Below, one piece after another: positions 1-64,000 of a DNA stretch of 64,000 bases (position 1 is its first letter; each line of letters opens with the position of its first letter). The position numbers were made by a program, and so were the translations under genes. This DNA comes from Patescibacteria group bacterium. Its GTDB lineage: Bacteria; Patescibacteriota; Patescibacteriia; JACRDY01. The notes below the pieces were generated by a model. It had not been told where the DNA came from. It saw nothing but the letters and a program-made list of their open reading frames with translations, and ran no database searches. The stretch spans positions 18,710-82,709 of the forward strand of contig JBAZLA010000001.1 in NCBI GenBank assembly GCA_041650515.1. The letters run 5' to 3'.

Positions 1-51
1 GCGCCACTTCTTGGCTACTTTAGCTTCTGTTTTTGGATCTACTTTTTCCAT
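1..51 (-). CDS. rpsQ: 30S ribosomal protein S17, N-terminal fragment running off the window edge (MEKVDPKTEAKVAKKWR...)
   Basis: Reverse-complement ATG at 49-51 sits 10 nt downstream of the rpmC stop, in the conserved L16-L29-S17 order. Only 17 aa are visible. Confidence 0.4.
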   Translation of the reverse strand, partial: MEKVDPKTEAKVAKKWR

Positions 52-60
52 ATTTTATCG

Positions 61-294
61 TTATTTAACTTCTGCGGTTTGGGATTTGGCTCCAGTTTTA
101 GACTCTAATTGTCGTTTGTTATTTAATTCGGTTAAAACCCGAGCAATACCCTGTTTAATCGTCCGAACCTCACGAACGTCTTTTAACTGCTTGTTAGCAA
201 CTTTAAATCTTAAATCACGCAACTTTTCTCGGCTAGCAGCTAATAATTTTTGTAGCTCAACCAAGTTCTTCTCTTTTATTTCTTTCATTTTCAT
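61..294 (-). CDS. rpmC: 50S ribosomal protein L29
   Basis: The 77-aa translation (KEIKEKNLVELQKLL...LRFKVANKQL) is a typical L29 and lies immediately downstream of rplP. Confidence 0.9.
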   Translation of the reverse strand: MKMKEIKEKNLVELQKLLAASREKLRDLRFKVANKQLKDVREVRTIKQGIARVLTELNNKRQLESKTGAKSQTAEVK

Positions 295-306
295 ATCGGT
301 AATCTC

Positions 307-711
307 TTATTTACTAATAATTTTAGTCCGAACTGGCAGCTTGTGCCCAGCTAAGGTCAAAGCTTCGGTAGCAATATCCGCCGCCACACCATCTAATTCT
401 AGGATGATCGTTCCTGGCTTAACCACGGCAACATAATGATCAACTGCGCCCTTACCGCCGCCCATCGGCACCTCAGCGCTCTTAGTGGTTATTGGCTTAT
501 CTGGAAAAACCCGAATCCATAGCTTACCACCACGTTTGATAAAATTGCTAACCACCCGACGAGACGCCTCTAACTGGCGCGCCGTCACCCATTTGGTATC
601 AAGCGCCTTTAATCCGAAGGAACCAAAATTCAACGCGATTTTAGAAGTCGCATTGCCCTTGGTCCGGCCCTTTTGCCATTTGCGGTGTTTAACTTTTTTT
701 GGCATTAACAT
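307..711 (-). CDS. rplP: 50S ribosomal protein L16
   Basis: Translation MLMPKKVKHRKWQKGR...GGGKGAVDHYVAVVKPG carries L16 signature motifs. Confidence 0.95.
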   Translation of the reverse strand: MLMPKKVKHRKWQKGRTKGNATSKIALNFGSFGLKALDTKWVTARQLEASRRVVSNFIKRGGKLWIRVFPDKPITTKSAEVPMGGGKGAVDHYVAVVKPGTIILELDGVAADIATEALTLAGHKLPVRTKIISK

Positions 712-749
712 ATTAAATCAAATATCCAAATAACAAATTTAATTAAGGA

Positions 750-1457
750 CTAATTCGCCTTTGGTAAAAAAGGTTTATTACTTTTTTTAAAATTCTCTGG
801 CTTTTCAACTGGCATTTGTTCTTTTAAGACTTCACCTTTATAAATCCAAACCTTTACACCAATAGCACCATAGATCGTCCGGGCAGCTCCTCGAGAATAA
901 TCAATCTCAGCTCGTAAAGTACTAAGTGGCAATTTGCCAGTGGTAAAAGTTTCCTCGCGGGCAATCTCAGCACCATTAAGTCGACCAGCAACAATCACTT
1001 TAACCCCTTGAGCACCAGCTCGCTCCACCCGACTAATTGACGATTTAACAGCCCGACGGAAAGGAATACGTTTTTCTAGGTCGGTAATAATGTCTTGCTG
1101 AACAATCCGGGCTGATAAAGAAGGCTTCGCCACTTCTTTAATATTCAAATTGATAATCATTTTCTGACTACCCAAAAATTGCTTCTTAACCTTTTTCTTC
1201 AGCTCTTCCACGCCCTGACCACCCCGACCGATAATAATACCCGGCTTGCCAGTAGCAATATTAATGTTTAGAGAACCACCCGTCCGTTCGATTACGATCC
1301 GATCCAAAGAAGCATTGCGTAATTCTTTTTCCAAAAATTTGCGAATCTTAATATCCTGCTCCAAGATTGCAGCGTAATTTTTGTCAGCAAACCAGCGTGA
1401 ATTCCAGTTATAATTCTGGCCGAGACGAAAAACTTTTGGATTAACCTTTTTACCCAT
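750..1457 (-). CDS. rpsC: 30S ribosomal protein S3
   Basis: Translation MGKKVNPKVFRLGQNYNWNSRWFA with KH and S3-C domains; conserved position in the operon. Confidence 0.95.
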   Translation of the reverse strand: MGKKVNPKVFRLGQNYNWNSRWFADKNYAAILEQDIKIRKFLEKELRNASLDRIVIERTGGSLNINIATGKPGIIIGRGGQGVEELKKKVKKQFLGSQKMIINLNIKEVAKPSLSARIVQQDIITDLEKRIPFRRAVKSSISRVERAGAQGVKVIVAGRLNGAEIAREETFTTGKLPLSTLRAEIDYSRGAARTIYGAIGVKVWIYKGEVLKEQMPVEKPENFKKSNKPFLPKAN

Positions 1458-1471
1458 AAAATATTAATTAA

Positions 1472-2074
1472 TTACATCCCTGACTTACGACTAAATAAAT
1501 TTTTGATCCGATTGCCGGCGGCTTTCTTAACCGCTCTTTTTTCCAAACTCTGTGGCTCGGCGCGTTTGCCCACTCGACGTTCATCAGACACTTCCGGCTT
1601 GACCTCTCGGCTATCATCATGAATCTCGGACTCAGTTTTCTCATATACTGCTTCACCTTTGGGCTTTTGATTAACTATTTCTAACTTCTTATCAGCCTTA
1701 TCTTGTTTGCCTTTTTCTTTAACTTCATGTTTTTTGGATGGCACCTTCTCGGCCAAAATAATCGACAGGTGGGTAGTTCTCTTTTTGATCGGAGTCGCTC
1801 GACCAAAAGCGCGTGGCCGCCAGCGTTTTAAACTCGGCCCTTGATCGGCGGTGATTTTGGCAATATACAAATTACTCTTTTCTAGTTTAAAATTATGTTC
1901 GGCGTTAGCTAAGGCTGATTTTAATAGTTTTCTAACTGGCCCAGCCGCGGCTTTATTAGTAAAAACTAACTGCGATAAAGCAATATTAACATCTAGCCCC
2001 CGAATCTTATCAATAACCAATCGGGTTTTCTGGGGCGACATTCTTAAATATCTAGCTTTAGCTTTGACTTCCAT
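1472..2074 (-). CDS. rplV: 50S ribosomal protein L22 with a roughly 90-aa Lys/Glu-rich C-terminal extension
   Basis: N-terminal 110 aa (MEVKAKARYLRMSPQKTRLVIDKIRG...) is canonical L22. The tail is low-complexity and charged. Confidence 0.9.
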   Translation of the reverse strand: MEVKAKARYLRMSPQKTRLVIDKIRGLDVNIALSQLVFTNKAAAGPVRKLLKSALANAEHNFKLEKSNLYIAKITADQGPSLKRWRPRAFGRATPIKKRTTHLSIILAEKVPSKKHEVKEKGKQDKADKKLEIVNQKPKGEAVYEKTESEIHDDSREVKPEVSDERRVGKRAEPQSLEKRAVKKAAGNRIKNLFSRKSGM

Positions 2075-2079
2075 AAAAT

Positions 2080-2409
2080 TTATTTACTAGCGGTAGCTGA
2101 AGCAACTTTTTTAACCTCTTGCTCCTTATCAGCCACTGCTTTAGCCTGTTCTTTAGCCATGCGACCACCATGGACTACAAACCTACGGGTTGAGGCAAAC
2201 TCACCTAAGCGGTGACCAACCATATTTTCAACTACTTTAATCTCAACATGGGTTTTGCCATTATGAACACCAAAAACATGACCAATCATCTCCGGTGTAA
2301 TGACCGCTGCCCGCGCCCAGGTTTTGATAACTGTGCCGGGTTTAATCCTGGCCACTTTCTTTAACAAGCGCTCGTCAACGTAAGGGCCTTTTTTTAGTGA
2401 TCTAGCCAT
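2080..2409 (-). CDS. rpsS: 30S ribosomal protein S19
   Basis: Translation [19 protein letters not shown]...[11 protein letters not shown] is canonical S19. Confidence 0.95.
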
Positions 2410-2416
2410 ATTTCAA

Positions 2417-3250
2417 TTATTTTTTACGTCGTTTAAGAATTAATCTGGTCGACCGGCGATTAACTTTACGGGTAGTATGACCCAAGGCTGGTTTGCCCCA
2501 AGGTGTCTTGGGATGTTTCAAACCAATTGGTGAGAGACCCTCACCACCACCATGAGGATGATCGACTGGGTTCATCGCTTTACCACGAACACTCGGTCTA
2601 ATTCCCATCAAACGTTTACGGCCAGCTTTACCAAGCCGCACGTGCCGATGATCAGGATTACTTAAAGTACCAACTGTGGCTAAACACTCTTTAGTGACTA
2701 AACGAACTTCACTTGAAGGTAATTTTAATTGAGCATAAGCACCTTCAACACCCATTAATTGAGCGTAGCTACCAGCCGAGCGAGCTAAACCGCCGCCCTG
2801 ACCAGGATTTAACTCAATATTATGAACCATCAGACCAACTGGAATAAATTCTAAAGGCATACAGTAACCAATCTCTGGTTTAATCGCTTTTTTTGAAGAA
2901 ATAACTAAATCACCGATCTTCAAGCCCTGGGGCACTAGAATATATCTTTTTTCACCATCTTTGTAAAATATCGCGCCAATTCGAGTCGAACGGTTAGGGT
3001 CATATTCAATAGTAGATAATCGGCCTTCAATATCAAATTTATCACGTTTAAAATCAATCTCCCGATAATAGCGCCGAGTGCCGCCACCTTGGTGACGAAC
3101 GGTAATTTTACCGGTATTATTACGACCAGCATTCTTGCGGTTAATTTTGGTTCTCGGTCTCAAGCTCCGCTTAACCGTAACATCACTAAAAGTATCAACC
3201 GATGTCTGACGGCGTGCTGGAGAGGTTGGTTTGTAAATTCTTAAGGCCAT
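2417..3250 (-). CDS. rplB: 50S ribosomal protein L2
   Basis: Translation MALRIYKPTSPARRQ...GGGEG. The supplied ORF extends further 5' (to 3331), but the conserved L2 N-terminus begins at the ATG at 3248-3250. Confidence 0.95.
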   Translation of the reverse strand: MALRIYKPTSPARRQTSVDTFSDVTVKRSLRPRTKINRKNAGRNNTGKITVRHQGGGTRRYYREIDFKRDKFDIEGRLSTIEYDPNRSTRIGAIFYKDGEKRYILVPQGLKIGDLVISSKKAIKPEIGYCMPLEFIPVGLMVHNIELNPGQGGGLARSAGSYAQLMGVEGAYAQLKLPSSEVRLVTKECLATVGTLSNPDHRHVRLGKAGRKRLMGIRPSVRGKAMNPVDHPHGGGEGLSPIGLKHPKTPWGKPALGHTTRKVNRRSTRLILKRRKK

Positions 3251-3267
3251 AATTCTAAATACTGTAT

Positions 3268-3699
3268 TTAAACTCCTTCGTAAACTTGAATTGTTTCCCC
3301 GGCTTTTAAGGTAATAACTGCCTTTTTCCAATCTTTGGTTTTACCAGTGGTTCGACCATAACGAACAGATTTACCCAGCAGTCTTATAATATTAACTTTA
3401 ACCGGTTTGACGCCATATAGAGCCACTATGGCTTTACTGATCTCCACTTTATTAGCCTGTGGTGCAACTTCAAAAACGTATTTACCTAGAGCGCCTAGGT
3501 TACTCACTTTCTCGGTCATGATTGGTCTGAGTAAATAACGATAAGCCTCTTTTGTATCTTCTTTAGAATGTTTAATCTCTTTCTTCTCGACCGGCGCAAC
3601 TGGTTTTTTAATTTCTGGTTTTTCCGTCACAACCTTAGCCGATTGGGCCTCGGTTTTGACTTTTTCGTCTTGCTTTTTAAACTTATTAAAAATTCCCAT
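3268..3699 (-). CDS. rplW: 50S ribosomal protein L23 with a Lys-rich N-terminal extension
   Basis: Core YRYLLRPIMTEKVSNL...VKPVKVNI is L23. The ATG lies 3 nt after the rplD stop. Confidence 0.85.
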   Translation of the reverse strand: MGIFNKFKKQDEKVKTEAQSAKVVTEKPEIKKPVAPVEKKEIKHSKEDTKEAYRYLLRPIMTEKVSNLGALGKYVFEVAPQANKVEISKAIVALYGVKPVKVNIIRLLGKSVRYGRTTGKTKDWKKAVITLKAGETIQVYEGV

Positions 3700-3701
3700 A
3701 T

Positions 3702-4448
3702 TTATTTTGCTTTCGTACGGACAAGTCGAGACTTGCCCCTACTTTCGACTTTCTTACTCGATTGTTTCTTTACTTTCACCATCGCTGGTTTAGCTGCTGG
3801 CTTGGCCTCTAATTTCAAACCTTGGCCGTATATTTTTTCAATCTCCTGCAAGGCCGCTTTAGAAATCAATAAAAACTTATATTTTAACAAATCAACAACA
3901 TTCAAACTATTTGCGCCCAAAGCATAAACTTTTTCTAGATTGTGAACCACCTGAACCAGCTTGGGATCAGTCGAAGCTAGCGCCAAACAAGTTTTTTGAT
4001 TTTTGACCGGTAATTTATTCAAAATTTGGTTTAGTAATTTAGTCTTCATCTCGGCTAGTTCCCACTTATCAACGACCACTAAATTATCGCTCTTGGCTTT
4101 ATCAGATAAAATCATTCGCAAAGCCTTATTCTTCATTTTTTGATTAATCTTAACCTTAAAATTACGTTCTTTGGTCGGACCAAAAGTAATACCGCCGCCC
4201 TTCCAGATTGGTGATCGACTAGAGCCATGACGCGCTCGGCCAGTGCCTTTCTGCTTCCAAGGTTTTTTACCGCCACCGCGAACGTCGCTCCGACCCTTAG
4301 TATGGGCCAAAACTTTTCGGGCGTTTTTTTCTTGAGCGATAACCACTTGGTGAATTACGGCGATATTTGGCTCAATATCAAATAAAACTGGATTTAATTC
4401 AATCTCTTCAACTTTATCACCGGCTAGATTGTAGACTGCTGTTTTCAT
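3702..4448 (-). CDS. rplD: 50S ribosomal protein L4 with a C-terminal Lys-rich tail
   Basis: Translation carries HTKGRSDVRGGGKKPWKQKGTGRAR, an L4 signature. Confidence 0.9.
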   Translation of the reverse strand: MKTAVYNLAGDKVEEIELNPVLFDIEPNIAVIHQVVIAQEKNARKVLAHTKGRSDVRGGGKKPWKQKGTGRARHGSSRSPIWKGGGITFGPTKERNFKVKINQKMKNKALRMILSDKAKSDNLVVVDKWELAEMKTKLLNQILNKLPVKNQKTCLALASTDPKLVQVVHNLEKVYALGANSLNVVDLLKYKFLLISKAALQEIEKIYGQGLKLEAKPAAKPAMVKVKKQSSKKVESRGKSRLVRTKAK

Positions 4449-4462
4449 AAAAATAAAAAAAC

Positions 4463-5098
4463 TTACTTTTTACCAGCTGCTGGTTTAGTCACTCGAATCT
4501 CTAATAAACCGTTCCGAGCGCCTGGTAGTGCTCCCTGGATATAAAGTAAATTCTTAGTCTGATCAATATCAATAATCTTTAAATTTTTGATTGTTACCCG
4601 CTCATCACCCATATGGCCGGCCATTCTTTTGCCTTTAAAAACCCGCTGGGGGCCAGTATCGCCGATTGAGCCAGGCATCCGGTTTTGGTCCTTATGACCA
4701 TGAGTTTTGTTCTGACAATGGAAGTGGTGACGCTTAACTACACCCTGGAAACCTTTACCCTTTGAAGTGCCAACCACCTGAACTACGTCGCCTTGGCTAA
4801 AATTAGCCACTGTTACCTTATCGCCGCGCTTAATTTCGGCTAATTTACTATCATTTTCCGCTCTAAATTCGCATAAATAAGCCAAATTCCCCAAATCTTT
4901 TGTATGACCAGCTTCTGACTTGGTCGGGTGTTTTTTAACTCCAAAACCAAGCTGAACGGCTTCATAAGTATCTTTCTCTTTGGTCCGAACTTGGGTAACC
5001 ACACATGGCCCAGCCAAAACCGCGGTCACCGGAGTAACGGTGCCGTCAGGGCTAAACTTCTGGGTCATGTTCACTTTTTTACCCAAAATCGCTTGCAT
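4463..5098 (-). CDS. rplC: 50S ribosomal protein L3
   Basis: Translation MQAILGKKVNMTQKF...FKGKRMAGHMG. The supplied ORF starts 11 codons earlier (5131); the conserved start is at 5098. Confidence 0.9.
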   Translation of the reverse strand: MQAILGKKVNMTQKFSPDGTVTPVTAVLAGPCVVTQVRTKEKDTYEAVQLGFGVKKHPTKSEAGHTKDLGNLAYLCEFRAENDSKLAEIKRGDKVTVANFSQGDVVQVVGTSKGKGFQGVVKRHHFHCQNKTHGHKDQNRMPGSIGDTGPQRVFKGKRMAGHMGDERVTIKNLKIIDIDQTKNLLYIQGALPGARNGLLEIRVTKPAAGKK

Positions 5099-5640
5099 AA
5101 GGCAAAGAAAAAAGCTAGTAACCTCTATCAATAATTAATTACCAATAAGGGTTACTAGCCTTAGCTTTTAAGGATATTTTTGGCTAAATTTAGCTAAATA
5201 TTTTCCTTTCTTGCCTCTAAAGACTAGCGTAGATTATCGCCTCGTAAGACTAACGTCACGGGGGAATTTGCTCCACTAATCCTCACTGGTAGCCACAGTA
5301 TAAAGCAAGATTAAAATGCTGTCAAGGAATAGTCCACAGTCCACAGTCCAAAACGGCTTTAATAAAGAAAAAACCGCCCCAAAGCGGATTTGTTATTGGC
5401 TCTGCCGACAGCCATCAGCTAACAGCCATCAGCTTATCAAAAACTCCACCATCGGCAGGCTGAAGATGATCTGGCTAAAAGCTAAGTGGGTGTCCGCAGT
5501 ACAGGCGCCACGGCGCTAGACAATGTGAGACTCCCATTACCAGATGATGACCCAGAACATAATCAACCCAAATGTCCGATAGTGAAGCTCGTCTTTATTA
5601 TACTCCTGCTGGTAAAAGGACGTCAACTTTGTTTAGTACA

Positions 5641-6222
5641 CAGTGCACAGTACCTAGTACACAGTTTAGCTAGATTTAATTATTTTTTTAGAACGATCTC
5701 ATCGTCGGGATATTAAGATACGATTGCTAATTAATAAACTAAAAACTATGACCACAAAAAGCTATCGTGACCTAATCGTTTGGCAAAAAAGTCTAAATTT
5801 GGTTTTAGCCACCTATGAATTGACTAAATGTTTCCCCAAAGAAGAACTTTTCGGGCTAACCACCCAAATCCGTCGGGCGGCTATTTCTATTCCTTCAAAC
5901 ATTGCCGAAGGCTACGGCCGCCGGTCTAACGGTGATTTTCGACGATTTCTCTTAATTGCCAAAGGATCCGCCCTAGAATTAGAGACTCAACTGCTAATAG
6001 CCAAGGAGTTAAAACTAACAGAAGACAACAAATTCACCAAAGCTGAATCATTACTAATTGAGGTGGCAAAATTACTTTACTGTTTTGTAAAAAAAATAAA
6101 ATAGGGATAAATACACAGTAACTAACTTCCCGAGTCAATTACAACCCCAGAGTTCCCTAGATAGACTTGGGAAGTTTAGTTTTTTCTAAAGTACTAGGTA
6201 CTGGGTACTAGGTACTAGTCAA
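5641..6222. mobile_element. Inverted-repeat cassette carrying four-helix-bundle gene 1; arms are GTACTAG/GTGCACA-type heptamer arrays
   Basis: Left arm cagtgcacagtacctagtacacag is the reverse complement of the right-arm type gtactaggtactgggtactaggtactag. Confidence 0.6.
5748..6104 (+). CDS. Four-helix-bundle protein of the 23S rRNA intervening-sequence family (TIGR02436-like, Avd-like fold)
   Basis: Translation MTTKSYRDLIVWQKS...IPSNIAEGYGRRS...ALELETQLLIAKEL is a hallmark of the family. ATG at 5748; the ORF finder begins at a TTG at 5724. Confidence 0.8.
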   Translation: MTTKSYRDLIVWQKSLNLVLATYELTKCFPKEELFGLTTQIRRAAISIPSNIAEGYGRRSNGDFRRFLLIAKGSALELETQLLIAKELKLTEDNKFTKAESLLIEVAKLLYCFVKKIK

Positions 6223-6291
6223 TAAAAAAAGGCGGGTGTTTAGTCCGCCAGGAAACGAAACGAATCGCCTCTCAGAAAATAATACTGCGGT

Positions 6292-6606
6292 TTAGGTCCA
6301 AAGCCGCTGGACCTGCCGCTTCAATGCACAGAGCCTCACATCCGGCTGACTACGCCGGAGGTGGTGAATGACACCAATCACGGTGCAAATCGCCGCTTGC
6401 CCGCGACCCGATTGAACCAAAGTCATAAAGGTCCGATGATCAACTTGCTGACCATTAACTTCGACTGGTTCTATTAACCTGCCCTCGATCAGAGCCACTG
6501 TGCCCGGATCGATCTCGATGGCTGGAAGACGACGGTGGCGCTGTTCCCCCGATCCTCTTAAAAGTTGAGAAATCGTGGTGCCACCTTGGGTGCCTGCGTC
6601 GGTCAT
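6292..6606 (-). CDS. Hypothetical 104-aa protein in a GC-rich segment, with a perfect SD (AAGGAGGGG) 6 nt before the ATG; immediately downstream of tRNA-Thr
   Basis: The only protein-like frame in this GC-rich stretch. It has a strong RBS, unlike native genes, and no recognisable family. Confidence 0.45.
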   Translation of the reverse strand: MTDAGTQGGTTISQLLRGSGEQRHRRLPAIEIDPGTVALIEGRLIEPVEVNGQQVDHRTFMTLVQSGRGQAAICTVIGVIHHLRRSQPDVRLCALKRQVQRLWT

Positions 6607-6686
6607 GTGCCCCTCCTTGTGTGCGGCTCATCAAGCCACACGTTTGTTGAACCATTTACTCCCTTGGGGGAGCTACCTACGATCAT

Positions 6687-6758
6687 AGACCCTGACAGGA
6701 TTCGAACCTGTGCGCAACCAGTACCAGTGGCTTGCTCTACCAACTGAGCTACAGGGTC
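6687..6758 (-). tRNA. tRNA-Thr, anticodon GGU
   Basis: Reverse complement folds as a cloverleaf. Acceptor GACCCUG/CAGGGUC, D-arm GCUC-AGUUGGUA-GAGC, anticodon arm AGCCA-CUGGUAC-UGGUU, T-arm ACAGG-UUCGAAU-CCUGU. 72 nt; no encoded CCA. Confidence 0.85.
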
Positions 6759-6762
6759 GTGA

Positions 6763-6869
6763 TAGTACATAGTACGTAGTACTTAGTACTTAGTACATGG
6801 AGTTTGAGACCAACCATTGTTGGGATATGACTCACTATGTACTGTGTACTAAGCACTACGTACTATTTA
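6763..6869. repeat. Long imperfect hairpin whose arms are tandem TAGTAC(N) heptamers (about 35-nt arms, about 33-nt loop), abutting the 5' side of tRNA-Thr
   Basis: Arm 1 is atagtacatagtacgtagtacttagtacttagtacat; the reverse complement of arm 2 is aaatagtacgtagtgcttagtacacagtacatagt. Confidence 0.8.
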
Positions 6870-6871
6870 TC

Positions 6872-6899
6872 AAAAAAACCGCCCTTTCTTTGGCGGCTT
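6872..6899 (-). terminator. Rho-independent terminator downstream of ndk
   Basis: On the minus strand: GCCGCC-AAAGAAAG-GGCGGU followed by UUUUUUU. Confidence 0.6.
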
Positions 6900-7128
6900 A
6901 GCTGTTGATTCTTGGAAACTTTTCCAAAATCTATCCTTGCTGTTTGCTAACCGCCATGCTGGTCTTCTTGTCAACCAAAACCAAAAAGTCCCAGCGAATA
7001 TCAGGGGTCTTAATGATCTGATTGTTCAAGATGGCAGTTAACATATTATTAATTCTATTGTAACAAACTCAAAATATCTGTCAATACAATTTTTACTATG
7101 TCGATTCGATCCCAACTATTCAACGGAC

Positions 7129-7719
7129 CTAGAACATGATGTCCTCTTCCGCTCGCTGATAATCATGAATCTCATTTTTGGGAAACCAATAATCTACTTC
7201 GTGCTCGGCTTCAGTCGGATCGCCAGAAGCGTGGACAATATTGCGGATCGCTCGTTTATCTGAATTGGCCAAAGTCGGCGAATCAACCGAATAGTCGCCA
7301 CGGATTGTTCCCATGTCGGCTTTACTCGGCAGAGTATGACCAGCGATTTTACGTACCATATCAATCGCGTGCAGGCCAGAAATAAGCACCGCCACCATTG
7401 GACCCGAGGTTAGATATTCTACATTCCAATCATAAACCTTGTTGCCAATCTTAAGCGGATCATCAGTGCCAATTTCTTTAATCGGATCTTTGCCATATTT
7501 AGCATAATTCTCCAGCGTTTTATTGCCCATGCCAATTAACCACGCTTCGGTGCCCGGATAATGTTTGCGGGCTTTTTCTTTACTGGCGACTAACATCTTA
7601 AGCGCAATAATTTTTAGACCCCGCTGCTCGATCCGGTGTAAAATATCACCGATCAAACCGCGCTTAACGCCGTCGGGCTTAACCAATAAAACTGTTTTTT
7701 CTTCGCGTGGACTAATCAT
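7129..7719 (-). CDS. ndk: Nucleoside diphosphate kinase with an internal insertion
   Basis: Translation LLVKPDGVKRGLIGDILHRIEQRGLKI...NIVHASG is an NDK signature. Confidence 0.9.
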   Translation of the reverse strand: MISPREEKTVLLVKPDGVKRGLIGDILHRIEQRGLKIIALKMLVASKEKARKHYPGTEAWLIGMGNKTLENYAKYGKDPIKEIGTDDPLKIGNKVYDWNVEYLTSGPMVAVLISGLHAIDMVRKIAGHTLPSKADMGTIRGDYSVDSPTLANSDKRAIRNIVHASGDPTEAEHEVDYWFPKNEIHDYQRAEEDIMF

Positions 7720-7794
7720 ATTTTTGCCAAAAATTAATTTTAAGTTGGCTCTATTATAGCAAAACTAGCCAAAGAGTCAAAATTAAAACCCAAT

Positions 7795-8060
7795 CCCATA
7801 ATTAATACGGTCGGGGGCTGGGGCGGATGCGGCGCGGAGCCGAAGTCTCCGTCTGGTCGATACTGTCCAGGAGACAAGGCGGGTAGACCGGACTGAGGAT
7901 GAACAATGAATCGCGCCTCAAGAGCCCCAGGACTTTTTTGCTACTTTTTTAGTCATAAAAAAGTAGATCATTACGGAGACGAGACAGGGATTCCTCCGCT
8001 TCACCCCGCCTGCGGCGGGGTCCGGTCGGAATGACAATTAAACAACCGATAACCCGCCGG
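7795..8060. repeat. GC-rich structured intergenic repeat, copy A of five
   Basis: Shares gggggctggggcg, aacaatgaatcgcgcct, a ctacttttttagtcataaaaaagtag hairpin, and a ggtcggaatgacaatt end with the copies at 10320, 38515, 42100 and 58888. Confidence 0.7.
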
Positions 8061-8103
8061 ATAGTTTAGATTCTTTTAATCCTCTCCATTTTACACTTAA
8101 ACC

Positions 8104-9414
8104 ATGCGACCAAAACACCTCCGTCTCATTTTAATCATGATCCTAATCATCGTCGCTAGTCTGCGCTACCTTTTTTGGTATCCCAAAATTACTCCCGATC
8201 AACTAGCTTACTATAACGATCAAGGTTCGACCACTTTTATCGGCTTGATAACCAGCGAACCTGAAAAAAATCTCAAAAACACCAAGCTAGTTGTCTCGGG
8301 GCAGGATTTAAAAGGTAAAGTTTTGATCACCACTTATCTCTGGCCAGAATATCATTATGGCGACCAATTAGAAATTAATTGCCGGCTTCAAGCGCCCCAA
8401 CCAATCGAGGATTTTGCTTATGACAAATATCTAGCTAAATCGCAAATTTATTCTCTTTGCTACCAGCCCCAAATCAAACTCCTAGCCCAAAATCAGGGCA
8501 ATCGGTTTTATAGTCAAATTTTAAAAGTGAAAAACCGCCTGGGCCAAACTATTGACCAGAGTTTGCCTAGTCCACAGTCAGCCCTGCTAAAAGCCCTACT
8601 CCTGGGCGACCGTGGCGATCTACCCCCAGAACTTACAGCGGCTTTTAGTCGAGTTAGTTTAACTCATATCATTGCCGTCTCTGGTTCGCACTTGGTAATA
8701 ATTATTGCCGTGTTAATGAATCTACTCTTGGGTCTAGGCCTACGCCGTAAAGTCGCCTTTTATTTTATTGTCTCAATTCTGATTACTTATACTTTGCTAG
8801 TCGGCGCGCCAGCTTCGGCGGTCCGCGCCACGATTATGGGTATTATGACGCTCTTGGCCCAACAAATCGGCCGGCTCAATCGTTCCAGCTGGTCGCTAAT
8901 CCTGACTGCTCTAGTGATGTTAGCCATCAACCCACTGCTGCTATTCTACGACGTTGGCTTCCAACTTTCTTTTCTCTCAGTCTGGGGCCTAATGAGTATC
9001 TCGCCTTTATTAGAAAAGTGGCTAATCAAAGTATCAATCCCCAACTGGTTAGGGTTAAAAGACTCTTTAATTATGACGCTGGCGGCCCAAATCGCCACTT
9101 TGCCATTAATTATTTACCAGTTTGGCCAAGCTTCCCTGGTCGCGCCACTAGCTAACCTATTAATTTTGCCAGCCGTGGAGCTAATTATGATCTTGGGGTT
9201 TGCCGCCACTTTTATCGGTCTAATTAATCTAACACTGGGACAAATCTTATTCTATTTAGAGTGGCCGCTACTACAATATTTTATTAAAACAACAGCCTGG
9301 CTAGCCAGCTGGCACTATTCAGCGCTAACCGGGATAAAAATCGGCTGGTGGTTTTTGATAGCTAGTTATAGAATCATCCTAATTATAAAACACGTAACCC
9401 AACATAAGACATAG
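8104..9414 (+). CDS. comEC: ComEC/Rec2 competence protein, N-terminal membrane channel part (DUF4131 plus Competence domain)
   Basis: Polytopic membrane protein; pairs with the downstream MBL-domain ORF. Confidence 0.8.
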   Translation: MRPKHLRLILIMILIIVASLRYLFWYPKITPDQLAYYNDQGSTTFIGLITSEPEKNLKNTKLVVSGQDLKGKVLITTYLWPEYHYGDQLEINCRLQAPQPIEDFAYDKYLAKSQIYSLCYQPQIKLLAQNQGNRFYSQILKVKNRLGQTIDQSLPSPQSALLKALLLGDRGDLPPELTAAFSRVSLTHIIAVSGSHLVIIIAVLMNLLLGLGLRRKVAFYFIVSILITYTLLVGAPASAVRATIMGIMTLLAQQIGRLNRSSWSLILTALVMLAINPLLLFYDVGFQLSFLSVWGLMSISPLLEKWLIKVSIPNWLGLKDSLIMTLAAQIATLPLIIYQFGQASLVAPLANLLILPAVELIMILGFAATFIGLINLTLGQILFYLEWPLLQYFIKTTAWLASWHYSALTGIKIGWWFLIASYRIILIIKHVTQHKT

Positions 9415-9449
9415 TTAATGACCCCATCCTGTTATATACTTCATATTAC

Positions 9450-10319
9450 GTGTTTTACAAAAACATGAACACCAAAAAAATTATTGCTTATCTATCTATT
9501 CTTCTCGCTCTGCTTGTCACTCTAACAGGCGGATTCTACTATTACCAAGCTAGCCAAATTCTTCGCGTCACCTTCTGTGATGTTGGCCAGGGCGACGCTA
9601 TTTTGATCCAAACGCCCCAACGACAGAATATTCTAATCGACGGCGGACCAGACAACTCGGTCCTCAATTGTTTAGGTAAAAACTTACCATTCTACGATCG
9701 CCAGCTAAGCTTGGTCATTCTTACTCACCCCCACGCCGATCACACCACTGGTTTAATCGAGGTTCTAAATCGCTACCAAGTTAAGCAAGTTTTACTAACT
9801 AAGACGAAATATTCTGATCCTATTTACAACCAACTGTTAAGTTTAATCCAACAAAAAAATATTCCGACCGTTGATCCCGCAAATCAGCCCAATTTTAATC
9901 TCAGCCAAAATATCAACCTGGCGACTCTTTATCCTTTAACCTCTTTAGTAGACCAAACCGTTGATAATATTAATAATACTTCCATCGTTAATAAGCTTAC
10001 TTATCAAAACATTTCCTTTCTATTTATGGGCGATCTAGAGGTGGCGGCCGAAAATGTCTTAATTCTTAATCAACCCAATCTAAAATCTGACGTTCTAAAA
10101 GTCGGCCACCACGGTAGCACCTCTTCCTCGGCGCCAGAATTTTTAAATTTAGTTAAACCCAGAATCGCTATTATCTCGGTCGGGGTAAAAAATACTTACA
10201 GCCTACCCAGTCTACGAACAATTAGGCGGCTAGAGAAACTTGGCAGTCAAGTTATCCAAACCAGCCTAAGTGGTGAGATAACAATCCAAAGTGACGGCCA
10301 AAAATTTTGGCTAAAATAA
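9450..10319 (+). CDS. ComEC C-terminal metallo-beta-lactamase domain protein (split comEC)
   Basis: Carries LTHPHADHTTGL and VGHHGS motifs, with an N-terminal TM anchor. Confidence 0.85.
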   Translation: MFYKNMNTKKIIAYLSILLALLVTLTGGFYYYQASQILRVTFCDVGQGDAILIQTPQRQNILIDGGPDNSVLNCLGKNLPFYDRQLSLVILTHPHADHTTGLIEVLNRYQVKQVLLTKTKYSDPIYNQLLSLIQQKNIPTVDPANQPNFNLSQNINLATLYPLTSLVDQTVDNINNTSIVNKLTYQNISFLFMGDLEVAAENVLILNQPNLKSDVLKVGHHGSTSSSAPEFLNLVKPRIAIISVGVKNTYSLPSLRTIRRLEKLGSQVIQTSLSGEITIQSDGQKFWLK

Positions 10320-10655
10320 AAGCAACCCGAGGAAGACGGCTTTGTCTTATTAGTTATATCGGCCGAATATCATCTTAATCCGTGAGGGTTTGGGGCTGGC
10401 ATGGAGCAAAGTCGAACTTCGACCTCTTCTGATTACACCGAAGAGCGAGGCGGGTTAGTCCGTAGACAGCTAAACAATGAATCGCGCCTTATGAACCCCA
10501 AAGGTTTTTTGGTCCGCCTAGACTTGCTAGGCGAGGCTGGTTACTTTTTTGACTCCAAAAAAGTGACATTTACCTTAATAAATATAGTTACAAAGGATGA
10601 TAATAATTAAAACAATATAAATAAACAAATCGCCCTACAAATACAAAACATTTTA
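10320..10655. repeat. GC-rich structured repeat, copy B, flanked by a 27-bp direct duplication (10307-10333 and 10656-10682) of the comEC 3' end
   Basis: ttggctaaaataaaagcaRcccgagga appears on both sides (26 of 27 identical). The interior shares the aacaatgaatcgcgcct and ttacttttttgactccaaaaaagtgac modules with copy A. Confidence 0.75.
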
Positions 10656-10715
10656 TTGGCTAAAATAAAAGCAGCCCGAGGATACCGGACTGCTTAAATT
10701 TTTCTAATAACTCAA

Positions 10716-11927
10716 TTACTTGGAAGCGCCGCTATAAGCGATTGATCGAACAATTGACCAATCATTAGTGCTACCAGACACCGGGGAGTGACCATAAAGC
10801 TGGCGGAAAATATTAATTGCGTTTTTCTCAGCCACCAACTCGTCGCGATCTGGGCTACGTAGCGCATAGGCCATATAGTGGATCGCCATATCATCAGCCA
10901 TTACCGAGAAAACGGGCAAACGGCGATAAATCTTTACAAATTGAGCAATCGCCCAACGTTCGCGATCTAAATTCCGCTGAACAGTCTTGTGGGCATTACA
11001 CATTCTAGCTACATCTTCCCAATCTAAATCGGTGTTAGGCATGCGACCAAAAACATTCTGAAAATCTAATATCACACCACCACGTTCACGCTCACCTAGG
11101 CTCTTAGCTTGGTCAGTAGTGCCATAAGCAATAAAGTGAACTACTTCCCAACCACCATTAGCACCACTTGGTAGGTGTTTGGTTAGACTAACATAGAGAT
11201 TTAAACCATTTAATTCAGCTTTCAAATCAGGAGTGGCCGGTCGCGCTGGCTGAGCATTACCATTACCAGTACCTTCTGGAGCGGCTGGCGTTGCTGGTGT
11301 TGCTGGAGCAGCCGGAACGGTTGTATCACCAGCGTTAGGTGGGGTTGATGGTAAAGTCGGTGCAGAATAGCTACCACCGCCACCGCCACCGCCGCTACCA
11401 CCACTACTAGTATAAACAGTAGAGCTAGGGACGTTAGAAATAGCACTGTAGTTATCATTATCATCAACTGTATAAATAGCAAAATAGTAGGTGTTACCAG
11501 AACTCAAACTAGTGACCGTTGCTGTATGCGTACCTTGAACAGCAACTGTCTCGCCCAAAGTACCTTCATCTTTATTGGCATCACCGCTACTGGTGGCATA
11601 ATAAAGTTCGTAATTTTCAAAATTATCTAGGTCTGTGCCATCAGCCGCCTCCGTCACTGCTGACCAGTTACAAGAAATTGTGGTACTGGTCGCGCCGTTA
11701 CAAGACAGATTGGTGACTGCCGCTGGAACATCTGAACTAGTTTCAAAACCATAACCATAGGTGTCACTAATCCAGCCGTAGCCGTAGCCAGATTGCTTTT
11801 CCGCGTAGGCATAATTGTAATAACCCGTAGCGGAAACAATAACTACAATCAAAGCCACTAGAAAAAATCTAGTTAAATTCTTTTCTTGTTTAAACCATTT
11901 TTGGGAAGCGCAAATGAGTTCTTTCAT
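10716..11927 (-). CDS. Membrane-anchored surface protein: fibronectin-III-like domain, Gly/Pro/Thr-rich linker and a conserved C-terminal domain of unknown function
   Basis: N-terminal TM, an SGGSGGGGGGGS run and PATPATPAAP repeats. Confidence 0.55.
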   Translation of the reverse strand: MKELICASQKWFKQEKNLTRFFLVALIVVIVSATGYYNYAYAEKQSGYGYGWISDTYGYGFETSSDVPAAVTNLSCNGATSTTISCNWSAVTEAADGTDLDNFENYELYYATSSGDANKDEGTLGETVAVQGTHTATVTSLSSGNTYYFAIYTVDDNDNYSAISNVPSSTVYTSSGGSGGGGGGGSYSAPTLPSTPPNAGDTTVPAAPATPATPAAPEGTGNGNAQPARPATPDLKAELNGLNLYVSLTKHLPSGANGGWEVVHFIAYGTTDQAKSLGERERGGVILDFQNVFGRMPNTDLDWEDVARMCNAHKTVQRNLDRERWAIAQFVKIYRRLPVFSVMADDMAIHYMAYALRSPDRDELVAEKNAINIFRQLYGHSPVSGSTNDWSIVRSIAYSGASK

Positions 11928-12195
11928 CTTCTTCTCCTAATCTACGCCGACCCCCCCATTAATTATTCCTAAAAATAACCAGGAGTGTCAGCCATAGGTA
12001 ATTTATTTTTTATATTTATACATTTATATTATATAACATTTAAATAAATAGAGCAAAGGTAGGCTCCAACACTTTATCCACAGCCACGCTTAAAGTGCAA
12101 CAATCTTTACTAAAATTCGTATTTTAGTTAAAATATTAATACTTTTAGCTAAAATAAGCCCCAAAATTACCATTTTAGGTCTAAAACCTCAAAAA

Positions 12196-13743
12196 ATGAC
12201 TACTAAACTCGCTAAAATTACTTTCGGCCTTTTGCTTTTTATCCTTATTGGCTATGGCTGTCTGTTACGTGTCTATCAATTAGATCAACAATCTTACTGG
12301 ATCGATGAGGGCTATACCCTCAATGCTGTTTTGGCTACTTTAGAACACGGCTACCCGATTCTTGACTCAGGCTATCACTATTCACGCGGCCTGCTTAATA
12401 CTTATCTCATTTCTCTAGCCACTAAAGTTGGCGGTTTTAACCCCTGGGCGACACGCAGCGTCGCCGTAGTTTTTGGCACCGCTTTTATTATCCTAATTTA
12501 TTATTTTACTAAAAAACTGTTTGATAAAAAAACCGCTGTCTTCACTGCTATTTTCGTAACTTTTTCTTACTGGGAGATTGCCTGGAGCCGCCAAGCCCGA
12601 ATGTATATCCAGCTCCAGTTTTTCTTTTTTCTCTCCCTCTATCTATTTTGGCTACTCTTAGAAAAATTTTCTTACAAAAGATTAATTATGCTAATCATCA
12701 GCACGCTGCTGGCGATCCTTAGCCATGCCTTAGGAATAATTTTACTAGCTATTTATATTATTTATCTACTATTGTATAAACTCTATCTTGACCTAGAAAA
12801 AAGGAAAAATAATAAAAAACTGAAAGAAATATTACCCATTTGGTGGGAAGAAATTAAGAATGTTAATATCTGGAAAATATTATCCGTCTTATTTTTGCTA
12901 ATCATACTATTAGCCTATACCCTGCCGCCAGTCTATAAAATTATTGCTAATTTAATATTAAAAAAATCCGACTACGTCGGCGGCGGCTATCAAAATTTTT
13001 TGATTCAAGAAATGAGATGGATTTTGATGCTAACAATGGTTGGCGCGCTGTGGGGTTTAATCAAAAAACAGTCTTTTTTAAATTCGCTGTTTTTAGTCCT
13101 CTCATACTTTGTACCATTTTTATTAATTACTTTGAGTACCGACTTGGGTCATTATCGTTATCTTTTCTTTATTTTGCCAATCTTATATATCTTTGCTGGT
13201 TATCTTATAAAAAACATCACCGAGCTTTTAATCAAACGACCAATTATCAACACTTTTTTATCTTTGCTCCTAGTTGCCATTATTATTAGCAACCAAGGCT
13301 TTGTTCTTTTACCTAAAACCTATTATCCTTTGGAACCCAAAACACCGATGCCTAATTTTAGTGGCGTCTACCAAATTATTAAAACAACCGGCTGGAACAA
13401 TCAATTGACCATTATCTCTCCCTTTCCCCAGATGGATAAAATTTATCTAGGCAAAAGTGATTATTTTTTGCCAATCAGTCTAACCGGAAAGGACAGCTCG
13501 CTAGAACAAGCACTACAACCAAACAAAAGGCAAGAAATATACACTGATGCTTGGGTAATTAATAATGAACAAGAACTAGAACAAATATTACGGAATTACC
13601 ATGGCTATATTATCTTTGATACTCTAGCCGAGGATCGACTTGGCCGCCCGATTATTGATTTAATCAGAAGCCAAATCCACACTAAACTTATCTGGAACGA
13701 CAGTCAAAATAAACAACAAAATATCTGGCTTTGGCAATTTTAA
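12196..13743 (+). CDS. GT-C fold membrane glycosyltransferase (PMT/ArnT family, polyprenyl-phosphate-sugar dependent)
   Basis: Polytopic, with an N-terminal DEGY-type loop motif typical of ArnT/PMT_2 enzymes. Confidence 0.65.
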   Translation: MTTKLAKITFGLLLFILIGYGCLLRVYQLDQQSYWIDEGYTLNAVLATLEHGYPILDSGYHYSRGLLNTYLISLATKVGGFNPWATRSVAVVFGTAFIILIYYFTKKLFDKKTAVFTAIFVTFSYWEIAWSRQARMYIQLQFFFFLSLYLFWLLLEKFSYKRLIMLIISTLLAILSHALGIILLAIYIIYLLLYKLYLDLEKRKNNKKLKEILPIWWEEIKNVNIWKILSVLFLLIILLAYTLPPVYKIIANLILKKSDYVGGGYQNFLIQEMRWILMLTMVGALWGLIKKQSFLNSLFLVLSYFVPFLLITLSTDLGHYRYLFFILPILYIFAGYLIKNITELLIKRPIINTFLSLLLVAIIISNQGFVLLPKTYYPLEPKTPMPNFSGVYQIIKTTGWNNQLTIISPFPQMDKIYLGKSDYFLPISLTGKDSSLEQALQPNKRQEIYTDAWVINNEQELEQILRNYHGYIIFDTLAEDRLGRPIIDLIRSQIHTKLIWNDSQNKQQNIWLWQF

Positions 13744-13795
13744 ATTAATTCGCTATAATAATTCTGCTATATTTTTTATAATTTAATATACTAAA

Positions 13796-15916
13796 ATGTT
13801 TAACCGTAAATCAACTGTTTATTTAATTTTTCCATTATTACTCATAATAAACCTGGTTTGGCTACTAGAAGATAAACAAATAGGATTATTAATTTTATTT
13901 ATTGGTCTACTGATCACTTGGTTAATTTCAGTTTTTTCCGATTTATCCAAAGGAAACAACGAAATTAAATTATTTGCCCAAAAAATAAAAAGATATTACC
14001 AACCACTATTTAAAAGCTTCAAACGTACTAAAAACAAAATAAAGCGTAGTTTAGATAAAGGAACCGCTAAAATTAACGAAACAGAGAAAAGTAAAAAGGA
14101 AAAATTTTCCACCCAATTCCCCCGCCTAAGCCAGAAGTTATTACTCGGAAAGATGCTAGGTTTAATCTATGTTGAAGCACCATATATTATATTATCAACT
14201 CTGTTGATCATCAGCGGAATAATCTTCATTATTTACCCCAATCACTATCTTGGGCTATTTTTCATGGGCATACTCATCTGGGGTAGCTGGCTGAGGAATC
14301 CCCAAATTTTGATTGTTGATAAGAAAGAAAAAATAGAAACCCCAAAAGTTAGAACCGCTTTTCTGATTATAACCTTAGTAATAATATTTATTGTTAGATT
14401 AATATTTATAAATTGGAGTAGCGGCTATGAATTTTTTCACTCTGGCGAATCGGGTTTTAATAGTCTAATCAAAAAATTTGCGGCGGGAGACTGGGGCGTA
14501 CTAGCTCGAAAATCTCAATCTATAATGATCTATTTATTTGGTATTTGGCAGATGATTATTAAAACGCTAAAAATAGATTCTTTAGTTGGACTAAGATTCA
14601 TAATTAATATTGCTACTTTTTTTAATGTTATTCTCACCTGGAAAATCGCTAGCCTGATATTTAGCAAACATCGCTTCAAAAAACCGATTGCCTACTTCAG
14701 CTTAGCCGCTATTGGTTTTAGTTATTTTATTATTTTTTACTCTAATTTAGTCAGGCCAGATATTATAATTTTATTAATTTATAATATATTATTTTATTAT
14801 ATTTTAAAAAAACAGAAGATATCCTTTGCGGTTACCGCTATTATCGCCGGCGTTTGCCTAGCCTTTAAAGGTAGCGGAATGCTTTTAATAATTATCAACT
14901 TGGCACTTTTTATCCTACTAACCTGGCAAAAAGAAAATTATAGAATTATAAAAATTTTATATCCCCGACATATTCTAGCAATAATTAATATCATTTTTAT
15001 CTCGCTTCTGGTCTACTATTTTCTGACCCCCTATCTTTATAATAACCCACTGAGAACCTTCGAGACTATTAATAAGGGGCTAGAACATTTTGGTACCGGC
15101 CATTACGGCCTCTTTCCAACTAATATCTCATTCCAGAGGATGATTCTCGACCGACTAGCAATATTGGGCTGGTCCTTCTCACCTTTTATTCTGCTGGCGA
15201 TACCAGGAGCTATTCTATATTTGGTCAAATGGCTACCAACTTCCATCAATAAAATAAAGGAAGCAACGACCCAAGAATTAATCAAAATTTCCTTGGCTTT
15301 TGGCGTAATAATTTTTCCGCTTTATATCGGTCAACAGGTAATTCAGTTCGGTCGCTATTATTTCCCCCTACTAACACTAATGATAATTTTCGCTAGCTAT
15401 ATCCTATGTGTTACTTTAAGAAATAAATATTTAATCATTCTAGCCTTACTGGCAATATTAGCCTTCAACTTTAGCTTTTATCCTCATCTTTTGAATAATT
15501 CCAGGATTGAGGCTAGCCAACTACTAGCGGAAATACCAAGCCAAAAAATATATCGTCTAATCAATACCTCTCGCCCCTGGCAGTATCCACCGGCAGGTGA
15601 TAAAAAGTACGTCTGGGTAGATAAAATTGGCAAAATACCAGATGGTGGATACCTCATTGTTCCACAACATAGTTACTATAAATTCTATAATTATCTAAAA
15701 AATCCTGAGCTTTATGCTCCAGGTGATTGGTATCCAGATGAAAAACCAGAACAAAAATATTTTAATAACTTCAATAAAATTTTTCAATTGAAACCAGTCA
15801 AAAAAACTGACAAAAAAAATTTCTTTTGGTTTTCCAACGATCAACTTCCCTATGATATCTGGTATATGACTCACCCTAATTACTATATCTATCATATTAA
15901 CCAGCATAATAACTAG
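13796..15916 (+). CDS. Large polytopic membrane protein, probably a second GT-C (PMT_2-like) glycosyltransferase
   Basis: Twelve or more TM segments with PMT_2-like loop composition. Weaker call. Confidence 0.5.
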   Translation: MFNRKSTVYLIFPLLLIINLVWLLEDKQIGLLILFIGLLITWLISVFSDLSKGNNEIKLFAQKIKRYYQPLFKSFKRTKNKIKRSLDKGTAKINETEKSKKEKFSTQFPRLSQKLLLGKMLGLIYVEAPYIILSTLLIISGIIFIIYPNHYLGLFFMGILIWGSWLRNPQILIVDKKEKIETPKVRTAFLIITLVIIFIVRLIFINWSSGYEFFHSGESGFNSLIKKFAAGDWGVLARKSQSIMIYLFGIWQMIIKTLKIDSLVGLRFIINIATFFNVILTWKIASLIFSKHRFKKPIAYFSLAAIGFSYFIIFYSNLVRPDIIILLIYNILFYYILKKQKISFAVTAIIAGVCLAFKGSGMLLIIINLALFILLTWQKENYRIIKILYPRHILAIINIIFISLLVYYFLTPYLYNNPLRTFETINKGLEHFGTGHYGLFPTNISFQRMILDRLAILGWSFSPFILLAIPGAILYLVKWLPTSINKIKEATTQELIKISLAFGVIIFPLYIGQQVIQFGRYYFPLLTLMIIFASYILCVTLRNKYLIILALLAILAFNFSFYPHLLNNSRIEASQLLAEIPSQKIYRLINTSRPWQYPPAGDKKYVWVDKIGKIPDGGYLIVPQHSYYKFYNYLKNPELYAPGDWYPDEKPEQKYFNNFNKIFQLKPVKKTDKKNFFWFSNDQLPYDIWYMTHPNYYIYHINQHNN

Positions 15917-15983
15917 TCCCCGATACCTTACTAACTAAAAAGAGAGCCAATGCTCTCTTTTTTTTGAAAAACCAATCAATTTT

Positions 15984-16853
15984 CTACCATTTCTTTTTAA
16001 AAATAGTAACCAAACCTGGCAAAGATAAAATAAAACCAATGATATAACCAATTAAACTATAAACTACAACAAATTCAATGGAAACTCCTAAAAAGATAAA
16101 CCATAAATATTCCCTCAGCCCATAACCATTAACCGAAACCGGCACCATCAAAGCTAGATGAACCAACGAAGCAAAAAATAATAACCTCAATAAACTAATA
16201 TTATAGCCAACTGTTTTAAACTCAATAAATGATATCAATACTAGTCCAATTGAATAAACAACTGACAAGATAAAGGGCAAAAAAAAGTTTAATTTCCAGA
16301 TCTTCATTAAATATAAATTGACCAATAAAACACCAATAAAGACTAACGCAATAATTATTAGATACAAAACTCTTATTTTAATTAACAACGCTGACACCAA
16401 TAGAACTAAAACTATGGACAACAAACCCAAAAGTCGATCATAAATCGAGGTAGCTAAAGCAACTTTCTTATCGGATATATAAATTAAACGGCCAGTCTCT
16501 TGACCCAAACCACCCGGTAAAATGAAATTGACTAGATTGGAAAAACGATTAATTAAATATAAGTTTAAAAAAGAAATACCGATCCCTTTTTTTCTTAAAA
16601 TAACCAGATAGCGTAAATTATATATTAAGGAAACTAAAAAAGTAACTAGTAGGGCGACAAAAAAATAACCAACATTTATTTTATAAAAAATATAAACTAA
16701 CTTCTGCCAATCAATCAAAGTAACAACATAAAATATAACCAAACAAGAAAAAATGACTTTAGAAATAAAAAATGGGAGGCGATATTTTTCTTTAAAAGCC
16801 TTAAATAGTGACAGTTTTTCAGAAAAATTTATTTGTCTAATTTTTTTTAACAC
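15984..16853 (-). CDS. Flippase-like membrane protein (lysylphosphatidylglycerol-synthase TM region / UPF0104 family)
   Basis: Eight-TM protein of the kind usually encoded next to GT2/GT-C glycosylation genes. Confidence 0.55.
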   Translation of the reverse strand: MLKKIRQINFSEKLSLFKAFKEKYRLPFFISKVIFSCLVIFYVVTLIDWQKLVYIFYKINVGYFFVALLVTFLVSLIYNLRYLVILRKKGIGISFLNLYLINRFSNLVNFILPGGLGQETGRLIYISDKKVALATSIYDRLLGLLSIVLVLLVSALLIKIRVLYLIIIALVFIGVLLVNLYLMKIWKLNFFLPFILSVVYSIGLVLISFIEFKTVGYNISLLRLLFFASLVHLALMVPVSVNGYGLREYLWFIFLGVSIEFVVVYSLIGYIIGFILSLPGLVTIFKKKW

Positions 16854-17637
16854 AAACGTAGATTTGATCCTTAGTAAAGTAATTAACTAAGGGCAGACTT
16901 GAAATAAACAACTCAACATAAAATAAAATCCGTGGCGGTAAGATAACAAAATTTTTGTAACCAGGAAAAAAAGTAAAATGATAAATTTTAATTATTTTAA
17001 ATCCGGTTTCATCTAATAACTTCCTAACTTCGCATTGACTCATAGTGCTAATAATCCGTCGTCGACCTAATCTAAGCGCCGCTAAATCATTCTTCAACGG
17101 CCACCTCATCACTTGATGCAATAGCCAAGCAATTACACCCATCAATGAATACCGATTCATATGATTATTAACCACTAAATAACCATCGCTAGACAGTTTA
17201 TTGTGTAACGCCCGTAATATATTTAAACGATTATTCGGTTCCAGATTAAGAATCAGACGAAAGGCCGTAACCAGCTCAAAATAATCATCCGGCAACGAAC
17301 CGCCGTTTTTAGTAATATCACCAACGATAAATTTGACTTCGGCTGATTTAATACTCTTTTGCGCTTCTTCAACCATCTGCGGCGATAAATCATAGCCAAT
17401 GTACGATCTAAATCTAAAATTTTGCGAGATAAACCTAATTATTCTACCTGTACCACAAGCAAAATCAAGGTAATTTTTATCTTGATTCTGTAGGTCATTA
17501 AAAATCTTGACTAAAAAATATTTTTCTAAATCAAAAATAAAATTCTCGAATCTATTGCCTATCCTTTTATTATAATTTAATCCAGCATCTGAGGATTGAG
17601 AATAAATTTTGGAATAATCTGAGTTGTAACCAATCAT
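16837..17637 (-). CDS. Class I SAM-dependent methyltransferase
   Basis: Motif I LDFACGTGR and motif II/III spacing. Confidence 0.8.
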   Translation of the reverse strand: MIGYNSDYSKIYSQSSDAGLNYNKRIGNRFENFIFDLEKYFLVKIFNDLQNQDKNYLDFACGTGRIIRFISQNFRFRSYIGYDLSPQMVEEAQKSIKSAEVKFIVGDITKNGGSLPDDYFELVTAFRLILNLEPNNRLNILRALHNKLSSDGYLVVNNHMNRYSLMGVIAWLLHQVMRWPLKNDLAALRLGRRRIISTMSQCEVRKLLDETGFKIIKIYHFTFFPGYKNFVILPPRILFYVELFISSLPLVNYFTKDQIYVCVKKN

Positions 17638-17638
17638 A

Positions 17639-18460
17639 TTAAAATGATATTCTATCTATGTTTCTCTTAAGCGCGGCAATAATGATATAAGACCATAATA
17701 ATATATATAAACGCTTTAACCAACTCAGTGGATCCTTGGCCATTGAGTATTTTTTAATATCCTCTAGTCTAGATCTAATAAATATATTTAACTTTTGGCC
17801 AGAAAATTTGCTAGTAGAATTTTCAAAATAACCAGTAAGAAAAGATAAAATTAACGGATAACGTCTAACTAGAAATAAATTATAAAAAATATTATAAGGA
17901 TACAGATTAAATAAAAATCTAGCTAAATCATAATAAGGAGAATTACGATATTGGAACTCATATATTGACGGATCAAAGATAAAAATTTTATCATTCATAA
18001 AACCAACATTTTTATTGTTTAAATCACCATGGCAATAACACAAATCGTCATTAACTTTTGACTGATTGTGCAAAGCGCTCAAATAGCCACCTAAATTATA
18101 AAAAACATCTTTTATCTTATTCTTATTATTAAAAAAATTAAAATTTTTAAGAAGAAAATTATTAAACTTGGTAAAATTAAAACATTCTTGGATATAGAAT
18201 AATTGATCTTTGTTGATATAAACTAATTTAGGAGTTATAACTAACGATGACTTAATATTATCTAGCCTCCCTAGGCCGGCCAGTTCTCGACTAAACATCT
18301 CGTTGGTTGAAATTGGCTCCAATGGATTACTATTTTCCTTATTGAGAAAAAACTTAGCTAAATAACTGGCGTCACCATCATTAAAATAATAAATGTTGGA
18401 AAAATACCCAGAGTGAACCAACTTACTGGGGAATTCTTTTTCTTGGTAATTAATAATCAT
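17639..18460 (-). CDS. Protein-kinase-like phosphotransferase (APH / choline kinase type)
   Basis: CHGDLNNKNV catalytic loop and DxS motif. The start is taken at the internal Met (METMIINYQ) just after the upstream stop. Confidence 0.6.
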   Translation of the reverse strand: MIINYQEKEFPSKLVHSGYFSNIYYFNDGDASYLAKFFLNKENSNPLEPISTNEMFSRELAGLGRLDNIKSSLVITPKLVYINKDQLFYIQECFNFTKFNNFLLKNFNFFNNKNKIKDVFYNLGGYLSALHNQSKVNDDLCYCHGDLNNKNVGFMNDKIFIFDPSIYEFQYRNSPYYDLARFLFNLYPYNIFYNLFLVRRYPLILSFLTGYFENSTSKFSGQKLNIFIRSRLEDIKKYSMAKDPLSWLKRLYILLWSYIIIAALKRNIDRISF

Positions 18461-18467
18461 TGTCTCT

Positions 18468-19790
18468 TTATTTGATTTCACAAACAGTATACAAATATTT
18501 ACCGCTCGGCGTTGGATCAATCTGATCAACAAAATTCCATTTAGTCCGGCAGTCAGCACCCATAAATAATTTAATTTTTTCTTCAATTCCTCGCATCTGG
18601 CTAGAGTTAGCCTCACCAACTATCTTTAACTCTACTAAATTATATTCTTTCTGGATTAATTGAAATTTTTTGATCCAATCTCTAAAAAATAACTGCTGAA
18701 TGATAAAATGAGTATGTTTTAATCCACCACTTTGAGTCTTAAAATAACCTAGGGTCCTACCAACAACATTATGTAAATTTAAATAAGATTTAGTCCGACT
18801 AAAATTATAATAAACCCCCGGTTGCGCTACGTCGCCCACTTCATATCGGATCAACGGCATCGAAAAATTATCCAAACAAGTAACAACTACTCTGCCCATA
18901 CCATCTCTCAAATCACTAATTTCAACTAGATGACGCCAGAAAAAAACTTGTAAATCAGAGTCGATTTTATCCTGAAAAGCAACTGCCCCTAATTCACGTG
19001 AACCGTACTGATTATAAACTGGACAATTGAAAGCCAGCTCAATTGACGATTTTATCTCCGGGTACAATGGACCAATACTAGTGACAATATATTTAGGAGA
19101 ATATAACTTGATATTATTAGCTGAAACAAATTTAGAAAATTCATATGTCGAGTCAACATAAGTCCAATAACTGACCGGTTTGAAGTTATTATTTAGCTCA
19201 ACTAATTCTTTCATTTTGTCAGAAGAAAAATTATAAGAATTTAAGAACCTCCTATTGTAAAGCCAATTTATGCAACGATCTCTAAGAGCTAAATTACCCT
19301 TGATAATATCCCGATCCGAGCCCCAAAGTTTAATTTCCTTGTCGCCTAAAGATTTACCTAATATTTCATTAAAATGAATCTTGGTAGCAATATTACTCTC
19401 ATCATAATAATGATCCTGTAAAAATTTTACCGGCTCACCAGTCGAACCGCCAGAAGTGTTTTGATAAAATTTTCTCTTTTGGTAGTCATCGGAATATAGA
19501 TTAGCTCCTTCTTGACGGATAATATCCTTAGTCAAAAGCGGTATCTGATTAAAGTTATCCAAATTAACCTGACCATTATCAACTACGCCGCTTTCAGACA
19601 AAATCTTATGGTAATAAGGAACGTGGTTATAGGCGTGAAGTAAAATTTCCTTTAATTTATCTTGCTGGTATTGCTGTTGTTTTGCCCCAGACATTTTTTC
19701 GAAACCATGCAGTAATCTCAAATTGGCCGGAATCTTGCTCCCGCTTAAATAAAACAAAAAGTAAATTATCGGCCTACGCCAGTTAAACAT
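18468..19790 (-). CDS. CapK/PaaK-family adenylate-forming enzyme (phenylacetate-CoA-ligase-like), paralog 1
   Basis: TSGGSTGEPVKF P-loop-like motif and PaaK-like length. Confidence 0.7.
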   Translation of the reverse strand: MFNWRRPIIYFLFYLSGSKIPANLRLLHGFEKMSGAKQQQYQQDKLKEILLHAYNHVPYYHKILSESGVVDNGQVNLDNFNQIPLLTKDIIRQEGANLYSDDYQKRKFYQNTSGGSTGEPVKFLQDHYYDESNIATKIHFNEILGKSLGDKEIKLWGSDRDIIKGNLALRDRCINWLYNRRFLNSYNFSSDKMKELVELNNNFKPVSYWTYVDSTYEFSKFVSANNIKLYSPKYIVTSIGPLYPEIKSSIELAFNCPVYNQYGSRELGAVAFQDKIDSDLQVFFWRHLVEISDLRDGMGRVVVTCLDNFSMPLIRYEVGDVAQPGVYYNFSRTKSYLNLHNVVGRTLGYFKTQSGGLKHTHFIIQQLFFRDWIKKFQLIQKEYNLVELKIVGEANSSQMRGIEEKIKLFMGADCRTKWNFVDQIDPTPSGKYLYTVCEIK

Positions 19791-19801
19791 AAAATAAAAA
19801 T

Positions 19802-21097
19802 TTATTTGACTTCGCTATAAGTGTAAAAATATTTCCCACTCTTTGAAGGGTTAATCTGATCAACAAAATTAAAATCCACACAACAATTCTGGCCAAAAAG
19901 AACTTTAATTTTATCCTTTATATTATCAATATCTTGATTGTTCGGTTCGCTAGCCAATACCACGTTGCAAATAATATAACTGCGATCTTTTTGAATCATT
20001 TGAAACTTTTTGATCCAATCTTTAAACCAAAACTGCCTAACTAAAATCCGAGCATTAATTATTTGCCCGCTCTCTGTTTTGAAATGAGAAATGGTTCGAC
20101 CAGTGACATCATCAAAAACTTTGATTAAATTATGATTATTAAAATGGCTAGCGGTGGGCGGAATAGCCGTATCACCAATTTTATATCTGATAATGGGCAT
20201 AGTAAAATTAACTAATAAAGTTACGACTACCTCGCCATCAATAACTTCTAAATAATGCAACGCTGGAAAGCCGTATAGTCCTTTATTTTGCTCAAGCTCA
20301 ATAGCGACACCGCCAACCTCCATTGAACCATATTGATTATAAACTGGGCAATGAAAAGCTTCTTGTGCTACCTGCCGAATCTCGGGGAAAAGGGTGCCGG
20401 CCGTGGAGATAATGAATTTAGGGGAATAAACTGACAAATTATTTTTTTTAATATAATTGGAAATAACATCTAAAGACTCAGCATAAGCCCACATTGAAAC
20501 CGGCTTAACTTTATTGATTGTCGCAATAAAACTAGCTAATTTTTGGTCGTCATATCTAAAAAAATTGAGAATCGTTCGATTGTAAAGAAAATTGATTATT
20601 CTCTCTTTCCAACTTAAAGAATTACGAAAAATATCGCGTTCCGATCCCCAAATTATTATTTCTGGTTCGCCAATTTTTTTGCCATAAATTTCGTGGTAAA
20701 AAATTTTTAAGGCAATACCCACTAACTCCCAATACTCTTGATCCTGTAAAAATTTTACCGGCTCACCAGTCGAACCGCCAGAAGTGTTTTGATAAAATTT
20801 TCTCTTTTGGTAGTCATCGGAATATAAGTTAGCTCCTTCTTGACGGATAATATCCTTAGTCAAAAGCGGTATCCGATTAAAGTTATCCAAATTAACCTGA
20901 CCATTATCAACTACGCCGCTTTCAGACAAAATCTTATGGTAATAAGGAACGTGGTTATAGGCGTGAAGTAAAATTTCCTCCAGTGCCGATCTTTGATCGA
21001 CCAAAGACATCCGACGCAATCTTTTTAAATTATCTGGAACTTTACTGCCAGTAATATACCAGAGGAAATAAATTATTATCTTACGCCAATTAAACAT
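19802..21097 (-). CDS. CapK/PaaK-family adenylate-forming enzyme, tandem paralog 2
   Basis: Shares a roughly 239-bp block, about 99% identical, with paralog 1 (19451-19689 against 20740-20978). Confidence 0.7.
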   Translation of the reverse strand: MFNWRKIIIYFLWYITGSKVPDNLKRLRRMSLVDQRSALEEILLHAYNHVPYYHKILSESGVVDNGQVNLDNFNRIPLLTKDIIRQEGANLYSDDYQKRKFYQNTSGGSTGEPVKFLQDQEYWELVGIALKIFYHEIYGKKIGEPEIIIWGSERDIFRNSLSWKERIINFLYNRTILNFFRYDDQKLASFIATINKVKPVSMWAYAESLDVISNYIKKNNLSVYSPKFIISTAGTLFPEIRQVAQEAFHCPVYNQYGSMEVGGVAIELEQNKGLYGFPALHYLEVIDGEVVVTLLVNFTMPIIRYKIGDTAIPPTASHFNNHNLIKVFDDVTGRTISHFKTESGQIINARILVRQFWFKDWIKKFQMIQKDRSYIICNVVLASEPNNQDIDNIKDKIKVLFGQNCCVDFNFVDQINPSKSGKYFYTYSEVK

Positions 21098-22211
21098 ATA
21101 ATTCTAGATATCTTTTTGCCACTTCTGGCCAACCAAATTTATTAACTATTGCTAAACTTTTAATAGACATATCCGATCTTTCTACCTCACTATTTTTTAA
21201 ACTTTGCAAAGCTTCAAAAATTGCTTTAGTATCACCTTGCTTTACTATTATACCATTATCTCTAACCAATTCATCTGTGCCACCGGTGTTGGTGACCACC
21301 ACCGGCAAACCTGAGGCCATGGCTTCCAAAAGTGTGTTACTCATTCCCTCATTAACTGAGGGCAAAACATAAACATCGCTTTGACGGTAAATCTCCGGTA
21401 ATTGGTCGTGACTGACGGCGCCAAAAAATTTAACACTTTGATCTTGATCCAAATCAACTACCTGTTTTCTGAGTGTAGCTTCTAAATTACCGCCGCCCAC
21501 AATTAATAACTGACAATCATTTTGCTGATTAAGTTTAGCAAAGGCCTCAATTAAATAATTAACGCCCTTGCGGGCGATTAACCGACCAACGTATAGAATA
21601 GTAAACTTGCTATTTTTGGTTTTAGGAACTGACTGAAACAAACCAACCTCGACACCGTTATAAACCACTTCCATCTTCTGCTTGGGTGCAGTTCTCAAAG
21701 CTAATTCCTTTAAACCCTGAGAGTTAGCCACCACTGCTTTAGCTCTTTGCCAAATCCGACGGCTCAACCACCTAAAAAACAATTTATCCAACCAATAGAA
21801 CCGCGAATTATAAAACGGCACGTCGCTACCACGCAAACTAACGATATAGGGTAAACCCAGCTTCATTGCCAGGTAGCCACTAGGAATACCAAAAAAAGCG
21901 TGGACTAAATCATACTTATTTTCTTCGATTAGCTTTTTACTAAACCAATAAGCTTGCCAAGAATAAGAGAGTAAATTAGCGTTGCTTTGGTAGTGGCGGT
22001 CGCCTTGCTTATTAATATCTAGATAATAAACGGTAATATTATCACTCGGTTTTTCTTCCCGATACTCGGCAATTGACGAAGTGACTAAATCAATTTGTAA
22101 ATCATTCTTCCTGGTAAACTCTTTGAGCAAAAAATAGGTGGCATTAGCCGCGCCACCACCAAGAGGAGGAAACTCATAGTTTAAAATCAAAACCCGCATT
22201 TTATCTTTCAA
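21090..22211 (-). CDS. Glycosyltransferase family 4
   Basis: GT-B fold with an EX7E-type C-terminal motif (EALQSLKNSE... region); glycosyltransferase group 1. Confidence 0.85.
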   Translation of the reverse strand: MKDKMRVLILNYEFPPLGGGAANATYFLLKEFTRKNDLQIDLVTSSIAEYREEKPSDNITVYYLDINKQGDRHYQSNANLLSYSWQAYWFSKKLIEENKYDLVHAFFGIPSGYLAMKLGLPYIVSLRGSDVPFYNSRFYWLDKLFFRWLSRRIWQRAKAVVANSQGLKELALRTAPKQKMEVVYNGVEVGLFQSVPKTKNSKFTILYVGRLIARKGVNYLIEAFAKLNQQNDCQLLIVGGGNLEATLRKQVVDLDQDQSVKFFGAVSHDQLPEIYRQSDVYVLPSVNEGMSNTLLEAMASGLPVVVTNTGGTDELVRDNGIIVKQGDTKAIFEALQSLKNSEVERSDMSIKSLAIVNKFGWPEVAKRYLELYV

Positions 22212-23142
22212 TAATTTCTTTAATACTATAAGTGCGATTATTATTGCGATGATATATCTTAACTGAAATATCCGCTAGGATCCCTGAGACAAACAGCTGA
22301 ATACCGAGTAAAATCATAAAGACGCCAACTAGTGGCCAAATGCGACCAGCCAAACTAATAATACCCAATATTCTGAGAATAAATAAAACCAACAAAATAA
22401 CTACACCAACAAAACTCATAGTTAAACCCAGTCCGCCAAAAAGATGCAATGGCCGATTAGAATATTTGCGCCAGAACCAAACTGACAACATATCCAAAAA
22501 ACCTTTAACCACTCGCCCTAGTTTATATTTAGTCACACCATGAATACGCGGCCGATGGTTAACTTTAATTTCAGCCACCCGATAACCTTGCCATTGTAAA
22601 ATAGCCGGAATAAACCGATGCATCTCACCATAGAGATCAACCTTCTCAAAACACTCGCGACGATAGGCTTTGAGCGTGCAGCCGGAATCGTGAATATGAT
22701 CATTAATCAAAACTTTACGTAAACCGTTGGCCCCTCGCGAACAAAATCTTTTCATTAATGAATCTTTTCGCTGCCAGCGCCAGCCCGAAACCACATCATA
22801 ACCTTCATTAACTTTTTGGAGTAAGAGTGGAATATCCGCCGGATCATTTTGTAAATCACCGTCTAATGTAACAACAATCTCGCCCTGAGCCATCTTAATC
22901 CCCGCGTCCAGCGCCGCCGTTTGACCAAAGTTTTTGCGAAAATTAATAATCTTGACTGGCGATAATTTTTTCATTTCATCCAAGCTCTTATCCGAACTGC
23001 CGTCATTAACAAAAATTATTTCAAACGGTTTGCCCAACTGCTGACAAACAGCCAAAATTTGTCGATGGAGCTCAACTACGTTGCCTTCTTCATTATAAAA
23101 AGGCACCACCACCGAGAGATAAATTTTATCTAAATTATCCAT
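22201..23142 (-). CDS. GT2 polyprenyl-phosphate glycosyltransferase (DPM1/ArnC-like) with a C-terminal TM pair
   Basis: VVVPFYNEE ... VNDGSSD ... LDGDLQND motifs. Confidence 0.85.
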   Translation of the reverse strand: MDNLDKIYLSVVVPFYNEEGNVVELHRQILAVCQQLGKPFEIIFVNDGSSDKSLDEMKKLSPVKIINFRKNFGQTAALDAGIKMAQGEIVVTLDGDLQNDPADIPLLLQKVNEGYDVVSGWRWQRKDSLMKRFCSRGANGLRKVLINDHIHDSGCTLKAYRRECFEKVDLYGEMHRFIPAILQWQGYRVAEIKVNHRPRIHGVTKYKLGRVVKGFLDMLSVWFWRKYSNRPLHLFGGLGLTMSFVGVVILLVLFILRILGIISLAGRIWPLVGVFMILLGIQLFVSGILADISVKIYHRNNNRTYSIKEIIER

Positions 23143-23154
23143 AATTTTGGTATT

Positions 23155-24123
23155 TTACTGCCTATTTATTTTATACCAACTGACAAATTTGTCCATGCCC
23201 TCTTCAATCGTCGTTTTGGGCTGATAACCTAACAATTTCTGGGCCTTTCTAATGTCAGCATAGGTAATATCAACGTCGCCCGGCTGCATTGGATATTGCT
23301 TAATATTAGCCTTTTTACCTAACAAACCCTCAACTATGGCAATAAAATGGCTCAACACCACCGGTTGGTTATTACCCAAATTGATTATCTCGTAACCGAA
23401 ATCTTTATCCAAACAGGCCACCACCCCGCTGACAATATCTTGGATATAGGTATAATCACGCTTAGTATCACCTTGACCAAATCTTTTTACTTCCTGACCC
23501 TGATCAATCCACTGGGTAAAAAGATAGGGCGCCATATCGGGACGACCGCGCTCACCATAGACAGTAAAAAAACGCAGGCCGATACAATTTAAACCAAACA
23601 AATGATGGTAGGTGTGAGCCAAAAGTTCCATGGCTTTTTTGGTCGCCGCGTAAGGTGAAATTGGATTATCAACTGGATCGGTTTCGCTAAAAGGAATTTT
23701 TTTGTTATTGCCATAGACTGATGACGACGAGGCAAAGATAAAATCTTTAATACCATTTTGCCGACACATTTCCAAGAGATTAGCTGTGCCCTCGACATTC
23801 ACTTTTTGATAAAGCAATGGATCGGCAATCGATGGCCGAACACCCGCCCGAGCCGCTAGATGAATAACCTTATCAAACTTATTAGTAAAAACCGATTTTA
23901 AAAAATCTAGGTCAGTAATATCGCCACGAAGCAGATGATGATTACTCTTACCTGAATTAATCGCTACATTTTGCTCCTTAAACGCCGGATTATAATAATC
24001 ATTAAAGTTATCCAAACAAAAAACTTCGTGGCCTTGATTAACCAAATAATCACAAACGTGAGAACCAATGAAACCAGCGCCGCCGGTAACTAAAACACGC
24101 ATATTATTAAATCTAAATGTCAA
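23155..24123 (-). CDS. NAD-dependent sugar-nucleotide epimerase, probably a UDP-glucuronate 4-epimerase
   Basis: GGAGFIGSH Rossmann motif and YxxxK. Sits adjacent to ugd. Confidence 0.8.
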   Translation of the reverse strand: MTFRFNNMRVLVTGGAGFIGSHVCDYLVNQGHEVFCLDNFNDYYNPAFKEQNVAINSGKSNHHLLRGDITDLDFLKSVFTNKFDKVIHLAARAGVRPSIADPLLYQKVNVEGTANLLEMCRQNGIKDFIFASSSSVYGNNKKIPFSETDPVDNPISPYAATKKAMELLAHTYHHLFGLNCIGLRFFTVYGERGRPDMAPYLFTQWIDQGQEVKRFGQGDTKRDYTYIQDIVSGVVACLDKDFGYEIINLGNNQPVVLSHFIAIVEGLLGKKANIKQYPMQPGDVDITYADIRKAQKLLGYQPKTTIEEGMDKFVSWYKINRQ

Positions 24124-24227
24124 AATCCCAATGTCAAATCAATATCAAATGATTAAAAGTCAAAAAAAATAATTATTTTGGATTTTGGATTTGATTTGAC
24201 ATTTGACCTTTGGATTTTGGCATTATA
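24124..24227. repeat. Long imperfect AT-rich palindrome between ugd and the epimerase
   Basis: aaatgtcaaaatcccaatgtcaaatcaa ... ttgatttgacatttgacctttggattttggcat. Confidence 0.6.
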
Positions 24228-25514
24228 TTACCTTCCAACACTCAAATATTTAAATCCTAACTTGGCCAATTCCGCCGGATCAAACATATTTCGACCATCA
24301 ATAATCAAGGGGTTTTTTATTAAACTCTTTAACTTCTGCCAATCCGGATTCTTAAACTCGTCCCATTCAGTAATAATTAACAAACAATCAACGTCGGCAG
24401 CGGCAGCGTATTTATCCGAACAGACTTCTACCTTAGGTGACAGATATCTCTGGGCATTAACCGCTGCTTCGGGGTCATAAACTTTAACTTGGGCCTCATT
24501 TTCGATCGCGCGATCAATAATCTCCAGAGCGACTGACTCACGAACATCATCAGTGTTGGGCTTAAATGCTAGCCCCCAAACACCAATTTTTTTGCCCGCT
24601 AAATCGCCAAGTTGATCTTTAATTTTTTGGAACAAAAGCCACTTCTGATTGTTGTTAACTTCAATCACCGCCCGGAGTAATTGGAAGGGATAGCCATGGC
24701 GACCGGCAATCTGATGCAACGCCCGGACGTCTTTAGGGAAACAACTGCCGCCGTAGCCGATACCAGCTTGTAAAAATTTGTGGCCAATCCGACTGTCTAA
24801 GCCCATTCCCTCCGCCACTTTTTCCACATCCGCTCCAACGCTCTCGCAAACATTGGCAATCTCATTAATAAAAGAGATTTTGGTAGCCAAAAAAGCATTA
24901 GAAGCATATTTAATCATCTCCGCGCTCGCTGGCGTGGTAAAAACTTTGGGACAATTAAAATTTTCATAAAGTTTATTCATCAACTCTTCACTCCTTTTTG
25001 AACTACAACCAACAACAATCCGGTCCGGCTGACGAAAATCTTCAATCGCTGAACCCTCGCGCAAAAATTCAGGGTTAGAAACAATATCAAACTCACCAGT
25101 ATAAAATTTGGCAATTTCTTTTCTAACTCGCTGCGCTGTGCCCACCGGCACCGTGCTTTTATCAATTACAACAACGTAATGATCCAAATTTTTACCAATT
25201 GCTTCCGCCGCGGTCATAACTTGGCTTAAATCAGCTTCACCGTTCTCTTTGGGTGGCGTACCCACCGCGATAAAAACTAGCTCGACATCCTTTAAAAAAT
25301 CTTTGAGCGAAGTGGAAAACATCAGCCGACCAGACTCAATATTTCTTTTTAAAATCTCTTCCAAACCCGGCTCAAAAAAAGGCACCTGATTGCTTTGGAG
25401 CTTTTTAATTTTGTTTTCATCAATATCAACGCAAGTCACTTGGTTATCTAGGTCAGCCAAACAAACGCCGGTCACTAAACCGACATAACCAGTACCAATA
25501 ACGACGATTTTCAT
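24228..25514 (-). CDS. ugd: UDP-glucose 6-dehydrogenase
   Basis: Translation MKIVVIGTGYVGLVTGVCLA... with the GGSCFPKD catalytic Cys motif. Confidence 0.9.
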   Translation of the reverse strand: MKIVVIGTGYVGLVTGVCLADLDNQVTCVDIDENKIKKLQSNQVPFFEPGLEEILKRNIESGRLMFSTSLKDFLKDVELVFIAVGTPPKENGEADLSQVMTAAEAIGKNLDHYVVVIDKSTVPVGTAQRVRKEIAKFYTGEFDIVSNPEFLREGSAIEDFRQPDRIVVGCSSKRSEELMNKLYENFNCPKVFTTPASAEMIKYASNAFLATKISFINEIANVCESVGADVEKVAEGMGLDSRIGHKFLQAGIGYGGSCFPKDVRALHQIAGRHGYPFQLLRAVIEVNNNQKWLLFQKIKDQLGDLAGKKIGVWGLAFKPNTDDVRESVALEIIDRAIENEAQVKVYDPEAAVNAQRYLSPKVEVCSDKYAAAADVDCLLIITEWDEFKNPDWQKLKSLIKNPLIIDGRNMFDPAELAKLGFKYLSVGR

Positions 25515-25665
25515 AATTTTAAATAATTAAATCTAAATTCCGACATCCAAACTCGCCAGATACTTATTCTATTTGAGTGCGAATTGATTGATCTTAATGC
25601 CCGGTGACTACGGCTTAATTTTGGCAGTCCTACACTCTGATTCTGATAATGAATCCGCGAATCTG

Positions 25666-25694
25666 TTGACAAATAAATCTTTATCTGTTACTAT
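25666..25694 (+). promoter_or_regulatory. Sigma70-like promoter TTGACA-17-TACTAT driving the small GC-rich gene
   Basis: Consensus -35 element, 17-nt spacer, TACTAT -10 element, then AAGGAGGG SD at 25729-25736. Confidence 0.5.
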
Positions 25695-25740
25695 AAAAAA
25701 TTCTAAATGTCTTTAATTCGTCTAAGATAAGGAGGGCATC

Positions 25741-26019
25741 TTGATACAAGTAGGAAGCACCGTGCGAATAAAGAGTCAGGAGGAGATCCAATCTCTTTGT
25801 GTATGGTCTGACCATTTGCTCTGTGATCCGGATTTGCCTCGGATTGATTTCTGTAGAACTGAGGATATCAGCAGCGGAAGCGTCAAAGCTGAAGGCATGG
25901 AGATTCATTGCGGGAAAACGACAACGATCGCGGCGGAAGACCGGGATGGTGGCTTTCGCTTGGCGATCGATGACAGGCGTCACTGTTGGTCAGCCAAGTG
26001 GCTGGAAGAAGTCGTATAG
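25741..26019 (+). CDS. Hypothetical 92-aa protein on the opposite strand to its neighbours; GC-rich, TTG start, strong SD, own promoter and terminator
   Basis: MIQVGSTVRIKSQEEIQSL... has no family recognised. A self-contained expression unit. Confidence 0.45.
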   Translation: MIQVGSTVRIKSQEEIQSLCVWSDHLLCDPDLPRIDFCRTEDISSGSVKAEGMEIHCGKTTTIAAEDRDGGFRLAIDDRRHCWSAKWLEEVV

Positions 26020-26047
26020 CCTCGCACTCGATGCTCACAACGCCCTT

Positions 26048-26078
26048 GCCTAGATGGAAACGTCTAGGCAATTTTTTA
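26048..26078 (+). terminator. Rho-independent terminator of the 92-aa gene
   Basis: gcctagatggaaacgtctaggc followed by aatttttt. Confidence 0.65.
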
Positions 26079-26109
26079 AATTTTAAAATGCAATAATATC
26101 TAATAAATA

Positions 26110-27369
26110 TTATGTACCGATTTCCCAACTCGTCAAATACTTCCGCTGCGCTGGTGTTAATTTATCAATATTAATCTTCATTGAAGCGAGTTTCATTCTG
26201 GCTACTTTATATTCTAATTCTGTCGGTAGATAGTGAACTTTATCACCCAATTTGCCATGGTTTTTAACAACATATTCCGAAGCTAACGCTTGAGTGGCAA
26301 AACTCATATCCATGACACAAGCCGGATGGCCTTCAGCCGCCGCTAGATTAATTAACCGACCTTCGGCTAACAAATTGATTTTATGGCCATTGCGCAAAGT
26401 GTATTCATCAACAAAGTTACGGACATTTTTACGAACTTTGACCGCCATTTTCTTAAGCGCCGGAATATCAATTTCCACATCAAAATGACCAGAATTGCAA
26501 ACTATCGCCCCGTCTTTCATTATTTTAAAATGCTCCCGACGAAGAACCGCAACATCACCGGTCAGGGTGCAAAACAGATCGCCTATCTTCGCCGCCCGAC
26601 TCATCGACATCACTTCAAAACCATCCATCGCCGCTTCAATGGCTTTAATTTCATCCACCTCAGTGACAATTACTTTGGCGCCCATCCCCCGCGCTCGCGA
26701 GGCAAAGCCGCGGCCGCACCAACCATAACCCGACACCACAACGTACTTGCCAGCCAATAGAATATCAGTCGCCCGGATAATACCATCAACAGTTGATTGG
26801 CCGGTGCCATAGCGATTATCAAACAGATTTTTGGTTTTAGCATCATTAACGGCAATTACTGGCAAAAGCAACCTACCCGCTCGCTCCATCGCTTTTAATC
26901 TGATAACCCCAGTCGTCGTTTCTTCCATACTGCCCAAGATATTCTTGGCCCAATCTCTATAGCCAGAATGCAAAAGCGAAATTAAATCCGCGCCATCATC
27001 CATTGTTACTACTGGCCGATGAACCAAAGCAGCTTTTAAATTTTGATAATAGCTAGCGCGATTTTCACCACAAACCGCAAAAGTGGGAATCTTATATTCT
27101 TTAACCAAGGCCGCTGCGACATCATCTTGGGTGGATAAGGGGTTAGAAGCACAAAGTAAAATATCAGCGCCGCCGGCTTTGAGTGTGCGGACTAAATTAG
27201 CCGTCTCGGCGGTGACATGTAGACAAGCTGACATCCTCTTACCTCGGAGCGGTTTAGTCCGAGAAAAACTGTCTCTAATCTGTTGCAAAACCGGCATATC
27301 GTGGTTGGCCCACTCGATGCGTTTTTTACCAACGCTGGCTAATTTTAAATCTTTGACATGGTACTTCAT
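26110..27369 (-). CDS. ahcY: Adenosylhomocysteinase
   Basis: Full-length SAH-hydrolase signature with an NAD-binding GYGWCGRG motif. Confidence 0.95.
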   Translation of the reverse strand: MKYHVKDLKLASVGKKRIEWANHDMPVLQQIRDSFSRTKPLRGKRMSACLHVTAETANLVRTLKAGGADILLCASNPLSTQDDVAAALVKEYKIPTFAVCGENRASYYQNLKAALVHRPVVTMDDGADLISLLHSGYRDWAKNILGSMEETTTGVIRLKAMERAGRLLLPVIAVNDAKTKNLFDNRYGTGQSTVDGIIRATDILLAGKYVVVSGYGWCGRGFASRARGMGAKVIVTEVDEIKAIEAAMDGFEVMSMSRAAKIGDLFCTLTGDVAVLRREHFKIMKDGAIVCNSGHFDVEIDIPALKKMAVKVRKNVRNFVDEYTLRNGHKINLLAEGRLINLAAAEGHPACVMDMSFATQALASEYVVKNHGKLGDKVHYLPTELEYKVARMKLASMKINIDKLTPAQRKYLTSWEIGT

Positions 27370-27388
27370 AATTTAATGATATTAATGG

Positions 27389-27483
27389 GTAGTATGCAGT
27401 ATGCGGTATACAGTATGCAAGGGTTGAGTGCCACAGTTAGTGAAAAATAAGCCCTGCATACTGCATACTGACCCCTGCATACT
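27389..27483. repeat. Hairpin element with AGTATGC heptamer arms, between ahcY and pfkB
   Basis: gtatgcagtatgcggtatacagtatgcaagggtt ... aagccctgcatactgcatactgacccctgcatac. Confidence 0.8.
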
Positions 27484-27488
27484 AATTT

Positions 27489-28424
27489 TTATAATTTCTC
27501 TTTAAAATTTTCCCGATACCGCTTTCCCAACTCCGACCAAGTAAATGAATGTGTCTGAGTGCCATACTTTTCAACGGTATAAACCGCCACCAACCCGGCT
27601 AACCGACCAGCTTTAGCTAAAGGCCAGCCCATCAACAAACCTTTGATCAAACCCGCCCGATAAGCATCGCCAGCACCAGTCGGGTCGCAGGTATTTTGGG
27701 GTTTAGCTGGAGGAATTTTTATCTTTTTACCTTGATGATAAATCTCCGAGCCTTGGCTACCTTTAGTAATGACTAGAATTTGAGTTAATTGGGCTAAACG
27801 TTTTTGATTAACTCTTAATCGCCGGCTAATCAACTGAATTTCATAATCATTACCAATTAAAACTTTAGATCCCTTAACGGCCGGCTTCAGTTCAACTGCG
27901 CTAAATAATGGCGTCACCTGACCCGGATCAAAAATATAAGGTACTTTTATTCGCCGATAAATTTTAGCATATTCTAACATTCTTGTCTTGTCATCAGGGG
28001 AGATAATGGCTAAATTTGGCTGTTTGACTTTCCTAACTATCGTCGGGTAATTTTTGACTACTGGACCGCCATAAAAAGCCGTCAGCTGGTTATCATCCTG
28101 ATCAGTAATAATCTGCGCCGTGGCGGTTAAATGGCCTCTAACTTTTTTGACCAGAGACAAATCAATCTTTTTACTTTTTAACCAATTTTTATACTTAGTA
28201 AAATCTTCACCAACCACACTAAGAATTGTCGACCGTTCTCTGAGTAAGGACAGATTATAAGCAATATTACCAGCTGTGCCACCAAAGCTTTCTTTTAATC
28301 CTTTAACTACAAAACAAACATTAAGAATATGAATCTTGTTTGGTAAAATATGATCGCCAAAACGACCTGGAAAATCCATTATCCGATCATAAGCGAGCGA
28401 ACCTGAAACTAAAATTTTAGACAT
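27489..28424 (-). CDS. PfkB-family carbohydrate/nucleoside kinase, plausibly an adenosine kinase
   Basis: GG motif and C-terminal DPTGAGDAYRAG anion-hole motif. Confidence 0.8.
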   Translation of the reverse strand: MSKILVSGSLAYDRIMDFPGRFGDHILPNKIHILNVCFVVKGLKESFGGTAGNIAYNLSLLRERSTILSVVGEDFTKYKNWLKSKKIDLSLVKKVRGHLTATAQIITDQDDNQLTAFYGGPVVKNYPTIVRKVKQPNLAIISPDDKTRMLEYAKIYRRIKVPYIFDPGQVTPLFSAVELKPAVKGSKVLIGNDYEIQLISRRLRVNQKRLAQLTQILVITKGSQGSEIYHQGKKIKIPPAKPQNTCDPTGAGDAYRAGLIKGLLMGWPLAKAGRLAGLVAVYTVEKYGTQTHSFTWSELGKRYRENFKEKL

Positions 28425-28430
28425 AAAACC

Positions 28431-28480
28431 GATGTCCGCTGTTCGCTAATGGCTCGCGAAATGCGAACCGCGAACCGCGG
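28431..28480. repeat. Short hairpin with GCGAACCGCGGACAGC-type arms (CGAACCG heptamer family)
   Basis: tgtccgctgttcgc...gcgaaccgcgaaccgcggacagc. Confidence 0.7.
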
Positions 28481-28484
28481 ACAG

Positions 28485-29186
28485 CTATTTAATTAACCCC
28501 TGCTTTCTCAAATATATTTCCGCCCGTTTTAAGTCATCCGGATAGCCGATGGGCAACCAATAATCAGTTTGGACGATTTTAACTGGATAACCATTAACCA
28601 TTTTAACGACTGTTTGTGGCAAGCCAAATTCTTTACCATCCTTAATCGGCGCTAAACTGTATTTAAAAACATTCTCATCCAAAACATAAAGGGCAGAATT
28701 AACTAGGCACTTAGTCCCAGGCATAAGTTCGGTTTCAACAATATCAATCAAATTACCAGCCTCATTAATCATCAAGGCGCCATAATTACGCAATTCTTCC
28801 GCCACAACTTCTTTAGCTAAGATACAGCGCTCTTGCGCTAAACATCGAACGACATCTTTGGCTTGATAAATATCATCCCCCATCAAAACTAAAAAGCGGC
28901 CCTTCAGTAATCCCCGACAACGCCATAGAGCATCGCCGGTACCTAATAATTCTGGCTGAATAACATAACTAATCTGGCGACCATCATATTCATTACCAAA
29001 ATATTTTTTGAGCTGCTCACCCAAATAACCCACCACCAAAATTACTTCATCAATTTCTTTAGGTAATTGCTCAATACTGTAGGCTAACAATGGCTTGCCT
29101 TGCACCGGCAGCATTGGTTTGGGTACTTCGTAAGTTAGGGGCCGCATTCGTACACCGGCACCAGCGGCTAGAATCACTGCTTGCAT
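28485..29186 (-). CDS. Sugar-phosphate nucleotidyltransferase (NTP_transferase family)
   Basis: MQAVILAAGAGVRMRPLT...KPML motif. Confidence 0.85.
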   Translation of the reverse strand: MQAVILAAGAGVRMRPLTYEVPKPMLPVQGKPLLAYSIEQLPKEIDEVILVVGYLGEQLKKYFGNEYDGRQISYVIQPELLGTGDALWRCRGLLKGRFLVLMGDDIYQAKDVVRCLAQERCILAKEVVAEELRNYGALMINEAGNLIDIVETELMPGTKCLVNSALYVLDENVFKYSLAPIKDGKEFGLPQTVVKMVNGYPVKIVQTDYWLPIGYPDDLKRAEIYLRKQGLIK

Positions 29187-32100
29187 TATTTTACTACTAT
29201 ATTAATCAACCGCCCGGGAACAAAAATCACTTTAACTATTTCTTTACCAGTTAAATAACTTTTTACTTTTGTATCCACTAAGACTAACTCTTTAGCCTCG
29301 GTTTCGCTAATATCCGCTTTGACTTGAATATTGGTTCGCATTTTGCCGTTAATCTGGATCACCAAAGTGATTTCTTCTTCCTTAACTAACTCCGGATCAT
29401 ACTTGGGCCAGCTCTGGCAAAAAATACTTTTTTGGTGACCAAGCGTTTGCCACAACTCTTCGGCTAAGTGGGGCGAAAACGGTGCCAAAATTTTTAAAAA
29501 CAATTCCAAATTTTCCTGACTGACTTCTTTGGCTTCTTGAAAACCATTGACCAAAATCATCATGGCCGAAATCGCGGTATTATAGCGCATGTTTTCAATA
29601 TCCTCAGTAACTTTTTTGATTGTTTGATGAACTAATTTGTCGCCTTGTACCTTGCTACTTGTTACTTTTTCTTGAAGCAACCAAACTTTATCCAAAAACC
29701 GCCGCACACCATTAATCCCTTTGGTACTCCAGGGCTTGGTGTCTTCAAGCGGCCCCATAAACATTTCATAGAGTCGCATGCTGTCCGCGCCAAAATCGCG
29801 AACCACATCATCGGGGTTAATCACATTACCACGCGATTTGGACATTTTTTGGCCGTCTTCGCCCAAGATCATGCCTTGGTTGCGAAGTTTGAGAAACGGT
29901 TCAGCAAAATTAATATAACCCAGATCATACAAAACTTTGGTAAAAAACCGCGCATACATCAAATGCAGTACCGCATGTTCCGCTCCGCCAACATAGAGAT
30001 CAACTGGTAGCCATTTATTAATTTCTTTCTGGCTAGCAAACTCTTTTTTGTTCTCTGGATCAGTGTAACGGAAATAATACCAAGATGAACAAACAAAAGT
30101 ATCCATAGTATCGGATTCGCGTTTGGCGGGAGCACCACAAACCGGACATTTAACATTGTGAAATTTTTTAGAATTGACCAACGGCGACTCACCAGTTGGT
30201 TTAAAATCAACATCATCTGGCAATAAAACTGGTAAATCTTTCTCTGGCACCGGGACTAAACCCGAATTAGAGCCTAAAGAAAATTCTTCTAAAATTTCTG
30301 GGAAAGACAACATTCCCACCCGGCGATTAGAATGACCACGGTTATTAAATATTCTCACCCGGGCGCCCAAAGGCTGATAATCTTTTTCGACCGCTAACGG
30401 AATATAAGGATCGTTGTCTGAAAGATAAATAACAATTTCTTTGGCTAGTTTTTTTACTCGGACTAAATCAATTTTAGCTTGATTAAAATGCTTGGCCGCC
30501 TCAATACTATTCACCTCGGCACCGGCCGTTCGCATATTGCTCCAATTCTCCTCACTCTGAGACGGACCGGTCGGCGCGACTAAAATTAATTTTTCTATTG
30601 GTAAACCAGTTACCTGAATATATTGGCAAACAGCCGGGGCGCTCAGGCTGTGAGCGACGATAAAAATTTTATCTTCTTTTTTAAAATTGAGACTCTGCAG
30701 CGCCGCCACCCACTCGGCAATTGTCGGCACGCTAGCATTAGGCAAAATTGGAATTAAAACTTCATAGCCGCTATTTTCTAGTTGCTCTTTGAGCCAAGGA
30801 AACCAATTATCGTTAGCGTGAGCATTAAGACCGTGGGTTAATAAAACCTTAGGTTTTTTCTGAGCACAATGATCACAATAAATCATCGGGATGGGCGCGC
30901 CCCAATAGCGCTGGCGCGATACCAGCCAATCGCGAAGTTTGTACTGCGTTTTTAACTGACCACCGACTTTTTGCGTAATTTTTTTCTTGGCTTCTTCACT
31001 GGTTAAACCATCAAACTCGCCGGAATTAATCATGGTGCCAGTGCCAACCCAACACTTATAAGCTAAATCGCTACTTAAATGGCCATAAGCGCCCGGGCTG
31101 GCCATGCCAGATTCTATCGGACTGGCTGCCATTAAACTTTCTGGTTTAATCACTTCAATTATCGGCAAACTAAATTTTTTGGCGAACTCATAGTCTCGTT
31201 CATCGTGCGCCGGCACCGCCATGATTGCTCCAGTGCCATAGCCAGTCAAGACATAATCAGCCACAAAAATCGGTATTTCTTTATTGGTTGCCGGATTGAT
31301 GGCTCTAATACCCTTTAATTCCACACCGGTCTTGGCTTTAGCTAAATCGGTTCTTTCGATTTCATTCTTCTTTTGGGCCAACTTAATGTATTGCTCAACT
31401 TCTTCCCAATTTTTAATTGCCAATTTTAAATTATTAATCAAACCATGCTCTGGCGCCAGCACCATATAAGTTACGCCAAAAAGTGTATCCGGCCGCGTGG
31501 TAAAAACTTTAATTTTTACTGGTTCGCGAACCGCGGACAGCGAACCGCGGACAGCGAATTCTAACTCTGCTCCCTCACTCCGGCCGATCCAATTTTTTTG
31601 CATCAGCTTAATCGGCTCGGGCCAATCAATTGTATCCAAATCATTGAGCAGTCTATCAGCATACTGAGTCACTTTAAAAAACCACTGCTCTAGGTCTTTT
31701 TGCACCACTTCGTTGTGACAACGTTCGCATTGACCGGCGACCACCTGCTCATTAGCTAGTACTGTCTGACAAGAATTACACCAATTAACTTTGGCTTTCT
31801 TTTTGTAAGCTAAACCGTTTTTATAGAGCAACAAAAAAAACCACTGCGTCCATTTGTAATATGCTGGATCAGAAGTTTTAATTTCGCGTGACCAGTCATA
31901 ACTCAGGCCCAGCGACTGGATCTGGCGTCGAAAAGTTTCAACACTTTTGTCAGTCGTTATCTGTGGATGAACTTTTTGCTTGATGGCAAAATTTTCCGCT
32001 GGTAGGCCAAAAGCATCCCAACCCATCGGGTGTAAGACATCATAACCATTGAGTCGCAGATAACGGGAATAAATATCCGTCGCGGTGTAACCCTCAGGAT

Positions 32101-32251
32101 GACCAACGTGTAAACCAGCGGCTGACGGATAAGGAAACATATCCAAAATATATTTTTTCTTTTGGGGACTCTTGGGCGCTTGGTTAATTTTCTCCTTAGC
32201 CCAATATTTCTGCCACTTGGCTTCTATCTCTTGATGAATATACTTATCCAT
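29186..32251 (-). CDS. leuS: Leucyl-tRNA synthetase carrying an inserted alpha/beta-hydrolase domain (YdeN/RBBP9 family, about 210 aa) in the zinc-knuckle region
   Basis: HVGH (HIGH) motif, TTRPDT editing motif, KMSKS motif. The insert VLLTHGLNAHANDNWFPWL...IVAHSLSAPA...LVAPTGP lies between CDHC and VPVPEKDLPVLLP. Confidence 0.95.
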   Translation of the reverse strand: MDKYIHQEIEAKWQKYWAKEKINQAPKSPQKKKYILDMFPYPSAAGLHVGHPEGYTATDIYSRYLRLNGYDVLHPMGWDAFGLPAENFAIKQKVHPQITTDKSVETFRRQIQSLGLSYDWSREIKTSDPAYYKWTQWFFLLLYKNGLAYKKKAKVNWCNSCQTVLANEQVVAGQCERCHNEVVQKDLEQWFFKVTQYADRLLNDLDTIDWPEPIKLMQKNWIGRSEGAELEFAVRGSLSAVREPVKIKVFTTRPDTLFGVTYMVLAPEHGLINNLKLAIKNWEEVEQYIKLAQKKNEIERTDLAKAKTGVELKGIRAINPATNKEIPIFVADYVLTGYGTGAIMAVPAHDERDYEFAKKFSLPIIEVIKPESLMAASPIESGMASPGAYGHLSSDLAYKCWVGTGTMINSGEFDGLTSEEAKKKITQKVGGQLKTQYKLRDWLVSRQRYWGAPIPMIYCDHCAQKKPKVLLTHGLNAHANDNWFPWLKEQLENSGYEVLIPILPNASVPTIAEWVAALQSLNFKKEDKIFIVAHSLSAPAVCQYIQVTGLPIEKLILVAPTGPSQSEENWSNMRTAGAEVNSIEAAKHFNQAKIDLVRVKKLAKEIVIYLSDNDPYIPLAVEKDYQPLGARVRIFNNRGHSNRRVGMLSFPEILEEFSLGSNSGLVPVPEKDLPVLLPDDVDFKPTGESPLVNSKKFHNVKCPVCGAPAKRESDTMDTFVCSSWYYFRYTDPENKKEFASQKEINKWLPVDLYVGGAEHAVLHLMYARFFTKVLYDLGYINFAEPFLKLRNQGMILGEDGQKMSKSRGNVINPDDVVRDFGADSMRLYEMFMGPLEDTKPWSTKGINGVRRFLDKVWLLQEKVTSSKVQGDKLVHQTIKKVTEDIENMRYNTAISAMMILVNGFQEAKEVSQENLELFLKILAPFSPHLAEELWQTLGHQKSIFCQSWPKYDPELVKEEEITLVIQINGKMRTNIQVKADISETEAKELVLVDTKVKSYLTGKEIVKVIFVPGRLINIVVK

Positions 32252-32253
32252 AA

Positions 32254-32514
32254 TTAGTTTAATTCCTGCTCCGCTTGTCTTAATTCTGCTAAACGTTTTT
32301 TGATCGCCTCAACATCATGCGGCTTAATGATATAATGATCAGGCATTTCTATGTCCTGAAAAATTACTTCAGCTTTATCAGCTAAATCAGGTAAATGCCG
32401 AACTAACTCTGTTTGGAGTTGAGATTTGGGCATATTAACAATTTCCATTAAAAACCGCTCCTGGGGACTTATTTTTTCGGTGTCACGGCCAGTTTCAGCA
32501 GTAGACATATTCAT
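32254..32514 (-). CDS. Hypothetical 86-aa protein upstream of leuS
   Basis: ORF only. Tightly coupled to leuS with a 2-nt gap. Confidence 0.35.
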   Translation of the reverse strand: MNMSTAETGRDTEKISPQERFLMEIVNMPKSQLQTELVRHLPDLADKAEVIFQDIEMPDHYIIKPHDVEAIKKRLAELRQAEQELN

Positions 32515-32583
32515 ATGATTAAAATAAGAATTAATTTATCTAAAATAAGCTAAATTTTAGCCTTAAATAAGAGTATTATTAGT

Positions 32584-33210
32584 TTAGCGGTTTTTAGCCT
32601 TTTTTGCAACCTCTTTAATCGGCCGAAAGCACTGGCGATGCAAGGGGCAAAGGCCGTATTTTTGGATCATTTCCTGATGAAGCTTGGTGCCATAACCTTT
32701 GTGCTGCTCAAAGCCGTATTCTGGGTATATTTTGGCTAAATTTAGCATTAAATCATCACGATAAACCTTGGCAATAATCGAAGCGGCCGCAACTGAAATC
32801 GAAACTTGATCCCCGCGAACCACGACTTTAAACGGCGTCCGAAAAGCAATCCGGCCAACATAGTCGGTCAAAATATAGTCGGGCTTAATTTGTAGGTTCT
32901 GGATTGCCCGCTTCATCGCGGTTTTATTAGCCATTTGCAAGCCCAGTTGATCAATTTCTTGGCTGCTGACTTCACCAATCGCCCAGGCAAGGCAATTCTC
33001 TTTTAGCCAACTACTTAGCTCTTGCCGCCGCTTTGGGGTTAATCGTTTAGAATCGCGAATTTCTTCACTAACAAAATTAGGAACATCTAAAATTATGGCG
33101 CCAGCCACCAACGGACCCGCCCATGGCCCCCGGCCCGCTTCATCAATGCCAGCGATCAAAGAATAACCTTGGCTGAGTAATTCGTTTTCGAGTTGGAAGG
33201 TTGGATTCAT
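32584..33210 (-). CDS. rnhB: Ribonuclease HII
   Basis: GIDEAGRGP active-site motif. Confidence 0.9.
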   Translation of the reverse strand: MNPTFQLENELLSQGYSLIAGIDEAGRGPWAGPLVAGAIILDVPNFVSEEIRDSKRLTPKRRQELSSWLKENCLAWAIGEVSSQEIDQLGLQMANKTAMKRAIQNLQIKPDYILTDYVGRIAFRTPFKVVVRGDQVSISVAAASIIAKVYRDDLMLNLAKIYPEYGFEQHKGYGTKLHQEMIQKYGLCPLHRQCFRPIKEVAKKAKNR

Positions 33211-33302
33211 GGTTAGATTATAACAAGAAAGCCAAAAAACAAAAAAGTAAAAAATGCGGGAATAAAAAATGGGAGGCGGACGACCGCGCTCCCGGGATGC
33301 AC

Positions 33303-33845
33303 TTATTCGGCTTTTTTGCTCAGGGTGATCCTCTTACACCCCTTGATGGCCGTGAGCCGATGGCGGCGTGGGATGGTCTTGGTGACCTTGTTTAGGACAG
33401 CCTCAAACTGCCCGGTGTCCCTGCCAACGCAACGGATAAAGGCCAGGTCATGATTCGCGACGAGTGTTCCAGCATCAACATCCAACACTGCCGCGAAAGT
33501 CAACACCGCCTCAAGCGGTATATCCTGCCAATCAGTAGATTCTCTCTCAATTGGAGAATCAGCTTCAAATTCCTCGGTGATGGTGGCGATCAAATCACCT
33601 CGAAGCACTGCCCAAAAAACAAAACCATCACCCAGTTTAGCTTCGATGCCAGCGTCGTCGAGAAGACGACAAAAATTTTCCACCTCTCGGAAGGTCAAAC
33701 TGCCGTACTTGTAACCCACTGACTTCACCGACGGCAAACCTTCCTGATCAGCCAAAAAGGCTAAAATCCTACGGCCGTGAGCTTTTGCCACTCTCGCCAG
33801 CTCTTCCAAATCCGCCAAACGGTAGTCTCTCCGATACTCTCTCAT
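33303..33845 (-). CDS. Hypothetical 180-aa protein; GC-rich, strong SD (AAAGGAGGA), own terminator
   Basis: Composition is clearly different from its neighbours. No family recognised. Confidence 0.45.
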   Translation of the reverse strand: MREYRRDYRLADLEELARVAKAHGRRILAFLADQEGLPSVKSVGYKYGSLTFREVENFCRLLDDAGIEAKLGDGFVFWAVLRGDLIATITEEFEADSPIERESTDWQDIPLEAVLTFAAVLDVDAGTLVANHDLAFIRCVGRDTGQFEAVLNKVTKTIPRRHRLTAIKGCKRITLSKKAE

Positions 33846-34013
33846 AGCATCCTCCTTTCCGACTAGTTGCCGGAAATCCGATTTGCCACCTACCCGGTAG
33901 CTGGGATCTGCTTTGTTTGAGCAGTATATTTATTCCTAACACAAATAATATAAAAAGTCAATGATAACAAAAAAACAAGATTTGTTCTCTTGCTTTCTTA
34001 TTTTCTTGTTTTT

Positions 34014-34304
34014 TTATTCTTTTTTCTCCGCACTAGCAATAATTGAATCAAAAAATTTTTCTACTGAATCATCGCCAAAAAAATCAACTTTTGATTTTAT
34101 CCCATCACATCCACTACCAATTAACACATGAAAAGCCAAGTAATCGCGAGCATCAGAATATTTAGCCAATAAGTCTCTAGCCAAATCATCAAATTTCGTC
34201 TGAGCTTCTTTGCGACCAATCATGTCACAAATCCGCTCATTCTTTGTCTTGAGATGCTCTAACATCATTTGTTGTTCTAACTCGGGATTTTCTGGATTAG
34301 TCAT
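34014..34304 (-). CDS. Hypothetical 96-aa acidic protein immediately downstream of gdhA
   Basis: ORF only. Confidence 0.35.
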   Translation of the reverse strand: MTNPENPELEQQMMLEHLKTKNERICDMIGRKEAQTKFDDLARDLLAKYSDARDYLAFHVLIGSGCDGIKSKVDFFGDDSVEKFFDSIIASAEKKE

Positions 34305-34308
34305 ATAT

Positions 34309-35634
34309 CTAATAGCCTCTAATTTTCATTGCTACCGCCACCCGCTTGATGCCCAAAATAAAAGCAGCGGTGCGCAGATCAATTTTCTTTTCTTTGGCGA
34401 TTGATTCAACACTAATAAAAGCTTTATCCATGACTACTTTTAGCCGTTTAGCCACTTCTTCTTCACTCCAATTTTCCCGATGCAGGTTTTGCAACCACTC
34501 AAAATAAGAAACCGTCACCCCGCCCGCATTAACCAAAACATCGGGGACAACAATTATCCCCCGCTTGTTTAATTTAACATCCGCTTCGGGCGTGGTTGGG
34601 CCATTGGCAATTTCCAAAATTACTTTAGCTTTGATCTTGCCGGCGTTTTGGGCCGTAATCTGATTTTCCAACGCCGCCGGGATCAAAATATCACACGGCA
34701 TTTCTAAAAGCTTGGCGCTAGCCATATGTTTATGTTCCACTTCATCACAAACCGAACCAGTGCAGTAATAACCATCAACCAAGCCTTTTTGTTTTTTAAT
34801 CTTCATTGTGCTTTCTGGGTGGAAAGAATCACCATTGGGTGAGTAGATACCGCCTTTAGAATCAGCTAAGCCAACTACACGGTAGCCAGCTCGATTAACC
34901 AGCTGAGCAATATGATAACCGGCATTACCAAAACCTTGGATAATCACTCGCAAACCACCTTTTGACTTTCGTACGGGCAAGTCGCGACTTGCCCCTGCTT
35001 TCATTTTCTTAACCACGTTTTCTAAAACATAGAACGCACCCTGAGCTGTCGCCGTATCGCGACCAAGCGACCCGCCGATTTCTACCGGTTTGCCGGTCAC
35101 AACGGCTGGTACTGGATAACCTTTAATTTTGGAGAACTCATCCATGATCCAAGCCATAATCTGCGGATTAGTATAAACATCGGGCGCCGGCACATCTTTA
35201 AGCGGGCCAATATATTCCTGAATCGCCTGAACATAGCCTCGAGTCATCCGTTCCAGCTCGCCAACGGACATTTTTTTGGGATCAACTTTGATCCCGCCTT
35301 TACCGCCGCCAAAGGGGATATCCACCACGGCGCATTTGACCATCATCCAAAAAGCCAAGGCCTTAACCTCATTAATATCCGATTGCGGATAATAACGGAT
35401 GCCACCCTTAAACGGACCACGAGCATCATTATACTGCACCCGATAGCCTTCAAAATTCTTGATCTGGCCATTATCCATCTTAACTGGCACAGTAAAATGT
35501 AACGCTCGCTTGGGTGAACGAAGTTTATCCAAAATCTCCGGATCAAGATCAAGATATTTGGCAGCCAAGTCTAGTTGTTTTAAAGCGTTGGTAAATGGGT
35601 TGGCAGTTCGCGGTTCGCGGTTCGCGGTTCGCAT
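34309..35634 (-). CDS. gdhA: Glutamate dehydrogenase
   Basis: Lys-Gly active-site region KGGIRY...GGGKGG. The first 12 codons, starting at the ATG at 35632-35634, lie within the (GCGAACC)n repeat and encode RTANREPRTANP. Confidence 0.9.
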   Translation of the reverse strand: MRTANREPRTANPFTNALKQLDLAAKYLDLDPEILDKLRSPKRALHFTVPVKMDNGQIKNFEGYRVQYNDARGPFKGGIRYYPQSDINEVKALAFWMMVKCAVVDIPFGGGKGGIKVDPKKMSVGELERMTRGYVQAIQEYIGPLKDVPAPDVYTNPQIMAWIMDEFSKIKGYPVPAVVTGKPVEIGGSLGRDTATAQGAFYVLENVVKKMKAGASRDLPVRKSKGGLRVIIQGFGNAGYHIAQLVNRAGYRVVGLADSKGGIYSPNGDSFHPESTMKIKKQKGLVDGYYCTGSVCDEVEHKHMASAKLLEMPCDILIPAALENQITAQNAGKIKAKVILEIANGPTTPEADVKLNKRGIIVVPDVLVNAGGVTVSYFEWLQNLHRENWSEEEVAKRLKVVMDKAFISVESIAKEKKIDLRTAAFILGIKRVAVAMKIRGY

Positions 35635-36120
35635 ATACAAAGTTTAGAAAATTTTAATATTGAATATTTTATACTAGTTTTATTAACTAATTAGCAAATA
35701 CAACTTTATGATGATTAAATCATACAAAGACCTACTCGTCTGGCAGGTAGGAATTGAGCTAGTAATAGCTACCTATGAGCTAACAGAGCAATTCCCGAAA
35801 AAAGAACAATTTGGACTAACCTCGCAGATTAGAAGAGCCTCAATCTCTATCCCATCTAATGTCGCCGAGGGTTATCAACGTAAAACTGATGGGGAACTTT
35901 TACGTTTCTTATTGATTGCTCTCGGTTCGGCCTCTGAACTAGAAACTCAACTTTTTTTAGCCAAAAAATTGAAAATGACATCCGAGGAATACTTTCTAAG
36001 AATAGATAATTTGTTAACACGAGTACTCCAGCTTACCAACTCTTTTATCAATAAACTACGCAAGGATACCGGGCGAACAGCGAACCGCGGCCAGCGAACC
36101 GCGGCCAGCGAACCGCAACA
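35595..36120. mobile_element. Inverted-repeat cassette carrying four-helix-bundle gene 2; left arm (GCGGTTC)x3-4, right arm (CAGCGAACCGCGGC)x3
   Basis: The flanks are reverse-complementary heptamer arrays. The cargo gene is antisense to both neighbours. Confidence 0.65.
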
Positions 36121-36133
36121 AACTAACCGCTGA
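35708..36133 (+). CDS. Four-helix-bundle protein of the 23S rRNA IVS family, copy 2
   Basis: MMIKSYKDLLVWQVG...IPSNVAEGYQRKT...ASELETQLFLAKKL is paralogous to the 5748..6104 product. The C-terminal 20 aa are encoded by the flanking repeat. Confidence 0.8.
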   Translation: MMIKSYKDLLVWQVGIELVIATYELTEQFPKKEQFGLTSQIRRASISIPSNVAEGYQRKTDGELLRFLLIALGSASELETQLFLAKKLKMTSEEYFLRIDNLLTRVLQLTNSFINKLRKDTGRTANRGQRTAASEPQQTNR

Positions 36134-37328
36134 CCTTTAAATATTGCTCCAGCCCCCGGGCAAACACCATCATCGCTTCTTTTAACTCCTTAGTATTCAA
36201 AACGTAAGCGATTCTAATTTCATTTTGGCCTTTGCCCGGCGTGGAATAAAAATCCTCGGCTGGCGTGACCATTACTGTTTTACCTTGATAATTAAATTTG
36301 GTCAACAGCCATTTGACTAAATCCTCACTATTTCGGACTGGCAACCCGACTATCAGATAAAAGGTGGCTTCCGGCTGGAATAAAGTTAACCCCGGTATTT
36401 TCTCAAGTTCACCATAAACAACATCGCGACGCCGGCGGTATTCTAAATTAAGCTTTTTAATATACTGCTTGCTATTTTTCAATACAGGCACAAAAGCCAA
36501 CTGCTCTAACGTGGGTGAAGAAAGCCGCGCCTGAGCGAATTTTAAAATATTAGCCATCAGCTCTTTATTCGACGAAATTAAACAGCCAACGCGAGAGCCA
36601 CAAGCCGAAAACTTTTTAGACACGCTGTCAGTAACAATCACCTGCTGACGAACGGCTGGAAAGTCCAACAAACTCGGTGCTCGCTGGCCAATAAAAGTTA
36701 GCTCACGGTAGGTTTCGTCAGCGATAATAAACAACCCGCGCTTTTTAGCAACTTTGACTAAAACACTTAATTCTTTTTTGCTGTAAATCCGGCCAGTCGG
36801 ATTATTAGGATTGATAATTACAATTGCTTTGGTCCGACGGGTAATCTTTTTTCTCAACTCCGCCGCGCTGGGTAGACTAAAATTATTATCTAGTTTTAAA
36901 GTGATCGGCACCAGCTTTACCCCAGTCATTTTGGCAAAACTTTTGTAGCTAGAATAACCTGGCTCAAAAATAATTATTTCATCACCCGGATCAGCCACGG
37001 CCAGCAAACTAAAAATAATTGCCTCACTGCCGCCAGTGGTGATCATAATATCTTCGGTCTTAACTCTGATTCCCCAATCAGCATAAAACTTTTGCCAGGC
37101 TTGCCGCGCGGTTAGGTAACCCAGTGATGGCGCGTAAGGAATTAATCTGTCTTTTTTCTGAAGTTTCAAAATCTCTTGCCAAACCGAAACCGGTGGCAAA
37201 ATATCGGGCTGACCAATATTAAGCTTAAAAATCTTAAGCCCTTTTTTTTCGGCTGCCTCAGCTAGGGGCAAAAATTTACGGATTGGCGAAGCAATGGTTT
37301 GTCGTGCCCGTTTAGAAGTTTGTAACAT
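36123..37328 (-). CDS. Class I/II PLP-dependent aminotransferase (Asp/Ala aminotransferase-like)
   Basis: NPNNPTG ... SVSKKFSACGSRVG carries the Lys-containing motif. Confidence 0.85.
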   Translation of the reverse strand: MLQTSKRARQTIASPIRKFLPLAEAAEKKGLKIFKLNIGQPDILPPVSVWQEILKLQKKDRLIPYAPSLGYLTARQAWQKFYADWGIRVKTEDIMITTGGSEAIIFSLLAVADPGDEIIIFEPGYSSYKSFAKMTGVKLVPITLKLDNNFSLPSAAELRKKITRRTKAIVIINPNNPTGRIYSKKELSVLVKVAKKRGLFIIADETYRELTFIGQRAPSLLDFPAVRQQVIVTDSVSKKFSACGSRVGCLISSNKELMANILKFAQARLSSPTLEQLAFVPVLKNSKQYIKKLNLEYRRRRDVVYGELEKIPGLTLFQPEATFYLIVGLPVRNSEDLVKWLLTKFNYQGKTVMVTPAEDFYSTPGKGQNEIRIAYVLNTKELKEAMMVFARGLEQYLKVSG

Positions 37329-37338
37329 ATCTATTATA

Positions 37339-37432
37339 AAGTATGCGGCATACAGTATTTAGCATGCAGACGTCGGATACCACCGTTCCTAAAAAATGAT
37401 CCCTACATACTGCATACCGCATACTGTATACT
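37339..37432. repeat. Hairpin element with AGTATGC heptamer arms, between the aminotransferase and trxB
   Basis: agtatgcggcatacagtat...tacatactgcataccgcatactgtatac. Confidence 0.8.
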
Positions 37433-38393
37433 ATTTTTTCTTCTTGCCCCAATCAGGCAAAATCGTCTTACCAGTGGTTTTGGAAATATAATTAGAAGCA
37501 GCCAGCGCGGCTTTGGCACCATCGCCAGCGGCGATAACAATCTGTTTGTAAGGCGAAGTGGTTACATCACCCGCCGCAAAAATACCCGCTTGATTAGTCT
37601 GACCTCGCTCATCAACAATAATTTGGCCGGCTTCAGTAAGATCAATTAAACCTTTTAGCCAATCGGTTTTGGCAATATGTCCGATCTCCAAAAAAGTTCC
37701 ATCGACGGCCAACTCAAAATCAGCTTTTTGACCGGTTTTATCCTGAATAACAATTTTTTCTAATTTTTTATCACCTTTAAATCCAACTATATCAACGTCC
37801 AAAATCTTCTCTAGATTATCAAAAGTATCTAAACGTTCAACCAAAATAGAGTCGGCGACAAAAACTTCGCGCCGATGGAGTAGATAAACTTTTTTAGCGA
37901 TTTTGGTTAGCTCAATTACCGCCCCAATAGCTGAATTACCGCCCCCGACCACCGCTACTGTCTTACCCTTGTAGAACGGCGCATCACAAGTGGCACAAAA
38001 AGAAATACCCCGGCCCTTAAATTGTTCCTCGCCAGTAACGCCCAAACCACGGGGCGTCAAACCAAAAGCCAAAATAATCGCTACAGTGGTAAACTCTCCC
38101 GTATTGGTTCTGACTTGATAACCACCATCAATCAGCTCAATCTTTGTCACTTGGTCAAAAACAAACTGGCCGCCAAATTTTTCCACCTGCTGACGCATTT
38201 TAGTGATCAACTCTGGTCCAGAAATAAGGTCTAGGCCTGGATAATTCTCAATCTCGTGAGTCATCGCTACTTGGCCACCAAGGTCTTGAGCGATAATTAG
38301 CGTCTTTAGCTCTTTGCGTAAAGTATAAACCGCGGCGGTCAAACCCGCTGGCCCACCGCCAATAATTATCACTTCATATCGAATATTAGACAT
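37431..38393 (-). CDS. trxB: Thioredoxin-disulfide reductase
   Basis: GGGPAG FAD motif, CATCD redox site and GGGNSA NADPH motif. Confidence 0.9.
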   Translation of the reverse strand: MSNIRYEVIIIGGGPAGLTAAVYTLRKELKTLIIAQDLGGQVAMTHEIENYPGLDLISGPELITKMRQQVEKFGGQFVFDQVTKIELIDGGYQVRTNTGEFTTVAIILAFGLTPRGLGVTGEEQFKGRGISFCATCDAPFYKGKTVAVVGGGNSAIGAVIELTKIAKKVYLLHRREVFVADSILVERLDTFDNLEKILDVDIVGFKGDKKLEKIVIQDKTGQKADFELAVDGTFLEIGHIAKTDWLKGLIDLTEAGQIIVDERGQTNQAGIFAAGDVTTSPYKQIVIAAGDGAKAALAASNYISKTTGKTILPDWGKKKK

Positions 38394-38514
38394 ACAAAAA
38401 ATTTAATGTTAGTAATAAGCAGTTTACTACATTTAACCTTTTAATTCAAGAATTCAGCGATTTTTGGGCATCCCAAAGGTTCTCTACGAATATAACGCCT
38501 CAAAGTTCTAAATC

Positions 38515-38745
38515 CATTTGGGGTCTGGGGCGCCCGCCTACCCGCTTCGACTCGAATCGGGGCGAGGACTCGACATCTAGTCGAGGCTGGGATGCGGAGC
38601 GGAGGAATGACAACCACACAAAACCTGCTCTAAGTCATTCATTACACTCAGAATAAACTCCGTCGAAGGGGTCGGGATGACAATAAAAATAAAGTCGGTG
38701 AAATTTACCCTGGATGAGTACAGCGAAGCAAAACTGGTCGTAACA
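38515..38745. repeat. GC-rich structured repeat, copy C
   Basis: gggtctggggcgcccgcctacccgc...ggcgaggactcg...ggaggaatgacaacc...ggggtcgggatgacaat. Confidence 0.65.
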
Positions 38746-38754
38746 ACAATAACA

Positions 38755-38780
38755 AAAAAGCGGCTCAACACCGCTTTTTA
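38755..38780 (-). terminator. Rho-independent terminator after trxA; symmetric, so potentially bidirectional
   Basis: aaaaagcggctcaacaccgcttttt. Confidence 0.65.
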
Positions 38781-38796
38781 AACCTTGAAGCGTTCT

Positions 38797-39123
38797 TTAT
38801 TTAACAATCTTTTCCAACTTCTCCCGGAGAGCTTCTTTAGATTGAACACCAATCATCCGCTCGATTTCCTTACCTTGATTAAAAATAATTAAAGTCGGCA
38901 CTGACATCACGCCATATTTTTCTGCCGTCTGCGGGGCTTGGTCAACATCGAGTTTAGCAATCTTAACCTGCTTATCTGCCAGCTCTTTAGCTAATTCATC
39001 AACAATCGGCCCTAACATCTGACAAGGCCCACACCAAACTGCAAAAAAATCAATTAACACTGGCACGGTCGATTTGAGCACTTCGGCCTCAAAATTATTA
39101 TCAGTTAAATTTATTTCGGACAT
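38797..39123 (-). CDS. trxA: Thioredoxin
   Basis: WCGPC active site. Confidence 0.9.
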   Translation of the reverse strand: MSEINLTDNNFEAEVLKSTVPVLIDFFAVWCGPCQMLGPIVDELAKELADKQVKIAKLDVDQAPQTAEKYGVMSVPTLIIFNQGKEIERMIGVQSKEALREKLEKIVK

Positions 39124-39173
39124 ACTTTTAGCAATTAATAATTAGTAACTAAAAATAGTTTAGCCGCTAACCA

Positions 39174-41174
39174 CTACTTTACCCGCTTCTCAATTCTTTC
39201 CTCGCTGTAAACTTCCAGGATATCGCCAACCATTAGCTCCGTTTTGCCTTCAAGCCTGATACCACAATCTGAGCCGCGCTCAACGTCTTTGACTTCTTCT
39301 TTACCAGCCTGCAGGCCGACAACGCGCAGCCGTTCCAAATCAAGGTCATTGCGCTTGAGCCGGACTTTAGCGCCGTTCTCTATTTTACCATTTTTTACCT
39401 TGCCGCCAATAATCTGATTATTTTTTACTTTCTTAAAAATCGCTAGAACTTCAACCTTGCCCATCTCTATCTCCCGAATCTCCACCTCAATCATCGAGTT
39501 AAGTCGCTCTTTAACTAAGTCTAAAAGTTCATAAATAATTTTGAAAGTTTTAACTTCAATATGTTTTTCTTTAGCAATCTCCACCGCAATCGGCTGAACC
39601 AAAACGTTAAACCCCAACACTAAAGCATCCTGGCCCTCAGCTTGTAAAACATCGGTCTCGGTGATATTACCTAACCCTCGACCAATAACTTTGTAGTTTA
39701 ATCCTTCAGGAAACTCCAGTTTTTCCAAAGACTCAACGATCGCTTCGGCCGAACCCAGGACATCAGTTTTTAAAATAAGTTTTAATACTTTACTTTTTTT
39801 GTCTTCTTCCTCGTCCGACTGGCTAGTCGACACCGCTGCTTTTGGTTCAGCCGGAGCAACCCTCTTGTTTTTTCTAACTTCCAGACTCTTGGTTTCGGTG
39901 ACTATCTCAATAATATCACCAACTTGCGGCGGCAATTTCCAGCCCAAAATCTTGACCGGCATACCCGGCGGCGCTTTGGTGACATCTTTACCTTGCCAAT
40001 CGCGCATCGCCCGCACTTTACCATAAAAAACACCGCCAACACTTAGAACATCATTAACCTGTAAAGTGCCACACTTAACTAACGCTGTACCAACTGCCCC
40101 TTCATTACGATCCAAATGGGCCTCAATCACCACGCCAACAGCTAACCGATCATAATCAGCGGTCATCTTGTCCTTCTCCATATCAGCAACTAAAAGAATA
40201 GTTTCCAAAAGCTGATCAATGTTCTGGCGCTGTTTAGCCGAAATCGGCACGCAGACCACCTGACCGCCCCAATCCTCAGGCAATAAATTTTCCCGCGCTA
40301 AATCTTGCTTAACTTTTTCAATATTGGCTTCGGGCTTATCAATTTTATTGATCGCTACCACAAAAGGTATCTTAACCGCTTGGATAATTCTAATAGCCTC
40401 AATCGTTTGCGGCTTAATCCCATCATCAGCCGCCACCACCAAAATAGCCACATCCGCTACCTTGGCGCCACGCGACCGCATGGAGGTAAAAGCTTCGTGA
40501 CCGGGCGTATCAATGAACGTAATCGCCCGACCATTTTTAGTTGCCTGATAAGCACCAATATGTTGGGTGATACCACCAAACTCTTTATCAACCACATTAG
40601 TTTGTCTAATTGCATCGAGTAATTTAGTCTTGCCGTGATCAACGTGGCCCATTACCACGACGATTGGCGGCCGCGGTCGCAGATTGCTCTGATCACCGGC
40701 CGCTAAAATTTCTTTTAATTTATCGTCATTAGATAAATCAGCTAATTCATCAGGCGCCTCGGTTTTTTCTACTTTGAGGCCCAAATCTTCAGCAATGATG
40801 GCTGCCGTGTCAAAATCAATTCGCTCGTTAAGCGTCGCTAAAATGCCGTTACCCATTAATTCTTTAATCACCTGATTGATTGGCAAACCAATCTTCTCGG
40901 CAAACTCTTTAACGGTTAAAATTGCCGGCAAAACAATCGGCCCACTCTGTTCCATCTGCTGTTTGCGTTCTTCTATTTGTTTTTGCTTGAGCTCAGCTAA
41001 TTTTTTGGCCTCATAGGCGCGATAGAGCCGGGGCCATTCTTTAAGAATTTTTTGGGCCACCCGCGGATCAATCTTAATCGCCCGCTGACCAATATCAAAA
41101 CCAAACTGCGGCAACAGCTCGAATAATTCTTTAGTATTGACTCTTAATTTGCGGGCTAATTCAGTAACATTCAT
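39174..41174 (-). CDS. infB: Translation initiation factor IF-2
   Basis: GHVDHGKT, DTPGH and NKID G-domain motifs plus C-terminal beta-barrels. Confidence 0.95.
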   Translation of the reverse strand: MNVTELARKLRVNTKELFELLPQFGFDIGQRAIKIDPRVAQKILKEWPRLYRAYEAKKLAELKQKQIEERKQQMEQSGPIVLPAILTVKEFAEKIGLPINQVIKELMGNGILATLNERIDFDTAAIIAEDLGLKVEKTEAPDELADLSNDDKLKEILAAGDQSNLRPRPPIVVVMGHVDHGKTKLLDAIRQTNVVDKEFGGITQHIGAYQATKNGRAITFIDTPGHEAFTSMRSRGAKVADVAILVVAADDGIKPQTIEAIRIIQAVKIPFVVAINKIDKPEANIEKVKQDLARENLLPEDWGGQVVCVPISAKQRQNIDQLLETILLVADMEKDKMTADYDRLAVGVVIEAHLDRNEGAVGTALVKCGTLQVNDVLSVGGVFYGKVRAMRDWQGKDVTKAPPGMPVKILGWKLPPQVGDIIEIVTETKSLEVRKNKRVAPAEPKAAVSTSQSDEEEDKKSKVLKLILKTDVLGSAEAIVESLEKLEFPEGLNYKVIGRGLGNITETDVLQAEGQDALVLGFNVLVQPIAVEIAKEKHIEVKTFKIIYELLDLVKERLNSMIEVEIREIEMGKVEVLAIFKKVKNNQIIGGKVKNGKIENGAKVRLKRNDLDLERLRVVGLQAGKEEVKDVERGSDCGIRLEGKTELMVGDILEVYSEERIEKRVK

Positions 41175-41246
41175 TAAGGCTGGATTATTTTAAATTAAGT
41201 ATAAATAAGTTTATCTTGTTTGCAGTGATAAGTCAATTAAGATATT

Positions 41247-41945
41247 ATGAGAACGAATATGTTTATACTTATCAATAAACCCGCCGGTTGGACATCGCAT
41301 GACGTGATTGGCCGGCTGCGCCGGATTACTGGCGAAAAACGCATTGGCCACGCCGGCACGCTTGACCCCTTTGCCACCGGTCTTTTGATTGTGGCCATTA
41401 GTCGCGAATCAACCAAACAAATCGATCAATTTGTAAAACTAAACAAAGAATATCTAGCCACAATTAAACTCGGCGCGACTACTGATACTTATGATAAAAC
41501 TGGAAAGATACAGAAAAGCAAAGAAGCAATAAAACAAGAAAACAAAAATATTAAAAAGGCTTTAGAATCGTTCATTGGCCCCCAGTTGCAGATCCCGCCA
41601 ATGTTTAGCGCCAAAAAAGTAAACGGCAAAAAACTCTACGAATTGGCCCGACGAGGCAAGGAAATTGAGAGAAAACCGAGCCAGATTAATATTACTGATT
41701 TAGAAATTATTGACTATCACTGGCCGGATTTGAAAATTAAAGTTAACTGCTCCTCTGGCACCTATATCCGCAGCTTGGCCCATGATCTGGGAATTAAGCT
41801 GGGTTGCGGCGGGTATTTAGAAGAATTAACTCGAACTAAAATTGGTAATTTTGATTTAAAAAATGCAATTACTCTAGATAAATTAACACCGGAAAACTGG
41901 CAAACGCTAGTTCATAGTACAGAGTACACAGTACCCAGTATCTAA
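41247..41945 (+). CDS. truB: tRNA pseudouridine(55) synthase
   Basis: HAGTLDP catalytic Asp motif. The last roughly 10 codons overlap an AGTACAN heptamer array. Confidence 0.9.
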
Positions 41946-42026
41946 ATTCCCTCTTTTTTATTATAATACCCCATTCCTTAAGAAAACTGGGGGTATTAGT
42001 ATCTATGTATTATGTACTCTGTATGG
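41913..42026. repeat. Heptamer-arm hairpin (AGTACAG/AGTACAC units) spanning the truB 3' end
   Basis: catagtacagagtacacagtacccagtatc ... gtattagtatctatgtattatgtactctgtatgg. Confidence 0.6.
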
Positions 42027-42030
42027 AGTT

Positions 42031-42062
42031 TACCCTGAGCAAAGCGAAGGGTACTATTTTTA
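42031..42062 (+). terminator. Rho-independent terminator of truB
   Basis: taccct-gagcaaagcga-agggta followed by ctattttt. Confidence 0.6.
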
Positions 42063-42099
42063 TAAATGAAGAAGGACCTTTCGCGTGGTTAGCTAGGGT

Positions 42100-42235
42100 C
42101 CTTCGTTAATGGCATTTTGGCCGTGAACGCTGGCCCGCCTAGACTCGCGTCTGGCGAGGCTGGGAAGCGTTTCTGGCACTGGACTAAGCTCAGCAAGCGG
42201 GGGCTGAACTCAGACCGAGTAGGTGCCGCTGTGAT
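42100..42235. repeat. GC-rich structured repeat, copy D
   Basis: ggcccgcctagactcgcgtctggcgaggctgg is shared with copies B and C. Confidence 0.6.
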
Positions 42236-43089
42236 CAGGGCACCGACGGCGGAACAATGGAAAAGCCGATGGTCCAGTACGTTCTCTGATAGTACTGTTT
42301 GTCGGGTTCCTGTTCCGTGGTTGGCATGTCCTCGTTGAAACCGCGGAGACGGCGATAGGCCTCGCGGTTGTCCGGATCGGTGTAATGGGCGACGTCAACG
42401 AGTGCGCCGCCCCACAACCGTAGCCTCCAGCCCGTGCTGGGATAAGCCAGGTTGAACCCGATGGTCGGACCGACGAGAAATTTCCACCCCTCGTCGTCCG
42501 GAAGAAACTTGCAGGCGGTCTCCTCGTCGATCACGTCGTGATCGACGCGTTCGAGGATGGCGCGCTCGCTGGCCGTTTGGTAGTGGTACCATCTGGCCAT
42601 GACGCCGAGGAAGGCAATGCGGTGGATCTCGTACCCCGAGCGGGCTTCGAGCAGGATCCGCTCCAAGGGCTCGTTGCCGTAATCGGGCATGTAGTGCCCG
42701 TCCACGGCGAATTCAAACCCATGAGTGGTCACGAAGACTCCCGGATGGAGATCAAACGTGACTGCCATGGCGCCAGCGCCGCCCACCCCGCCGAAGAGGT
42801 GGACATTGAGGATTCCGCTGAACCCGCGATAGACCATTCCCAGGCCACCTTGGGTCAACGGATATGCCCCATCCAGGTCGAAGTACATCGGATCATCCCA
42901 GTTATGAGAGATGACGACCCGACCTTCGAGGGCCAACGCGACGTTGTGCGGCCCATCCTTGGACAGGTAATACATCGCGTCAATGTCCGCGATGATCGGG
43001 CCGGCCTTCTCGCTCTCGGCGTGGGCGATGGTGGCGGTGAACAGGATGGACAACAGGACGATACAGACGATACAAATGATGCGTTTCAT
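42235..43089 (-). CDS. Secreted beta-rich protein, possibly outer-membrane-barrel-like, with a signal peptide; GC-rich, strong SD (AAGGAG)
   Basis: MKRIICIVCIVLLSILFTATIAHA signal peptide. The mature part is Gly/Tyr/Trp/Asp-rich with alternating hydrophobicity. Estimated at about 60% GC against about 40% in the flanks, by eye. Confidence 0.5.
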   Translation of the reverse strand: MKRIICIVCIVLLSILFTATIAHAESEKAGPIIADIDAMYYLSKDGPHNVALALEGRVVISHNWDDPMYFDLDGAYPLTQGGLGMVYRGFSGILNVHLFGGVGGAGAMAVTFDLHPGVFVTTHGFEFAVDGHYMPDYGNEPLERILLEARSGYEIHRIAFLGVMARWYHYQTASERAILERVDHDVIDEETACKFLPDDEGWKFLVGPTIGFNLAYPSTGWRLRLWGGALVDVAHYTDPDNREAYRRLRGFNEDMPTTEQEPDKQYYQRTYWTIGFSIVPPSVP

Positions 43090-43099
43090 GGGTTGCTCC

Positions 43100-43363
43100 T
43101 TATCGCTTTTCGGTGATAGTGTCGTCAGATTCGATCTTTCTTACCCGGACTATGACTAACCGGGTAATAGCCATAACGGCCAGGCTGATGCCCAACCAGA
43201 TTGCCGCGTCGGCCCGCTGCCCGCTGATAAAAATCAGTCGCAGCAGGTGCTGGAACGCGCACGGGAACATCAGAACGAATATGACCCAACAAATTTGGGC
43301 AGTGATTCTCAAAAACATGACTTGCCTCCGTTGATTCGTGTGATTCGTGTTATCTTTGAACAA
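43100..43363 (-). CDS. Small (87-aa) two-TM membrane protein, co-oriented with the secreted-protein gene; GGAGG SD
   Basis: ORF with an SD 6 nt upstream, in a GC-rich context. Confidence 0.4.
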   Translation of the reverse strand: MFKDNTNHTNQRRQVMFLRITAQICWVIFVLMFPCAFQHLLRLIFISGQRADAAIWLGISLAVMAITRLVIVRVRKIESDDTITEKR

Positions 43364-43573
43364 ACCTGACGGTTTGTCCGTTTTTTCCGCTATATGTAAG
43401 CAGATTCAAAATCTGCCTATTGGAAGGTACAATCACCCTCGCTTTAGCCTGAAATGGCTAATTTGAGTGTGACAATATATAATAGCATAGTTTGAGATAA
43501 AAGTCAATGAAAACCACCAAAAAACAGCTTAATTTAGCTATTTTTTGGGTTTTGACAGCCTAAAATAGCAACG

Positions 43574-43687
43574 GTGCGGGCCCAATCCCGGACACCCCCT
43601 CCTAACCTCCCCCTTTGCAGGGGGAGGGCCGGTCTCCTCCCCTGCTAAGGGGAGGAACAAGGTGGGGTGTCCGGGATTGGGCCTGCA
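43574..43687. repeat. Palindromic multi-hairpin GC element (25-nt outer inverted repeat enclosing cctcccccTTTGCAgggggagg and ctcctccccTGCTAAggggaggaa hairpins)
   Basis: Outer arms gtgcgggcccaatcccggacacccc / ggggtgtccgggattgggcctgcac. Related to the element at 56758-56878. Confidence 0.75.
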
Positions 43688-43702
43688 CCGACGTTAGCAT
43701 TT

Positions 43703-43726
43703 CAAAAAACGGTCCTTTCGGGCCGT
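43703..43726 (-). terminator. Rho-independent terminator of purH; A-run/hairpin/T-run, possibly bidirectional
   Basis: aaaaaacggtcctttcgggccgt. Confidence 0.55.
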
Positions 43727-43757
43727 CTACTGTGTACTGGGTACTCGGTACTATGGA
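43727..43757. repeat. Tandem heptamer array (GTACTGN)x4 between the purH stop and its terminator
   Basis: ctactgtgtactgggtactcggtactatggac. Confidence 0.7.
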
Positions 43758-43762
43758 CTAAA

Positions 43763-45331
43763 TTAATGTTTAAACGCCCTAATCCCAGTGAAAACCATCA
43801 CCAAACCCTGTTCATCCGCCGCTTTGATTACTGTTTCGTCATTAATCGACCCACCCTGTTGGGCGATAACCGCCACACCGGCTTTAGCAATCAATTCGAT
43901 ACTATCAGGAAATGGAAAAAAACTATCTGAACAAAGCACGCTGCCTTTAACCTTATCACCAGCTTTTTTAATCGCAATCTCCACCGAATCAACTCGCGAC
44001 ACCTGACCGCAACCCACGCCGAGCGTGGTTTTATTTTGGGAGATTAAAATAGCGTTAGAATTCATATTCTTCATCACTTGCCAGTTAAATAATATTTCCT
44101 CAATCTGGGCTTTAGTCGGTTGATTTTCAGTTACTACCTTCAAGTCCTCTTTTTTCAAATGATAAGTGTCATAATCTTGAATCAACATCCCACCCTCTAC
44201 TTGCCGCAGGTTTAAACCGATCTTTTCTGATTTAATTTCTCCCAGCTCAAGAATTCTAATATTCTTTTTTTGCTGCAAAATTTCTAGCGCCCCAGCTTCG
44301 TAGCTTGGCGCCATCACTATTTCGGCAAACACTTTATTGATCGCTTCAGCGATTTTTTTGGTTAGTGGCCGGTTGAGCGCGATTACCCCGCCAAAAGCCG
44401 ACTTACTATCCGCGTCATAAGCTTGCTGAAAAGCAATATCAATATTTTGGTGGACTGATACGCCGCAGGGGTTACCATGTTTAACCACCACCGCCACTGG
44501 CTCAATAAATTCTTTAACAATATTTAGAGTGCGATCGGCATCAACAATATTATTAAACGACAATTCTTTGCCGTGCAAAATTTTAGCGTTAATCACATTA
44601 CAGCCACTATTATCAATCTCTTTATACGCCGCGGCGGCTTGATGCGGGTTTTCACCATAACGACAGTCATAAAACTTTTGATAATTTAAATTGAGTTGAG
44701 CGGGAAATTTGCTATCGGTCACCGGCCACCGGCCACCGGCTGATAGATAATTATAAATTGTTGAATCATAAAGCGCCGTATGAGCAAAAGCGCGTTGCAT
44801 CAATTGCTCACGCAGTTCATAGCTCAAGCCGCCTTTAGTTTTGAGCTCGGCCAACACTTCCGCGTAGTCCGCCGGATCAACCACCACGCCAACCCAGCCA
44901 CAATTCTTGGCCGCGGCGCGCACCATGGTCGGTCCGCCAATATCAATATTTTCAATCACTTCATCCAAACTAACGCCGGACTTCTTAATCACTTGCGAAA
45001 ATGGATAGAGATTAACCACCACTAGATCAATAAATTCGATCCCCTGACTTTTGGCCACGACTTGGTGCTCTTTATTGTCGCGCAAGGCTAAAATGCCACC
45101 GTGAATCTTGGGGTGCAAGGTTTTGACCCGACCGTCCATCATCTCGGGAAAACCAGTGTAGTCGCTGACTTCTTTAACCTTGATTTTAGCTTCTTTTAAT
45201 TTTTTAAATGTCCCGCCGGACGACAAAATCTCCACGCCCATCTTATCTAGCTCTTGAGCGAACTCGACTATGCCGGTCTTATCAAAAACTGAGATAAGAG
45301 CGCGTTTGATTTGAACTAGTGATTGATTCAT
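43763..45331 (-). CDS. purH: Bifunctional AICAR transformylase / IMP cyclohydrolase
   Basis: MGS-like and AICARFT domains. Contains an in-frame (CACCGGC)x3 array at 44710-44730, encoding GGRWPVT. Confidence 0.95.
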   Translation of the reverse strand: MNQSLVQIKRALISVFDKTGIVEFAQELDKMGVEILSSGGTFKKLKEAKIKVKEVSDYTGFPEMMDGRVKTLHPKIHGGILALRDNKEHQVVAKSQGIEFIDLVVVNLYPFSQVIKKSGVSLDEVIENIDIGGPTMVRAAAKNCGWVGVVVDPADYAEVLAELKTKGGLSYELREQLMQRAFAHTALYDSTIYNYLSAGGRWPVTDSKFPAQLNLNYQKFYDCRYGENPHQAAAAYKEIDNSGCNVINAKILHGKELSFNNIVDADRTLNIVKEFIEPVAVVVKHGNPCGVSVHQNIDIAFQQAYDADSKSAFGGVIALNRPLTKKIAEAINKVFAEIVMAPSYEAGALEILQQKKNIRILELGEIKSEKIGLNLRQVEGGMLIQDYDTYHLKKEDLKVVTENQPTKAQIEEILFNWQVMKNMNSNAILISQNKTTLGVGCGQVSRVDSVEIAIKKAGDKVKGSVLCSDSFFPFPDSIELIAKAGVAVIAQQGGSINDETVIKAADEQGLVMVFTGIRAFKH

Positions 45332-45376
45332 AGATATTACTGTTCGCTAACTGCGATTTGTTTAAATTACTATTTA

Positions 45377-45892
45377 TTAATATCGTTTTTTATACTCACT
45401 CAAATGAAACAACAAAGATGAAGTAAAATTATTGTTTAATTTTGCTTCCAACTTCAGTTTATCAGTATCAACAAAAAAACATCTCGCCACTTCGTTCGGA
45501 TCAGGTCTAAATGGACCAGAGTCGACTATTCTAAAAACAGTGTGTAGCTCATGTTCTTGATCATTCTTATACTGTACTTTATACAACTCTTCAAATCTAA
45601 CATCTTTAAAAGGCTTTTTACTACTATATAACTCTTCCCAATACTCTCGTTGTGCCCCCACTAAATAAGTTTCCCCTGCTGCCACATGGCCACCGGGGAA
45701 ACAAAATTTACCTGGATTGGATCCCTTAGTAGCGCTACGTTTAGTAACTAGAATCTTCTTGAGAGAATCATCTTCAAAAACTAAAAGAGCGCTTCCTCGA
45801 TGGAGCAGATAATCAGCATGACATTTAGACCTTAACGCCTGACCAGTTACCTGGTCGTTCTGGTTGACAACATCAACTAATTCGTCGGACAT
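45377..45892 (-). CDS. NUDIX hydrolase
   Basis: Nudix box GGHVAAGETYLVGAQREYWEELY. Confidence 0.8.
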   Translation of the reverse strand: MSDELVDVVNQNDQVTGQALRSKCHADYLLHRGSALLVFEDDSLKKILVTKRSATKGSNPGKFCFPGGHVAAGETYLVGAQREYWEELYSSKKPFKDVRFEELYKVQYKNDQEHELHTVFRIVDSGPFRPDPNEVARCFFVDTDKLKLEAKLNNNFTSSLLFHLSEYKKRY

Positions 45893-45897
45893 AATTA

Positions 45898-46851
45898 TTA
45901 TTTAACGCAATCTTTTAGAATTTTAAACACCTTCTTACTAGCATCCATTTCTGCTTCGACGCCTATCGGCAATATAGTACTCGGACATTTGTGCCCAAAC
46001 TCATAAATCTTTAATATCGGAAAATTATAATCTTTAGTTATATCCAATAAAATATTCTCAAAAAGTATTCTACCACCATCGGGACGAAACTCCTTTTGTT
46101 GGTGATCGAGATGATAATAATCACCAACGATAATCCCATTAATTTTATCAAAAATTCCCGCTTGCTTGTACTGAGTCAATAGCCAGATTGATTTTTTGAT
46201 ATTTATATCATACTCCTCCATTAATAAAATAGAATCTCTAACATCAGGAAAATATTTGGTGCCAAGAAGTTTTAAAAAACAAATAATATTACCGCCCAAC
46301 ATTTTTCCCGTCGCTTTGCCCTGGCGGACAGTTTGCCATTTGGATATTTGACCAACATTTAAATCACCATCAATCAATCTTTTTTTAAACTCGTCTTGAG
46401 AAAATTTAGAATCAAAATATTCATTTTTATTACCCACCTTAGCATCGGGACCGTGCATCGTGACTAGCCCCGTCATTTTATAAATCGCGTTAAGAAAAAC
46501 CGTGTTGTCGCTCAACCCGATAAATATTTTAGGATTGTTTTTTATCATTGTAAAATCTAAATAATCCAGAACTTGATTAGCCGTATTACCGCCCGTGGCA
46601 CACCAAATAGCCTGGACCCTATGATCAGCAAAAAATTTATTAATATCATCCGCCTTTTCTTGTGGAGTACCAGCGGAAATACCATATTTATCAATCTTTC
46701 TGGCATTTTTGCCCCAAACAGCATTCAACCCAAAATCTTGCTTAAGTATATTAATGGCATTATCAACCAATTTTTCTTTACCTTTATTTAAAAAACTAGA
46801 AGGACAAACCAAACCTATAGTATCACCTCTTTTTAATCTTTTCGCTAACAT
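45898..46851 (-). CDS. LD-carboxypeptidase (peptidase S66, LdcA-like)
   Basis: GDTIGLVCPSS ... AIWCATGGNTAN motifs. The start is taken at the internal Met MLAKRLKRGD. Confidence 0.75.
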   Translation of the reverse strand: MLAKRLKRGDTIGLVCPSSFLNKGKEKLVDNAINILKQDFGLNAVWGKNARKIDKYGISAGTPQEKADDINKFFADHRVQAIWCATGGNTANQVLDYLDFTMIKNNPKIFIGLSDNTVFLNAIYKMTGLVTMHGPDAKVGNKNEYFDSKFSQDEFKKRLIDGDLNVGQISKWQTVRQGKATGKMLGGNIICFLKLLGTKYFPDVRDSILLMEEYDINIKKSIWLLTQYKQAGIFDKINGIIVGDYYHLDHQQKEFRPDGGRILFENILLDITKDYNFPILKIYEFGHKCPSTILPIGVEAEMDASKKVFKILKDCVK

Positions 46852-46856
46852 AAATA

Positions 46857-47531
46857 TTATTTTAATCCGTCTATCCACTGATCAAATCTTCCACCGACTT
46901 CTTCCAGATGTCCGTTAAAATCATGATCACCGCCTTTTATAATATGCATTTCTTTCGGCCCGGACAGTTTATTAAATAACATCTGCTGGTGCGCTGGCGA
47001 AACAATCTTATCACTATCGCCAACTAGCATCAAAACAGGCATAGTGAGCTGGTCGGCCTTGGGCAATAAATCATATTTTAGCCGATCAACCGCATGCGAC
47101 CAGGGCAGTTTTCTAACTTGGCCAGGGACGGTCGTGCTTTCCCTAATCTGCCAGCCGCTCTCTTCCCAGTCTTTAAGTTGCTCCGGCGTGTACATTTCCA
47201 GGCTTAGTTTACCAGAAACCATGCTAGATATTAGGGCCAAGACTCTGACTTTGGTTGGATTATTCTCGGCATAAAAGCCAACACACAGACCACCCATGCT
47301 GCTGCCGGCTAAACAAAAAGGCTCTTGATACCACGATTGGGTCTTAGCCCAATTTATTACATCTTCCAAATCTTCATAGTAATTAGTCACCGTGGCGTCT
47401 TCATAATTGCCATCGCTTTCACCACAGGAATTGGTAGAATCAAAGCGCACTACGGTGTAACCGTTATTTCGGGATGCTTTTGCAAAAGTAGCCACCATCG
47501 GTCGTTCTTTAAATCCGCCCAAACCGTGCAT
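46857..47531 (-). CDS. Alpha/beta hydrolase (GSSMGG nucleophile elbow). The 5' end is probably frameshifted, with an N-terminal roughly 30 aa in another frame at about 47535-47619
   Basis: An upstream frame encodes MEKMNIQNRHGQKVVVLVEEAQDQKGLALL, which would join to MHGLGGFKE after a 1-nt shift in a T3 run. Confidence 0.65.
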   Translation of the reverse strand: MHGLGGFKERPMVATFAKASRNNGYTVVRFDSTNSCGESDGNYEDATVTNYYEDLEDVINWAKTQSWYQEPFCLAGSSMGGLCVGFYAENNPTKVRVLALISSMVSGKLSLEMYTPEQLKDWEESGWQIRESTTVPGQVRKLPWSHAVDRLKYDLLPKADQLTMPVLMLVGDSDKIVSPAHQQMLFNKLSGPKEMHIIKGGDHDFNGHLEEVGGRFDQWIDGLK

Positions 47532-47623
47532 AATAAAGCTAGGCCTTTTTGATCTTGCGCCTCTTCAACCAGAACAACCACTTTTTGCCCATGACGATTT
47601 TGAATATTCATTTTCTCCATATA

Positions 47624-48202
47624 TTACTCTTTGGCCCAAAAATCAATATTAAAATCTTTTAGCTTCTCCACTATACTGGCGATTGGCAACCCGACGATGG
47701 CATAAAAATCACCTTCCATTTTATCGATCAACAGACCACCAATCTCCTGTAGGGCATAAGCACCCGCTTTATCCAATATACCACTATGCTGCAAATAACT
47801 ATCAACTATCTTGTCATCTAACTTTTTAAAATAAACTTTTGCTTGGCTAAAATCAGAAAATTCTTGGCTGTCTCTAATAAGACTAAACCCAGTGTACACC
47901 AGATGACTTCGGCCGCTTAGTTTCTGCAACATGACTTTAGCCTCGGCAATATCGCGCGGTTTACCAATTACTTCGTTGCCTAAAACAACAATCGTGTCAC
48001 CGCCCAGTACTACCCGACCGGGATTTTTAGCAGCCACGGTTCGAGCTTTGCCTAAAGATAAAAATTTAACTAGCTCTGATGGCTCTAAATTCAGAGTCAT
48101 ATCTTCTTCGTAGTCGCTCGGTATTACTTCAAAATCGATGCCCATTTTCTCTAAGACCATCTGCCGCCGGGGCGAGATTGAGGCTAAGATGATCTTATCC
48201 AT
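47624..48202 (-). CDS. maf: Maf-like nucleoside triphosphate pyrophosphatase
   Basis: MDKIILASISPRRQ...GGDTIV motifs. Confidence 0.9.
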   Translation of the reverse strand: MDKIILASISPRRQMVLEKMGIDFEVIPSDYEEDMTLNLEPSELVKFLSLGKARTVAAKNPGRVVLGGDTIVVLGNEVIGKPRDIAEAKVMLQKLSGRSHLVYTGFSLIRDSQEFSDFSQAKVYFKKLDDKIVDSYLQHSGILDKAGAYALQEIGGLLIDKMEGDFYAIVGLPIASIVEKLKDFNIDFWAKE

Positions 48203-48208
48203 AATAAT

Positions 48209-48823
48209 TTATTTAATCACCACCTGGCCATCAACAACGTTGATTTTACCTTCAGCAAAAAGCCGAACGGCTCGACAAATTACATCTTGCTCGGCCGCCT
48301 GGACTTTGTTTTTGAGTGACTCAACAGTTTCATCGGACGCGACATCAACTTCTTGCTGCAAAATAATTGGCCCAGCATCAGCTTGCTCGGTAATAAAATG
48401 CAAAGTACAGCCGGTTTTTTTAACGCCAGCCTTGAGTACTTCTTCGTGGACATTCTTATCCATACCGCCAGCAAAAGCGGGCAAAAGCGACGGATGAATG
48501 TTCATGGTTTTATTACCCCAAGCATCCACAAACGACTTGGATAAAAAGCGCATATAGCCGATTAGTAGAACCAGATCAATTTTTTTCTCGGCCAACACCC
48601 TTATTAATTCGCGATCAAACTCCTCGCGGCTCTTGCCGGTGCCATTAATAAAAATCGCTTCGATATTATTTTGCCCAGCTCGGGCTAGGGCGCCCGAGTC
48701 AGCTTTATTGGAAATAAAACAAACAACCTCAGCTGGAATTTTACCGGCCTGAGTTTCTATAATTAACTGCTGCGAGGAAGTGGCATTAGTGGAGGCTAAG
48801 ATAGCGACCCGCAGTTTAGACAT
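48209..48823 (-). CDS. purN: Phosphoribosylglycinamide formyltransferase
   Basis: Formyl_trans_N fold with the NIHPSLLP motif. Confidence 0.9.
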   Translation of the reverse strand: MSKLRVAILASTNATSSQQLIIETQAGKIPAEVVCFISNKADSGALARAGQNNIEAIFINGTGKSREEFDRELIRVLAEKKIDLVLLIGYMRFLSKSFVDAWGNKTMNIHPSLLPAFAGGMDKNVHEEVLKAGVKKTGCTLHFITEQADAGPIILQQEVDVASDETVESLKNKVQAAEQDVICRAVRLFAEGKINVVDGQVVIK

Positions 48824-48883
48824 ATTTAATAAAATTTTTAAATCTATTTAATATCCAATATTCCACACTATTAATAGGGTTGT

Positions 48884-48952
48884 GGGCCTACGCCTGGCGG
48901 CGATATTTAGGGTTGACTCCTGAATACGGGGGTTCGATTCCCCCTGGGTCCA
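48884..48952 (+). other. tRNA-like fragment: intact T-arm (GGGGG-TTCGATT-CCCCC) and acceptor strand with a GGGCCTA 5' partner, but no canonical D-arm or anticodon arm (69 nt); probably a tRNA 3'-half remnant or integration scar
   Basis: gggcctacg...acgggggttcgattccccctgggtcca. No cloverleaf could be completed. Confidence 0.4.
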
Positions 48953-48960
48953 CGCCCCGA

Positions 48961-48990
48961 TTGACAAAGTGATAAAACTAACGATATAAT
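48961..48990 (+). promoter_or_regulatory. Near-perfect sigma70 promoter TTGACA-18-TATAAT with no plus-strand gene downstream
   Basis: ttgacaaagtgataaaactaacgatataat. Confidence 0.5.
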
Positions 48991-48997
48991 AATGATG

Positions 48998-49050
48998 GAG
49001 TCAACCTTGAATACCGCTCAAATCCCCGGCAACGGGGATTTGTTTTGTTT
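48998..49050 (+). ncRNA. Candidate roughly 50-nt small RNA bounded by the consensus promoter and a strong terminator
   Basis: Transcribed region gagtcaaccttgaataccgctc, then terminator aatccccggcaacggggatt plus tgttttgtttt (49021-49050). Its 5' part is reverse-complementary to gttgactcc in the upstream tRNA-like fragment. Confidence 0.3.
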
Positions 49051-50360
49051 TAGCTTTTTAACTCTTCAATATGATCAACCCGCTTTTGCAGTAATGCAGC
49101 CGTACCAATATCTTTTCGATAAAAAATTTTACCCTTGACCGCGGCCACACCAGACTGAGCGATCCTTTCGGCGTCAGCTAAAGTACCAGCCACACCCACC
49201 ATCGCTACCGCGCGCGAACCAGTCATTATCATTTGACCATTTTGTTCCTCAACTGAACCTAAATACATTTTAACGTTTCGAGGAACTGAGCTTAAATCAA
49301 TTGGCTCGCCTTTAAGTGGCGCATCGGGATAACCCTCGGGCACAACATATTTACACACCGTCGCCTGTTCGGAAAATTCTAACTTGATTTTACCTAAAGT
49401 GCCACTAATAATCCGCTGGCAGACTTCTACCAAATCGCTAGCCAGAATCGGCATAATATTCTCGGCCTCGGGATCGCCAAACCGGGCGTTATACTCAATC
49501 AACCGTACGCCATCTTTGGTCACAATAAAACCGCCGTACATTACACCTTTATAAAATTTTCCAGTTTCTTGTTTTATCGCCGCGGCCATCTGACGCGTGA
49601 TCTCTAAACCGACGTTAACATCTTCTGTCTTTAAAAACGGTAATAAATGGTTGGCGTCAGTGTATGAACCCATGCCGCCGGTATTTGGTCCTTGGTCGCC
49701 ATCATAAGCCCGCTTGTGATCCTGGGCCGGTGGCGTCGCTAGTACTGTTACTCCATCAGTTAAACACTGCAAAGAAAATTCTTCACCAACAAATTTTTCT
49801 TCAACCACCACGGCGCCATCTTCTTTAATACATTCCACGGCGTAGTCAAAGCCATCATCAATCCCTTGCAAATGTTCGCCAACTACTTTAACGCCTTTAC
49901 CGCCATGCAAACCATCGGCCTTGACTACAAACTGACCACCGAGCGACTGCATAAATTCTTTGATGCCAATAGTGGACTTAAAAACCTGATAGCGTGGATT
50001 GCCCGGGATATTATATTTTTTCATCAGATTGCGCGTAAATGATTTGGAAGTTTCTAGTTGCGCTAATTCTTGATATGGACCGACGGATGGGATACCGGCT
50101 TTTTCTAAGGCATCAACGACGCCAGTCGAAAGCGGCGCTTCGGGACCCATGATGCTAAAATTAATTTGATTATCCTGAGCAAATTTAACAATTTTATCCA
50201 ATTCGCTATATTTACCAACCTCAAACTTCTCCGACAACGAGATTAAACCCGGATTGCGGCTGGATAAATAAGTAAATAATTTAATATTTTGAGGCGAACG
50301 CTTGAGCGCTTCGGCTATCGCGTGCTCCCGGGCGCCATTACCCACGAGTAGAATATTCAT
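49050..50360 (-). CDS. purD: Phosphoribosylamine-glycine ligase
   Basis: ATP-grasp fold, full-length PurD. Confidence 0.95.
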   Translation of the reverse strand: MNILLVGNGAREHAIAEALKRSPQNIKLFTYLSSRNPGLISLSEKFEVGKYSELDKIVKFAQDNQINFSIMGPEAPLSTGVVDALEKAGIPSVGPYQELAQLETSKSFTRNLMKKYNIPGNPRYQVFKSTIGIKEFMQSLGGQFVVKADGLHGGKGVKVVGEHLQGIDDGFDYAVECIKEDGAVVVEEKFVGEEFSLQCLTDGVTVLATPPAQDHKRAYDGDQGPNTGGMGSYTDANHLLPFLKTEDVNVGLEITRQMAAAIKQETGKFYKGVMYGGFIVTKDGVRLIEYNARFGDPEAENIMPILASDLVEVCQRIISGTLGKIKLEFSEQATVCKYVVPEGYPDAPLKGEPIDLSSVPRNVKMYLGSVEEQNGQMIMTGSRAVAMVGVAGTLADAERIAQSGVAAVKGKIFYRKDIGTAALLQKRVDHIEELKS

Positions 50361-50377
50361 ATTCGTAACATATACAT

Positions 50378-50474
50378 TAGTATGCAGGGATAAGTATGTA
50401 GTATGCAGGGGTTAATCCCCACGAATGGCGGGGCCTAAACCCTGCATACTACATACTATATACTAGATACTGAC
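50378..50474. repeat. Hairpin element with AGTATGC heptamer arms, between purD and purF
   Basis: agtatgcagggataagtatgtagtatgcaggggtt ... aaccctgcatactacatactatatactagatact. Confidence 0.8.
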
Positions 50475-51968
50475 CTAAAACATCATCTGCTCATTAAGCG
50501 GGATTTTATCTTGTTTAGCCTTATCGGCTGAACGCTCTTCTTCAATCTGCTGTAAGACCTTTTCATCAACATCGCCAGTTGGGTATTCACCACTAAAGCA
50601 GGCTGTGCAGAGTTTAATAATTTTATGATCGCCTTTACGAGTAACCGCCTCAACTAAATCACTTAAATCCTGATAAATCAAAGCATCAGCGCCAATACTT
50701 TTACAGATTTCTTCTTCGTTTAGATTATTAGCAACAAATTCCGCCCGGGTCGGCATATCAATGCCATAGACACACGGCCAGCGTAAGGCTGGCGCGGTCG
50801 AAGCCAGATAAACTTTTTTGGCACCATGTTTACGCACCAGACTAACAATCTGCTGTGAAGTATTACCACGAACGATACTGTCATCAACAATCAAAACATT
50901 CTTATCATTAATCTCTAGATCAATCGGCGATAGTTTGTGACGGACTGATTTTTTACGTTCAGCCTGACCAGGCATAATAAAGGTGCGGCCAATAAACTGA
51001 TTTTTGACTAAACCTTCAGTATAACGGACACCCAGATTATGGGCACAAGACAACGCCGCCACATTAGCCGTCGAGGGTGCAGGTATTACTACATCAATCG
51101 GCAAGTCGGGGTAGAGTTTCCTGATTTTATTAGCTAAATTTTGGCCCATGCGCAGCCGTGCTCGATGAACGCTCACCCGATCCAACATGGCATCCGGTCG
51201 CGCGAAATAGACATACTCAAAAATACAAGGTCGGCGTTCTTTCTGACCAACAATCTTGCTGTGGACTTCGTGTTTGGTATCAATGAAGATCACCTCACCT
51301 GGCTCAACATCACGAACATACTCAAACCCCAAAATATTAAACATCGTGTTTTCGGAAGCAAAAATATATTCGATTTGAAAATCTTTTTCCCGTTTACCCA
51401 TCACTAGTGGCTTGATGCCATAAGGATCGCGAAAAACCAACAAACCTTTATTAGCAATATAAGCTACCGAAGAATAAGCACCTTTAGCTCTTCTATAAAT
51501 CGTTTCCACGGCTTTAAAAACATCAGCCTCAAAATTTTTACCATTATTCCGGCGCAGACCATCTGCGAGAAGATTAAGCAAAATTTCGGCGTCACAGTTA
51601 GAGTTAACATGACGGAGATCTTTCTCACTTAGTTCTTGCTTTAACTGAGTAAAATTATGGAGGTTGCCATTATGAGCTAAGGTGATACCATAGGGCGACT
51701 CAACATAGAACGGCTGAGCGTCTTCATAATTATTTCCACCAACAGTAACGTAACGAACATGACCAATACCCACATTACCTTTAAGCCGCATAACGTCTTT
51801 CTCCCGAAAAATATCACGCACTAAACCCAACCCTTTTTTCATATGAAACTGACCATCAAAAGTACAGATGCCACAAGCATCTTGACCGCGATGTTGTAAA
51901 GCTAAAAGACCATCATAGATATCAACCACTGCGTCTTTATTAGCCATGATCCCGACGATACCACACAT
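50475..51968 (-). CDS. purF: Amidophosphoribosyltransferase
   Basis: N-terminal MCGIVGI nucleophile plus a PRTase domain. Confidence 0.95.
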   Translation of the reverse strand: MCGIVGIMANKDAVVDIYDGLLALQHRGQDACGICTFDGQFHMKKGLGLVRDIFREKDVMRLKGNVGIGHVRYVTVGGNNYEDAQPFYVESPYGITLAHNGNLHNFTQLKQELSEKDLRHVNSNCDAEILLNLLADGLRRNNGKNFEADVFKAVETIYRRAKGAYSSVAYIANKGLLVFRDPYGIKPLVMGKREKDFQIEYIFASENTMFNILGFEYVRDVEPGEVIFIDTKHEVHSKIVGQKERRPCIFEYVYFARPDAMLDRVSVHRARLRMGQNLANKIRKLYPDLPIDVVIPAPSTANVAALSCAHNLGVRYTEGLVKNQFIGRTFIMPGQAERKKSVRHKLSPIDLEINDKNVLIVDDSIVRGNTSQQIVSLVRKHGAKKVYLASTAPALRWPCVYGIDMPTRAEFVANNLNEEEICKSIGADALIYQDLSDLVEAVTRKGDHKIIKLCTACFSGEYPTGDVDEKVLQQIEEERSADKAKQDKIPLNEQMMF

Positions 51969-52050
51969 AATATAGTAAATTTAAGAATTAAGATTCAAGA
52001 TCAAAGAAAAATTAACATCCTTAGATCGTAAATTTTGAATCCTAAATTTA

Positions 52051-53424
52051 CTATTTAACCAACCTCTTTACTAACTCAACTGATAAACCAATATATGTCT
52101 CCGGGGTTAGCTCTAATAACTTTTCTTTCTCTTTTTTATCAATCTCTAAACCCTTAATGAACTGGCACATTATTTCTTTTGTCACTTTCTCGCCCCGCGT
52201 TAGTTCTTTCAACTTTTCATACGGTTTCTGATAGCCAAGCTTACGCAGAGTGGTTTGGACGGCTTCAGCTAGAACTTCCCAATGGTTATCTAGCTCAACC
52301 CGAATACTCTTGGTATCAACCTCTAATTTTTCTAAACCAGTCAAAGTATTTTGATAAGCAACTAAACTATAAGCTAAAGCCACACCCTGATTACGTGAAA
52401 CAGTACTGTCGGTTAAATCGCGCTGCAACCGGCTAACCGGCAGTTTATCCGCCATAAACCGCAGTAGGCTATTGGCTAACCCCAGATTACCTTCGCTGTT
52501 TTCAAAATTAATCGGATTGACCTTGTGGGGCATAGTTGAAGAGCCAACTTCGCCGGCTTTCTTGTGTAGCTTAAAAACACCACGGCTAATATAGAGCCAC
52601 ATATCTTGATCCAAGTCTTTGACTATATTATTAGTCCGAGCAATGGCATCATACATCATCGCACTAACATCGTGTGATTCAATCTGGGTGGTAAGTAAAT
52701 TGGGGTTAAAACCCAGCAACTTAATAAAACGCTCAGAAAATTTGAGCCAATCAACCTGCGGGTAAACTAAATTAGCCGCCGCGTAATTACCCACGGCGCC
52801 ATTAAGTTTACCTTCTAATTTAATTGCTCGCAGCTGGTCTAGACTGCGCGACAAACGAGAATAAAATACGGCCATTTCTTTACCCAGAGTCGTTGGTGTC
52901 GCGGGCTGGCCATGGGTTAGGGCTAATAACGCCACACCACGGTTGGCCTGAGCTAATCTTTTGATTACTTTTAAAATATCCTCAATAGCTGGAATAATCT
53001 CTTTTTCTACTCCGTTCCGGAGCATCAAAGTATAAGCTAAATTATTAACATCTTCGCTAGTTAGGCCAAAATGAACAAACTCTAAATTCTTGGTTATTTT
53101 TAGCGCGGTCAATTTTTCTTTAATAAAATATTCCACTGCCTTAACATCATGATTAGTGGTTTTCTCAATCTCCTTGATTCGTTCCGCGTCGGCTAGACAA
53201 AACTTAATATACAAGTTGACTATTTTTTTAGTCTCCTGACTATTATACCTTTTAACTTCTTTGATCTGTGGTTCCCGACCCAAGGCTAATAAATATTCAA
53301 CTTCAACCAACACTCGATATTTCATTAAAGCACCTTCACAAAAATAACCAGCTAATTTACCGATTTGATTAGCATAGCGGCCATCAAGGGGAGAAATTGT
53401 CTGAAGCGAATTTAAGGTCGACAT
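52051..53424 (-). CDS. purB: Adenylosuccinate lyase
   Basis: Lyase_1 fold with the SSTMPHKVNP signature. Confidence 0.95.
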   Translation of the reverse strand: MSTLNSLQTISPLDGRYANQIGKLAGYFCEGALMKYRVLVEVEYLLALGREPQIKEVKRYNSQETKKIVNLYIKFCLADAERIKEIEKTTNHDVKAVEYFIKEKLTALKITKNLEFVHFGLTSEDVNNLAYTLMLRNGVEKEIIPAIEDILKVIKRLAQANRGVALLALTHGQPATPTTLGKEMAVFYSRLSRSLDQLRAIKLEGKLNGAVGNYAAANLVYPQVDWLKFSERFIKLLGFNPNLLTTQIESHDVSAMMYDAIARTNNIVKDLDQDMWLYISRGVFKLHKKAGEVGSSTMPHKVNPINFENSEGNLGLANSLLRFMADKLPVSRLQRDLTDSTVSRNQGVALAYSLVAYQNTLTGLEKLEVDTKSIRVELDNHWEVLAEAVQTTLRKLGYQKPYEKLKELTRGEKVTKEIMCQFIKGLEIDKKEKEKLLELTPETYIGLSVELVKRLVK

Positions 53425-53433
53425 ATATTCTAA

Positions 53434-53883
53434 TTAAAATTTAGCCTTCATCTTTTTAATCGCCGCGTTGGTTTTCGTTTTTAACTTTTTATCGGCTAAA
53501 CCCAAAATGCGAATCGCGGCCAAAGCGGCGTTAGCCGGATCAAGCACCATCAAGACCGGAGTATCAGAGGGCATCTGCAAAGTTGAATGCATATTTAATA
53601 AACAATCTTCTTTGGATTTAAACGGCGGACAGGCAATCACCGGATGGATTGAATTAGCCGCCACCACACCGGACAGACCATTGGACCGGCCGGCAATCGT
53701 AATATAGCAAATCGCTTCATCACTCGTATTATGTTTTCTAATAATAGCTAAGACTTTCTCCGGCACTTTATGCGCCGAAGCCACGTGTAGAGCGTGTTTA
53801 ACGCCAAATTGGTTTAAAACGGAAATAATTTTTTGGGCGTGCTCTTTATCAGACTCACTGCCCATGATTATTGGGACTAACAT
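53434..53883 (-). CDS. purE: N5-CAIR mutase / PurE
   Basis: IIMGSESD ... AGRSNGL motifs. Confidence 0.9.
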   Translation of the reverse strand: MLVPIIMGSESDKEHAQKIISVLNQFGVKHALHVASAHKVPEKVLAIIRKHNTSDEAICYITIAGRSNGLSGVVAANSIHPVIACPPFKSKEDCLLNMHSTLQMPSDTPVLMVLDPANAALAAIRILGLADKKLKTKTNAAIKKMKAKF

Positions 53884-53895
53884 AAGTTTAAAAAA

Positions 53896-54384
53896 TTAAT
53901 TGATTTCTTCAAAATCACCGGTTTTAGTATTTTTGGTTACCTTACCGCCGACAAAACATTTACCATTCATAGTGACATAAGCGCCGAAGGGTAATGTTTG
54001 GACAAAAGCCATAGCACAGCCTAGATTAAATAAACCATCAGAACTACCAAAGGCGTATGGCGACATTGCCCCAGTCAAAACAATAGTCTTGTCCTTAACA
54101 TTCTCGTTCAAAAGCCTGGCTGTATCTTCCATATGGCTAGTGCCGTGGGTAACAATAATTTTATCCTCCGGGCATTCTTTGCATTGCTTCACAATTAATT
54201 GCTGATCTTCGGCAGTCATATTTAGACTATCGATCAACATTAAATTCTTAACCTCAACCTCAATGCGGCATCTGCCCCGAACTAACATCTGGGGTAAGTG
54301 AGTTTCTTTAAAGACCAATTTTTCCGTTATCTCATCATATTCCTTATCAAAAGTCCCGCCGGTAACAAAAATTTTGATTTTCAT
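53896..54384 (-). CDS. Single-domain L-asparaginase-like protein (N-terminal catalytic domain only, 162 aa) embedded in the pur cluster
   Basis: VTGGTFD (Thr nucleophile), THGTSHMEDTA and LTGAMSP motifs of the asparaginase/GatD family. No C-terminal domain. Confidence 0.55.
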   Translation of the reverse strand: MKIKIFVTGGTFDKEYDEITEKLVFKETHLPQMLVRGRCRIEVEVKNLMLIDSLNMTAEDQQLIVKQCKECPEDKIIVTHGTSHMEDTARLLNENVKDKTIVLTGAMSPYAFGSSDGLFNLGCAMAFVQTLPFGAYVTMNGKCFVGGKVTKNTKTGDFEEIN

Positions 54385-54431
54385 AGATTTTGATTAAATT
54401 CGCTGATTAAAGAACTCTAAATGAATCTTCA

Positions 54432-55409
54432 TTATACCTTACCGAAGTACTTCCGTAAATTCTGCTCTAGCCGCTGATTGGTATCTAAACCGGCGATTGG
54501 AAATTCAAAATTTTGGCCGGTTAATTTTTCATAAATATCAATATAGCGATAAGATAATTCAATCACTAAATCGTCCGGCGCTTCGGGCAAAACTTCGTCT
54601 TTGTACGGATCACAGTGCTCGCGAAACCACAACCGTAAAAATTCTTTATCAAAATATTCTGGCTCTTGGCCGGCCTTAACCCGTTCTTCGTAGCTATTTA
54701 AAACCCACCAACGCGATGAATCCGGCGTATGAATCTCGTCAACCAAAATTATCTGGCCATCAGACGTTTTACCAAACTCATATTTAGTATCCACCAAAAT
54801 TAAACCAGCTTTAGCCGCTAATTCCTGCCCGCGCGCAAAAAGCTGACGAGTGTAATCTGCCGCTTTATCCCAATCTTCTTGGCTCATTAGACCTTCGCTG
54901 ATAATTTCGGCTGACGAAATTTTGCGATCATGCTCATCTGATTTAGTCGTCGGTGTAATCAGCGGCTGATCAAATTTTTGATTTTTCTTTAAACCATCAG
55001 GCAAAACATTGCCACAAAATTGCCGTTCACCTTTTCCATAGGCCGTCCAAACTGCCGTGCTGGTCACACCGGTTAAATAACCGCGAATTACAAACTCCAC
55101 GGGAAAAATTTGGCACTTTTTACCCACTGTGACGTTGGGATCAGGCACAGCAAAAACGTGATTTGGCACAATATCTCTAGTTTGTTCGAACCACCAGGCT
55201 GAGGTTAAATTTAAAACTTGGCCTTTAAATGGCACCGAAGCCAAAATCCGATCAAAAGCTGACTGCCGATCGGTGGTAACTAGAACTAATTTATCCCCCA
55301 AATCATAAGTATCGCGCACTTTGCCGCGACGTTTACTACCTAGCCACGACAAATCTGTCTCAGTTAGACAATTTTTTAGACTGGCTTTGATTAGTTCCTT
55401 CTTATTCAT
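54432..55409 (-). CDS. purC: SAICAR synthetase (long form)
   Basis: GKVRDTYDLGDKLVLVTTDRQSAFD motif. Confidence 0.9.
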   Translation of the reverse strand: MNKKELIKASLKNCLTETDLSWLGSKRRGKVRDTYDLGDKLVLVTTDRQSAFDRILASVPFKGQVLNLTSAWWFEQTRDIVPNHVFAVPDPNVTVGKKCQIFPVEFVIRGYLTGVTSTAVWTAYGKGERQFCGNVLPDGLKKNQKFDQPLITPTTKSDEHDRKISSAEIISEGLMSQEDWDKAADYTRQLFARGQELAAKAGLILVDTKYEFGKTSDGQIILVDEIHTPDSSRWWVLNSYEERVKAGQEPEYFDKEFLRLWFREHCDPYKDEVLPEAPDDLVIELSYRYIDIYEKLTGQNFEFPIAGLDTNQRLEQNLRKYFGKV

Positions 55410-55421
55410 AATTCGTAATTC

Positions 55422-56750
55422 TTAATTCGTAATTATTTTCTGTATTTCCTGTGAATAAGGATTAGCTAAAATATTTTTTTGAATTACTTCTTGAATCTTA
55501 TTTTCTGGACCAGTTAATTGCCATAGGGTGCGCTTGGTGACCCTACCCACACCTTTAATACCCAGCCGCTCGGTCAAGGTCCCGAGTTTACTTTGGCCAA
55601 TCACATCATCTTTATATTTAACTAAATAATTGGCCGCCTGATTCACTATTTCGGCTTGATCTATATCTGACCAACTACCATCTTTATTAAATTTTTTAAG
55701 TCCAGCGGGAAATTTAACGTAAGCAATTTCCTTACTGGTATTAAGCAGTTCATTTGATAAAATAATTTCCTTGATGAGCTGTCGACTGTTGGCTGTTGGC
55801 TGTTGGCTAAGCTCAACTTCCCAGTGACTTTTCTTTTTAATATCAACATCGGTATAACCTAGACGTTTAACCGCGCTATCCAGCGTCCGCGCCTCATTAT
55901 CAGTAATAATTAAATCCACAAAAATCTCCACCGAGTTCGGCGCCGGTTGATAAACCGACAACTCACTAACCTCTTTAGGCTGGTATTCTAACTTTTGACT
56001 TTTGACTTTTGACTTTTGACTTATATATTCCCGCAAGCTCTCAAAAATACACTGCCCGTCAGCCGTCCGCTCGGGGTGCGGCATAATCGCCATGACATTA
56101 CCCACGGGATTGCAAACAGCGGCTAAATTGTAAATCGCGCCATTGGGGTTAGTGGGAAAATCTTCTTTAATCTGACCCTGCTCGTCACAGTAGCGCCAAA
56201 CAGTCTGACCGTTCTGAATCAATTCTTGGAGTAAACTTTCTTCCATCATAAACCGACCTTCACCATGAGCCACCGGTAAACGAAAACGATGTTCTTTTTC
56301 TATATTATAGTTAAAAGCACAGCGACCCTTGGGCACGTCATTCTTAATATTAACCCAGGTGTTATAGAAACCAGTTCCCAGCACTTTGCCGTCTTGGATC
56401 CGTTTATTAACTGCCAGTGCCGCGGCTAATTTCTCGCCGGTCACTCCTGGCACTAAGCCAGATTCCAGAACAATCTGAGCACCATTACAAATCCCTAATA
56501 CTGGCTTACCCTTAACGGCTTGCGACTTAATCACCGCCATCAATGGATCAAGCGAGGCAATCATTCCCGACCGCACCCGGTCTTCATAACTAAAACCGCC
56601 GGGGATGATATAACCGTCGTAATTATCTAGTTTGCTATAATCATCATTCCAACGAAAAAACTCACCCTGCATGCCCGCAGCGTTAACCGCCCGCCGAGTT
56701 TCATACTCGCAGTTTAGACCGGGAAATTGAATTATGGCAATTTTGATCAT
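55422..56750 (-). CDS. purQ: FGAM synthase PurQ (glutaminase) fused to C-terminal PurS-like domain(s)
   Basis: N-terminus IKIAIIQFPGLNCEY with the GICNGAQ Cys motif. C-terminus VEIFVDLIITDNEARTLDSAVKRLGY...ANPYSQE is PurS-like. The linker is encoded by a (CTTTTGA)x4 array. The true start is the ATG at 56750; the supplied ORF runs on into the palindromic element. Confidence 0.85.
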   Translation of the reverse strand: MIKIAIIQFPGLNCEYETRRAVNAAGMQGEFFRWNDDYSKLDNYDGYIIPGGFSYEDRVRSGMIASLDPLMAVIKSQAVKGKPVLGICNGAQIVLESGLVPGVTGEKLAAALAVNKRIQDGKVLGTGFYNTWVNIKNDVPKGRCAFNYNIEKEHRFRLPVAHGEGRFMMEESLLQELIQNGQTVWRYCDEQGQIKEDFPTNPNGAIYNLAAVCNPVGNVMAIMPHPERTADGQCIFESLREYISQKSKVKSQKLEYQPKEVSELSVYQPAPNSVEIFVDLIITDNEARTLDSAVKRLGYTDVDIKKKSHWEVELSQQPTANSRQLIKEIILSNELLNTSKEIAYVKFPAGLKKFNKDGSWSDIDQAEIVNQAANYLVKYKDDVIGQSKLGTLTERLGIKGVGRVTKRTLWQLTGPENKIQEVIQKNILANPYSQEIQKIITN

Positions 56751-56757
56751 ATCTTTA

Positions 56758-56878
56758 GTCCCTCCCCTTTCTAAGGGGAGGGCAGGTGGGGTTGGCCGAG
56801 GTTTCGGTGGTAGTTCTAAGATAATTACCACCTTAGTCTCCGGCAACCTCCCCTAGCCCCTCCTTGGAAAGGAGGGGA
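56758..56878. repeat. Palindromic multi-hairpin GC element, second copy of the 43574 family
   Basis: ccctccccTTTCTAaggggaggg and ccccTCCTTGGAAAggagggg hairpins, and shared aaggggaggNcaRggtggggt. Confidence 0.7.
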
Positions 56879-56882
56879 ATAT

Positions 56883-57899
56883 TTAAATAATATTTACTTT
56901 CCCACTACCTTTTACCACCTCACCCAGTTCGTAACTATTAATATCTCTAAACTCTAATTTCGTTTCTTTATCAACTATCAAAACCAAACCAATACCCATA
57001 TTAAAAACGTGATACATCTCCGATTCTATAACATTGCCAGTCTGCTGGATTAGGTCAAAAATTGGTAATACTGGCCAGCTACCTTTTTTAATCTGAACAT
57101 CAACCCCAGTAGGTAAAGTCCGGGGAATATTCTCAACAAACCCGCCGCCAGTGATATGAGCCATACCTTTGATTTGATCTAAAACCGACAAAATATACTT
57201 AGTATAATTAATGTGCGGCGCTAATAAAGCTTCACCAACGGTGACGTTTAAGCCTGCTGGTTGATCAGTAACTTTAAACCCGCCGACTTCAAGCAACACT
57301 TTGCGGGCTAGTGAATAGCCATTGGTGTGAAGTCCTGACGAAGGCAAACCAATCAGTTTATCACCGGGTTTAATGTTCCTGCCATCAATAATTTGTGATT
57401 TTTCAACAATGCCCATAATACAACCGGCAATATCATGTTCACCCGGCAAATAAACTCCGGGCATCTCGGCTGTCTCGCCGCCGATTAAAGAAACTCCAGC
57501 CTCGCAGCATTCGTCCACCATGCCTTTAATAATTTGCTCAAAAATATCTGGGCTTAATTTAGCCGTGGCGACGTAATCCAAAAAAGTTAAAGGTTTGGCG
57601 CCCTGAACTAAAATATCATCACAACAATGCGCCACAATATCCCGGCCAACCGTATCGTATTTCTGCATCAGCTGCGCCACTTTAAGCTTGGTACCCACAC
57701 CGTCGACTGATTGAACTAACACTGGTTCTTTATAATCTTTAGCTATTTGGCTCAGATCAAACATCGCGCCAAAAGTGCCTAAACCCGTCACCACACCAGC
57801 ACCAAAAGTAGTTTTGACCATGTCTTTTATCCGCCGAACACTCTCGTTACCAGCATCAATATCCACTCCGGCGTCTTTGTAAGAAATTGTTTTAGACAT
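56883..57899 (-). CDS. purM: AIR synthetase
   Basis: AIRS and AIRS_C domains; DAGVDIDAG N-terminal motif. Confidence 0.95.
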   Translation of the reverse strand: MSKTISYKDAGVDIDAGNESVRRIKDMVKTTFGAGVVTGLGTFGAMFDLSQIAKDYKEPVLVQSVDGVGTKLKVAQLMQKYDTVGRDIVAHCCDDILVQGAKPLTFLDYVATAKLSPDIFEQIIKGMVDECCEAGVSLIGGETAEMPGVYLPGEHDIAGCIMGIVEKSQIIDGRNIKPGDKLIGLPSSGLHTNGYSLARKVLLEVGGFKVTDQPAGLNVTVGEALLAPHINYTKYILSVLDQIKGMAHITGGGFVENIPRTLPTGVDVQIKKGSWPVLPIFDLIQQTGNVIESEMYHVFNMGIGLVLIVDKETKLEFRDINSYELGEVVKGSGKVNII

Positions 57900-57900
57900 A

Positions 57901-58887
57901 TTATAATAGTTCTTTGATCTCCTTAATTATATTTTCATCAACTTCTAAGTAACCTTTCTTTAAATTTTCTTTTCTAATTCTAGCGCTTTGTTCACCGGGC
58001 AGAAATATTTCCTTGACTCCCGGCGCTTTGCGCGAATTTTTCACTTCCTTAATTAACTTTTTGATCTCTCCGCCAAATTCGCCCAGTGGTATAAATACCT
58101 GCGGATCAAAACAGAAAAACAAAAATCCACGGGTAGTATTGGGTTCAATTTTAAACATACTACGGGTTAATATCTCCATCATTAATCCTAAAGCATATCC
58201 TTTATGACCGTCCCGGCCATCCAGGGGCAACAAAGCGGTAACGAGGTTTGGATCGGTTGTCAGCTGGCCATCTTTATCCAAGGCAGTATCGGTCGGTATT
58301 TTTTGGCCTATTTTAGCCGCTAAACGCACTTTACGCATGGCGATCTTAGACGTGGCAATATCCATCACAACCGGCGCATCTTTAGCCGGTATGCCGATAG
58401 CAATCGGGTTAGTACTTAAGACGGCATCGATCCCGCCCACTGGCGCTACTAACGGTCCGCCGCCATAATTAAAAACAAAACCAACTAGATTATTTTCCGC
58501 CATCATTTGCGCGTAAGTTCCCGGGACTAGATAAGAATGCATATTATAAATTCCCATCATGGCTATGCCATTCTGGCGAGCTTTCTCCATTAAAACCGGC
58601 ACATATTGCTTGCAAACTATCTGACCCAAGTTTTTCTGACCATCAATATATAAATAACTTTCCGTCTCTTTAATAATTTTTGCCTCGCCCTCGGGTTCAA
58701 TCTTTTTGGCCACAAAACCTTTGAATGAATTAAGGCCATGGCAAGTCCGGCCAGATATTTCATTACCCAAACACTCATCAACTACTGTTTCAGCGTCTTG
58801 GGCGCTCAGACCTTTCTTGATTAAAACCGCCAGACACATCTTTTTTATTTCTTCAATTTTGATCTTCATAAATGTCGCTGTTCGCAA
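57901..58887 (-). CDS. Ldh_2-family (malate / L-lactate / sulfolactate-type) NAD(P)H dehydrogenase
   Basis: Length and motifs (HGLNSF...GGGP...) fit PF02615. Confidence 0.7.
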   Translation of the reverse strand: MRTATFMKIKIEEIKKMCLAVLIKKGLSAQDAETVVDECLGNEISGRTCHGLNSFKGFVAKKIEPEGEAKIIKETESYLYIDGQKNLGQIVCKQYVPVLMEKARQNGIAMMGIYNMHSYLVPGTYAQMMAENNLVGFVFNYGGGPLVAPVGGIDAVLSTNPIAIGIPAKDAPVVMDIATSKIAMRKVRLAAKIGQKIPTDTALDKDGQLTTDPNLVTALLPLDGRDGHKGYALGLMMEILTRSMFKIEPNTTRGFLFFCFDPQVFIPLGEFGGEIKKLIKEVKNSRKAPGVKEIFLPGEQSARIRKENLKKGYLEVDENIIKEIKELL

Positions 58888-59020
58888 TTTGTTGTTTTGT
58901 CATCCCGAGCGAAGTCGAGGGATCTAATCTAAAGTACCAGCCAAAGTTTAATATCATTTTAGATTCCTCCACTCCCTCGATGGTCATCGGGGTCGGTCGG
59001 AATGACATTTTAATAAACGG
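58888..59020. repeat. GC-rich structured repeat, copy E, with long imperfect inverted arms
   Basis: gtcatcccgagcgaagtcgagggatctaatctaaa ... tttagattcctccactccctcgatggtcatcggggtcggtcggaatgac. The 3' module matches copy A. Confidence 0.7.
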
Positions 59021-59024
59021 CAAA

Positions 59025-61376
59025 CTATAATTTACTTCTTAACCCCTCCAGCCAAACTCGGGCCATTGTTGAAATATCTAAATTAATCCAATCATTAATT
59101 TTAAACTGACCATCAGCTGTGGTCTGACCCAGCTTCTGGGCTTGAACACCAAATTGGTTCATGATATCTTTAAACTTTTTTTCATCACTGACTTCGCAAA
59201 CAAACCCACCCGTTTCGGAAAATAGAAACTCAAAATTTTTGACTTTTGACTTTTGACTTTTGACTTCTATTCCCATCCGCTTTTCTCCGTGTCCGCCAAA
59301 ACACATCTCCGCTAATGTCGTCACTATTCCACCATCAGAAATATCGTGGCAAGCATTCACCACGCCCTGACTAATACTCTCCGCCACCGCCCAAATCTGA
59401 TTTTGGACCTGGGTAAAATCCGGTTTGGGTAGATTAGCCCCGAGCTCACCAATCAAATCATAAAGCACTGAACCGCCGAGCTCATCTTTTCTTTCACCAA
59501 CTAAATAAATCGCGCTACCCGGTTTTTTAAACTCCATGGTGACGGCTTGATTATAATCAGCTAACCGACCAACACAAGCAATAATCGGCGACGGCGCCAC
59601 GCTACCATTTTTTGATTCATTATAAAAACTAACATTACCCGAAATAATTGGGACAGCATTTTCTGGATATTCTTTGAGGTGTATACCTTTGCACGCCTCG
59701 GCCACGCCTTTGGTGCCTTGGACAAACTCCCACATCTGCTCGGGCTTTTCAGGATTACCAAAACAAAGACAATCCGTAATACATTGTGGTGTCGCGCCCA
59801 CCGCCGCCACATTGCGCATGGCTTCACAAACCGCGTTGGCACCGCACCAATAAGCATCAATCAGGCCATAACGGGGGTTGTGATCAACGGCTAGTGCCAT
59901 ACCCACTTTTTTGATCTCGTCAGGCCATTCTGGCTCTAAAAATGGCGCCAAAACACCGGCATCAGCTTGGCCCGACTCAATAATAGTTTGGCCTTGAACC
60001 TGCTTATCATATTGCTCATAAACTGCTAGGCGCGAGGCCACATTCTCGTGGGCCAAAACGTCTAGAACAGTTTTATTCAAATCTAAATTAGCTAATTTGC
60101 TAGAATCTGGTTCGGTCAAATTTTTCGTCCCCGGCAAATACTCGCGATTGTAAAGCAGACCTTCAGTCACCTGCTTACTTGGCGCATCAACTATTTTGGT
60201 GCCTTGATAATAGACCACATAATTACCATTGGTCACTTTGCCAATCACTGACGCCTGCGCGCCTTCGGATACTTTAGGCAGCGCCCAGCGCTCATTATAA
60301 TGAGAAACAATTAACGACGTAACATCAGGATGAGCTACCCACATAAACCGTTCTTGTGTTTCGGAACATAAAACCACCGATGGGTGTAAACCAGCCATCG
60401 AAATATGAACTTTTTCTAAATCAATATCCGCTCCCATCCCGGCACTATCCACTAGCTCAACCGAAGCACAACAAACACCGCCGGCGCCTAAATCTTTAAA
60501 ACCAACTTTAGCTAACAAATTTTTTTCTTTCAAAATTTTAAAAAGTTCGTAGGTGCTCTCAAGTAAATGACGTTTTAAAAAAGCATTGGGCTCCTGCACT
60601 GCGCCTTTATTTTGTTCTTTCTGCGTTTCGTCCAGCTCGAGTGAAGCAAACGATGCGCCACCAAAGCCAGAATTATCAGTCGGCTTGCCAACCAAAATGA
60701 TGTCATAACCTAGACTGTCTTTTGGCGCGCGAGAATGAATAACGTCGGATTCTCTTATCACCCCAATTGAGACAACGTTTACCAAACAATTGTCATTATA
60801 TGATGGATGGTAATATAGATCGCCAGCAATATTGGGTACGCCAATCGGGTTGCCATAGCCAGCAATGCCGCTAACCACGCCATCGTGAATCCATTTAGTT
60901 TTGTGAGTTTTAATATCGCCAAAACGAAGCGGATCAGCGCAAGCAATTACCTTGCCACCCATACAGATAACATCGCGGACAATACCGCCAATGCCGGTAG
61001 CCGCGCCTTCGTAGGGCACAATCTGCGAGGGATGGTTATGACTTTCATGAGAAATAATAATGCCATAACGATCACCATTGTTATCGCGAGCGATTTCAAT
61101 AATCCCCGAGTCCTCTTGTGGCCCAAGAATAACATTTGGCGCATCAGTGACAAACTGCTTAAGATGGGGCCGGGAACTTTTATATGAACAATGCTCGCTG
61201 CCTTCAATCCCCCAAACAACGGCTTCAGTCAGGGTTGGCGGTCGCTTAAGAATCTCAGTCTCAACTTTGCGCGCTTCAGCCACAGTTAAAGCAATGCCGT
61301 ATTTTTTTAGCATTTGTTTTACCTCATCATCCGAGTATTTGCTGAATTCGAGAATTGTTTCTTGAAATTGACTCAT
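59025..61376 (-). CDS. purL: FGAM synthase II (PurL, small form)
   Basis: Two AIRS and AIRS_C repeats. Contains an in-frame (TTTTGAC)x4 array at 59236-59267, encoding EVKSQKSKVK. Confidence 0.95.
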   Translation of the reverse strand: MSQFQETILEFSKYSDDEVKQMLKKYGIALTVAEARKVETEILKRPPTLTEAVVWGIEGSEHCSYKSSRPHLKQFVTDAPNVILGPQEDSGIIEIARDNNGDRYGIIISHESHNHPSQIVPYEGAATGIGGIVRDVICMGGKVIACADPLRFGDIKTHKTKWIHDGVVSGIAGYGNPIGVPNIAGDLYYHPSYNDNCLVNVVSIGVIRESDVIHSRAPKDSLGYDIILVGKPTDNSGFGGASFASLELDETQKEQNKGAVQEPNAFLKRHLLESTYELFKILKEKNLLAKVGFKDLGAGGVCCASVELVDSAGMGADIDLEKVHISMAGLHPSVVLCSETQERFMWVAHPDVTSLIVSHYNERWALPKVSEGAQASVIGKVTNGNYVVYYQGTKIVDAPSKQVTEGLLYNREYLPGTKNLTEPDSSKLANLDLNKTVLDVLAHENVASRLAVYEQYDKQVQGQTIIESGQADAGVLAPFLEPEWPDEIKKVGMALAVDHNPRYGLIDAYWCGANAVCEAMRNVAAVGATPQCITDCLCFGNPEKPEQMWEFVQGTKGVAEACKGIHLKEYPENAVPIISGNVSFYNESKNGSVAPSPIIACVGRLADYNQAVTMEFKKPGSAIYLVGERKDELGGSVLYDLIGELGANLPKPDFTQVQNQIWAVAESISQGVVNACHDISDGGIVTTLAEMCFGGHGEKRMGIEVKSQKSKVKNFEFLFSETGGFVCEVSDEKKFKDIMNQFGVQAQKLGQTTADGQFKINDWINLDISTMARVWLEGLRSKL

Positions 61377-61435
61377 CTTTAACTTGATTTTTTAGAAAAA
61401 TTTGCTAAGGTTCTAATTAATCATTGGAGGGGCAC

Positions 61436-61696
61436 ATGATAGTCATCAAAGGATTGTTGCTAGCCATCGGAATAGTCGCCAGTGTCGCCATACTATATGT
61501 GGTGGCCATTCGGCCAAAAAAGACAGTACCCCGCTGGAGTGGTGTGGTCATTCTCATCGGCGGAATTGCCTTAATTGGACTGGCATTCCTGCTCGAAAAA
61601 GATTCAACCATACACCTTTCCACCTGTAGCGGCATAATCGGCGTAATCTTCACCCTCGGAGGAGGCATCCACACTCTTTTCTGGGGTAAAGATTAA
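61436..61696 (+). CDS. Small (about 86-aa) three-TM membrane protein on the opposite strand, with SD GGAGGGG and its own terminator
   Basis: ATG at 61436 is preceded by ggaggggcac, the same 14-nt context as the 6292..6606 gene. Terminator actacc-atcccaa-cggtagt plus T7 at 61695-61723. Confidence 0.45.
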   Translation: MIVIKGLLLAIGIVASVAILYVVAIRPKKTVPRWSGVVILIGGIALIGLAFLLEKDSTIHLSTCSGIIGVIFTLGGGIHTLFWGKD

Positions 61697-61720
61697 ACTA
61701 CCATCCCAACGGTAGTTTTT

Positions 61721-61723
<3 letters not shown>
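61695..61723 (+). terminator. Rho-independent terminator; overlaps the purA stop and is probably bidirectional
   Basis: aaactaccatcccaacggtagttttttt. Confidence 0.6.
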
Positions 61724-63040
<1,317 letters not shown>

Positions 63041-63081
63041 TTACATCCTGCAGAGACGACTCGCGAGTTGCCTCTACAAGT

Positions 63082-63972
63082 TTATTTTAATTTAATTAGG
63101 CTACATGTCTCGGCCACCCGAACCGTATTAGCTAATAATTTCGCCACTGTCACCGGCCCAACCCCACCGGGAGTTGGCGTTACCAGACTAGCTTTTTTAT
63201 TGACAGTTTCAAACTCAATATCGCCATACATCTGGCCATCAACAAAACAAACGCCAGCATCAATCACCACCGCCCCTTCCCTAATCATCTCGCCGGTTAG
63301 TAAATTGTGTTTACCTACACCAGTAAAAATAATATCAGCATTTTTGGTAAACACTGACAGATCGGGTGTTGATCGGTTGCAAATTGATAGTGTCACTGGC
63401 TCATGCGCTAACATTGATGAGAGCGGCTTACCAATTAGTTCGCCCCGCCCCAGCATCACTACATATTTACCGATCCAGTCGATTTGATGATATTTCAAAA
63501 ATTCCAACATCGCGCTCGGTGTCGGCGGCAAAACCGTACTCTGGTTAAATAAAAGTTTACCCAAATTAAAAAAAGTCAAACAATCAACATCAACCTCGGG
63601 GTTGATACAATTGATGACCTTTTTACTAGCAATGTGTGCCGGTAGCGGCAATTGAACAATCAAGCCGGACAATTTATTCTCCGTCTGTATTTTTTGAATC
63701 TGACCAATCAGCGCCTCGGTCGTAATCGTAGTAGGGAATTCATAAAGCAAAAAATTAATCCCCACCTCGGCGCAAGCTTTACCTTTGTTGCGGACATAAG
63801 TCTGCGATGGTTTATCCTCACCAACCAAGACAACAGCCAGGCTAACTTCTATTCCTTGTTCGTTTAAAAGGGCCACCCGTTTTTTAAGGTCGGCCAAAAT
63901 TTCAGCAGCAATTTTTTTACCATCGGCAACAATCGCCATGCAGTTTAATTTATTGGCTAAGAACGCCTTCAT
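63082..63972 (-). CDS. folD: Methylenetetrahydrofolate dehydrogenase / cyclohydrolase
   Basis: THF_DHG_CYH domains. The conserved start is probably the internal Met MAIVADGKKIA at 63939. Confidence 0.9.
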   Translation of the reverse strand: MKAFLANKLNCMAIVADGKKIAAEILADLKKRVALLNEQGIEVSLAVVLVGEDKPSQTYVRNKGKACAEVGINFLLYEFPTTITTEALIGQIQKIQTENKLSGLIVQLPLPAHIASKKVINCINPEVDVDCLTFFNLGKLLFNQSTVLPPTPSAMLEFLKYHQIDWIGKYVVMLGRGELIGKPLSSMLAHEPVTLSICNRSTPDLSVFTKNADIIFTGVGKHNLLTGEMIREGAVVIDAGVCFVDGQMYGDIEFETVNKKASLVTPTPGGVGPVTVAKLLANTVRVAETCSLIKLK

Positions 63973-64000
63973 TATAGAATAAAATTAGCCAAAAGCCAAG

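Follow-up and report, generated by a model that had tools for sequence, protein, structure and literature searches.

Two adjacent small-RNA genes lying between purD and purN in a Patescibacteria group bacterium appear to form one conserved module, and we judge it somewhat probable that the RNA of the second gene sequesters or unfolds that of the first, an alanine-chargeable tRNA mimic. The genes were found in a 64,000-nucleotide stretch of genomic DNA, referred to here as the window, and all coordinates are positions in it. Five further modules were found in three related Patescibacteria genomes, so the conservation set consists of six modules, drawn from four genomes within a single lineage. 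Judged from these copies, the module appears to be self-contained, multi-copy and cognate-specific.

A predicted tRNA-like gene with an alanine-type acceptor end

The first gene is predicted to encode a non-canonical tRNA-like RNA of 69 nt (48,884–48,952, forward strand, as for every feature below), as defined by its fold, covariance models and covariation. Its 7-bp acceptor stem pairs 48,884–48,890 (GGGCCUA) with 48,945–48,951 (UGGGUCC) and includes G3:U70. A D hairpin (CGCC-UGGC-GGCG; 48,891–48,902) follows the acceptor stem directly, and a single A (48,903) leads into an 8-bp anticodon-like stem (48,904–48,911 with 48,919–48,926) that carries the loop GUUGACU (48,912–48,918). After a one-nucleotide variable region, C (48,927), comes a canonical T arm, GGGGG-UUCGAUU-CCCCC, with the loop UUCGAUU (48,928–48,944). 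The unit ends at A73 (48,952), and CCA is not encoded. The tRNA-Thr gene of the window likewise has no encoded CCA, so CCA addition must exist in the organism.

The original prediction had taken the T arm, the 3′ acceptor strand and the A after it as intact, and so they are, but it had also taken the rest of the cloverleaf as lost. The 5′ acceptor strand is in place, and the 69 nt folded alone form a four-helix cloverleaf (−33.3 kcal/mol, z −2.3; 3 of 200 shuffles equal), every helix of which is backed by compensatory changes in relatives. The cloverleaf is also the fold of three other members, copies b, c and L101, taken alone. With two covariance models, R1 and R2, the window copy scores 95.5 and 85.7 bits, respectively.

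The upper half of the molecule is apparently of the alanine acceptor type, having G1-C72, G2-C71, G3:U70, A73 and the canonical T arm, and its UGG-containing D loop could form an elbow. It is this half of a tRNA that RNase P, RNase Z, the CCA-adding enzyme and AlaRS recognize. The lower half of the window copy is odd, with no 8-9 linker, a 4-nt D loop, the 1-nt variable region and the 8-bp anticodon-like stem.

The leader AGGGUUGU (48,876–48,883, with U at −1) can pair with the trailer CGCCCCGA (48,953–48,960), which could lengthen the acceptor helix by up to 7–9 bp. Directly 5′ of G1 stands GGGU(U)GU in the window copy and in copies a, b and L101, and GGGCUU in copy c. The trailer after A73 is YRCC in five of the six copies and ACCC in copy c. 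TATTAAT (48,869–48,875) is a candidate weak −10 element for the tRNA-like RNA, proposed from sequence alone; −10-like words occur 8–24 nt upstream of G1 in the other copies. A search for a −35 element of the tRNA-like RNA gave no convincing one, leaving this −10 a candidate.

A predicted small RNA gene with its own promoter and terminator

The second gene begins right after the trailer with a σ70-type promoter, TTGACA-18-TATAAT (48,961–48,990), which has 12 of 12 matches. With the start placed 7 nt after the −10 element, the predicted sRNA is ~54 nt long (about 48,997–49,051). It would consist of the 5′ seed GGAGUCAACCUUGAAUACCGCU (48,997–49,018), a terminator hairpin of 10 pairs, six of them G-C (49,019–49,042), and a U-tract (49,043–49,051) that overlaps the purD stop codon by 2 nt. 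Both the promoter and the strong hairpin with its T-tract had been noted before and hold. A perfect TTGACA-N18-TATAAT occurs once in the window, where 0.05 would be expected by chance. The terminator abuts the 3′ end of the convergent purD gene, and no gene lies downstream.

Near-consensus promoter hexamers are kept in six of six modules, while the spacers between them vary in sequence and in length (16–18 nt). The 5′ seed and the terminator are likewise conserved in the six modules from four genomes, and the seed of the window copy is identical to that of its orthologue at 19 of 20 positions. Hexamers spaced by 16–18 nt and a hairpin with a U-tract, all kept in relatives, point to an independent sRNA gene, and the small regulatory RNA that the original prediction had offered as one of two alternatives is thereby favored. 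No conserved open reading frame was found on either strand of the six modules, the frames present being read-throughs of the tRNA-like sequence.

Copy-specific complementarity between the two RNAs

The first ~22 nt of the sRNA are complementary to nucleotides 13–37 of the tRNA-like RNA. The complementary site (48,896–48,920) runs from the 3′ strand of the D stem through the 5′ side of the anticodon-like stem and its loop to 2 nt past the loop. Complementarity between the sRNA 5′ end and the tRNA-like region had been predicted as a 9-mer (GGAGUCAACC with GGUUGACUCC); the match is real, but its extent is 21–22 pairs rather than nine. RNAduplex gives the seed and its site in the window −33.8 kcal/mol with 22 pairs, and none of 500 shuffled seeds equals it. 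In a target scan of the whole window (background mean −9.1, s.d. 3.4), the tRNA-like site is the best non-self target of the seed, at −33.5 kcal/mol versus −24.4 kcal/mol for the next.

When all copies are cross-compared, cognate duplexes range from −31.7 to −40.2 kcal/mol and non-cognate ones from −14.3 to −27.7 kcal/mol, so that every sRNA fits its own partner better than any other copy. Three paralogues in one genome have three different seeds, each matching its own partner. Thus, the duplex matrix, the shuffles and the window scan together find complementarity that is above chance and covaries between the partners across copies, as in an antisense pair.

We propose the following course. 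The sRNA would be transcribed from its consensus promoter and ended at the intrinsic terminator. Its single-stranded 5′ end would pair first with the 7–9-nt anticodon-like loop, and pairing would then spread through the stem and the D arm to 20–29 bp. A duplex of that length would be incompatible with the cloverleaf, so the sRNA may sequester or unfold its own tRNA mimic or mark it for degradation.

Alternatively, the two units could belong to one precursor with two folds, in which the tRNA-like transcript runs to the shared terminator and the 3′ anti-loop acts in cis. The anti-loop would then decide between a cloverleaf that is matured and a long helix that is degraded, and the internal promoter would merely supply extra anti-loop RNA. 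No terminator separates the tRNA-like unit from the sRNA unit, and the 169-nt fold of the window copy favors the long-range helix (−69.5 kcal/mol, z −5.2). Also in keeping with this course, a possible distant relative in Gracilibacteria (L012) combines a tRNA-like RNA with a terminator and a short trailer, in which the 7-nt anti-loop word GACAAUC answers GAUUGUC of the loop, but it has no promoter. On the other hand, the minimum-energy fold of the whole copy b transcript retains the cloverleaf and not the long-range helix, the L012 trailer overall is no more complementary than shuffles, and the near-consensus hexamers kept in six modules argue for an independent transcript. We therefore regard a single two-fold precursor as unlikely.

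The main target of the sRNA could instead be read-through mRNA of the opposite-strand pur operon, to which the sRNA is perfectly antisense. Both RNAs would then act chiefly as cis-antisense RNAs or transcriptional roadblocks that uncouple the cistrons upstream from those downstream, and the complementarity between tRNA-like RNA and seed would be secondary. All six modules do lie antisense in gaps between co-directional genes, and the strongest partner of the seed in the window is its own antisense strand (−42.6 kcal/mol), though trivially. However, such a role leaves unexplained the tRNA-like architecture, the invariant G3:U70 and the cognate covariation of seed and loop, whose G·U pairs would be C·A mismatches in the operon mRNA. 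Moreover, the neighbors of the modules are unrelated (purD/purN; purN/a hypothetical gene; a Pyr_redox-family gene/an aminotransferase gene), and polarity alone would allow the same orientation for any unit with a strong one-way terminator. This makes a mainly cis-antisense function quite unlikely.

The complementarity can also be read at the DNA level. The 5′ half of the tRNA-like unit and the seed form inverted repeats of 15–25 bp that flank the consensus promoter in six of six modules. As recombination sites they would allow a segment of ~76 bp (48,921–48,996) to be flipped so that the strong promoter drives the next operon gene, here purN; the orientation in six of six modules would let a flipped promoter read into the next gene, and at present it points into a terminator and has ‘nothing to transcribe’. 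We consider such an invertible promoter switch very unlikely. The repeats are ~75–85 bp apart, and we know of no invertible segment that short. A single orientation is seen in six independent assemblies (L001, L002, L083–L086), and no recombinase is among the genes listed beside any copy. Strong structural selection acts on the tRNA-like fold, also in those parts of it that lie beyond the repeats. In an unbiased alignment, transitions in the repeat arms tilt toward wobble-compatible changes (eight G·U versus two A·C, along with five transversions), although this lean favors the RNA level over the DNA level of the inverted repeat only weakly.

Conservation and distribution

The six members, aligned by fitting to the model, share 24 pairs, in which 97.2% of the cells are paired and 18 of 24 pairs have changed on both sides. 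None of 500 shuffles matches the observed covariation, and slid controls are 37–57% paired. G1-C72, G2-C71, G3:U70 and A73 are invariant in all members, and acceptor pairs 4–7 covary. Between the window copy and its orthologue, copy a, 21 of 69 positions differ; all 15 stem substitutions keep pairing, and five pairs are compensated on both sides. Members score 72–86 bits, compared with 35 bits for a real tRNA-Val and 17–46 bits for phage tRNAs, and copy c was detected by a covariance model trained without it. Across copies, the linker is 0–1 nt, the D loop 4–5 nt, the anticodon-like stem 6–8 bp and the variable region 1–2 nt, and C37 is invariant. The anticodon-like loop is 7–9 nt long, and 9 nt in three copies unless an A·C pair closes it. 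L012 scores 33 bits with the independent model R1, a range that ordinary tRNAs reach with the later R2.

The module in the window is flanked by purF-purD on one side and purN-maf on the other, with no integrase or mobile-element genes nearby. The orthologous purD–purN junction (L083/L102) carries the tRNA-like unit and the same neighbor genes. Its PurD and PurN are 80% identical to those of the window, a distance at which neutral DNA is unalignable. Module copies are gained and lost between syntenic genomes of close relatives. The module is absent from L090, where purD and purN adjoin without a gap, from L099 and L103–L106, where purD is followed by His_Phos_1, and from L100, L107–L109 and the Peribacteria L003–L007. 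As for insertion borders, intergenic DNA has diverged too far for the empty site at 37,329–37,430 of the window to be aligned with the locus of copy c.

The other alternative in the original prediction was an att-site remnant: an integrative element would have left behind a second copy of the 3′ half of a tRNA or tmRNA gene, next to a decayed integrase module. The T arm and 3′ acceptor strand do resemble the 3′ ends of tRNA-Ala and tmRNA, and the tmRNA model matches the T arm alone. Such a remnant is nonetheless extremely improbable: the unit has its two acceptor strands and its four helices, all of which covary, it keeps its place at the junction in the relative despite the divergence of neutral DNA, and the flanks are purD and purN with no integrase close by. 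Rather, the tRNA-like unit is complete and under purifying selection for structure.

Comparison with known RNA families

ARAGORN called no tRNA or tmRNA at the locus, nor any of the six copies. The original prediction was to fall if a tRNA or tmRNA model scored a whole gene here, and none did; the unit is complete but non-canonical. At gathering thresholds, Rfam finds only the tRNA-Thr in the window and nothing at the locus (the gathering score of RF00005 is 29 bits). A relaxed search of the locus gave only sub-threshold matches, to the tmRNA T arm, mascRNA, tRNA-Sec, YrlA and a plastid family, and no match to a T-box family at E-values up to 10. The best match within the tRNA clan is tmRNA, at 15 bits (gathering 47) and over the T arm only. 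The plastid match covers the T arm only, on the reverse strand, and outscores mascRNA.

In wider searches, the seed word AGTCAACYTTGAATACCGC had seven matches in a metagenome collection, all chance ones in high-GC coding DNA, and none in a viral collection. A viral scan for a pattern of T arm, trailer and −35 element met ordinary phage tRNAs and no module. Incidentally, the same scan also met a separate RNA resembling the tRNA-like domain (TLD) of tmRNA. BLAST of the module against phage and plasmid collections gave no matches. Our literature search found no published description of the two-gene module or of a tRNA-shaped RNA accompanied by an antisense RNA gene of its own, and we know of no other RNA of the latter kind.

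The unit shares with canonical tRNA a 7-bp acceptor stem and a 5-bp T stem with a UUCRANY T loop, but it departs from the 2-nt 8-9 linker, the 7–11-nt D loop, the 5-bp anticodon stem, the variable loop of at least 4 nt and the purine at 37. It resembles the tmRNA TLD in G1-C72, G2-C71, G3:U70, A73, a UGG in the D region, a T arm with the GGUUCGAUUCC core of the Rfam tmRNA consensus, and a long helix in place of the 5-bp anticodon stem. These common features predict charging by AlaRS. Unlike tmRNA, it has 37 nt between acceptor strand and T arm, a true, covarying D stem, and no pseudoknot, resume codon, tag ORF or stop codon. A dedicated antisense partner of tmRNA is not known to us. A two-piece or permuted tmRNA was rejected, as the acceptor strands and the T arm form one contiguous unit, and the sRNA sequences, read for a tag, have no consistent tag-like frame.

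In the relaxed Rfam search, the top family aligning over the whole unit is mascRNA/MEN-beta (RF01684), at 20.2 bits for the window copy, 21.3 for copy a and 35.1 for L012, all below the gathering score of 42.5. It too is a compact cloverleaf with a 7-bp acceptor stem, an adjoining small D hairpin, no variable loop and a canonical T arm. However, mascRNA is a vertebrate nuclear RNA, freed from a long noncoding RNA by RNase P and RNase Z, and has neither alanine identity nor an antisense partner. The resemblance is one of shape only.

Among decoding tRNAs, tRNAPyl and mt-tRNASer(UCN) have 0–1 nt between acceptor and D stems, a 4–5-nt D loop, an anticodon stem longer than usual and a very short variable region, and some allo-tRNAs with G3:U70 insert alanine (PMC7609411). 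The same short acceptor-D link, small D loop, elongated stem and very short variable region are seen here. Conceivably, the unit is a working decoder with an extremely compact core that carries alanine and reads UCA, or CUA and UUA in the case of other copies. It would then be a natural tRNA for recoding or mistranslation, with an anti-anticodon sRNA as its gate. The D stem, linker and anticodon-like stem always add up to ~12–13 layers, three above canonical tRNA, with hardly any core connectors left, and tRNAPyl and mt-tRNASer(UCN) compensate in the same manner (PMC7609411). U33 is invariant in the 7-nt loop, and elbow elements are present. On the other hand, decoders have a purine at 37, whereas C37 is invariant here; three copies may have 9-nt loops; no tRNA model recognizes the unit; and the geometry argument is inferential. 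The known compact-core tRNAs also have a 6-bp anticodon stem rather than one of ~8 layers, proven decoding and no neighboring antisense sRNA gene. We hold a decoding role to be improbable.

As for the pairing, antisense control with loop-initiated pairing is familiar from CopA/CopT, RNA I/RNA II and type I toxin-antitoxin paralogues such as Sib/Ibs. In common with these, a short, strongly promoted and terminated RNA is predicted here. Again in common, pairing would start at a U-turn-type loop and extend (UUGA in the window copy fits YUNR), and the modules occur in several paralogous intergenic copies, each partner-specific and patchy among relatives. In contrast to these systems, the target is a structured noncoding tRNA mimic and not an mRNA or primer, and the two genes are in tandem rather than overlapping, with no toxin ORF. 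A type I toxin-antitoxin system was rejected because no ORF is conserved in the six modules. T-box leaders, too, are strongly promoted, terminated RNAs complementary to a tRNA-type anticodon loop, but the pairing here would cover 20–29 bp and destroy the cloverleaf. A T-box-like attenuator was rejected, as inspection revealed no antiterminator pairing and no downstream gene.

Discussion

The components of the module are familiar (tRNA mimicry, antisense pairing, a σ70 promoter, an intrinsic terminator); it is their combination that we have not found described. Within the module, specificity is matched copy by copy.

A further step would be to see the pair as an RNA-only module of addiction or defence type, made of a stable, alanine-charged tRNA mimic and a labile antisense sRNA. 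The mimic would disturb translation as a compact decoder (alanine at UCA, CUA or UUA) or by entering the A site like a tmRNA TLD without a template. The labile, strongly transcribed anti-anticodon sRNA would hold its own copy unfolded, and when transcription stops the mimic would be released, following toxin-antitoxin logic. The multi-copy, cognate-specific, gain-and-loss distribution is consistent with such a module. Both partners are RNA in the type VIII pairs CreT/CreA and SdsR/RyeA as well, and CreT toxins are reported to act on tRNA and the translation machinery (PMC8501985, PMC10097628). CreA, however, works through Cascade and represses transcription, while the present module shows no CRISPR-Cas context. 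That the tRNA mimic is toxic is purely conjectural, and we think an addiction module rather unlikely.

Sequestration or unfolding of the mimic by its sRNA remains our preferred reading. The tRNA-like RNA represents a new structured RNA family whose covariation is unusually clean and whose alanine identity set does not vary, so that AlaRS, RNase P and CCA-adding assays could test it directly. It is also a new example of tRNA architecture, in that an 8-layer anticodon-like stem may offset a nearly absent core. To our knowledge, almost nothing is known about small RNAs of CPR/Patescibacteria. Should the ribosome or aminoacyl-transfer enzymes be what the mimic acts on, a new form of RNA-based control, or selfish or defence modules made of RNA alone, would come to light in minimal genomes.

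Two RNA genes between purN and purD

The module lies inside a 226-nt gap (48824-49049) flanked on both sides by minus-strand genes, a purN-like gene (48209-48823, −) and a purD-like gene (49050-50360, −), with a purF-like gene beyond. It comprises a gene for a tRNA-like RNA (48884-48952, +) and a downstream gene for a small RNA (sRNA; about 48997-49051, ~54 nt predicted). The original prediction saw here a tRNA 3′-half-like fragment with a broken cloverleaf, as expected of an att-site remnant, followed by a promoter and a terminator. The T arm, 3′ acceptor strand and A73 are indeed present, as are the TTGACA-18-TATAAT promoter (48961-48990, 12/12 positions matching) and the terminator, a 10-pair hairpin followed by a T-tract (49019-49051). 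Such a perfect promoter occurs once in the 64-kb window vs 0.05 expected by chance. The cloverleaf, on the other hand, is closed, as GGGCCUA (48884-48890) pairs with UGGGUCC (48945-48951), and the 69 nt folded alone form four helices (−33.3 kcal/mol, z −2.3).

The 7-bp acceptor stem contains G3:U70 and is accompanied by A73. The D hairpin (CGCC-UGGC-GGCG) begins immediately 3′ of it without the 8-9 linker, and one linker A precedes an 8-bp anticodon-like stem (UAUUUAGG/CCUGAAUA) with a GUUGACU loop. The variable region is 1 nt, and the T arm (GGGGG-UUCGAUU-CCCCC) is canonical. CCA is not encoded. Because the tRNA-Thr(GGU) gene (6687-6758, −), the only canonical tRNA gene of the window, does not encode it either, CCA must be added post-transcriptionally in this organism.

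Neither ARAGORN nor Rfam at gathering thresholds called the tRNA-like RNA, and no Rfam 15 family matches the locus at threshold. Relaxed Rfam searching gave only matches below threshold, to the T arm of tmRNA at 15 bits and to mascRNA at 20 bits (gathering 42.5). A tmRNA is ruled out, as the message domain has no space.

Six modules in one lineage

The source organism is an uncultured member of the Patescibacteria (CPR). Contigs were fetched via relatives of PurN, PurD and PurA, and then searched with covariance models of the tRNA-like RNA, R1 built on the window's sequence and its orthologue (copy a), and R2 built on six sequences. Among species-representative genomes, the best matches carry Patescibacteria or Peribacteria labels, with PurD ~55% identical. 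Once a few close relatives within the CPR are set aside, the best-matching homologues of PurN and PurD are ~57-61% identical and many belong to DPANN archaea (Woesearchaeota, Aenigmarchaeota, Nanoarchaeota), a pattern suggesting that CPR bacteria and DPANN archaea have exchanged genes for purine synthesis.

Five more complete modules were recovered, making a set of six in four genomes of one lineage. R2 scores its members at 72-86 bits vs 35 for a genuine tRNA-Val and 17-46 for phage tRNAs, and copy c was picked up by a model built without it. Copy a occupies the orthologous purD-purN gap of a related genome (L083/L102), whose PurD and PurN are 80% identical to the window's. The same genome has two paralogues, copy b 3′ of purN and copy c between a Pyr_redox-family gene and an aminotransferase gene. 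Of two further genomes, L101 has its module in the purD-purN gap (PurD 62% identical) and L098 after purD (PurD 71% identical), the latter module being cut by the contig end.

Synteny between the window and L102 extends for ~30 kb, most of which shows protein identities of 70-83%. Neither copy b nor copy c is matched in the window, where the corresponding gaps measure 6 nt and 102 nt. Relatives with the same operon, some closer and some more distant, lack the module altogether. A self-contained unit able to spread, and also to be lost, would account for this distribution. All six modules sit between co-directional genes and point opposite to them, and wherever both flanks are known (five modules), the terminator adjoins the upstream gene at its 3′ end, as would fit a module tolerated solely where its one-way terminator leaves the operon unblocked.

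The tRNA-like model found no match in other big window gaps between co-directional genes (61377-61720, 25515-26109 and 35635-36122; 345-600 nt). The window's Pyr_redox-family gene/aminotransferase gap (37329-37430) contains GTATGC-type repeats, several L102 intergenic gaps contain short GCTAA/AGCTA-type repeats, and a GC-rich hairpin with a T-run lies in operon orientation just upstream of purN (L083:2925-2965).

The sRNA promoters are TTGACA-18-TATAAT in the window, TTGACA-16-TATAAT in copy a, TTGACA-16-TACAAT in copy b, TTGACG-16-TATACT in copy c, TTGACA-17-TAATAT in L101 and TTGACA-17-TATATT in L098, and their spacers have no sequence relation among the six. The 5′ part of the sRNA (seed) starts 5-9 nt 3′ of the −10 element and is followed by the terminator, with an additional hairpin ahead of it in L101. 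The seeds of the window and copy a are 19/20 identical, whereas the adjacent spacer is unalignable. A strong promoter and a terminator are conserved, and each module has two conserved RNA genes. No conserved ORF was found on either strand of the modules. A type I toxin-antitoxin system is ruled out by the absent toxin ORF, and a T-box by the absence of both an antiterminator and a downstream gene.

Selection on the fold

Between the window's tRNA-like RNA and that of copy a, 21/69 positions differ, yet 15/15 stem substitutions preserve pairing and five pairs are changed on both sides. Over all six modules, pairing is kept at 97.2% in the 24 pairs, 18 of which changed on both sides, and no column shuffle out of 500 did as well; pairing falls to 37-57% when the 3′ partners are slid by 1-3 columns. 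This alignment was fitted to the model and is biased towards structure, but structural selection is robust because of the effect size and the independent folds. An att remnant is ruled out by this complete, selected structure and by the absence of an integrase nearby.

G1-C72, G2-C71, G3:U70 and A73 are constant in all six modules, while covariation is seen at acceptor pairs 4-7. If recognition by AlaRS is selected, a wobble pair should stay fixed while its neighbours covary, as seen here; this expectation rests on the known identity elements of tRNA-Ala and tmRNA. The upper half is of tRNA type with the alanine identity set.

The lower half differs. The layers of the D stem, the linker and the anticodon-like stem sum to ~12-13 in every case, 3 above a normal tRNA, and the core connectors are almost missing; the elbow-to-loop distance is conserved across modules. 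U33 and C37 are invariant in the anticodon-like loops (window, L102, L101, L098). A standard tRNA is ruled out by the failed models, the differing core and the invariant C37. Loop triplet 34-36 is UGA in four modules, and UAG and UAA in one each; these are the three stop-codon words read 5′-3′.

Pairing between the two RNAs

The window's seed pairs with nt 13-37 of the tRNA-like RNA (D 3′ strand, stem 5′ strand and loop) through 22 pairs (−33.8 kcal/mol). Because the duplex takes strands needed by the cloverleaf, the two are mutually exclusive. In every module, the duplex with the RNA of the same module (cognate) has −31.7 to −40.2 kcal/mol vs −14.3 to −27.7 for all non-cognate duplexes, and 0/500 shuffled seeds reach the cognate value. 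The three paralogues of one genome have distinct loops (GUUGACG, AAUUGACAC and GUUAGCA), each with its own matching seed. The complementarity is copy-specific and centred on the loop. In a scan of both strands of the window, leaving aside the antisense strand of the seed itself, the tRNA-like RNA was the best target at −33.5, ahead of −24.4 for the runner-up and a background averaging −9.1 (sd 3.4). The 169-nt read-through fold of the window's module favours a long helix, and that of copy b does not.

The complementary segments could also be read as repeats of a DNA inversion switch. This is unlikely, as the segment is just ~76 bp, one orientation only is seen in six assemblies, and structural selection reaches beyond the repeats; repeat transitions also lean weakly towards wobble-compatible changes (8 vs 2).

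Other tRNA-like and tmRNA-like RNAs

A Gracilibacteria contig (JBAZYV010000002.1; L012:4453-4565, +) has a tRNA-like RNA that shares the compact architecture and encodes ACCA, directly 3′ of purD on the same strand. A trailer and terminator follow, and a promoter is absent. It scores 35 bits against the mascRNA model, receives no ARAGORN call, has loop triplet UGU, and is possibly a distant relative.

At L102:13831-13888 (−), a perfect 36-nt palindrome (GGTATTAGCTAGGGAATT|AATTCCCTAGCTAATACC) resembles the copy b 5′ arm joined straight to its seed. It is followed by a separate terminator, scores 15.5 bits with R2, and is perhaps a module that has collapsed or decayed.

Putative viral contigs (IMG/VR sample 3300037295) carry a 77-nt closed tmRNA-TLD-like RNA (L111:3051-3127, +; same element at L110:4240-4316 and L114:3149-3225). 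It runs through GGGUCUG, CAAUGGUUUCGAC, a CUAGC..GCUAG helix with a short-loop cap, GAC, a T arm and CAGAUCC-A, with G3:U70. It has no message domain, receives no ARAGORN call, and could be a template-less mini-tmRNA.

A proposed mechanism

We found nothing resembling the module in literature on tRNA-like RNAs (CPR/Patescibacteria, RNA toxins, antisense/kissing interactions and non-canonical tRNAs); its components are familiar, unlike their combination.

The tRNA-like RNA would be processed like a tRNA, its leader probably pairing with its trailer; all five modules with upstream sequence (L098 is cut) keep U at −1. It would then receive CCA and be charged with alanine. The sRNA, predicted to be abundant, would bind the loop, where UUGA fits a YUNR U-turn, before invading the stem, so that the mimic would be sequestered, unfolded or degraded. 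Like the tRNA-like RNA, tRNAPyl and mt-tRNASer(UCN) combine longer stem layers with reduced core connectors, the same kind of compensation for a reduced core (PMC7609411). The tRNA mimic may therefore have a ribosomal role.

Follow-up and report, generated by a model that had tools for sequence, protein, structure and literature searches.

Heptanucleotide tandem arrays lie in frame within loops and termini of conserved enzymes in a Patescibacteria genome

Introduction

The gene for a putative PurQ-PurS fusion protein (55422..56750, minus strand; start at MIKIAII), in a 64,000-nt stretch of DNA referred to here as the window, carries two tandem arrays of 7-nt units, and the unit of one of them recurs in the purL gene of the same window. 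This raises the question of how arrays whose unit is not a multiple of three come to lie in conserved enzymes, and by what process they are formed. To our knowledge, heptamer tandem repeats, whether described as STRR (short tandemly repeated repetitive) sequences or as heptanucleotide LSSRs, still lack an accepted origin or function decades after their discovery. The host of the window is a Patescibacteria (CPR) genome, and the best relatives of its PurL, PurQS and LeuS proteins belong to Magasanikbacteria, Komeilibacteria and other Patescibacteria.

Results

The arrays of the window are genuine and lie well beyond chance, with 15 strong period-7 arrays found against 0.05 in shuffled sequences. 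Among the other periods from 4 to 15, there was an excess at period 14, period 6 was marginal (2 arrays against 0.15 expected) and the rest showed none; mono- to hexanucleotide repeats as a whole showed almost no excess, the two period-6 arrays being the only ones. Non-coding DNA holds 17 of the 25 arrays, at a density of ∼2.2 per kb compared with 0.14 per kb in coding DNA, and the median array length is 29 nt. The arrays also fall under the definition of an LSSR, a run of a 1–11 nt motif that is longer than expected for the genome.

The intergenic arrays are the arms of imperfect hairpins, with an arm of ∼30 nt; of 11 spacers scanned, 9 contained arm pairs in inverted orientation. A few unit families (GTAC-type, AGTATGC, GCGAACC, AAGTCAA and GCCAACA) are used repeatedly, at 2 to 7 loci each. 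One hairpin arm (28455..28490, plus strand) is of the GCGAACC/GCGGACA family and carries the unit seen in leuS, whilst an intergenic (GCCAACA)x4.3 array (5404..5434, plus strand) has the unit of the second purQS array. Thus, coding and intergenic arrays come from the same repeat families, as a sequence-only reading of the window had supposed. A further array, (TACGAAT)x4.4 at 55404..55434 on the minus strand, lies across the junction between the purQS stop and the purC start, where variant units give the TAA and the ATG.

Eight arrays are coding. Five are internal, in purL, purQ-purS (two), purH and leuS, and three are terminal, at the N-terminus of GdhA and the C-termini of TruB and the 23S_rRNA_IVP protein. 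In purL (59025..61376, minus strand), (AAGTCAA)x4.3 at 59237..59266 on the minus strand encodes VKSQKSKVK, which lies within a variable loop of the AIRS_C-type domain at the C-terminus. Array 1 of purQ-purS, (AAGTCAA)x4.6 at 55991..56022 (minus strand), fills a 30-nt slot encoding SQKSKVKSQK in the PurQ/PurS linker. Read on the forward strand, these are (TTTTGAC)x4.3 and (ACTTTTG)x4.6; both are 100% periodic and their common 30-nt core is identical. The sequence-only reading had placed both arrays in frame, which is right for these minus-strand ORFs once the positions are refined to those given here. It had also credited the two proteins with the same KSQKSKVK peptide: what they share is the 7-mer SQKSKVK, and KSQKSKVK is found in PurL only (PurL reads VKSQKSKVKN and PurQS reads ISQKSKVKSQKL). 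Array 2 of purQ-purS, (CCAACAG)x3.3 plus one degenerate unit at 55778..55808 (minus strand), occupies another 30-nt slot, encoding SQQPTANSRQ in a beta-alpha loop of the first PurS-like repeat; the (CTGTTGG)x3 that had been read here on the forward strand is perfect at 55786-55808 and imperfect from 55778.

The PurQ-PurS fusion architecture is widespread. Its PurQ half was assigned to Pfam GATase_5, with a Foldseek match to 3d54_D (TM 0.87). The PurS-like half of the window protein gave no Pfam match and no PDB match by sequence, and a Foldseek search with the whole model returned PurQ-type matches only; PF02700 is matched in some orthologs, and the AlphaFold model of the window protein has two beta-alpha-beta-beta-alpha-beta units. 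In this model the residues of array 1 close a helix and continue into coil, whilst those of array 2 lie in a beta-alpha loop. The heptamer GGGAATA is common to the flanks of the purL and purQS arrays, but a single 7-mer is insufficient to establish ectopic gene conversion between them.

The purH gene (43763..45331, minus strand) has a 30-nt slot at 44711..44740 (minus strand), whose product, AGGRWPVTDS, belongs to the linker that joins the IMP cyclohydrolase domain to the AICAR transformylase domain. It is filled by (GCCGGTG)x3 and one degenerate unit, the array proper lying at 44720-44740 and not at 44710-44730, where it had first been placed. The leuS gene (29186..32251, minus strand), which has an inserted Ser_hydrolase domain, carries the previously noted array of 14-mers between its WIGRS and TTRPDT motifs: (TTCGCTGTCCGCGG)x2.4 at 31526..31560 on the minus strand, encoding FAVRGSLSAVRE, or, as alternatively delimited, GCGAACCGCGGACA x2.4 at 31526-31558, encoding the same peptide. 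This 14-mer recurs in hairpin arms at 28455-28490, 35598-35632 and 36080-36114. The arrays noted earlier at the gdhA N-terminus and the truB C-terminus are also present. The former, (GCGAACC)x5 at 35598..35632 on the minus strand, encodes RTANREPRTAN, residues 2–12 of the protein, straight after the only usable ATG, and is at the same time the left arm of an inverted pair around the 23S_rRNA_IVP gene. The right arm, (CAGCGAACCGCGGC)x2.8 at 36073..36116 on the plus strand, is of the leuS-array family and makes up the C-terminus of the 23S_rRNA_IVP protein (35708-36133). In truB, (AGTACAC)x3.6 at 41916..41940 (plus strand) encodes the last 10 residues and is followed by the stop codon.

All eight coding arrays are in frame and lie within length-variable loops or linkers or at termini, and the proposed location in loops and linkers is borne out by the AlphaFold model of PurQS and by the PurH interdomain linker. 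All eight are free of stops on the coding strand, against a baseline of 0.63; the AAGTCAA unit lacks stops in one orientation only. The internal arrays, of 32, 30, 23–31, 21–25 and 33–35 nt, are not themselves multiples of three, contrary to what had been claimed; it is the 30-nt slot between conserved flanks that is. An inverted partner of the coding arrays was sought and none was found, and MITE- or REP-like signs of a mobile element were absent from them, the flanks being ordinary conserved coding sequence. A role as a slippery site for programmed frameshifting was considered and set aside, no canonical X XXY YYZ motif or downstream structure being evident.

The encoded peptides are hydrophilic and SQKSKVK is found in three proteins, a pattern that could arise if selection favoured a peptide repeat, for instance in a flexible linker rich in K, S and Q. 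However, the nucleotides themselves repeat perfectly, with synonymous positions included, and the repetition runs through all three frames; moreover, the same units occur in non-coding hairpins. An assembly artefact would likewise have to account for arrays found in independent assemblies (JGI, ENA and NCBI) as well as in relatives. We find either explanation hardly credible.

The sequence-only reading had regarded the coding arrays as insertions. On this explanation, each would be a net insertion of new repeat DNA, a multiple of three in total, into a loop or linker. A net gain was indeed found in leuS, where the WIGKS..TTRPDT spacing, canonically 19 aa, is 6 aa longer, and at the second purQS site, which exceeds its orthologs by 4 to 6 aa; PurH is 8 to 9 aa longer than two of its orthologs. 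In other CPR genomes these loops contain inserts that are unrelated, and the leuS unit is shared with nearby intergenic arms. Nevertheless, the gain is in no case as large as the 10–11 aa encoded by the array. The loop of PurL has 16 aa, most orthologs having 15 and the closest group 18 (+1 or −2 aa), and the aligned segment has the same length in human PFAS; the PurQS array 1 linker shows no change (0 aa) against about 60 orthologs, so that neither site has gained length in comparisons with 60–78 orthologs. The PurH linker, at 34 aa, is about 3 aa above the median of about 31 and inside the normal range of 19–53. In the related genome L081, a purB array aligns without gaps to all orthologs and with no net length change. 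Alignment to orthologs had been put forward as the check that would refute insertion if repeat-free relatives carried homologous residues at these positions. Because orthologs do carry residues at several of the array positions, this is the outcome for those arrays; for purL and purQS array 1, array-free sister orthologs with equally long loops were found. The claim of insertion thus stands only in part: leuS and the second purQS site alone show a net gain, and the claim is not supported for PurL or the first purQS site. As a general explanation of the coding arrays, net insertion is unlikely.

The age of the arrays also bears on insertion. The purL, purQS and purH proteins of L081 (JGI sample 3300045411; an RVT_1 gene lies at L081:1-206) are 75–83% identical to those of the window in amino acid sequence (73–77% at the nucleotide level), and perfect arrays are present at all four comparable positions, in purL, at both purQS sites and in purH; this conservation of position is drawn mainly from L081, with L082 as a fragment, so that two to three genomes are compared. 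A LeuS homolog search did not recover leuS of the L081 genome, and P0127 proved to belong to a third lineage, L164; the L081 comparison covers purL, purQS and purH. A metagenome scan based on PurB yielded only three relatives, at 56–65% identity, and the L081 contig was not among them. With arrays in the same four places in L081, these four are not recent arrivals in coding DNA but are older than the divergence of the window and L081, which again argues against net insertion.

Whilst the positions are conserved, the units turn over. The purL array is identical at 30/30 nt between the window and L081 (L081:8022-8053), though third codon positions are only 53% identical, whereas the other three arrays have different units, two of them in matching 30-nt slots. 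The slot of purQS array 1 is exactly 30 nt in three genomes with three fillings: the AAGTCAA array in the window, (GTCCAGA)x4 in L081 and, in L082, an array that has become degenerate. At site 2 of purQS, the window and L082 share a homologous (GCCAACA) array that has decayed independently in each, and L081 has a different unit. The purH slot of L081 holds (GCTCGCA)x4.3 in the same place and register as the window array. In-frame arrays of 7- or 8-nt units occur in the same proteins of other CPR genomes, for example (AAAGTCA)x4.4 in leuS of L163, and the AAGTCAA unit of purL recurs in purQS and, outside the window, in leuS of an unrelated genome.

These observations raise the possibility that a dedicated process other than ordinary slippage actively turns ∼30-nt patches into perfect 7- or 8-nt arrays without change of length, by rewriting or homogenising them, both in hairpin arms and in fixed slots of essential genes, across a CPR clade; its agent would be a specialised polymerase, a reverse transcriptase or template-switch repair. 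Different perfect arrays in the same 30-nt slot, and arrays that match completely or not at all when the window is compared with L081, and are not a few substitutions apart, are as such a process would leave them. The narrow range of lengths (the 29-nt median of the window; 26–42 nt for the 8-nt arrays of L081), length-neutrality with respect to orthologs and the near lack of excess of shorter-period repeats also speak for it. However, no candidate enzyme was identified, the site 2 array common to the window and L082 decays by ordinary point mutation, selection alone could hold the slot length, and the comparison spans two to three genomes only. Rewriting is therefore, in our estimation, quite unlikely.

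A 7-nt unit also suggests contingency loci, in which gain or loss of one unit would flip the frame and act as a reversible on/off switch for expensive pathways, purine synthesis among them. Homogeneity is perfect in several arrays, and pur genes, which may be dispensable for a time to a symbiont, hold four of the five internal ones. However, the essential leuS gene also carries arrays, and the hosts (purL, purQS, purH, leuS, gdhA and truB) are not dispensable genes for surface or host-interaction functions. Every array was seen in the ON frame, slot lengths are conserved across genomes, and 4–5 copies are short for efficient switching. No copy-number variation was seen between L164 and L165 (5.8 kb, 100% identical); members of the protein clusters differed in start-codon annotation only, with no variation in array number, and identical array-bearing proteins were found on 3 to 10 contigs from several assemblies. 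Such a switch is highly improbable.

Discussion

The explanation that we think somewhat likelier to be right than wrong is that the arrays are STRR-like repeats, made and homogenised by slipped-strand processes and surviving by selection only in permissive loops. This CPR lineage has an STRR-like system, in which a few families supply the units, 7 nt long here and 8 nt long in some relatives, for arrays of ∼4 units each; most arrays form the two arms of roughly 30-bp hairpins in intergenic spacers. Inside genes, the same DNA-level process, slipped-strand mispairing or template switching with a preferred step of 7–8 nt, would form the array, which would then be homogenised internally. Since 7 = 1 mod 3, an array is read in all three frames in turn, and its survival would therefore need a coding strand free of stops in every frame, a slot that is a multiple of three, and a free loop, linker or terminus. 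Once established, a slot would be inherited, its length kept by selection on frame and loop length, while the unit would drift and be re-homogenised or replaced. This would account for the perfect arrays with different units that related genomes have in the same place. The arrays themselves, their frame and loop positions, the unit families in common with intergenic arrays, the conserved positions, the turnover of units and the nearly neutral length are observations, whereas slippage or conversion as the source and selection as the filter are inferred.

Several observations sit awkwardly with slippage as the generating process. Plain slippage changes the length by 7 nt and thus shifts the frame. 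Loops should lengthen, yet purL, purQS array 1 and purB of L081 show no net length change. The usual slippage products, mono- to hexanucleotide repeats, are almost without excess, and neutral drift does not predict the identity of the purL array over 30 nt or the recurrence of AAGTCAA across genes and genomes. No copy-number variation came to light in L164/L165 or in identical proteins across assemblies, and no enzyme or step-size mechanism was identified.

Within the set of papers searched, nothing relevant linked CPR or Patescibacteria with heptamer or simple sequence repeats. Heptamer arrays are now seen in an unrelated, genome-reduced phylum. Orthologous slots in conserved enzymes act as a built-in ruler: flanking codons set the boundaries, so that constancy of length, the register and the replacement of units are directly visible. 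Because some arrays lie in essential genes, certain explanations fall away, among them elements with a solely regulatory role and unrestrained expansion or contraction. If the pattern is genome-wide, slippage could be separated tractably from conversion or rewriting, and the arrays would be one origin of loops that differ between lineages in CPR proteins. Repeat-encoded loops should be anticipated in annotation and in homology modelling. If rewriting were true, cyanobacterial STRRs and the heptamer repeats with four units known from other phyla could stem from the same process.

Phase-variable contingency loci, for example the SSRs of Haemophilus and Neisseria, also consist of tandem repeats inside coding sequence with a unit that is not a multiple of three. 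The arrays of the window differ in their housekeeping hosts, in being short and fixed at an in-frame length, and in the lack of detected copy-number polymorphism (L164/L165 and cluster members).

The closest likeness is to the STRR sequences of cyanobacteria, reportedly described by Mazel et al. in 1990. Two units of the window are presumably one base from STRR3 and STRR1 (CAACAGC versus CAACAGT, and ACCCAGT versus CCCCAGT). Both systems have 7-bp units in short tandem arrays, with an excess of this unit length, and few, reused unit families dispersed over many loci, mostly as hairpin-forming arrays between co-directional genes. The host here is a member of the Patescibacteria/CPR and not a (heterocystous) cyanobacterium, and the units are only similar to the canonical STRR1-3. 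Cyanobacterial STRRs are 7-bp repeats that form intergenic hairpins (PMC2670836), whereas the window arrays also lie in frame within essential enzymes, in slots conserved between species, and units of 8 nt occur in relatives as well.

In many bacteria, heptanucleotide motifs make up the most frequent class of long SSR, and an origin by polymerase slippage was proposed (Mrazek 2007), as relayed in PMC4679880, and the heptamer repeats of Xanthomonas and Nostoc prefer four units (PMC4692102). The LSSR work summarised there (Mrazek, Guo and Shah 2007; PMC4679880, PMC4692102) agrees with the window in the dominance of 7-nt motifs, their depletion in coding DNA and arrays of about four units. In the same work, the motifs most likely to be located in genes are those with a length that is a multiple of three, whereas the window has 7-nt motifs in housekeeping genes, length-neutral and kept in position between genomes.

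TAACTGA heptamer direct repeats occur in Beggiatoaceae, Cyanobacteria and Bacteroidetes (MacGregor 2015, PMC4679880). These too are heptamer arrays (2–6 copies) and mostly intergenic; some overlap stop or start codons or give repeated 7-aa peptides at protein peripheries, and stop codons constrain their orientation (PMC4679880). That system, however, uses one conserved unit just upstream of start codons, for which a regulator-binding role was proposed, and its ORFs are mostly hypothetical, whereas the window has many units, hairpin pairs and arrays in internal protein loops.

Heptamer arrays in coding and intergenic DNA

Heptamer arrays were present in all six housekeeping genes named by the sequence-only reading. 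The purL array, (TTTTGAC)x4.3 at 59237-59266, and array 1 of the purQ-purS fusion gene purQS, (ACTTTTG)x4.6 at 55991-56022, are 100% periodic, lie in frame on the minus strand and have an identical 30-nt core. They are translated within ...IEVKSQKSKVKNFEF... of PurL (59025-61376, minus) and ...YISQKSKVKSQKLEY... of a 442-aa PurQ-PurS-type protein (55422-56750, minus), and the peptide common to both is SQKSKVK, not the octamer KSQKSKVK originally read. purQS array 2 is (CCAACAG)x3.3 at 55778-55808. The purH array, (GCCGGTG)x3, exists as described but lies at 44720-44740, 10 nt from its first placement. In leuS, a 14-mer array (x2.4; 31526-31558) encodes FAVRGSLSAVRE; (GCGAACC)x5 at 35598-35632 encodes GdhA residues 2-12, and (AGTACAC)x3.6 at 41916-41940 the final ten TruB residues.

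Under one scoring scheme, 15 period-7 arrays were counted in the window, compared with 0.05 in composition-matched shuffles. Among the other periods from 4 to 15, an excess was seen only at 14 (two heptamers) and marginally at 6 (two arrays, 0.15 expected). The arrays have a median length of 29 nt, and 17 of 25 are non-coding (∼2.2 per kb of the 7.6 kb of non-coding DNA); the remaining eight lie in the 88% of the window that is coding (0.14 per kb). Because 7 = 1 mod 3, an array is translated in all three frames successively, so that period-7 arrays 'in other frames', whose depletion had been proposed as a check, are not a meaningful class and the real constraint is the absence of stop codons. 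In all eight coding arrays the coding strand contains no stop codon (baseline for a stop-free strand, 0.63), and for AAGTCAA this is true of only one orientation.

Imperfect ∼30-bp hairpins, whose two arms are the intergenic arrays, were found in 9 of 11 spacers scanned. The intergenic units fall into few families (GTAC-type, AGTATGC, GCGAACC, GCCAACA and AAGTCAA), and the coding arrays are drawn from the same ones. The leuS 14-mer recurs at 36080-36114 and 28455-28490, and as its reverse complement at 35598-35632, with 0-1 mismatches per unit, while purQS array 2 has the unit of the intergenic array at 5404-5434. A search for inverted partners of the coding arrays found none, leaving these solitary; the gdhA N-terminal array doubles as one arm of an inverted pair around a 23S_rRNA_IVP gene. 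Two such four-helix-bundle genes, at 5724-6104 (+) and 35708-36133 (+), are flanked by inverted arrays (5629-5660/6191-6222 and 35598-35632/36073-36116) and look like cassettes within a long stem, by analogy with rRNA intervening sequences. One arm of the second pair, read from the opposite strand, encodes the GdhA N-terminus.

The 12-nt purQS-purC gap is bridged by (TACGAAT)x4.4 at 55404-55434, in which the purQS stop codon comes from one variant unit, TAAGAAT, and the purC start codon from another, TATGAAT. A second repeat type, unrelated to the heptamers, consists of G+C-rich hairpins with 52-55-nt arms (CCCCTxxxAAGGGGAGG...) at 56761-56877 and 43572-43690; the one directly upstream of purQS creates a spurious N-terminal ORF extension, LPETKVVIILELPPKPRPTPPALPLERGG. 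Almost every gene of the window is encoded on the minus strand, and the GC skew stays below zero throughout (-0.06 to -0.20). The segment at 12-20 kb stands out as much richer in A+T (31-33% GC); its products are membrane and glycosyltransferase-type proteins.

Loop length at the array sites

The arrays had been proposed to be insertions at loops or linkers. The location was borne out: in the AlphaFold model of PurQS (mean pLDDT 94), array 1 covers the end of the final PurQ helix and continues as coil, array 2 falls within a beta-alpha loop, and the purH array lies in the interdomain linker. A net gain in length was seen only in leuS (+6 aa relative to the canonical 19-aa spacing) and at purQS site 2, the beta-alpha loop (+4 to 6 aa). 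The PurL loop, from a conserved G to LFSETGG, has 16 aa, versus 15 in most of 78 aligned orthologs and 18 in the closest group, and the aligned segment equals human PFAS in length. The PurQS linker (site 1) is as long as in ∼60 orthologs and the two nearest relatives. The PurH linker, at 34 aa (median ∼31, range 19-53 in 55 representatives), matches that of Mycobacterium tuberculosis PurH. Neither net gain reaches the 10-11 aa encoded by the arrays, which thus largely take up pre-existing loop length. A period-8 purB array (KIKEIKRYSDKEIKK) in a related locus, L081, aligns without gaps to the window (QIKEVKRYNSQETKK) and to all orthologs, and in another CPR genome the canonical-length LeuS hairpin is itself encoded by a degenerate heptamer array.

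In LeuS (29186-32251), residues 470-655 also form an inserted domain, an alpha/beta-hydrolase of the Ser_hydrolase family (PF06821). CPR orthologs have inserted domains of several types (hydrolase, NUDIX, Ham1-like, transposase-like), placed at this position or at the WIGKS..TTRPDT hot spot; in some, that hot spot has grown from 19 to ∼240 aa. PurQ-PurS(x2) fusions of ∼440 aa are widespread, lying downstream of purL in >60 loci (Patescibacteria, Marinimicrobia/Fidelibacterota and others); a Pfam search of the window PurQS (55422-56750) did not detect PurS. An Ldh_2 family (malate/L-lactate dehydrogenase-like) gene at 57901-58887 separates purL from purM in the pur operon, and L081 has an unrelated 175-aa ORF there.

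Conservation of array positions among relatives

Genomes were compared using one 21-kb relative, L081, plus fragments. The L081 pur cluster is syntenic with the window; purL, purQS and purH are 75-83% identical in amino acids and 73-77% in nucleotides (∼52% at third positions). Arrays are present at all four comparable positions. The purL array, (AAGTCAA)x4.6, has the same nucleotide offset, 2110, and is 30/30 identical; the only other fully conserved 10-codon stretch of purL is the catalytic motif. At purQS site 1, the window, L081 and L082 (a fragment of another relative) all have a slot of exactly 30 nt between 'gaa tay ata' and 'tta naa tay cag cc', filled respectively by (AGTCAAA)x4+AG, (GTCCAGA)x4+GC and a degenerate AAATTTA-like array. 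The purH array begins directly after 'tca' in the same register in both genomes, with units (GCCGGTG) in the window and (GCTCGCA)x4+GC plus one additional codon in L081. At site 2, the window and L082 have the unit (GCCAACA) and differ in which units have decayed, which reads as ordinary divergence; L081 has a different unit and a longer slot. The slots are therefore inherited; their arrays can decay, and a whole array can also be exchanged for another or homogenised anew. L081 further contains 8-nt units in inverted intergenic pairs and the in-frame purB array (284-361, 12701-12773, 15151-15240, 13941-13975), and an RVT_1 reverse-transcriptase gene at its edge (1-206).

The closest PurL, PurQS and LeuS relatives are from Magasanikbacteria, Komeilibacteria and other Patescibacteria, and the source protein itself is listed under 'Patescibacteria group bacterium'. 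Of 24 perfect period-7 arrays in 1.97 Mb of fetched loci, 15 are in the window and near relatives. In Komeilibacteria-like relatives, PurQS and PurL likewise contain in-frame arrays of 7- or 8-nt units, some at orthologous sites with different units. The leuS of an unrelated CPR contig, L163, contains five heptamer arrays, of which (AAAGTCA)x4.4 encodes KVKSQKSKVK at the same hot spot as the window array. Neutral drift does not explain the recurrence of AAGTCAA-type units in purL of two genomes, purQS and leuS. Different inserts occupy exactly the PurL loop (L011, L012, L034) and PurQS linker (L004, L009, L015-L017) in other CPR genomes; these inserts, e.g. CHSLANCHSERSEESVLSKNK and TGRGATCCALTK, look like translated dispersed repeats.

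Origin of the arrays and comparison with known repeats

Phase variation by the arrays is unlikely, since the genes that carry them are essential, all arrays seen are in the ON frame, the slots are conserved and independent samples showed no array variation. The best-supported reading is a lineage-specific process of the kind behind short tandemly repeated repetitive sequences (STRR) or long simple sequence repeats (LSSR). Arrays would arise by slipped-strand mispairing or by template switching in steps of 7-8 nt and would be homogenised internally, with selection restricting them to permissive loops, linkers and termini. A polymerase-slippage-type origin has been proposed for heptanucleotide LSSRs (Mrazek 2007, as cited in PMC4679880). 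Simple slippage is, however, strained by four observations: the arrays are length-neutral, they are ∼30 nt with 7-nt and 8-nt units alike, the purL array is conserved in every nucleotide, and there is almost no excess of shorter-period repeats. Length-neutral conversion or rewriting is therefore retained as a live alternative.

Heptamer repeats are known, as are their bias towards intergenic DNA, their preference for four units and their occasional translation at the periphery of proteins (PMC4692102, PMC4679880). Our literature search found no report of them in Patescibacteria; this occurrence is apparently new, as are their placement inside essential enzymes and the conservation of slot positions between species despite unit turnover. 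Cyanobacterial STRR, of unknown function, are 7-bp repeats that form hairpins between genes (PMC2670836), and by this published description the intergenic arrays of the window are alike in anatomy.
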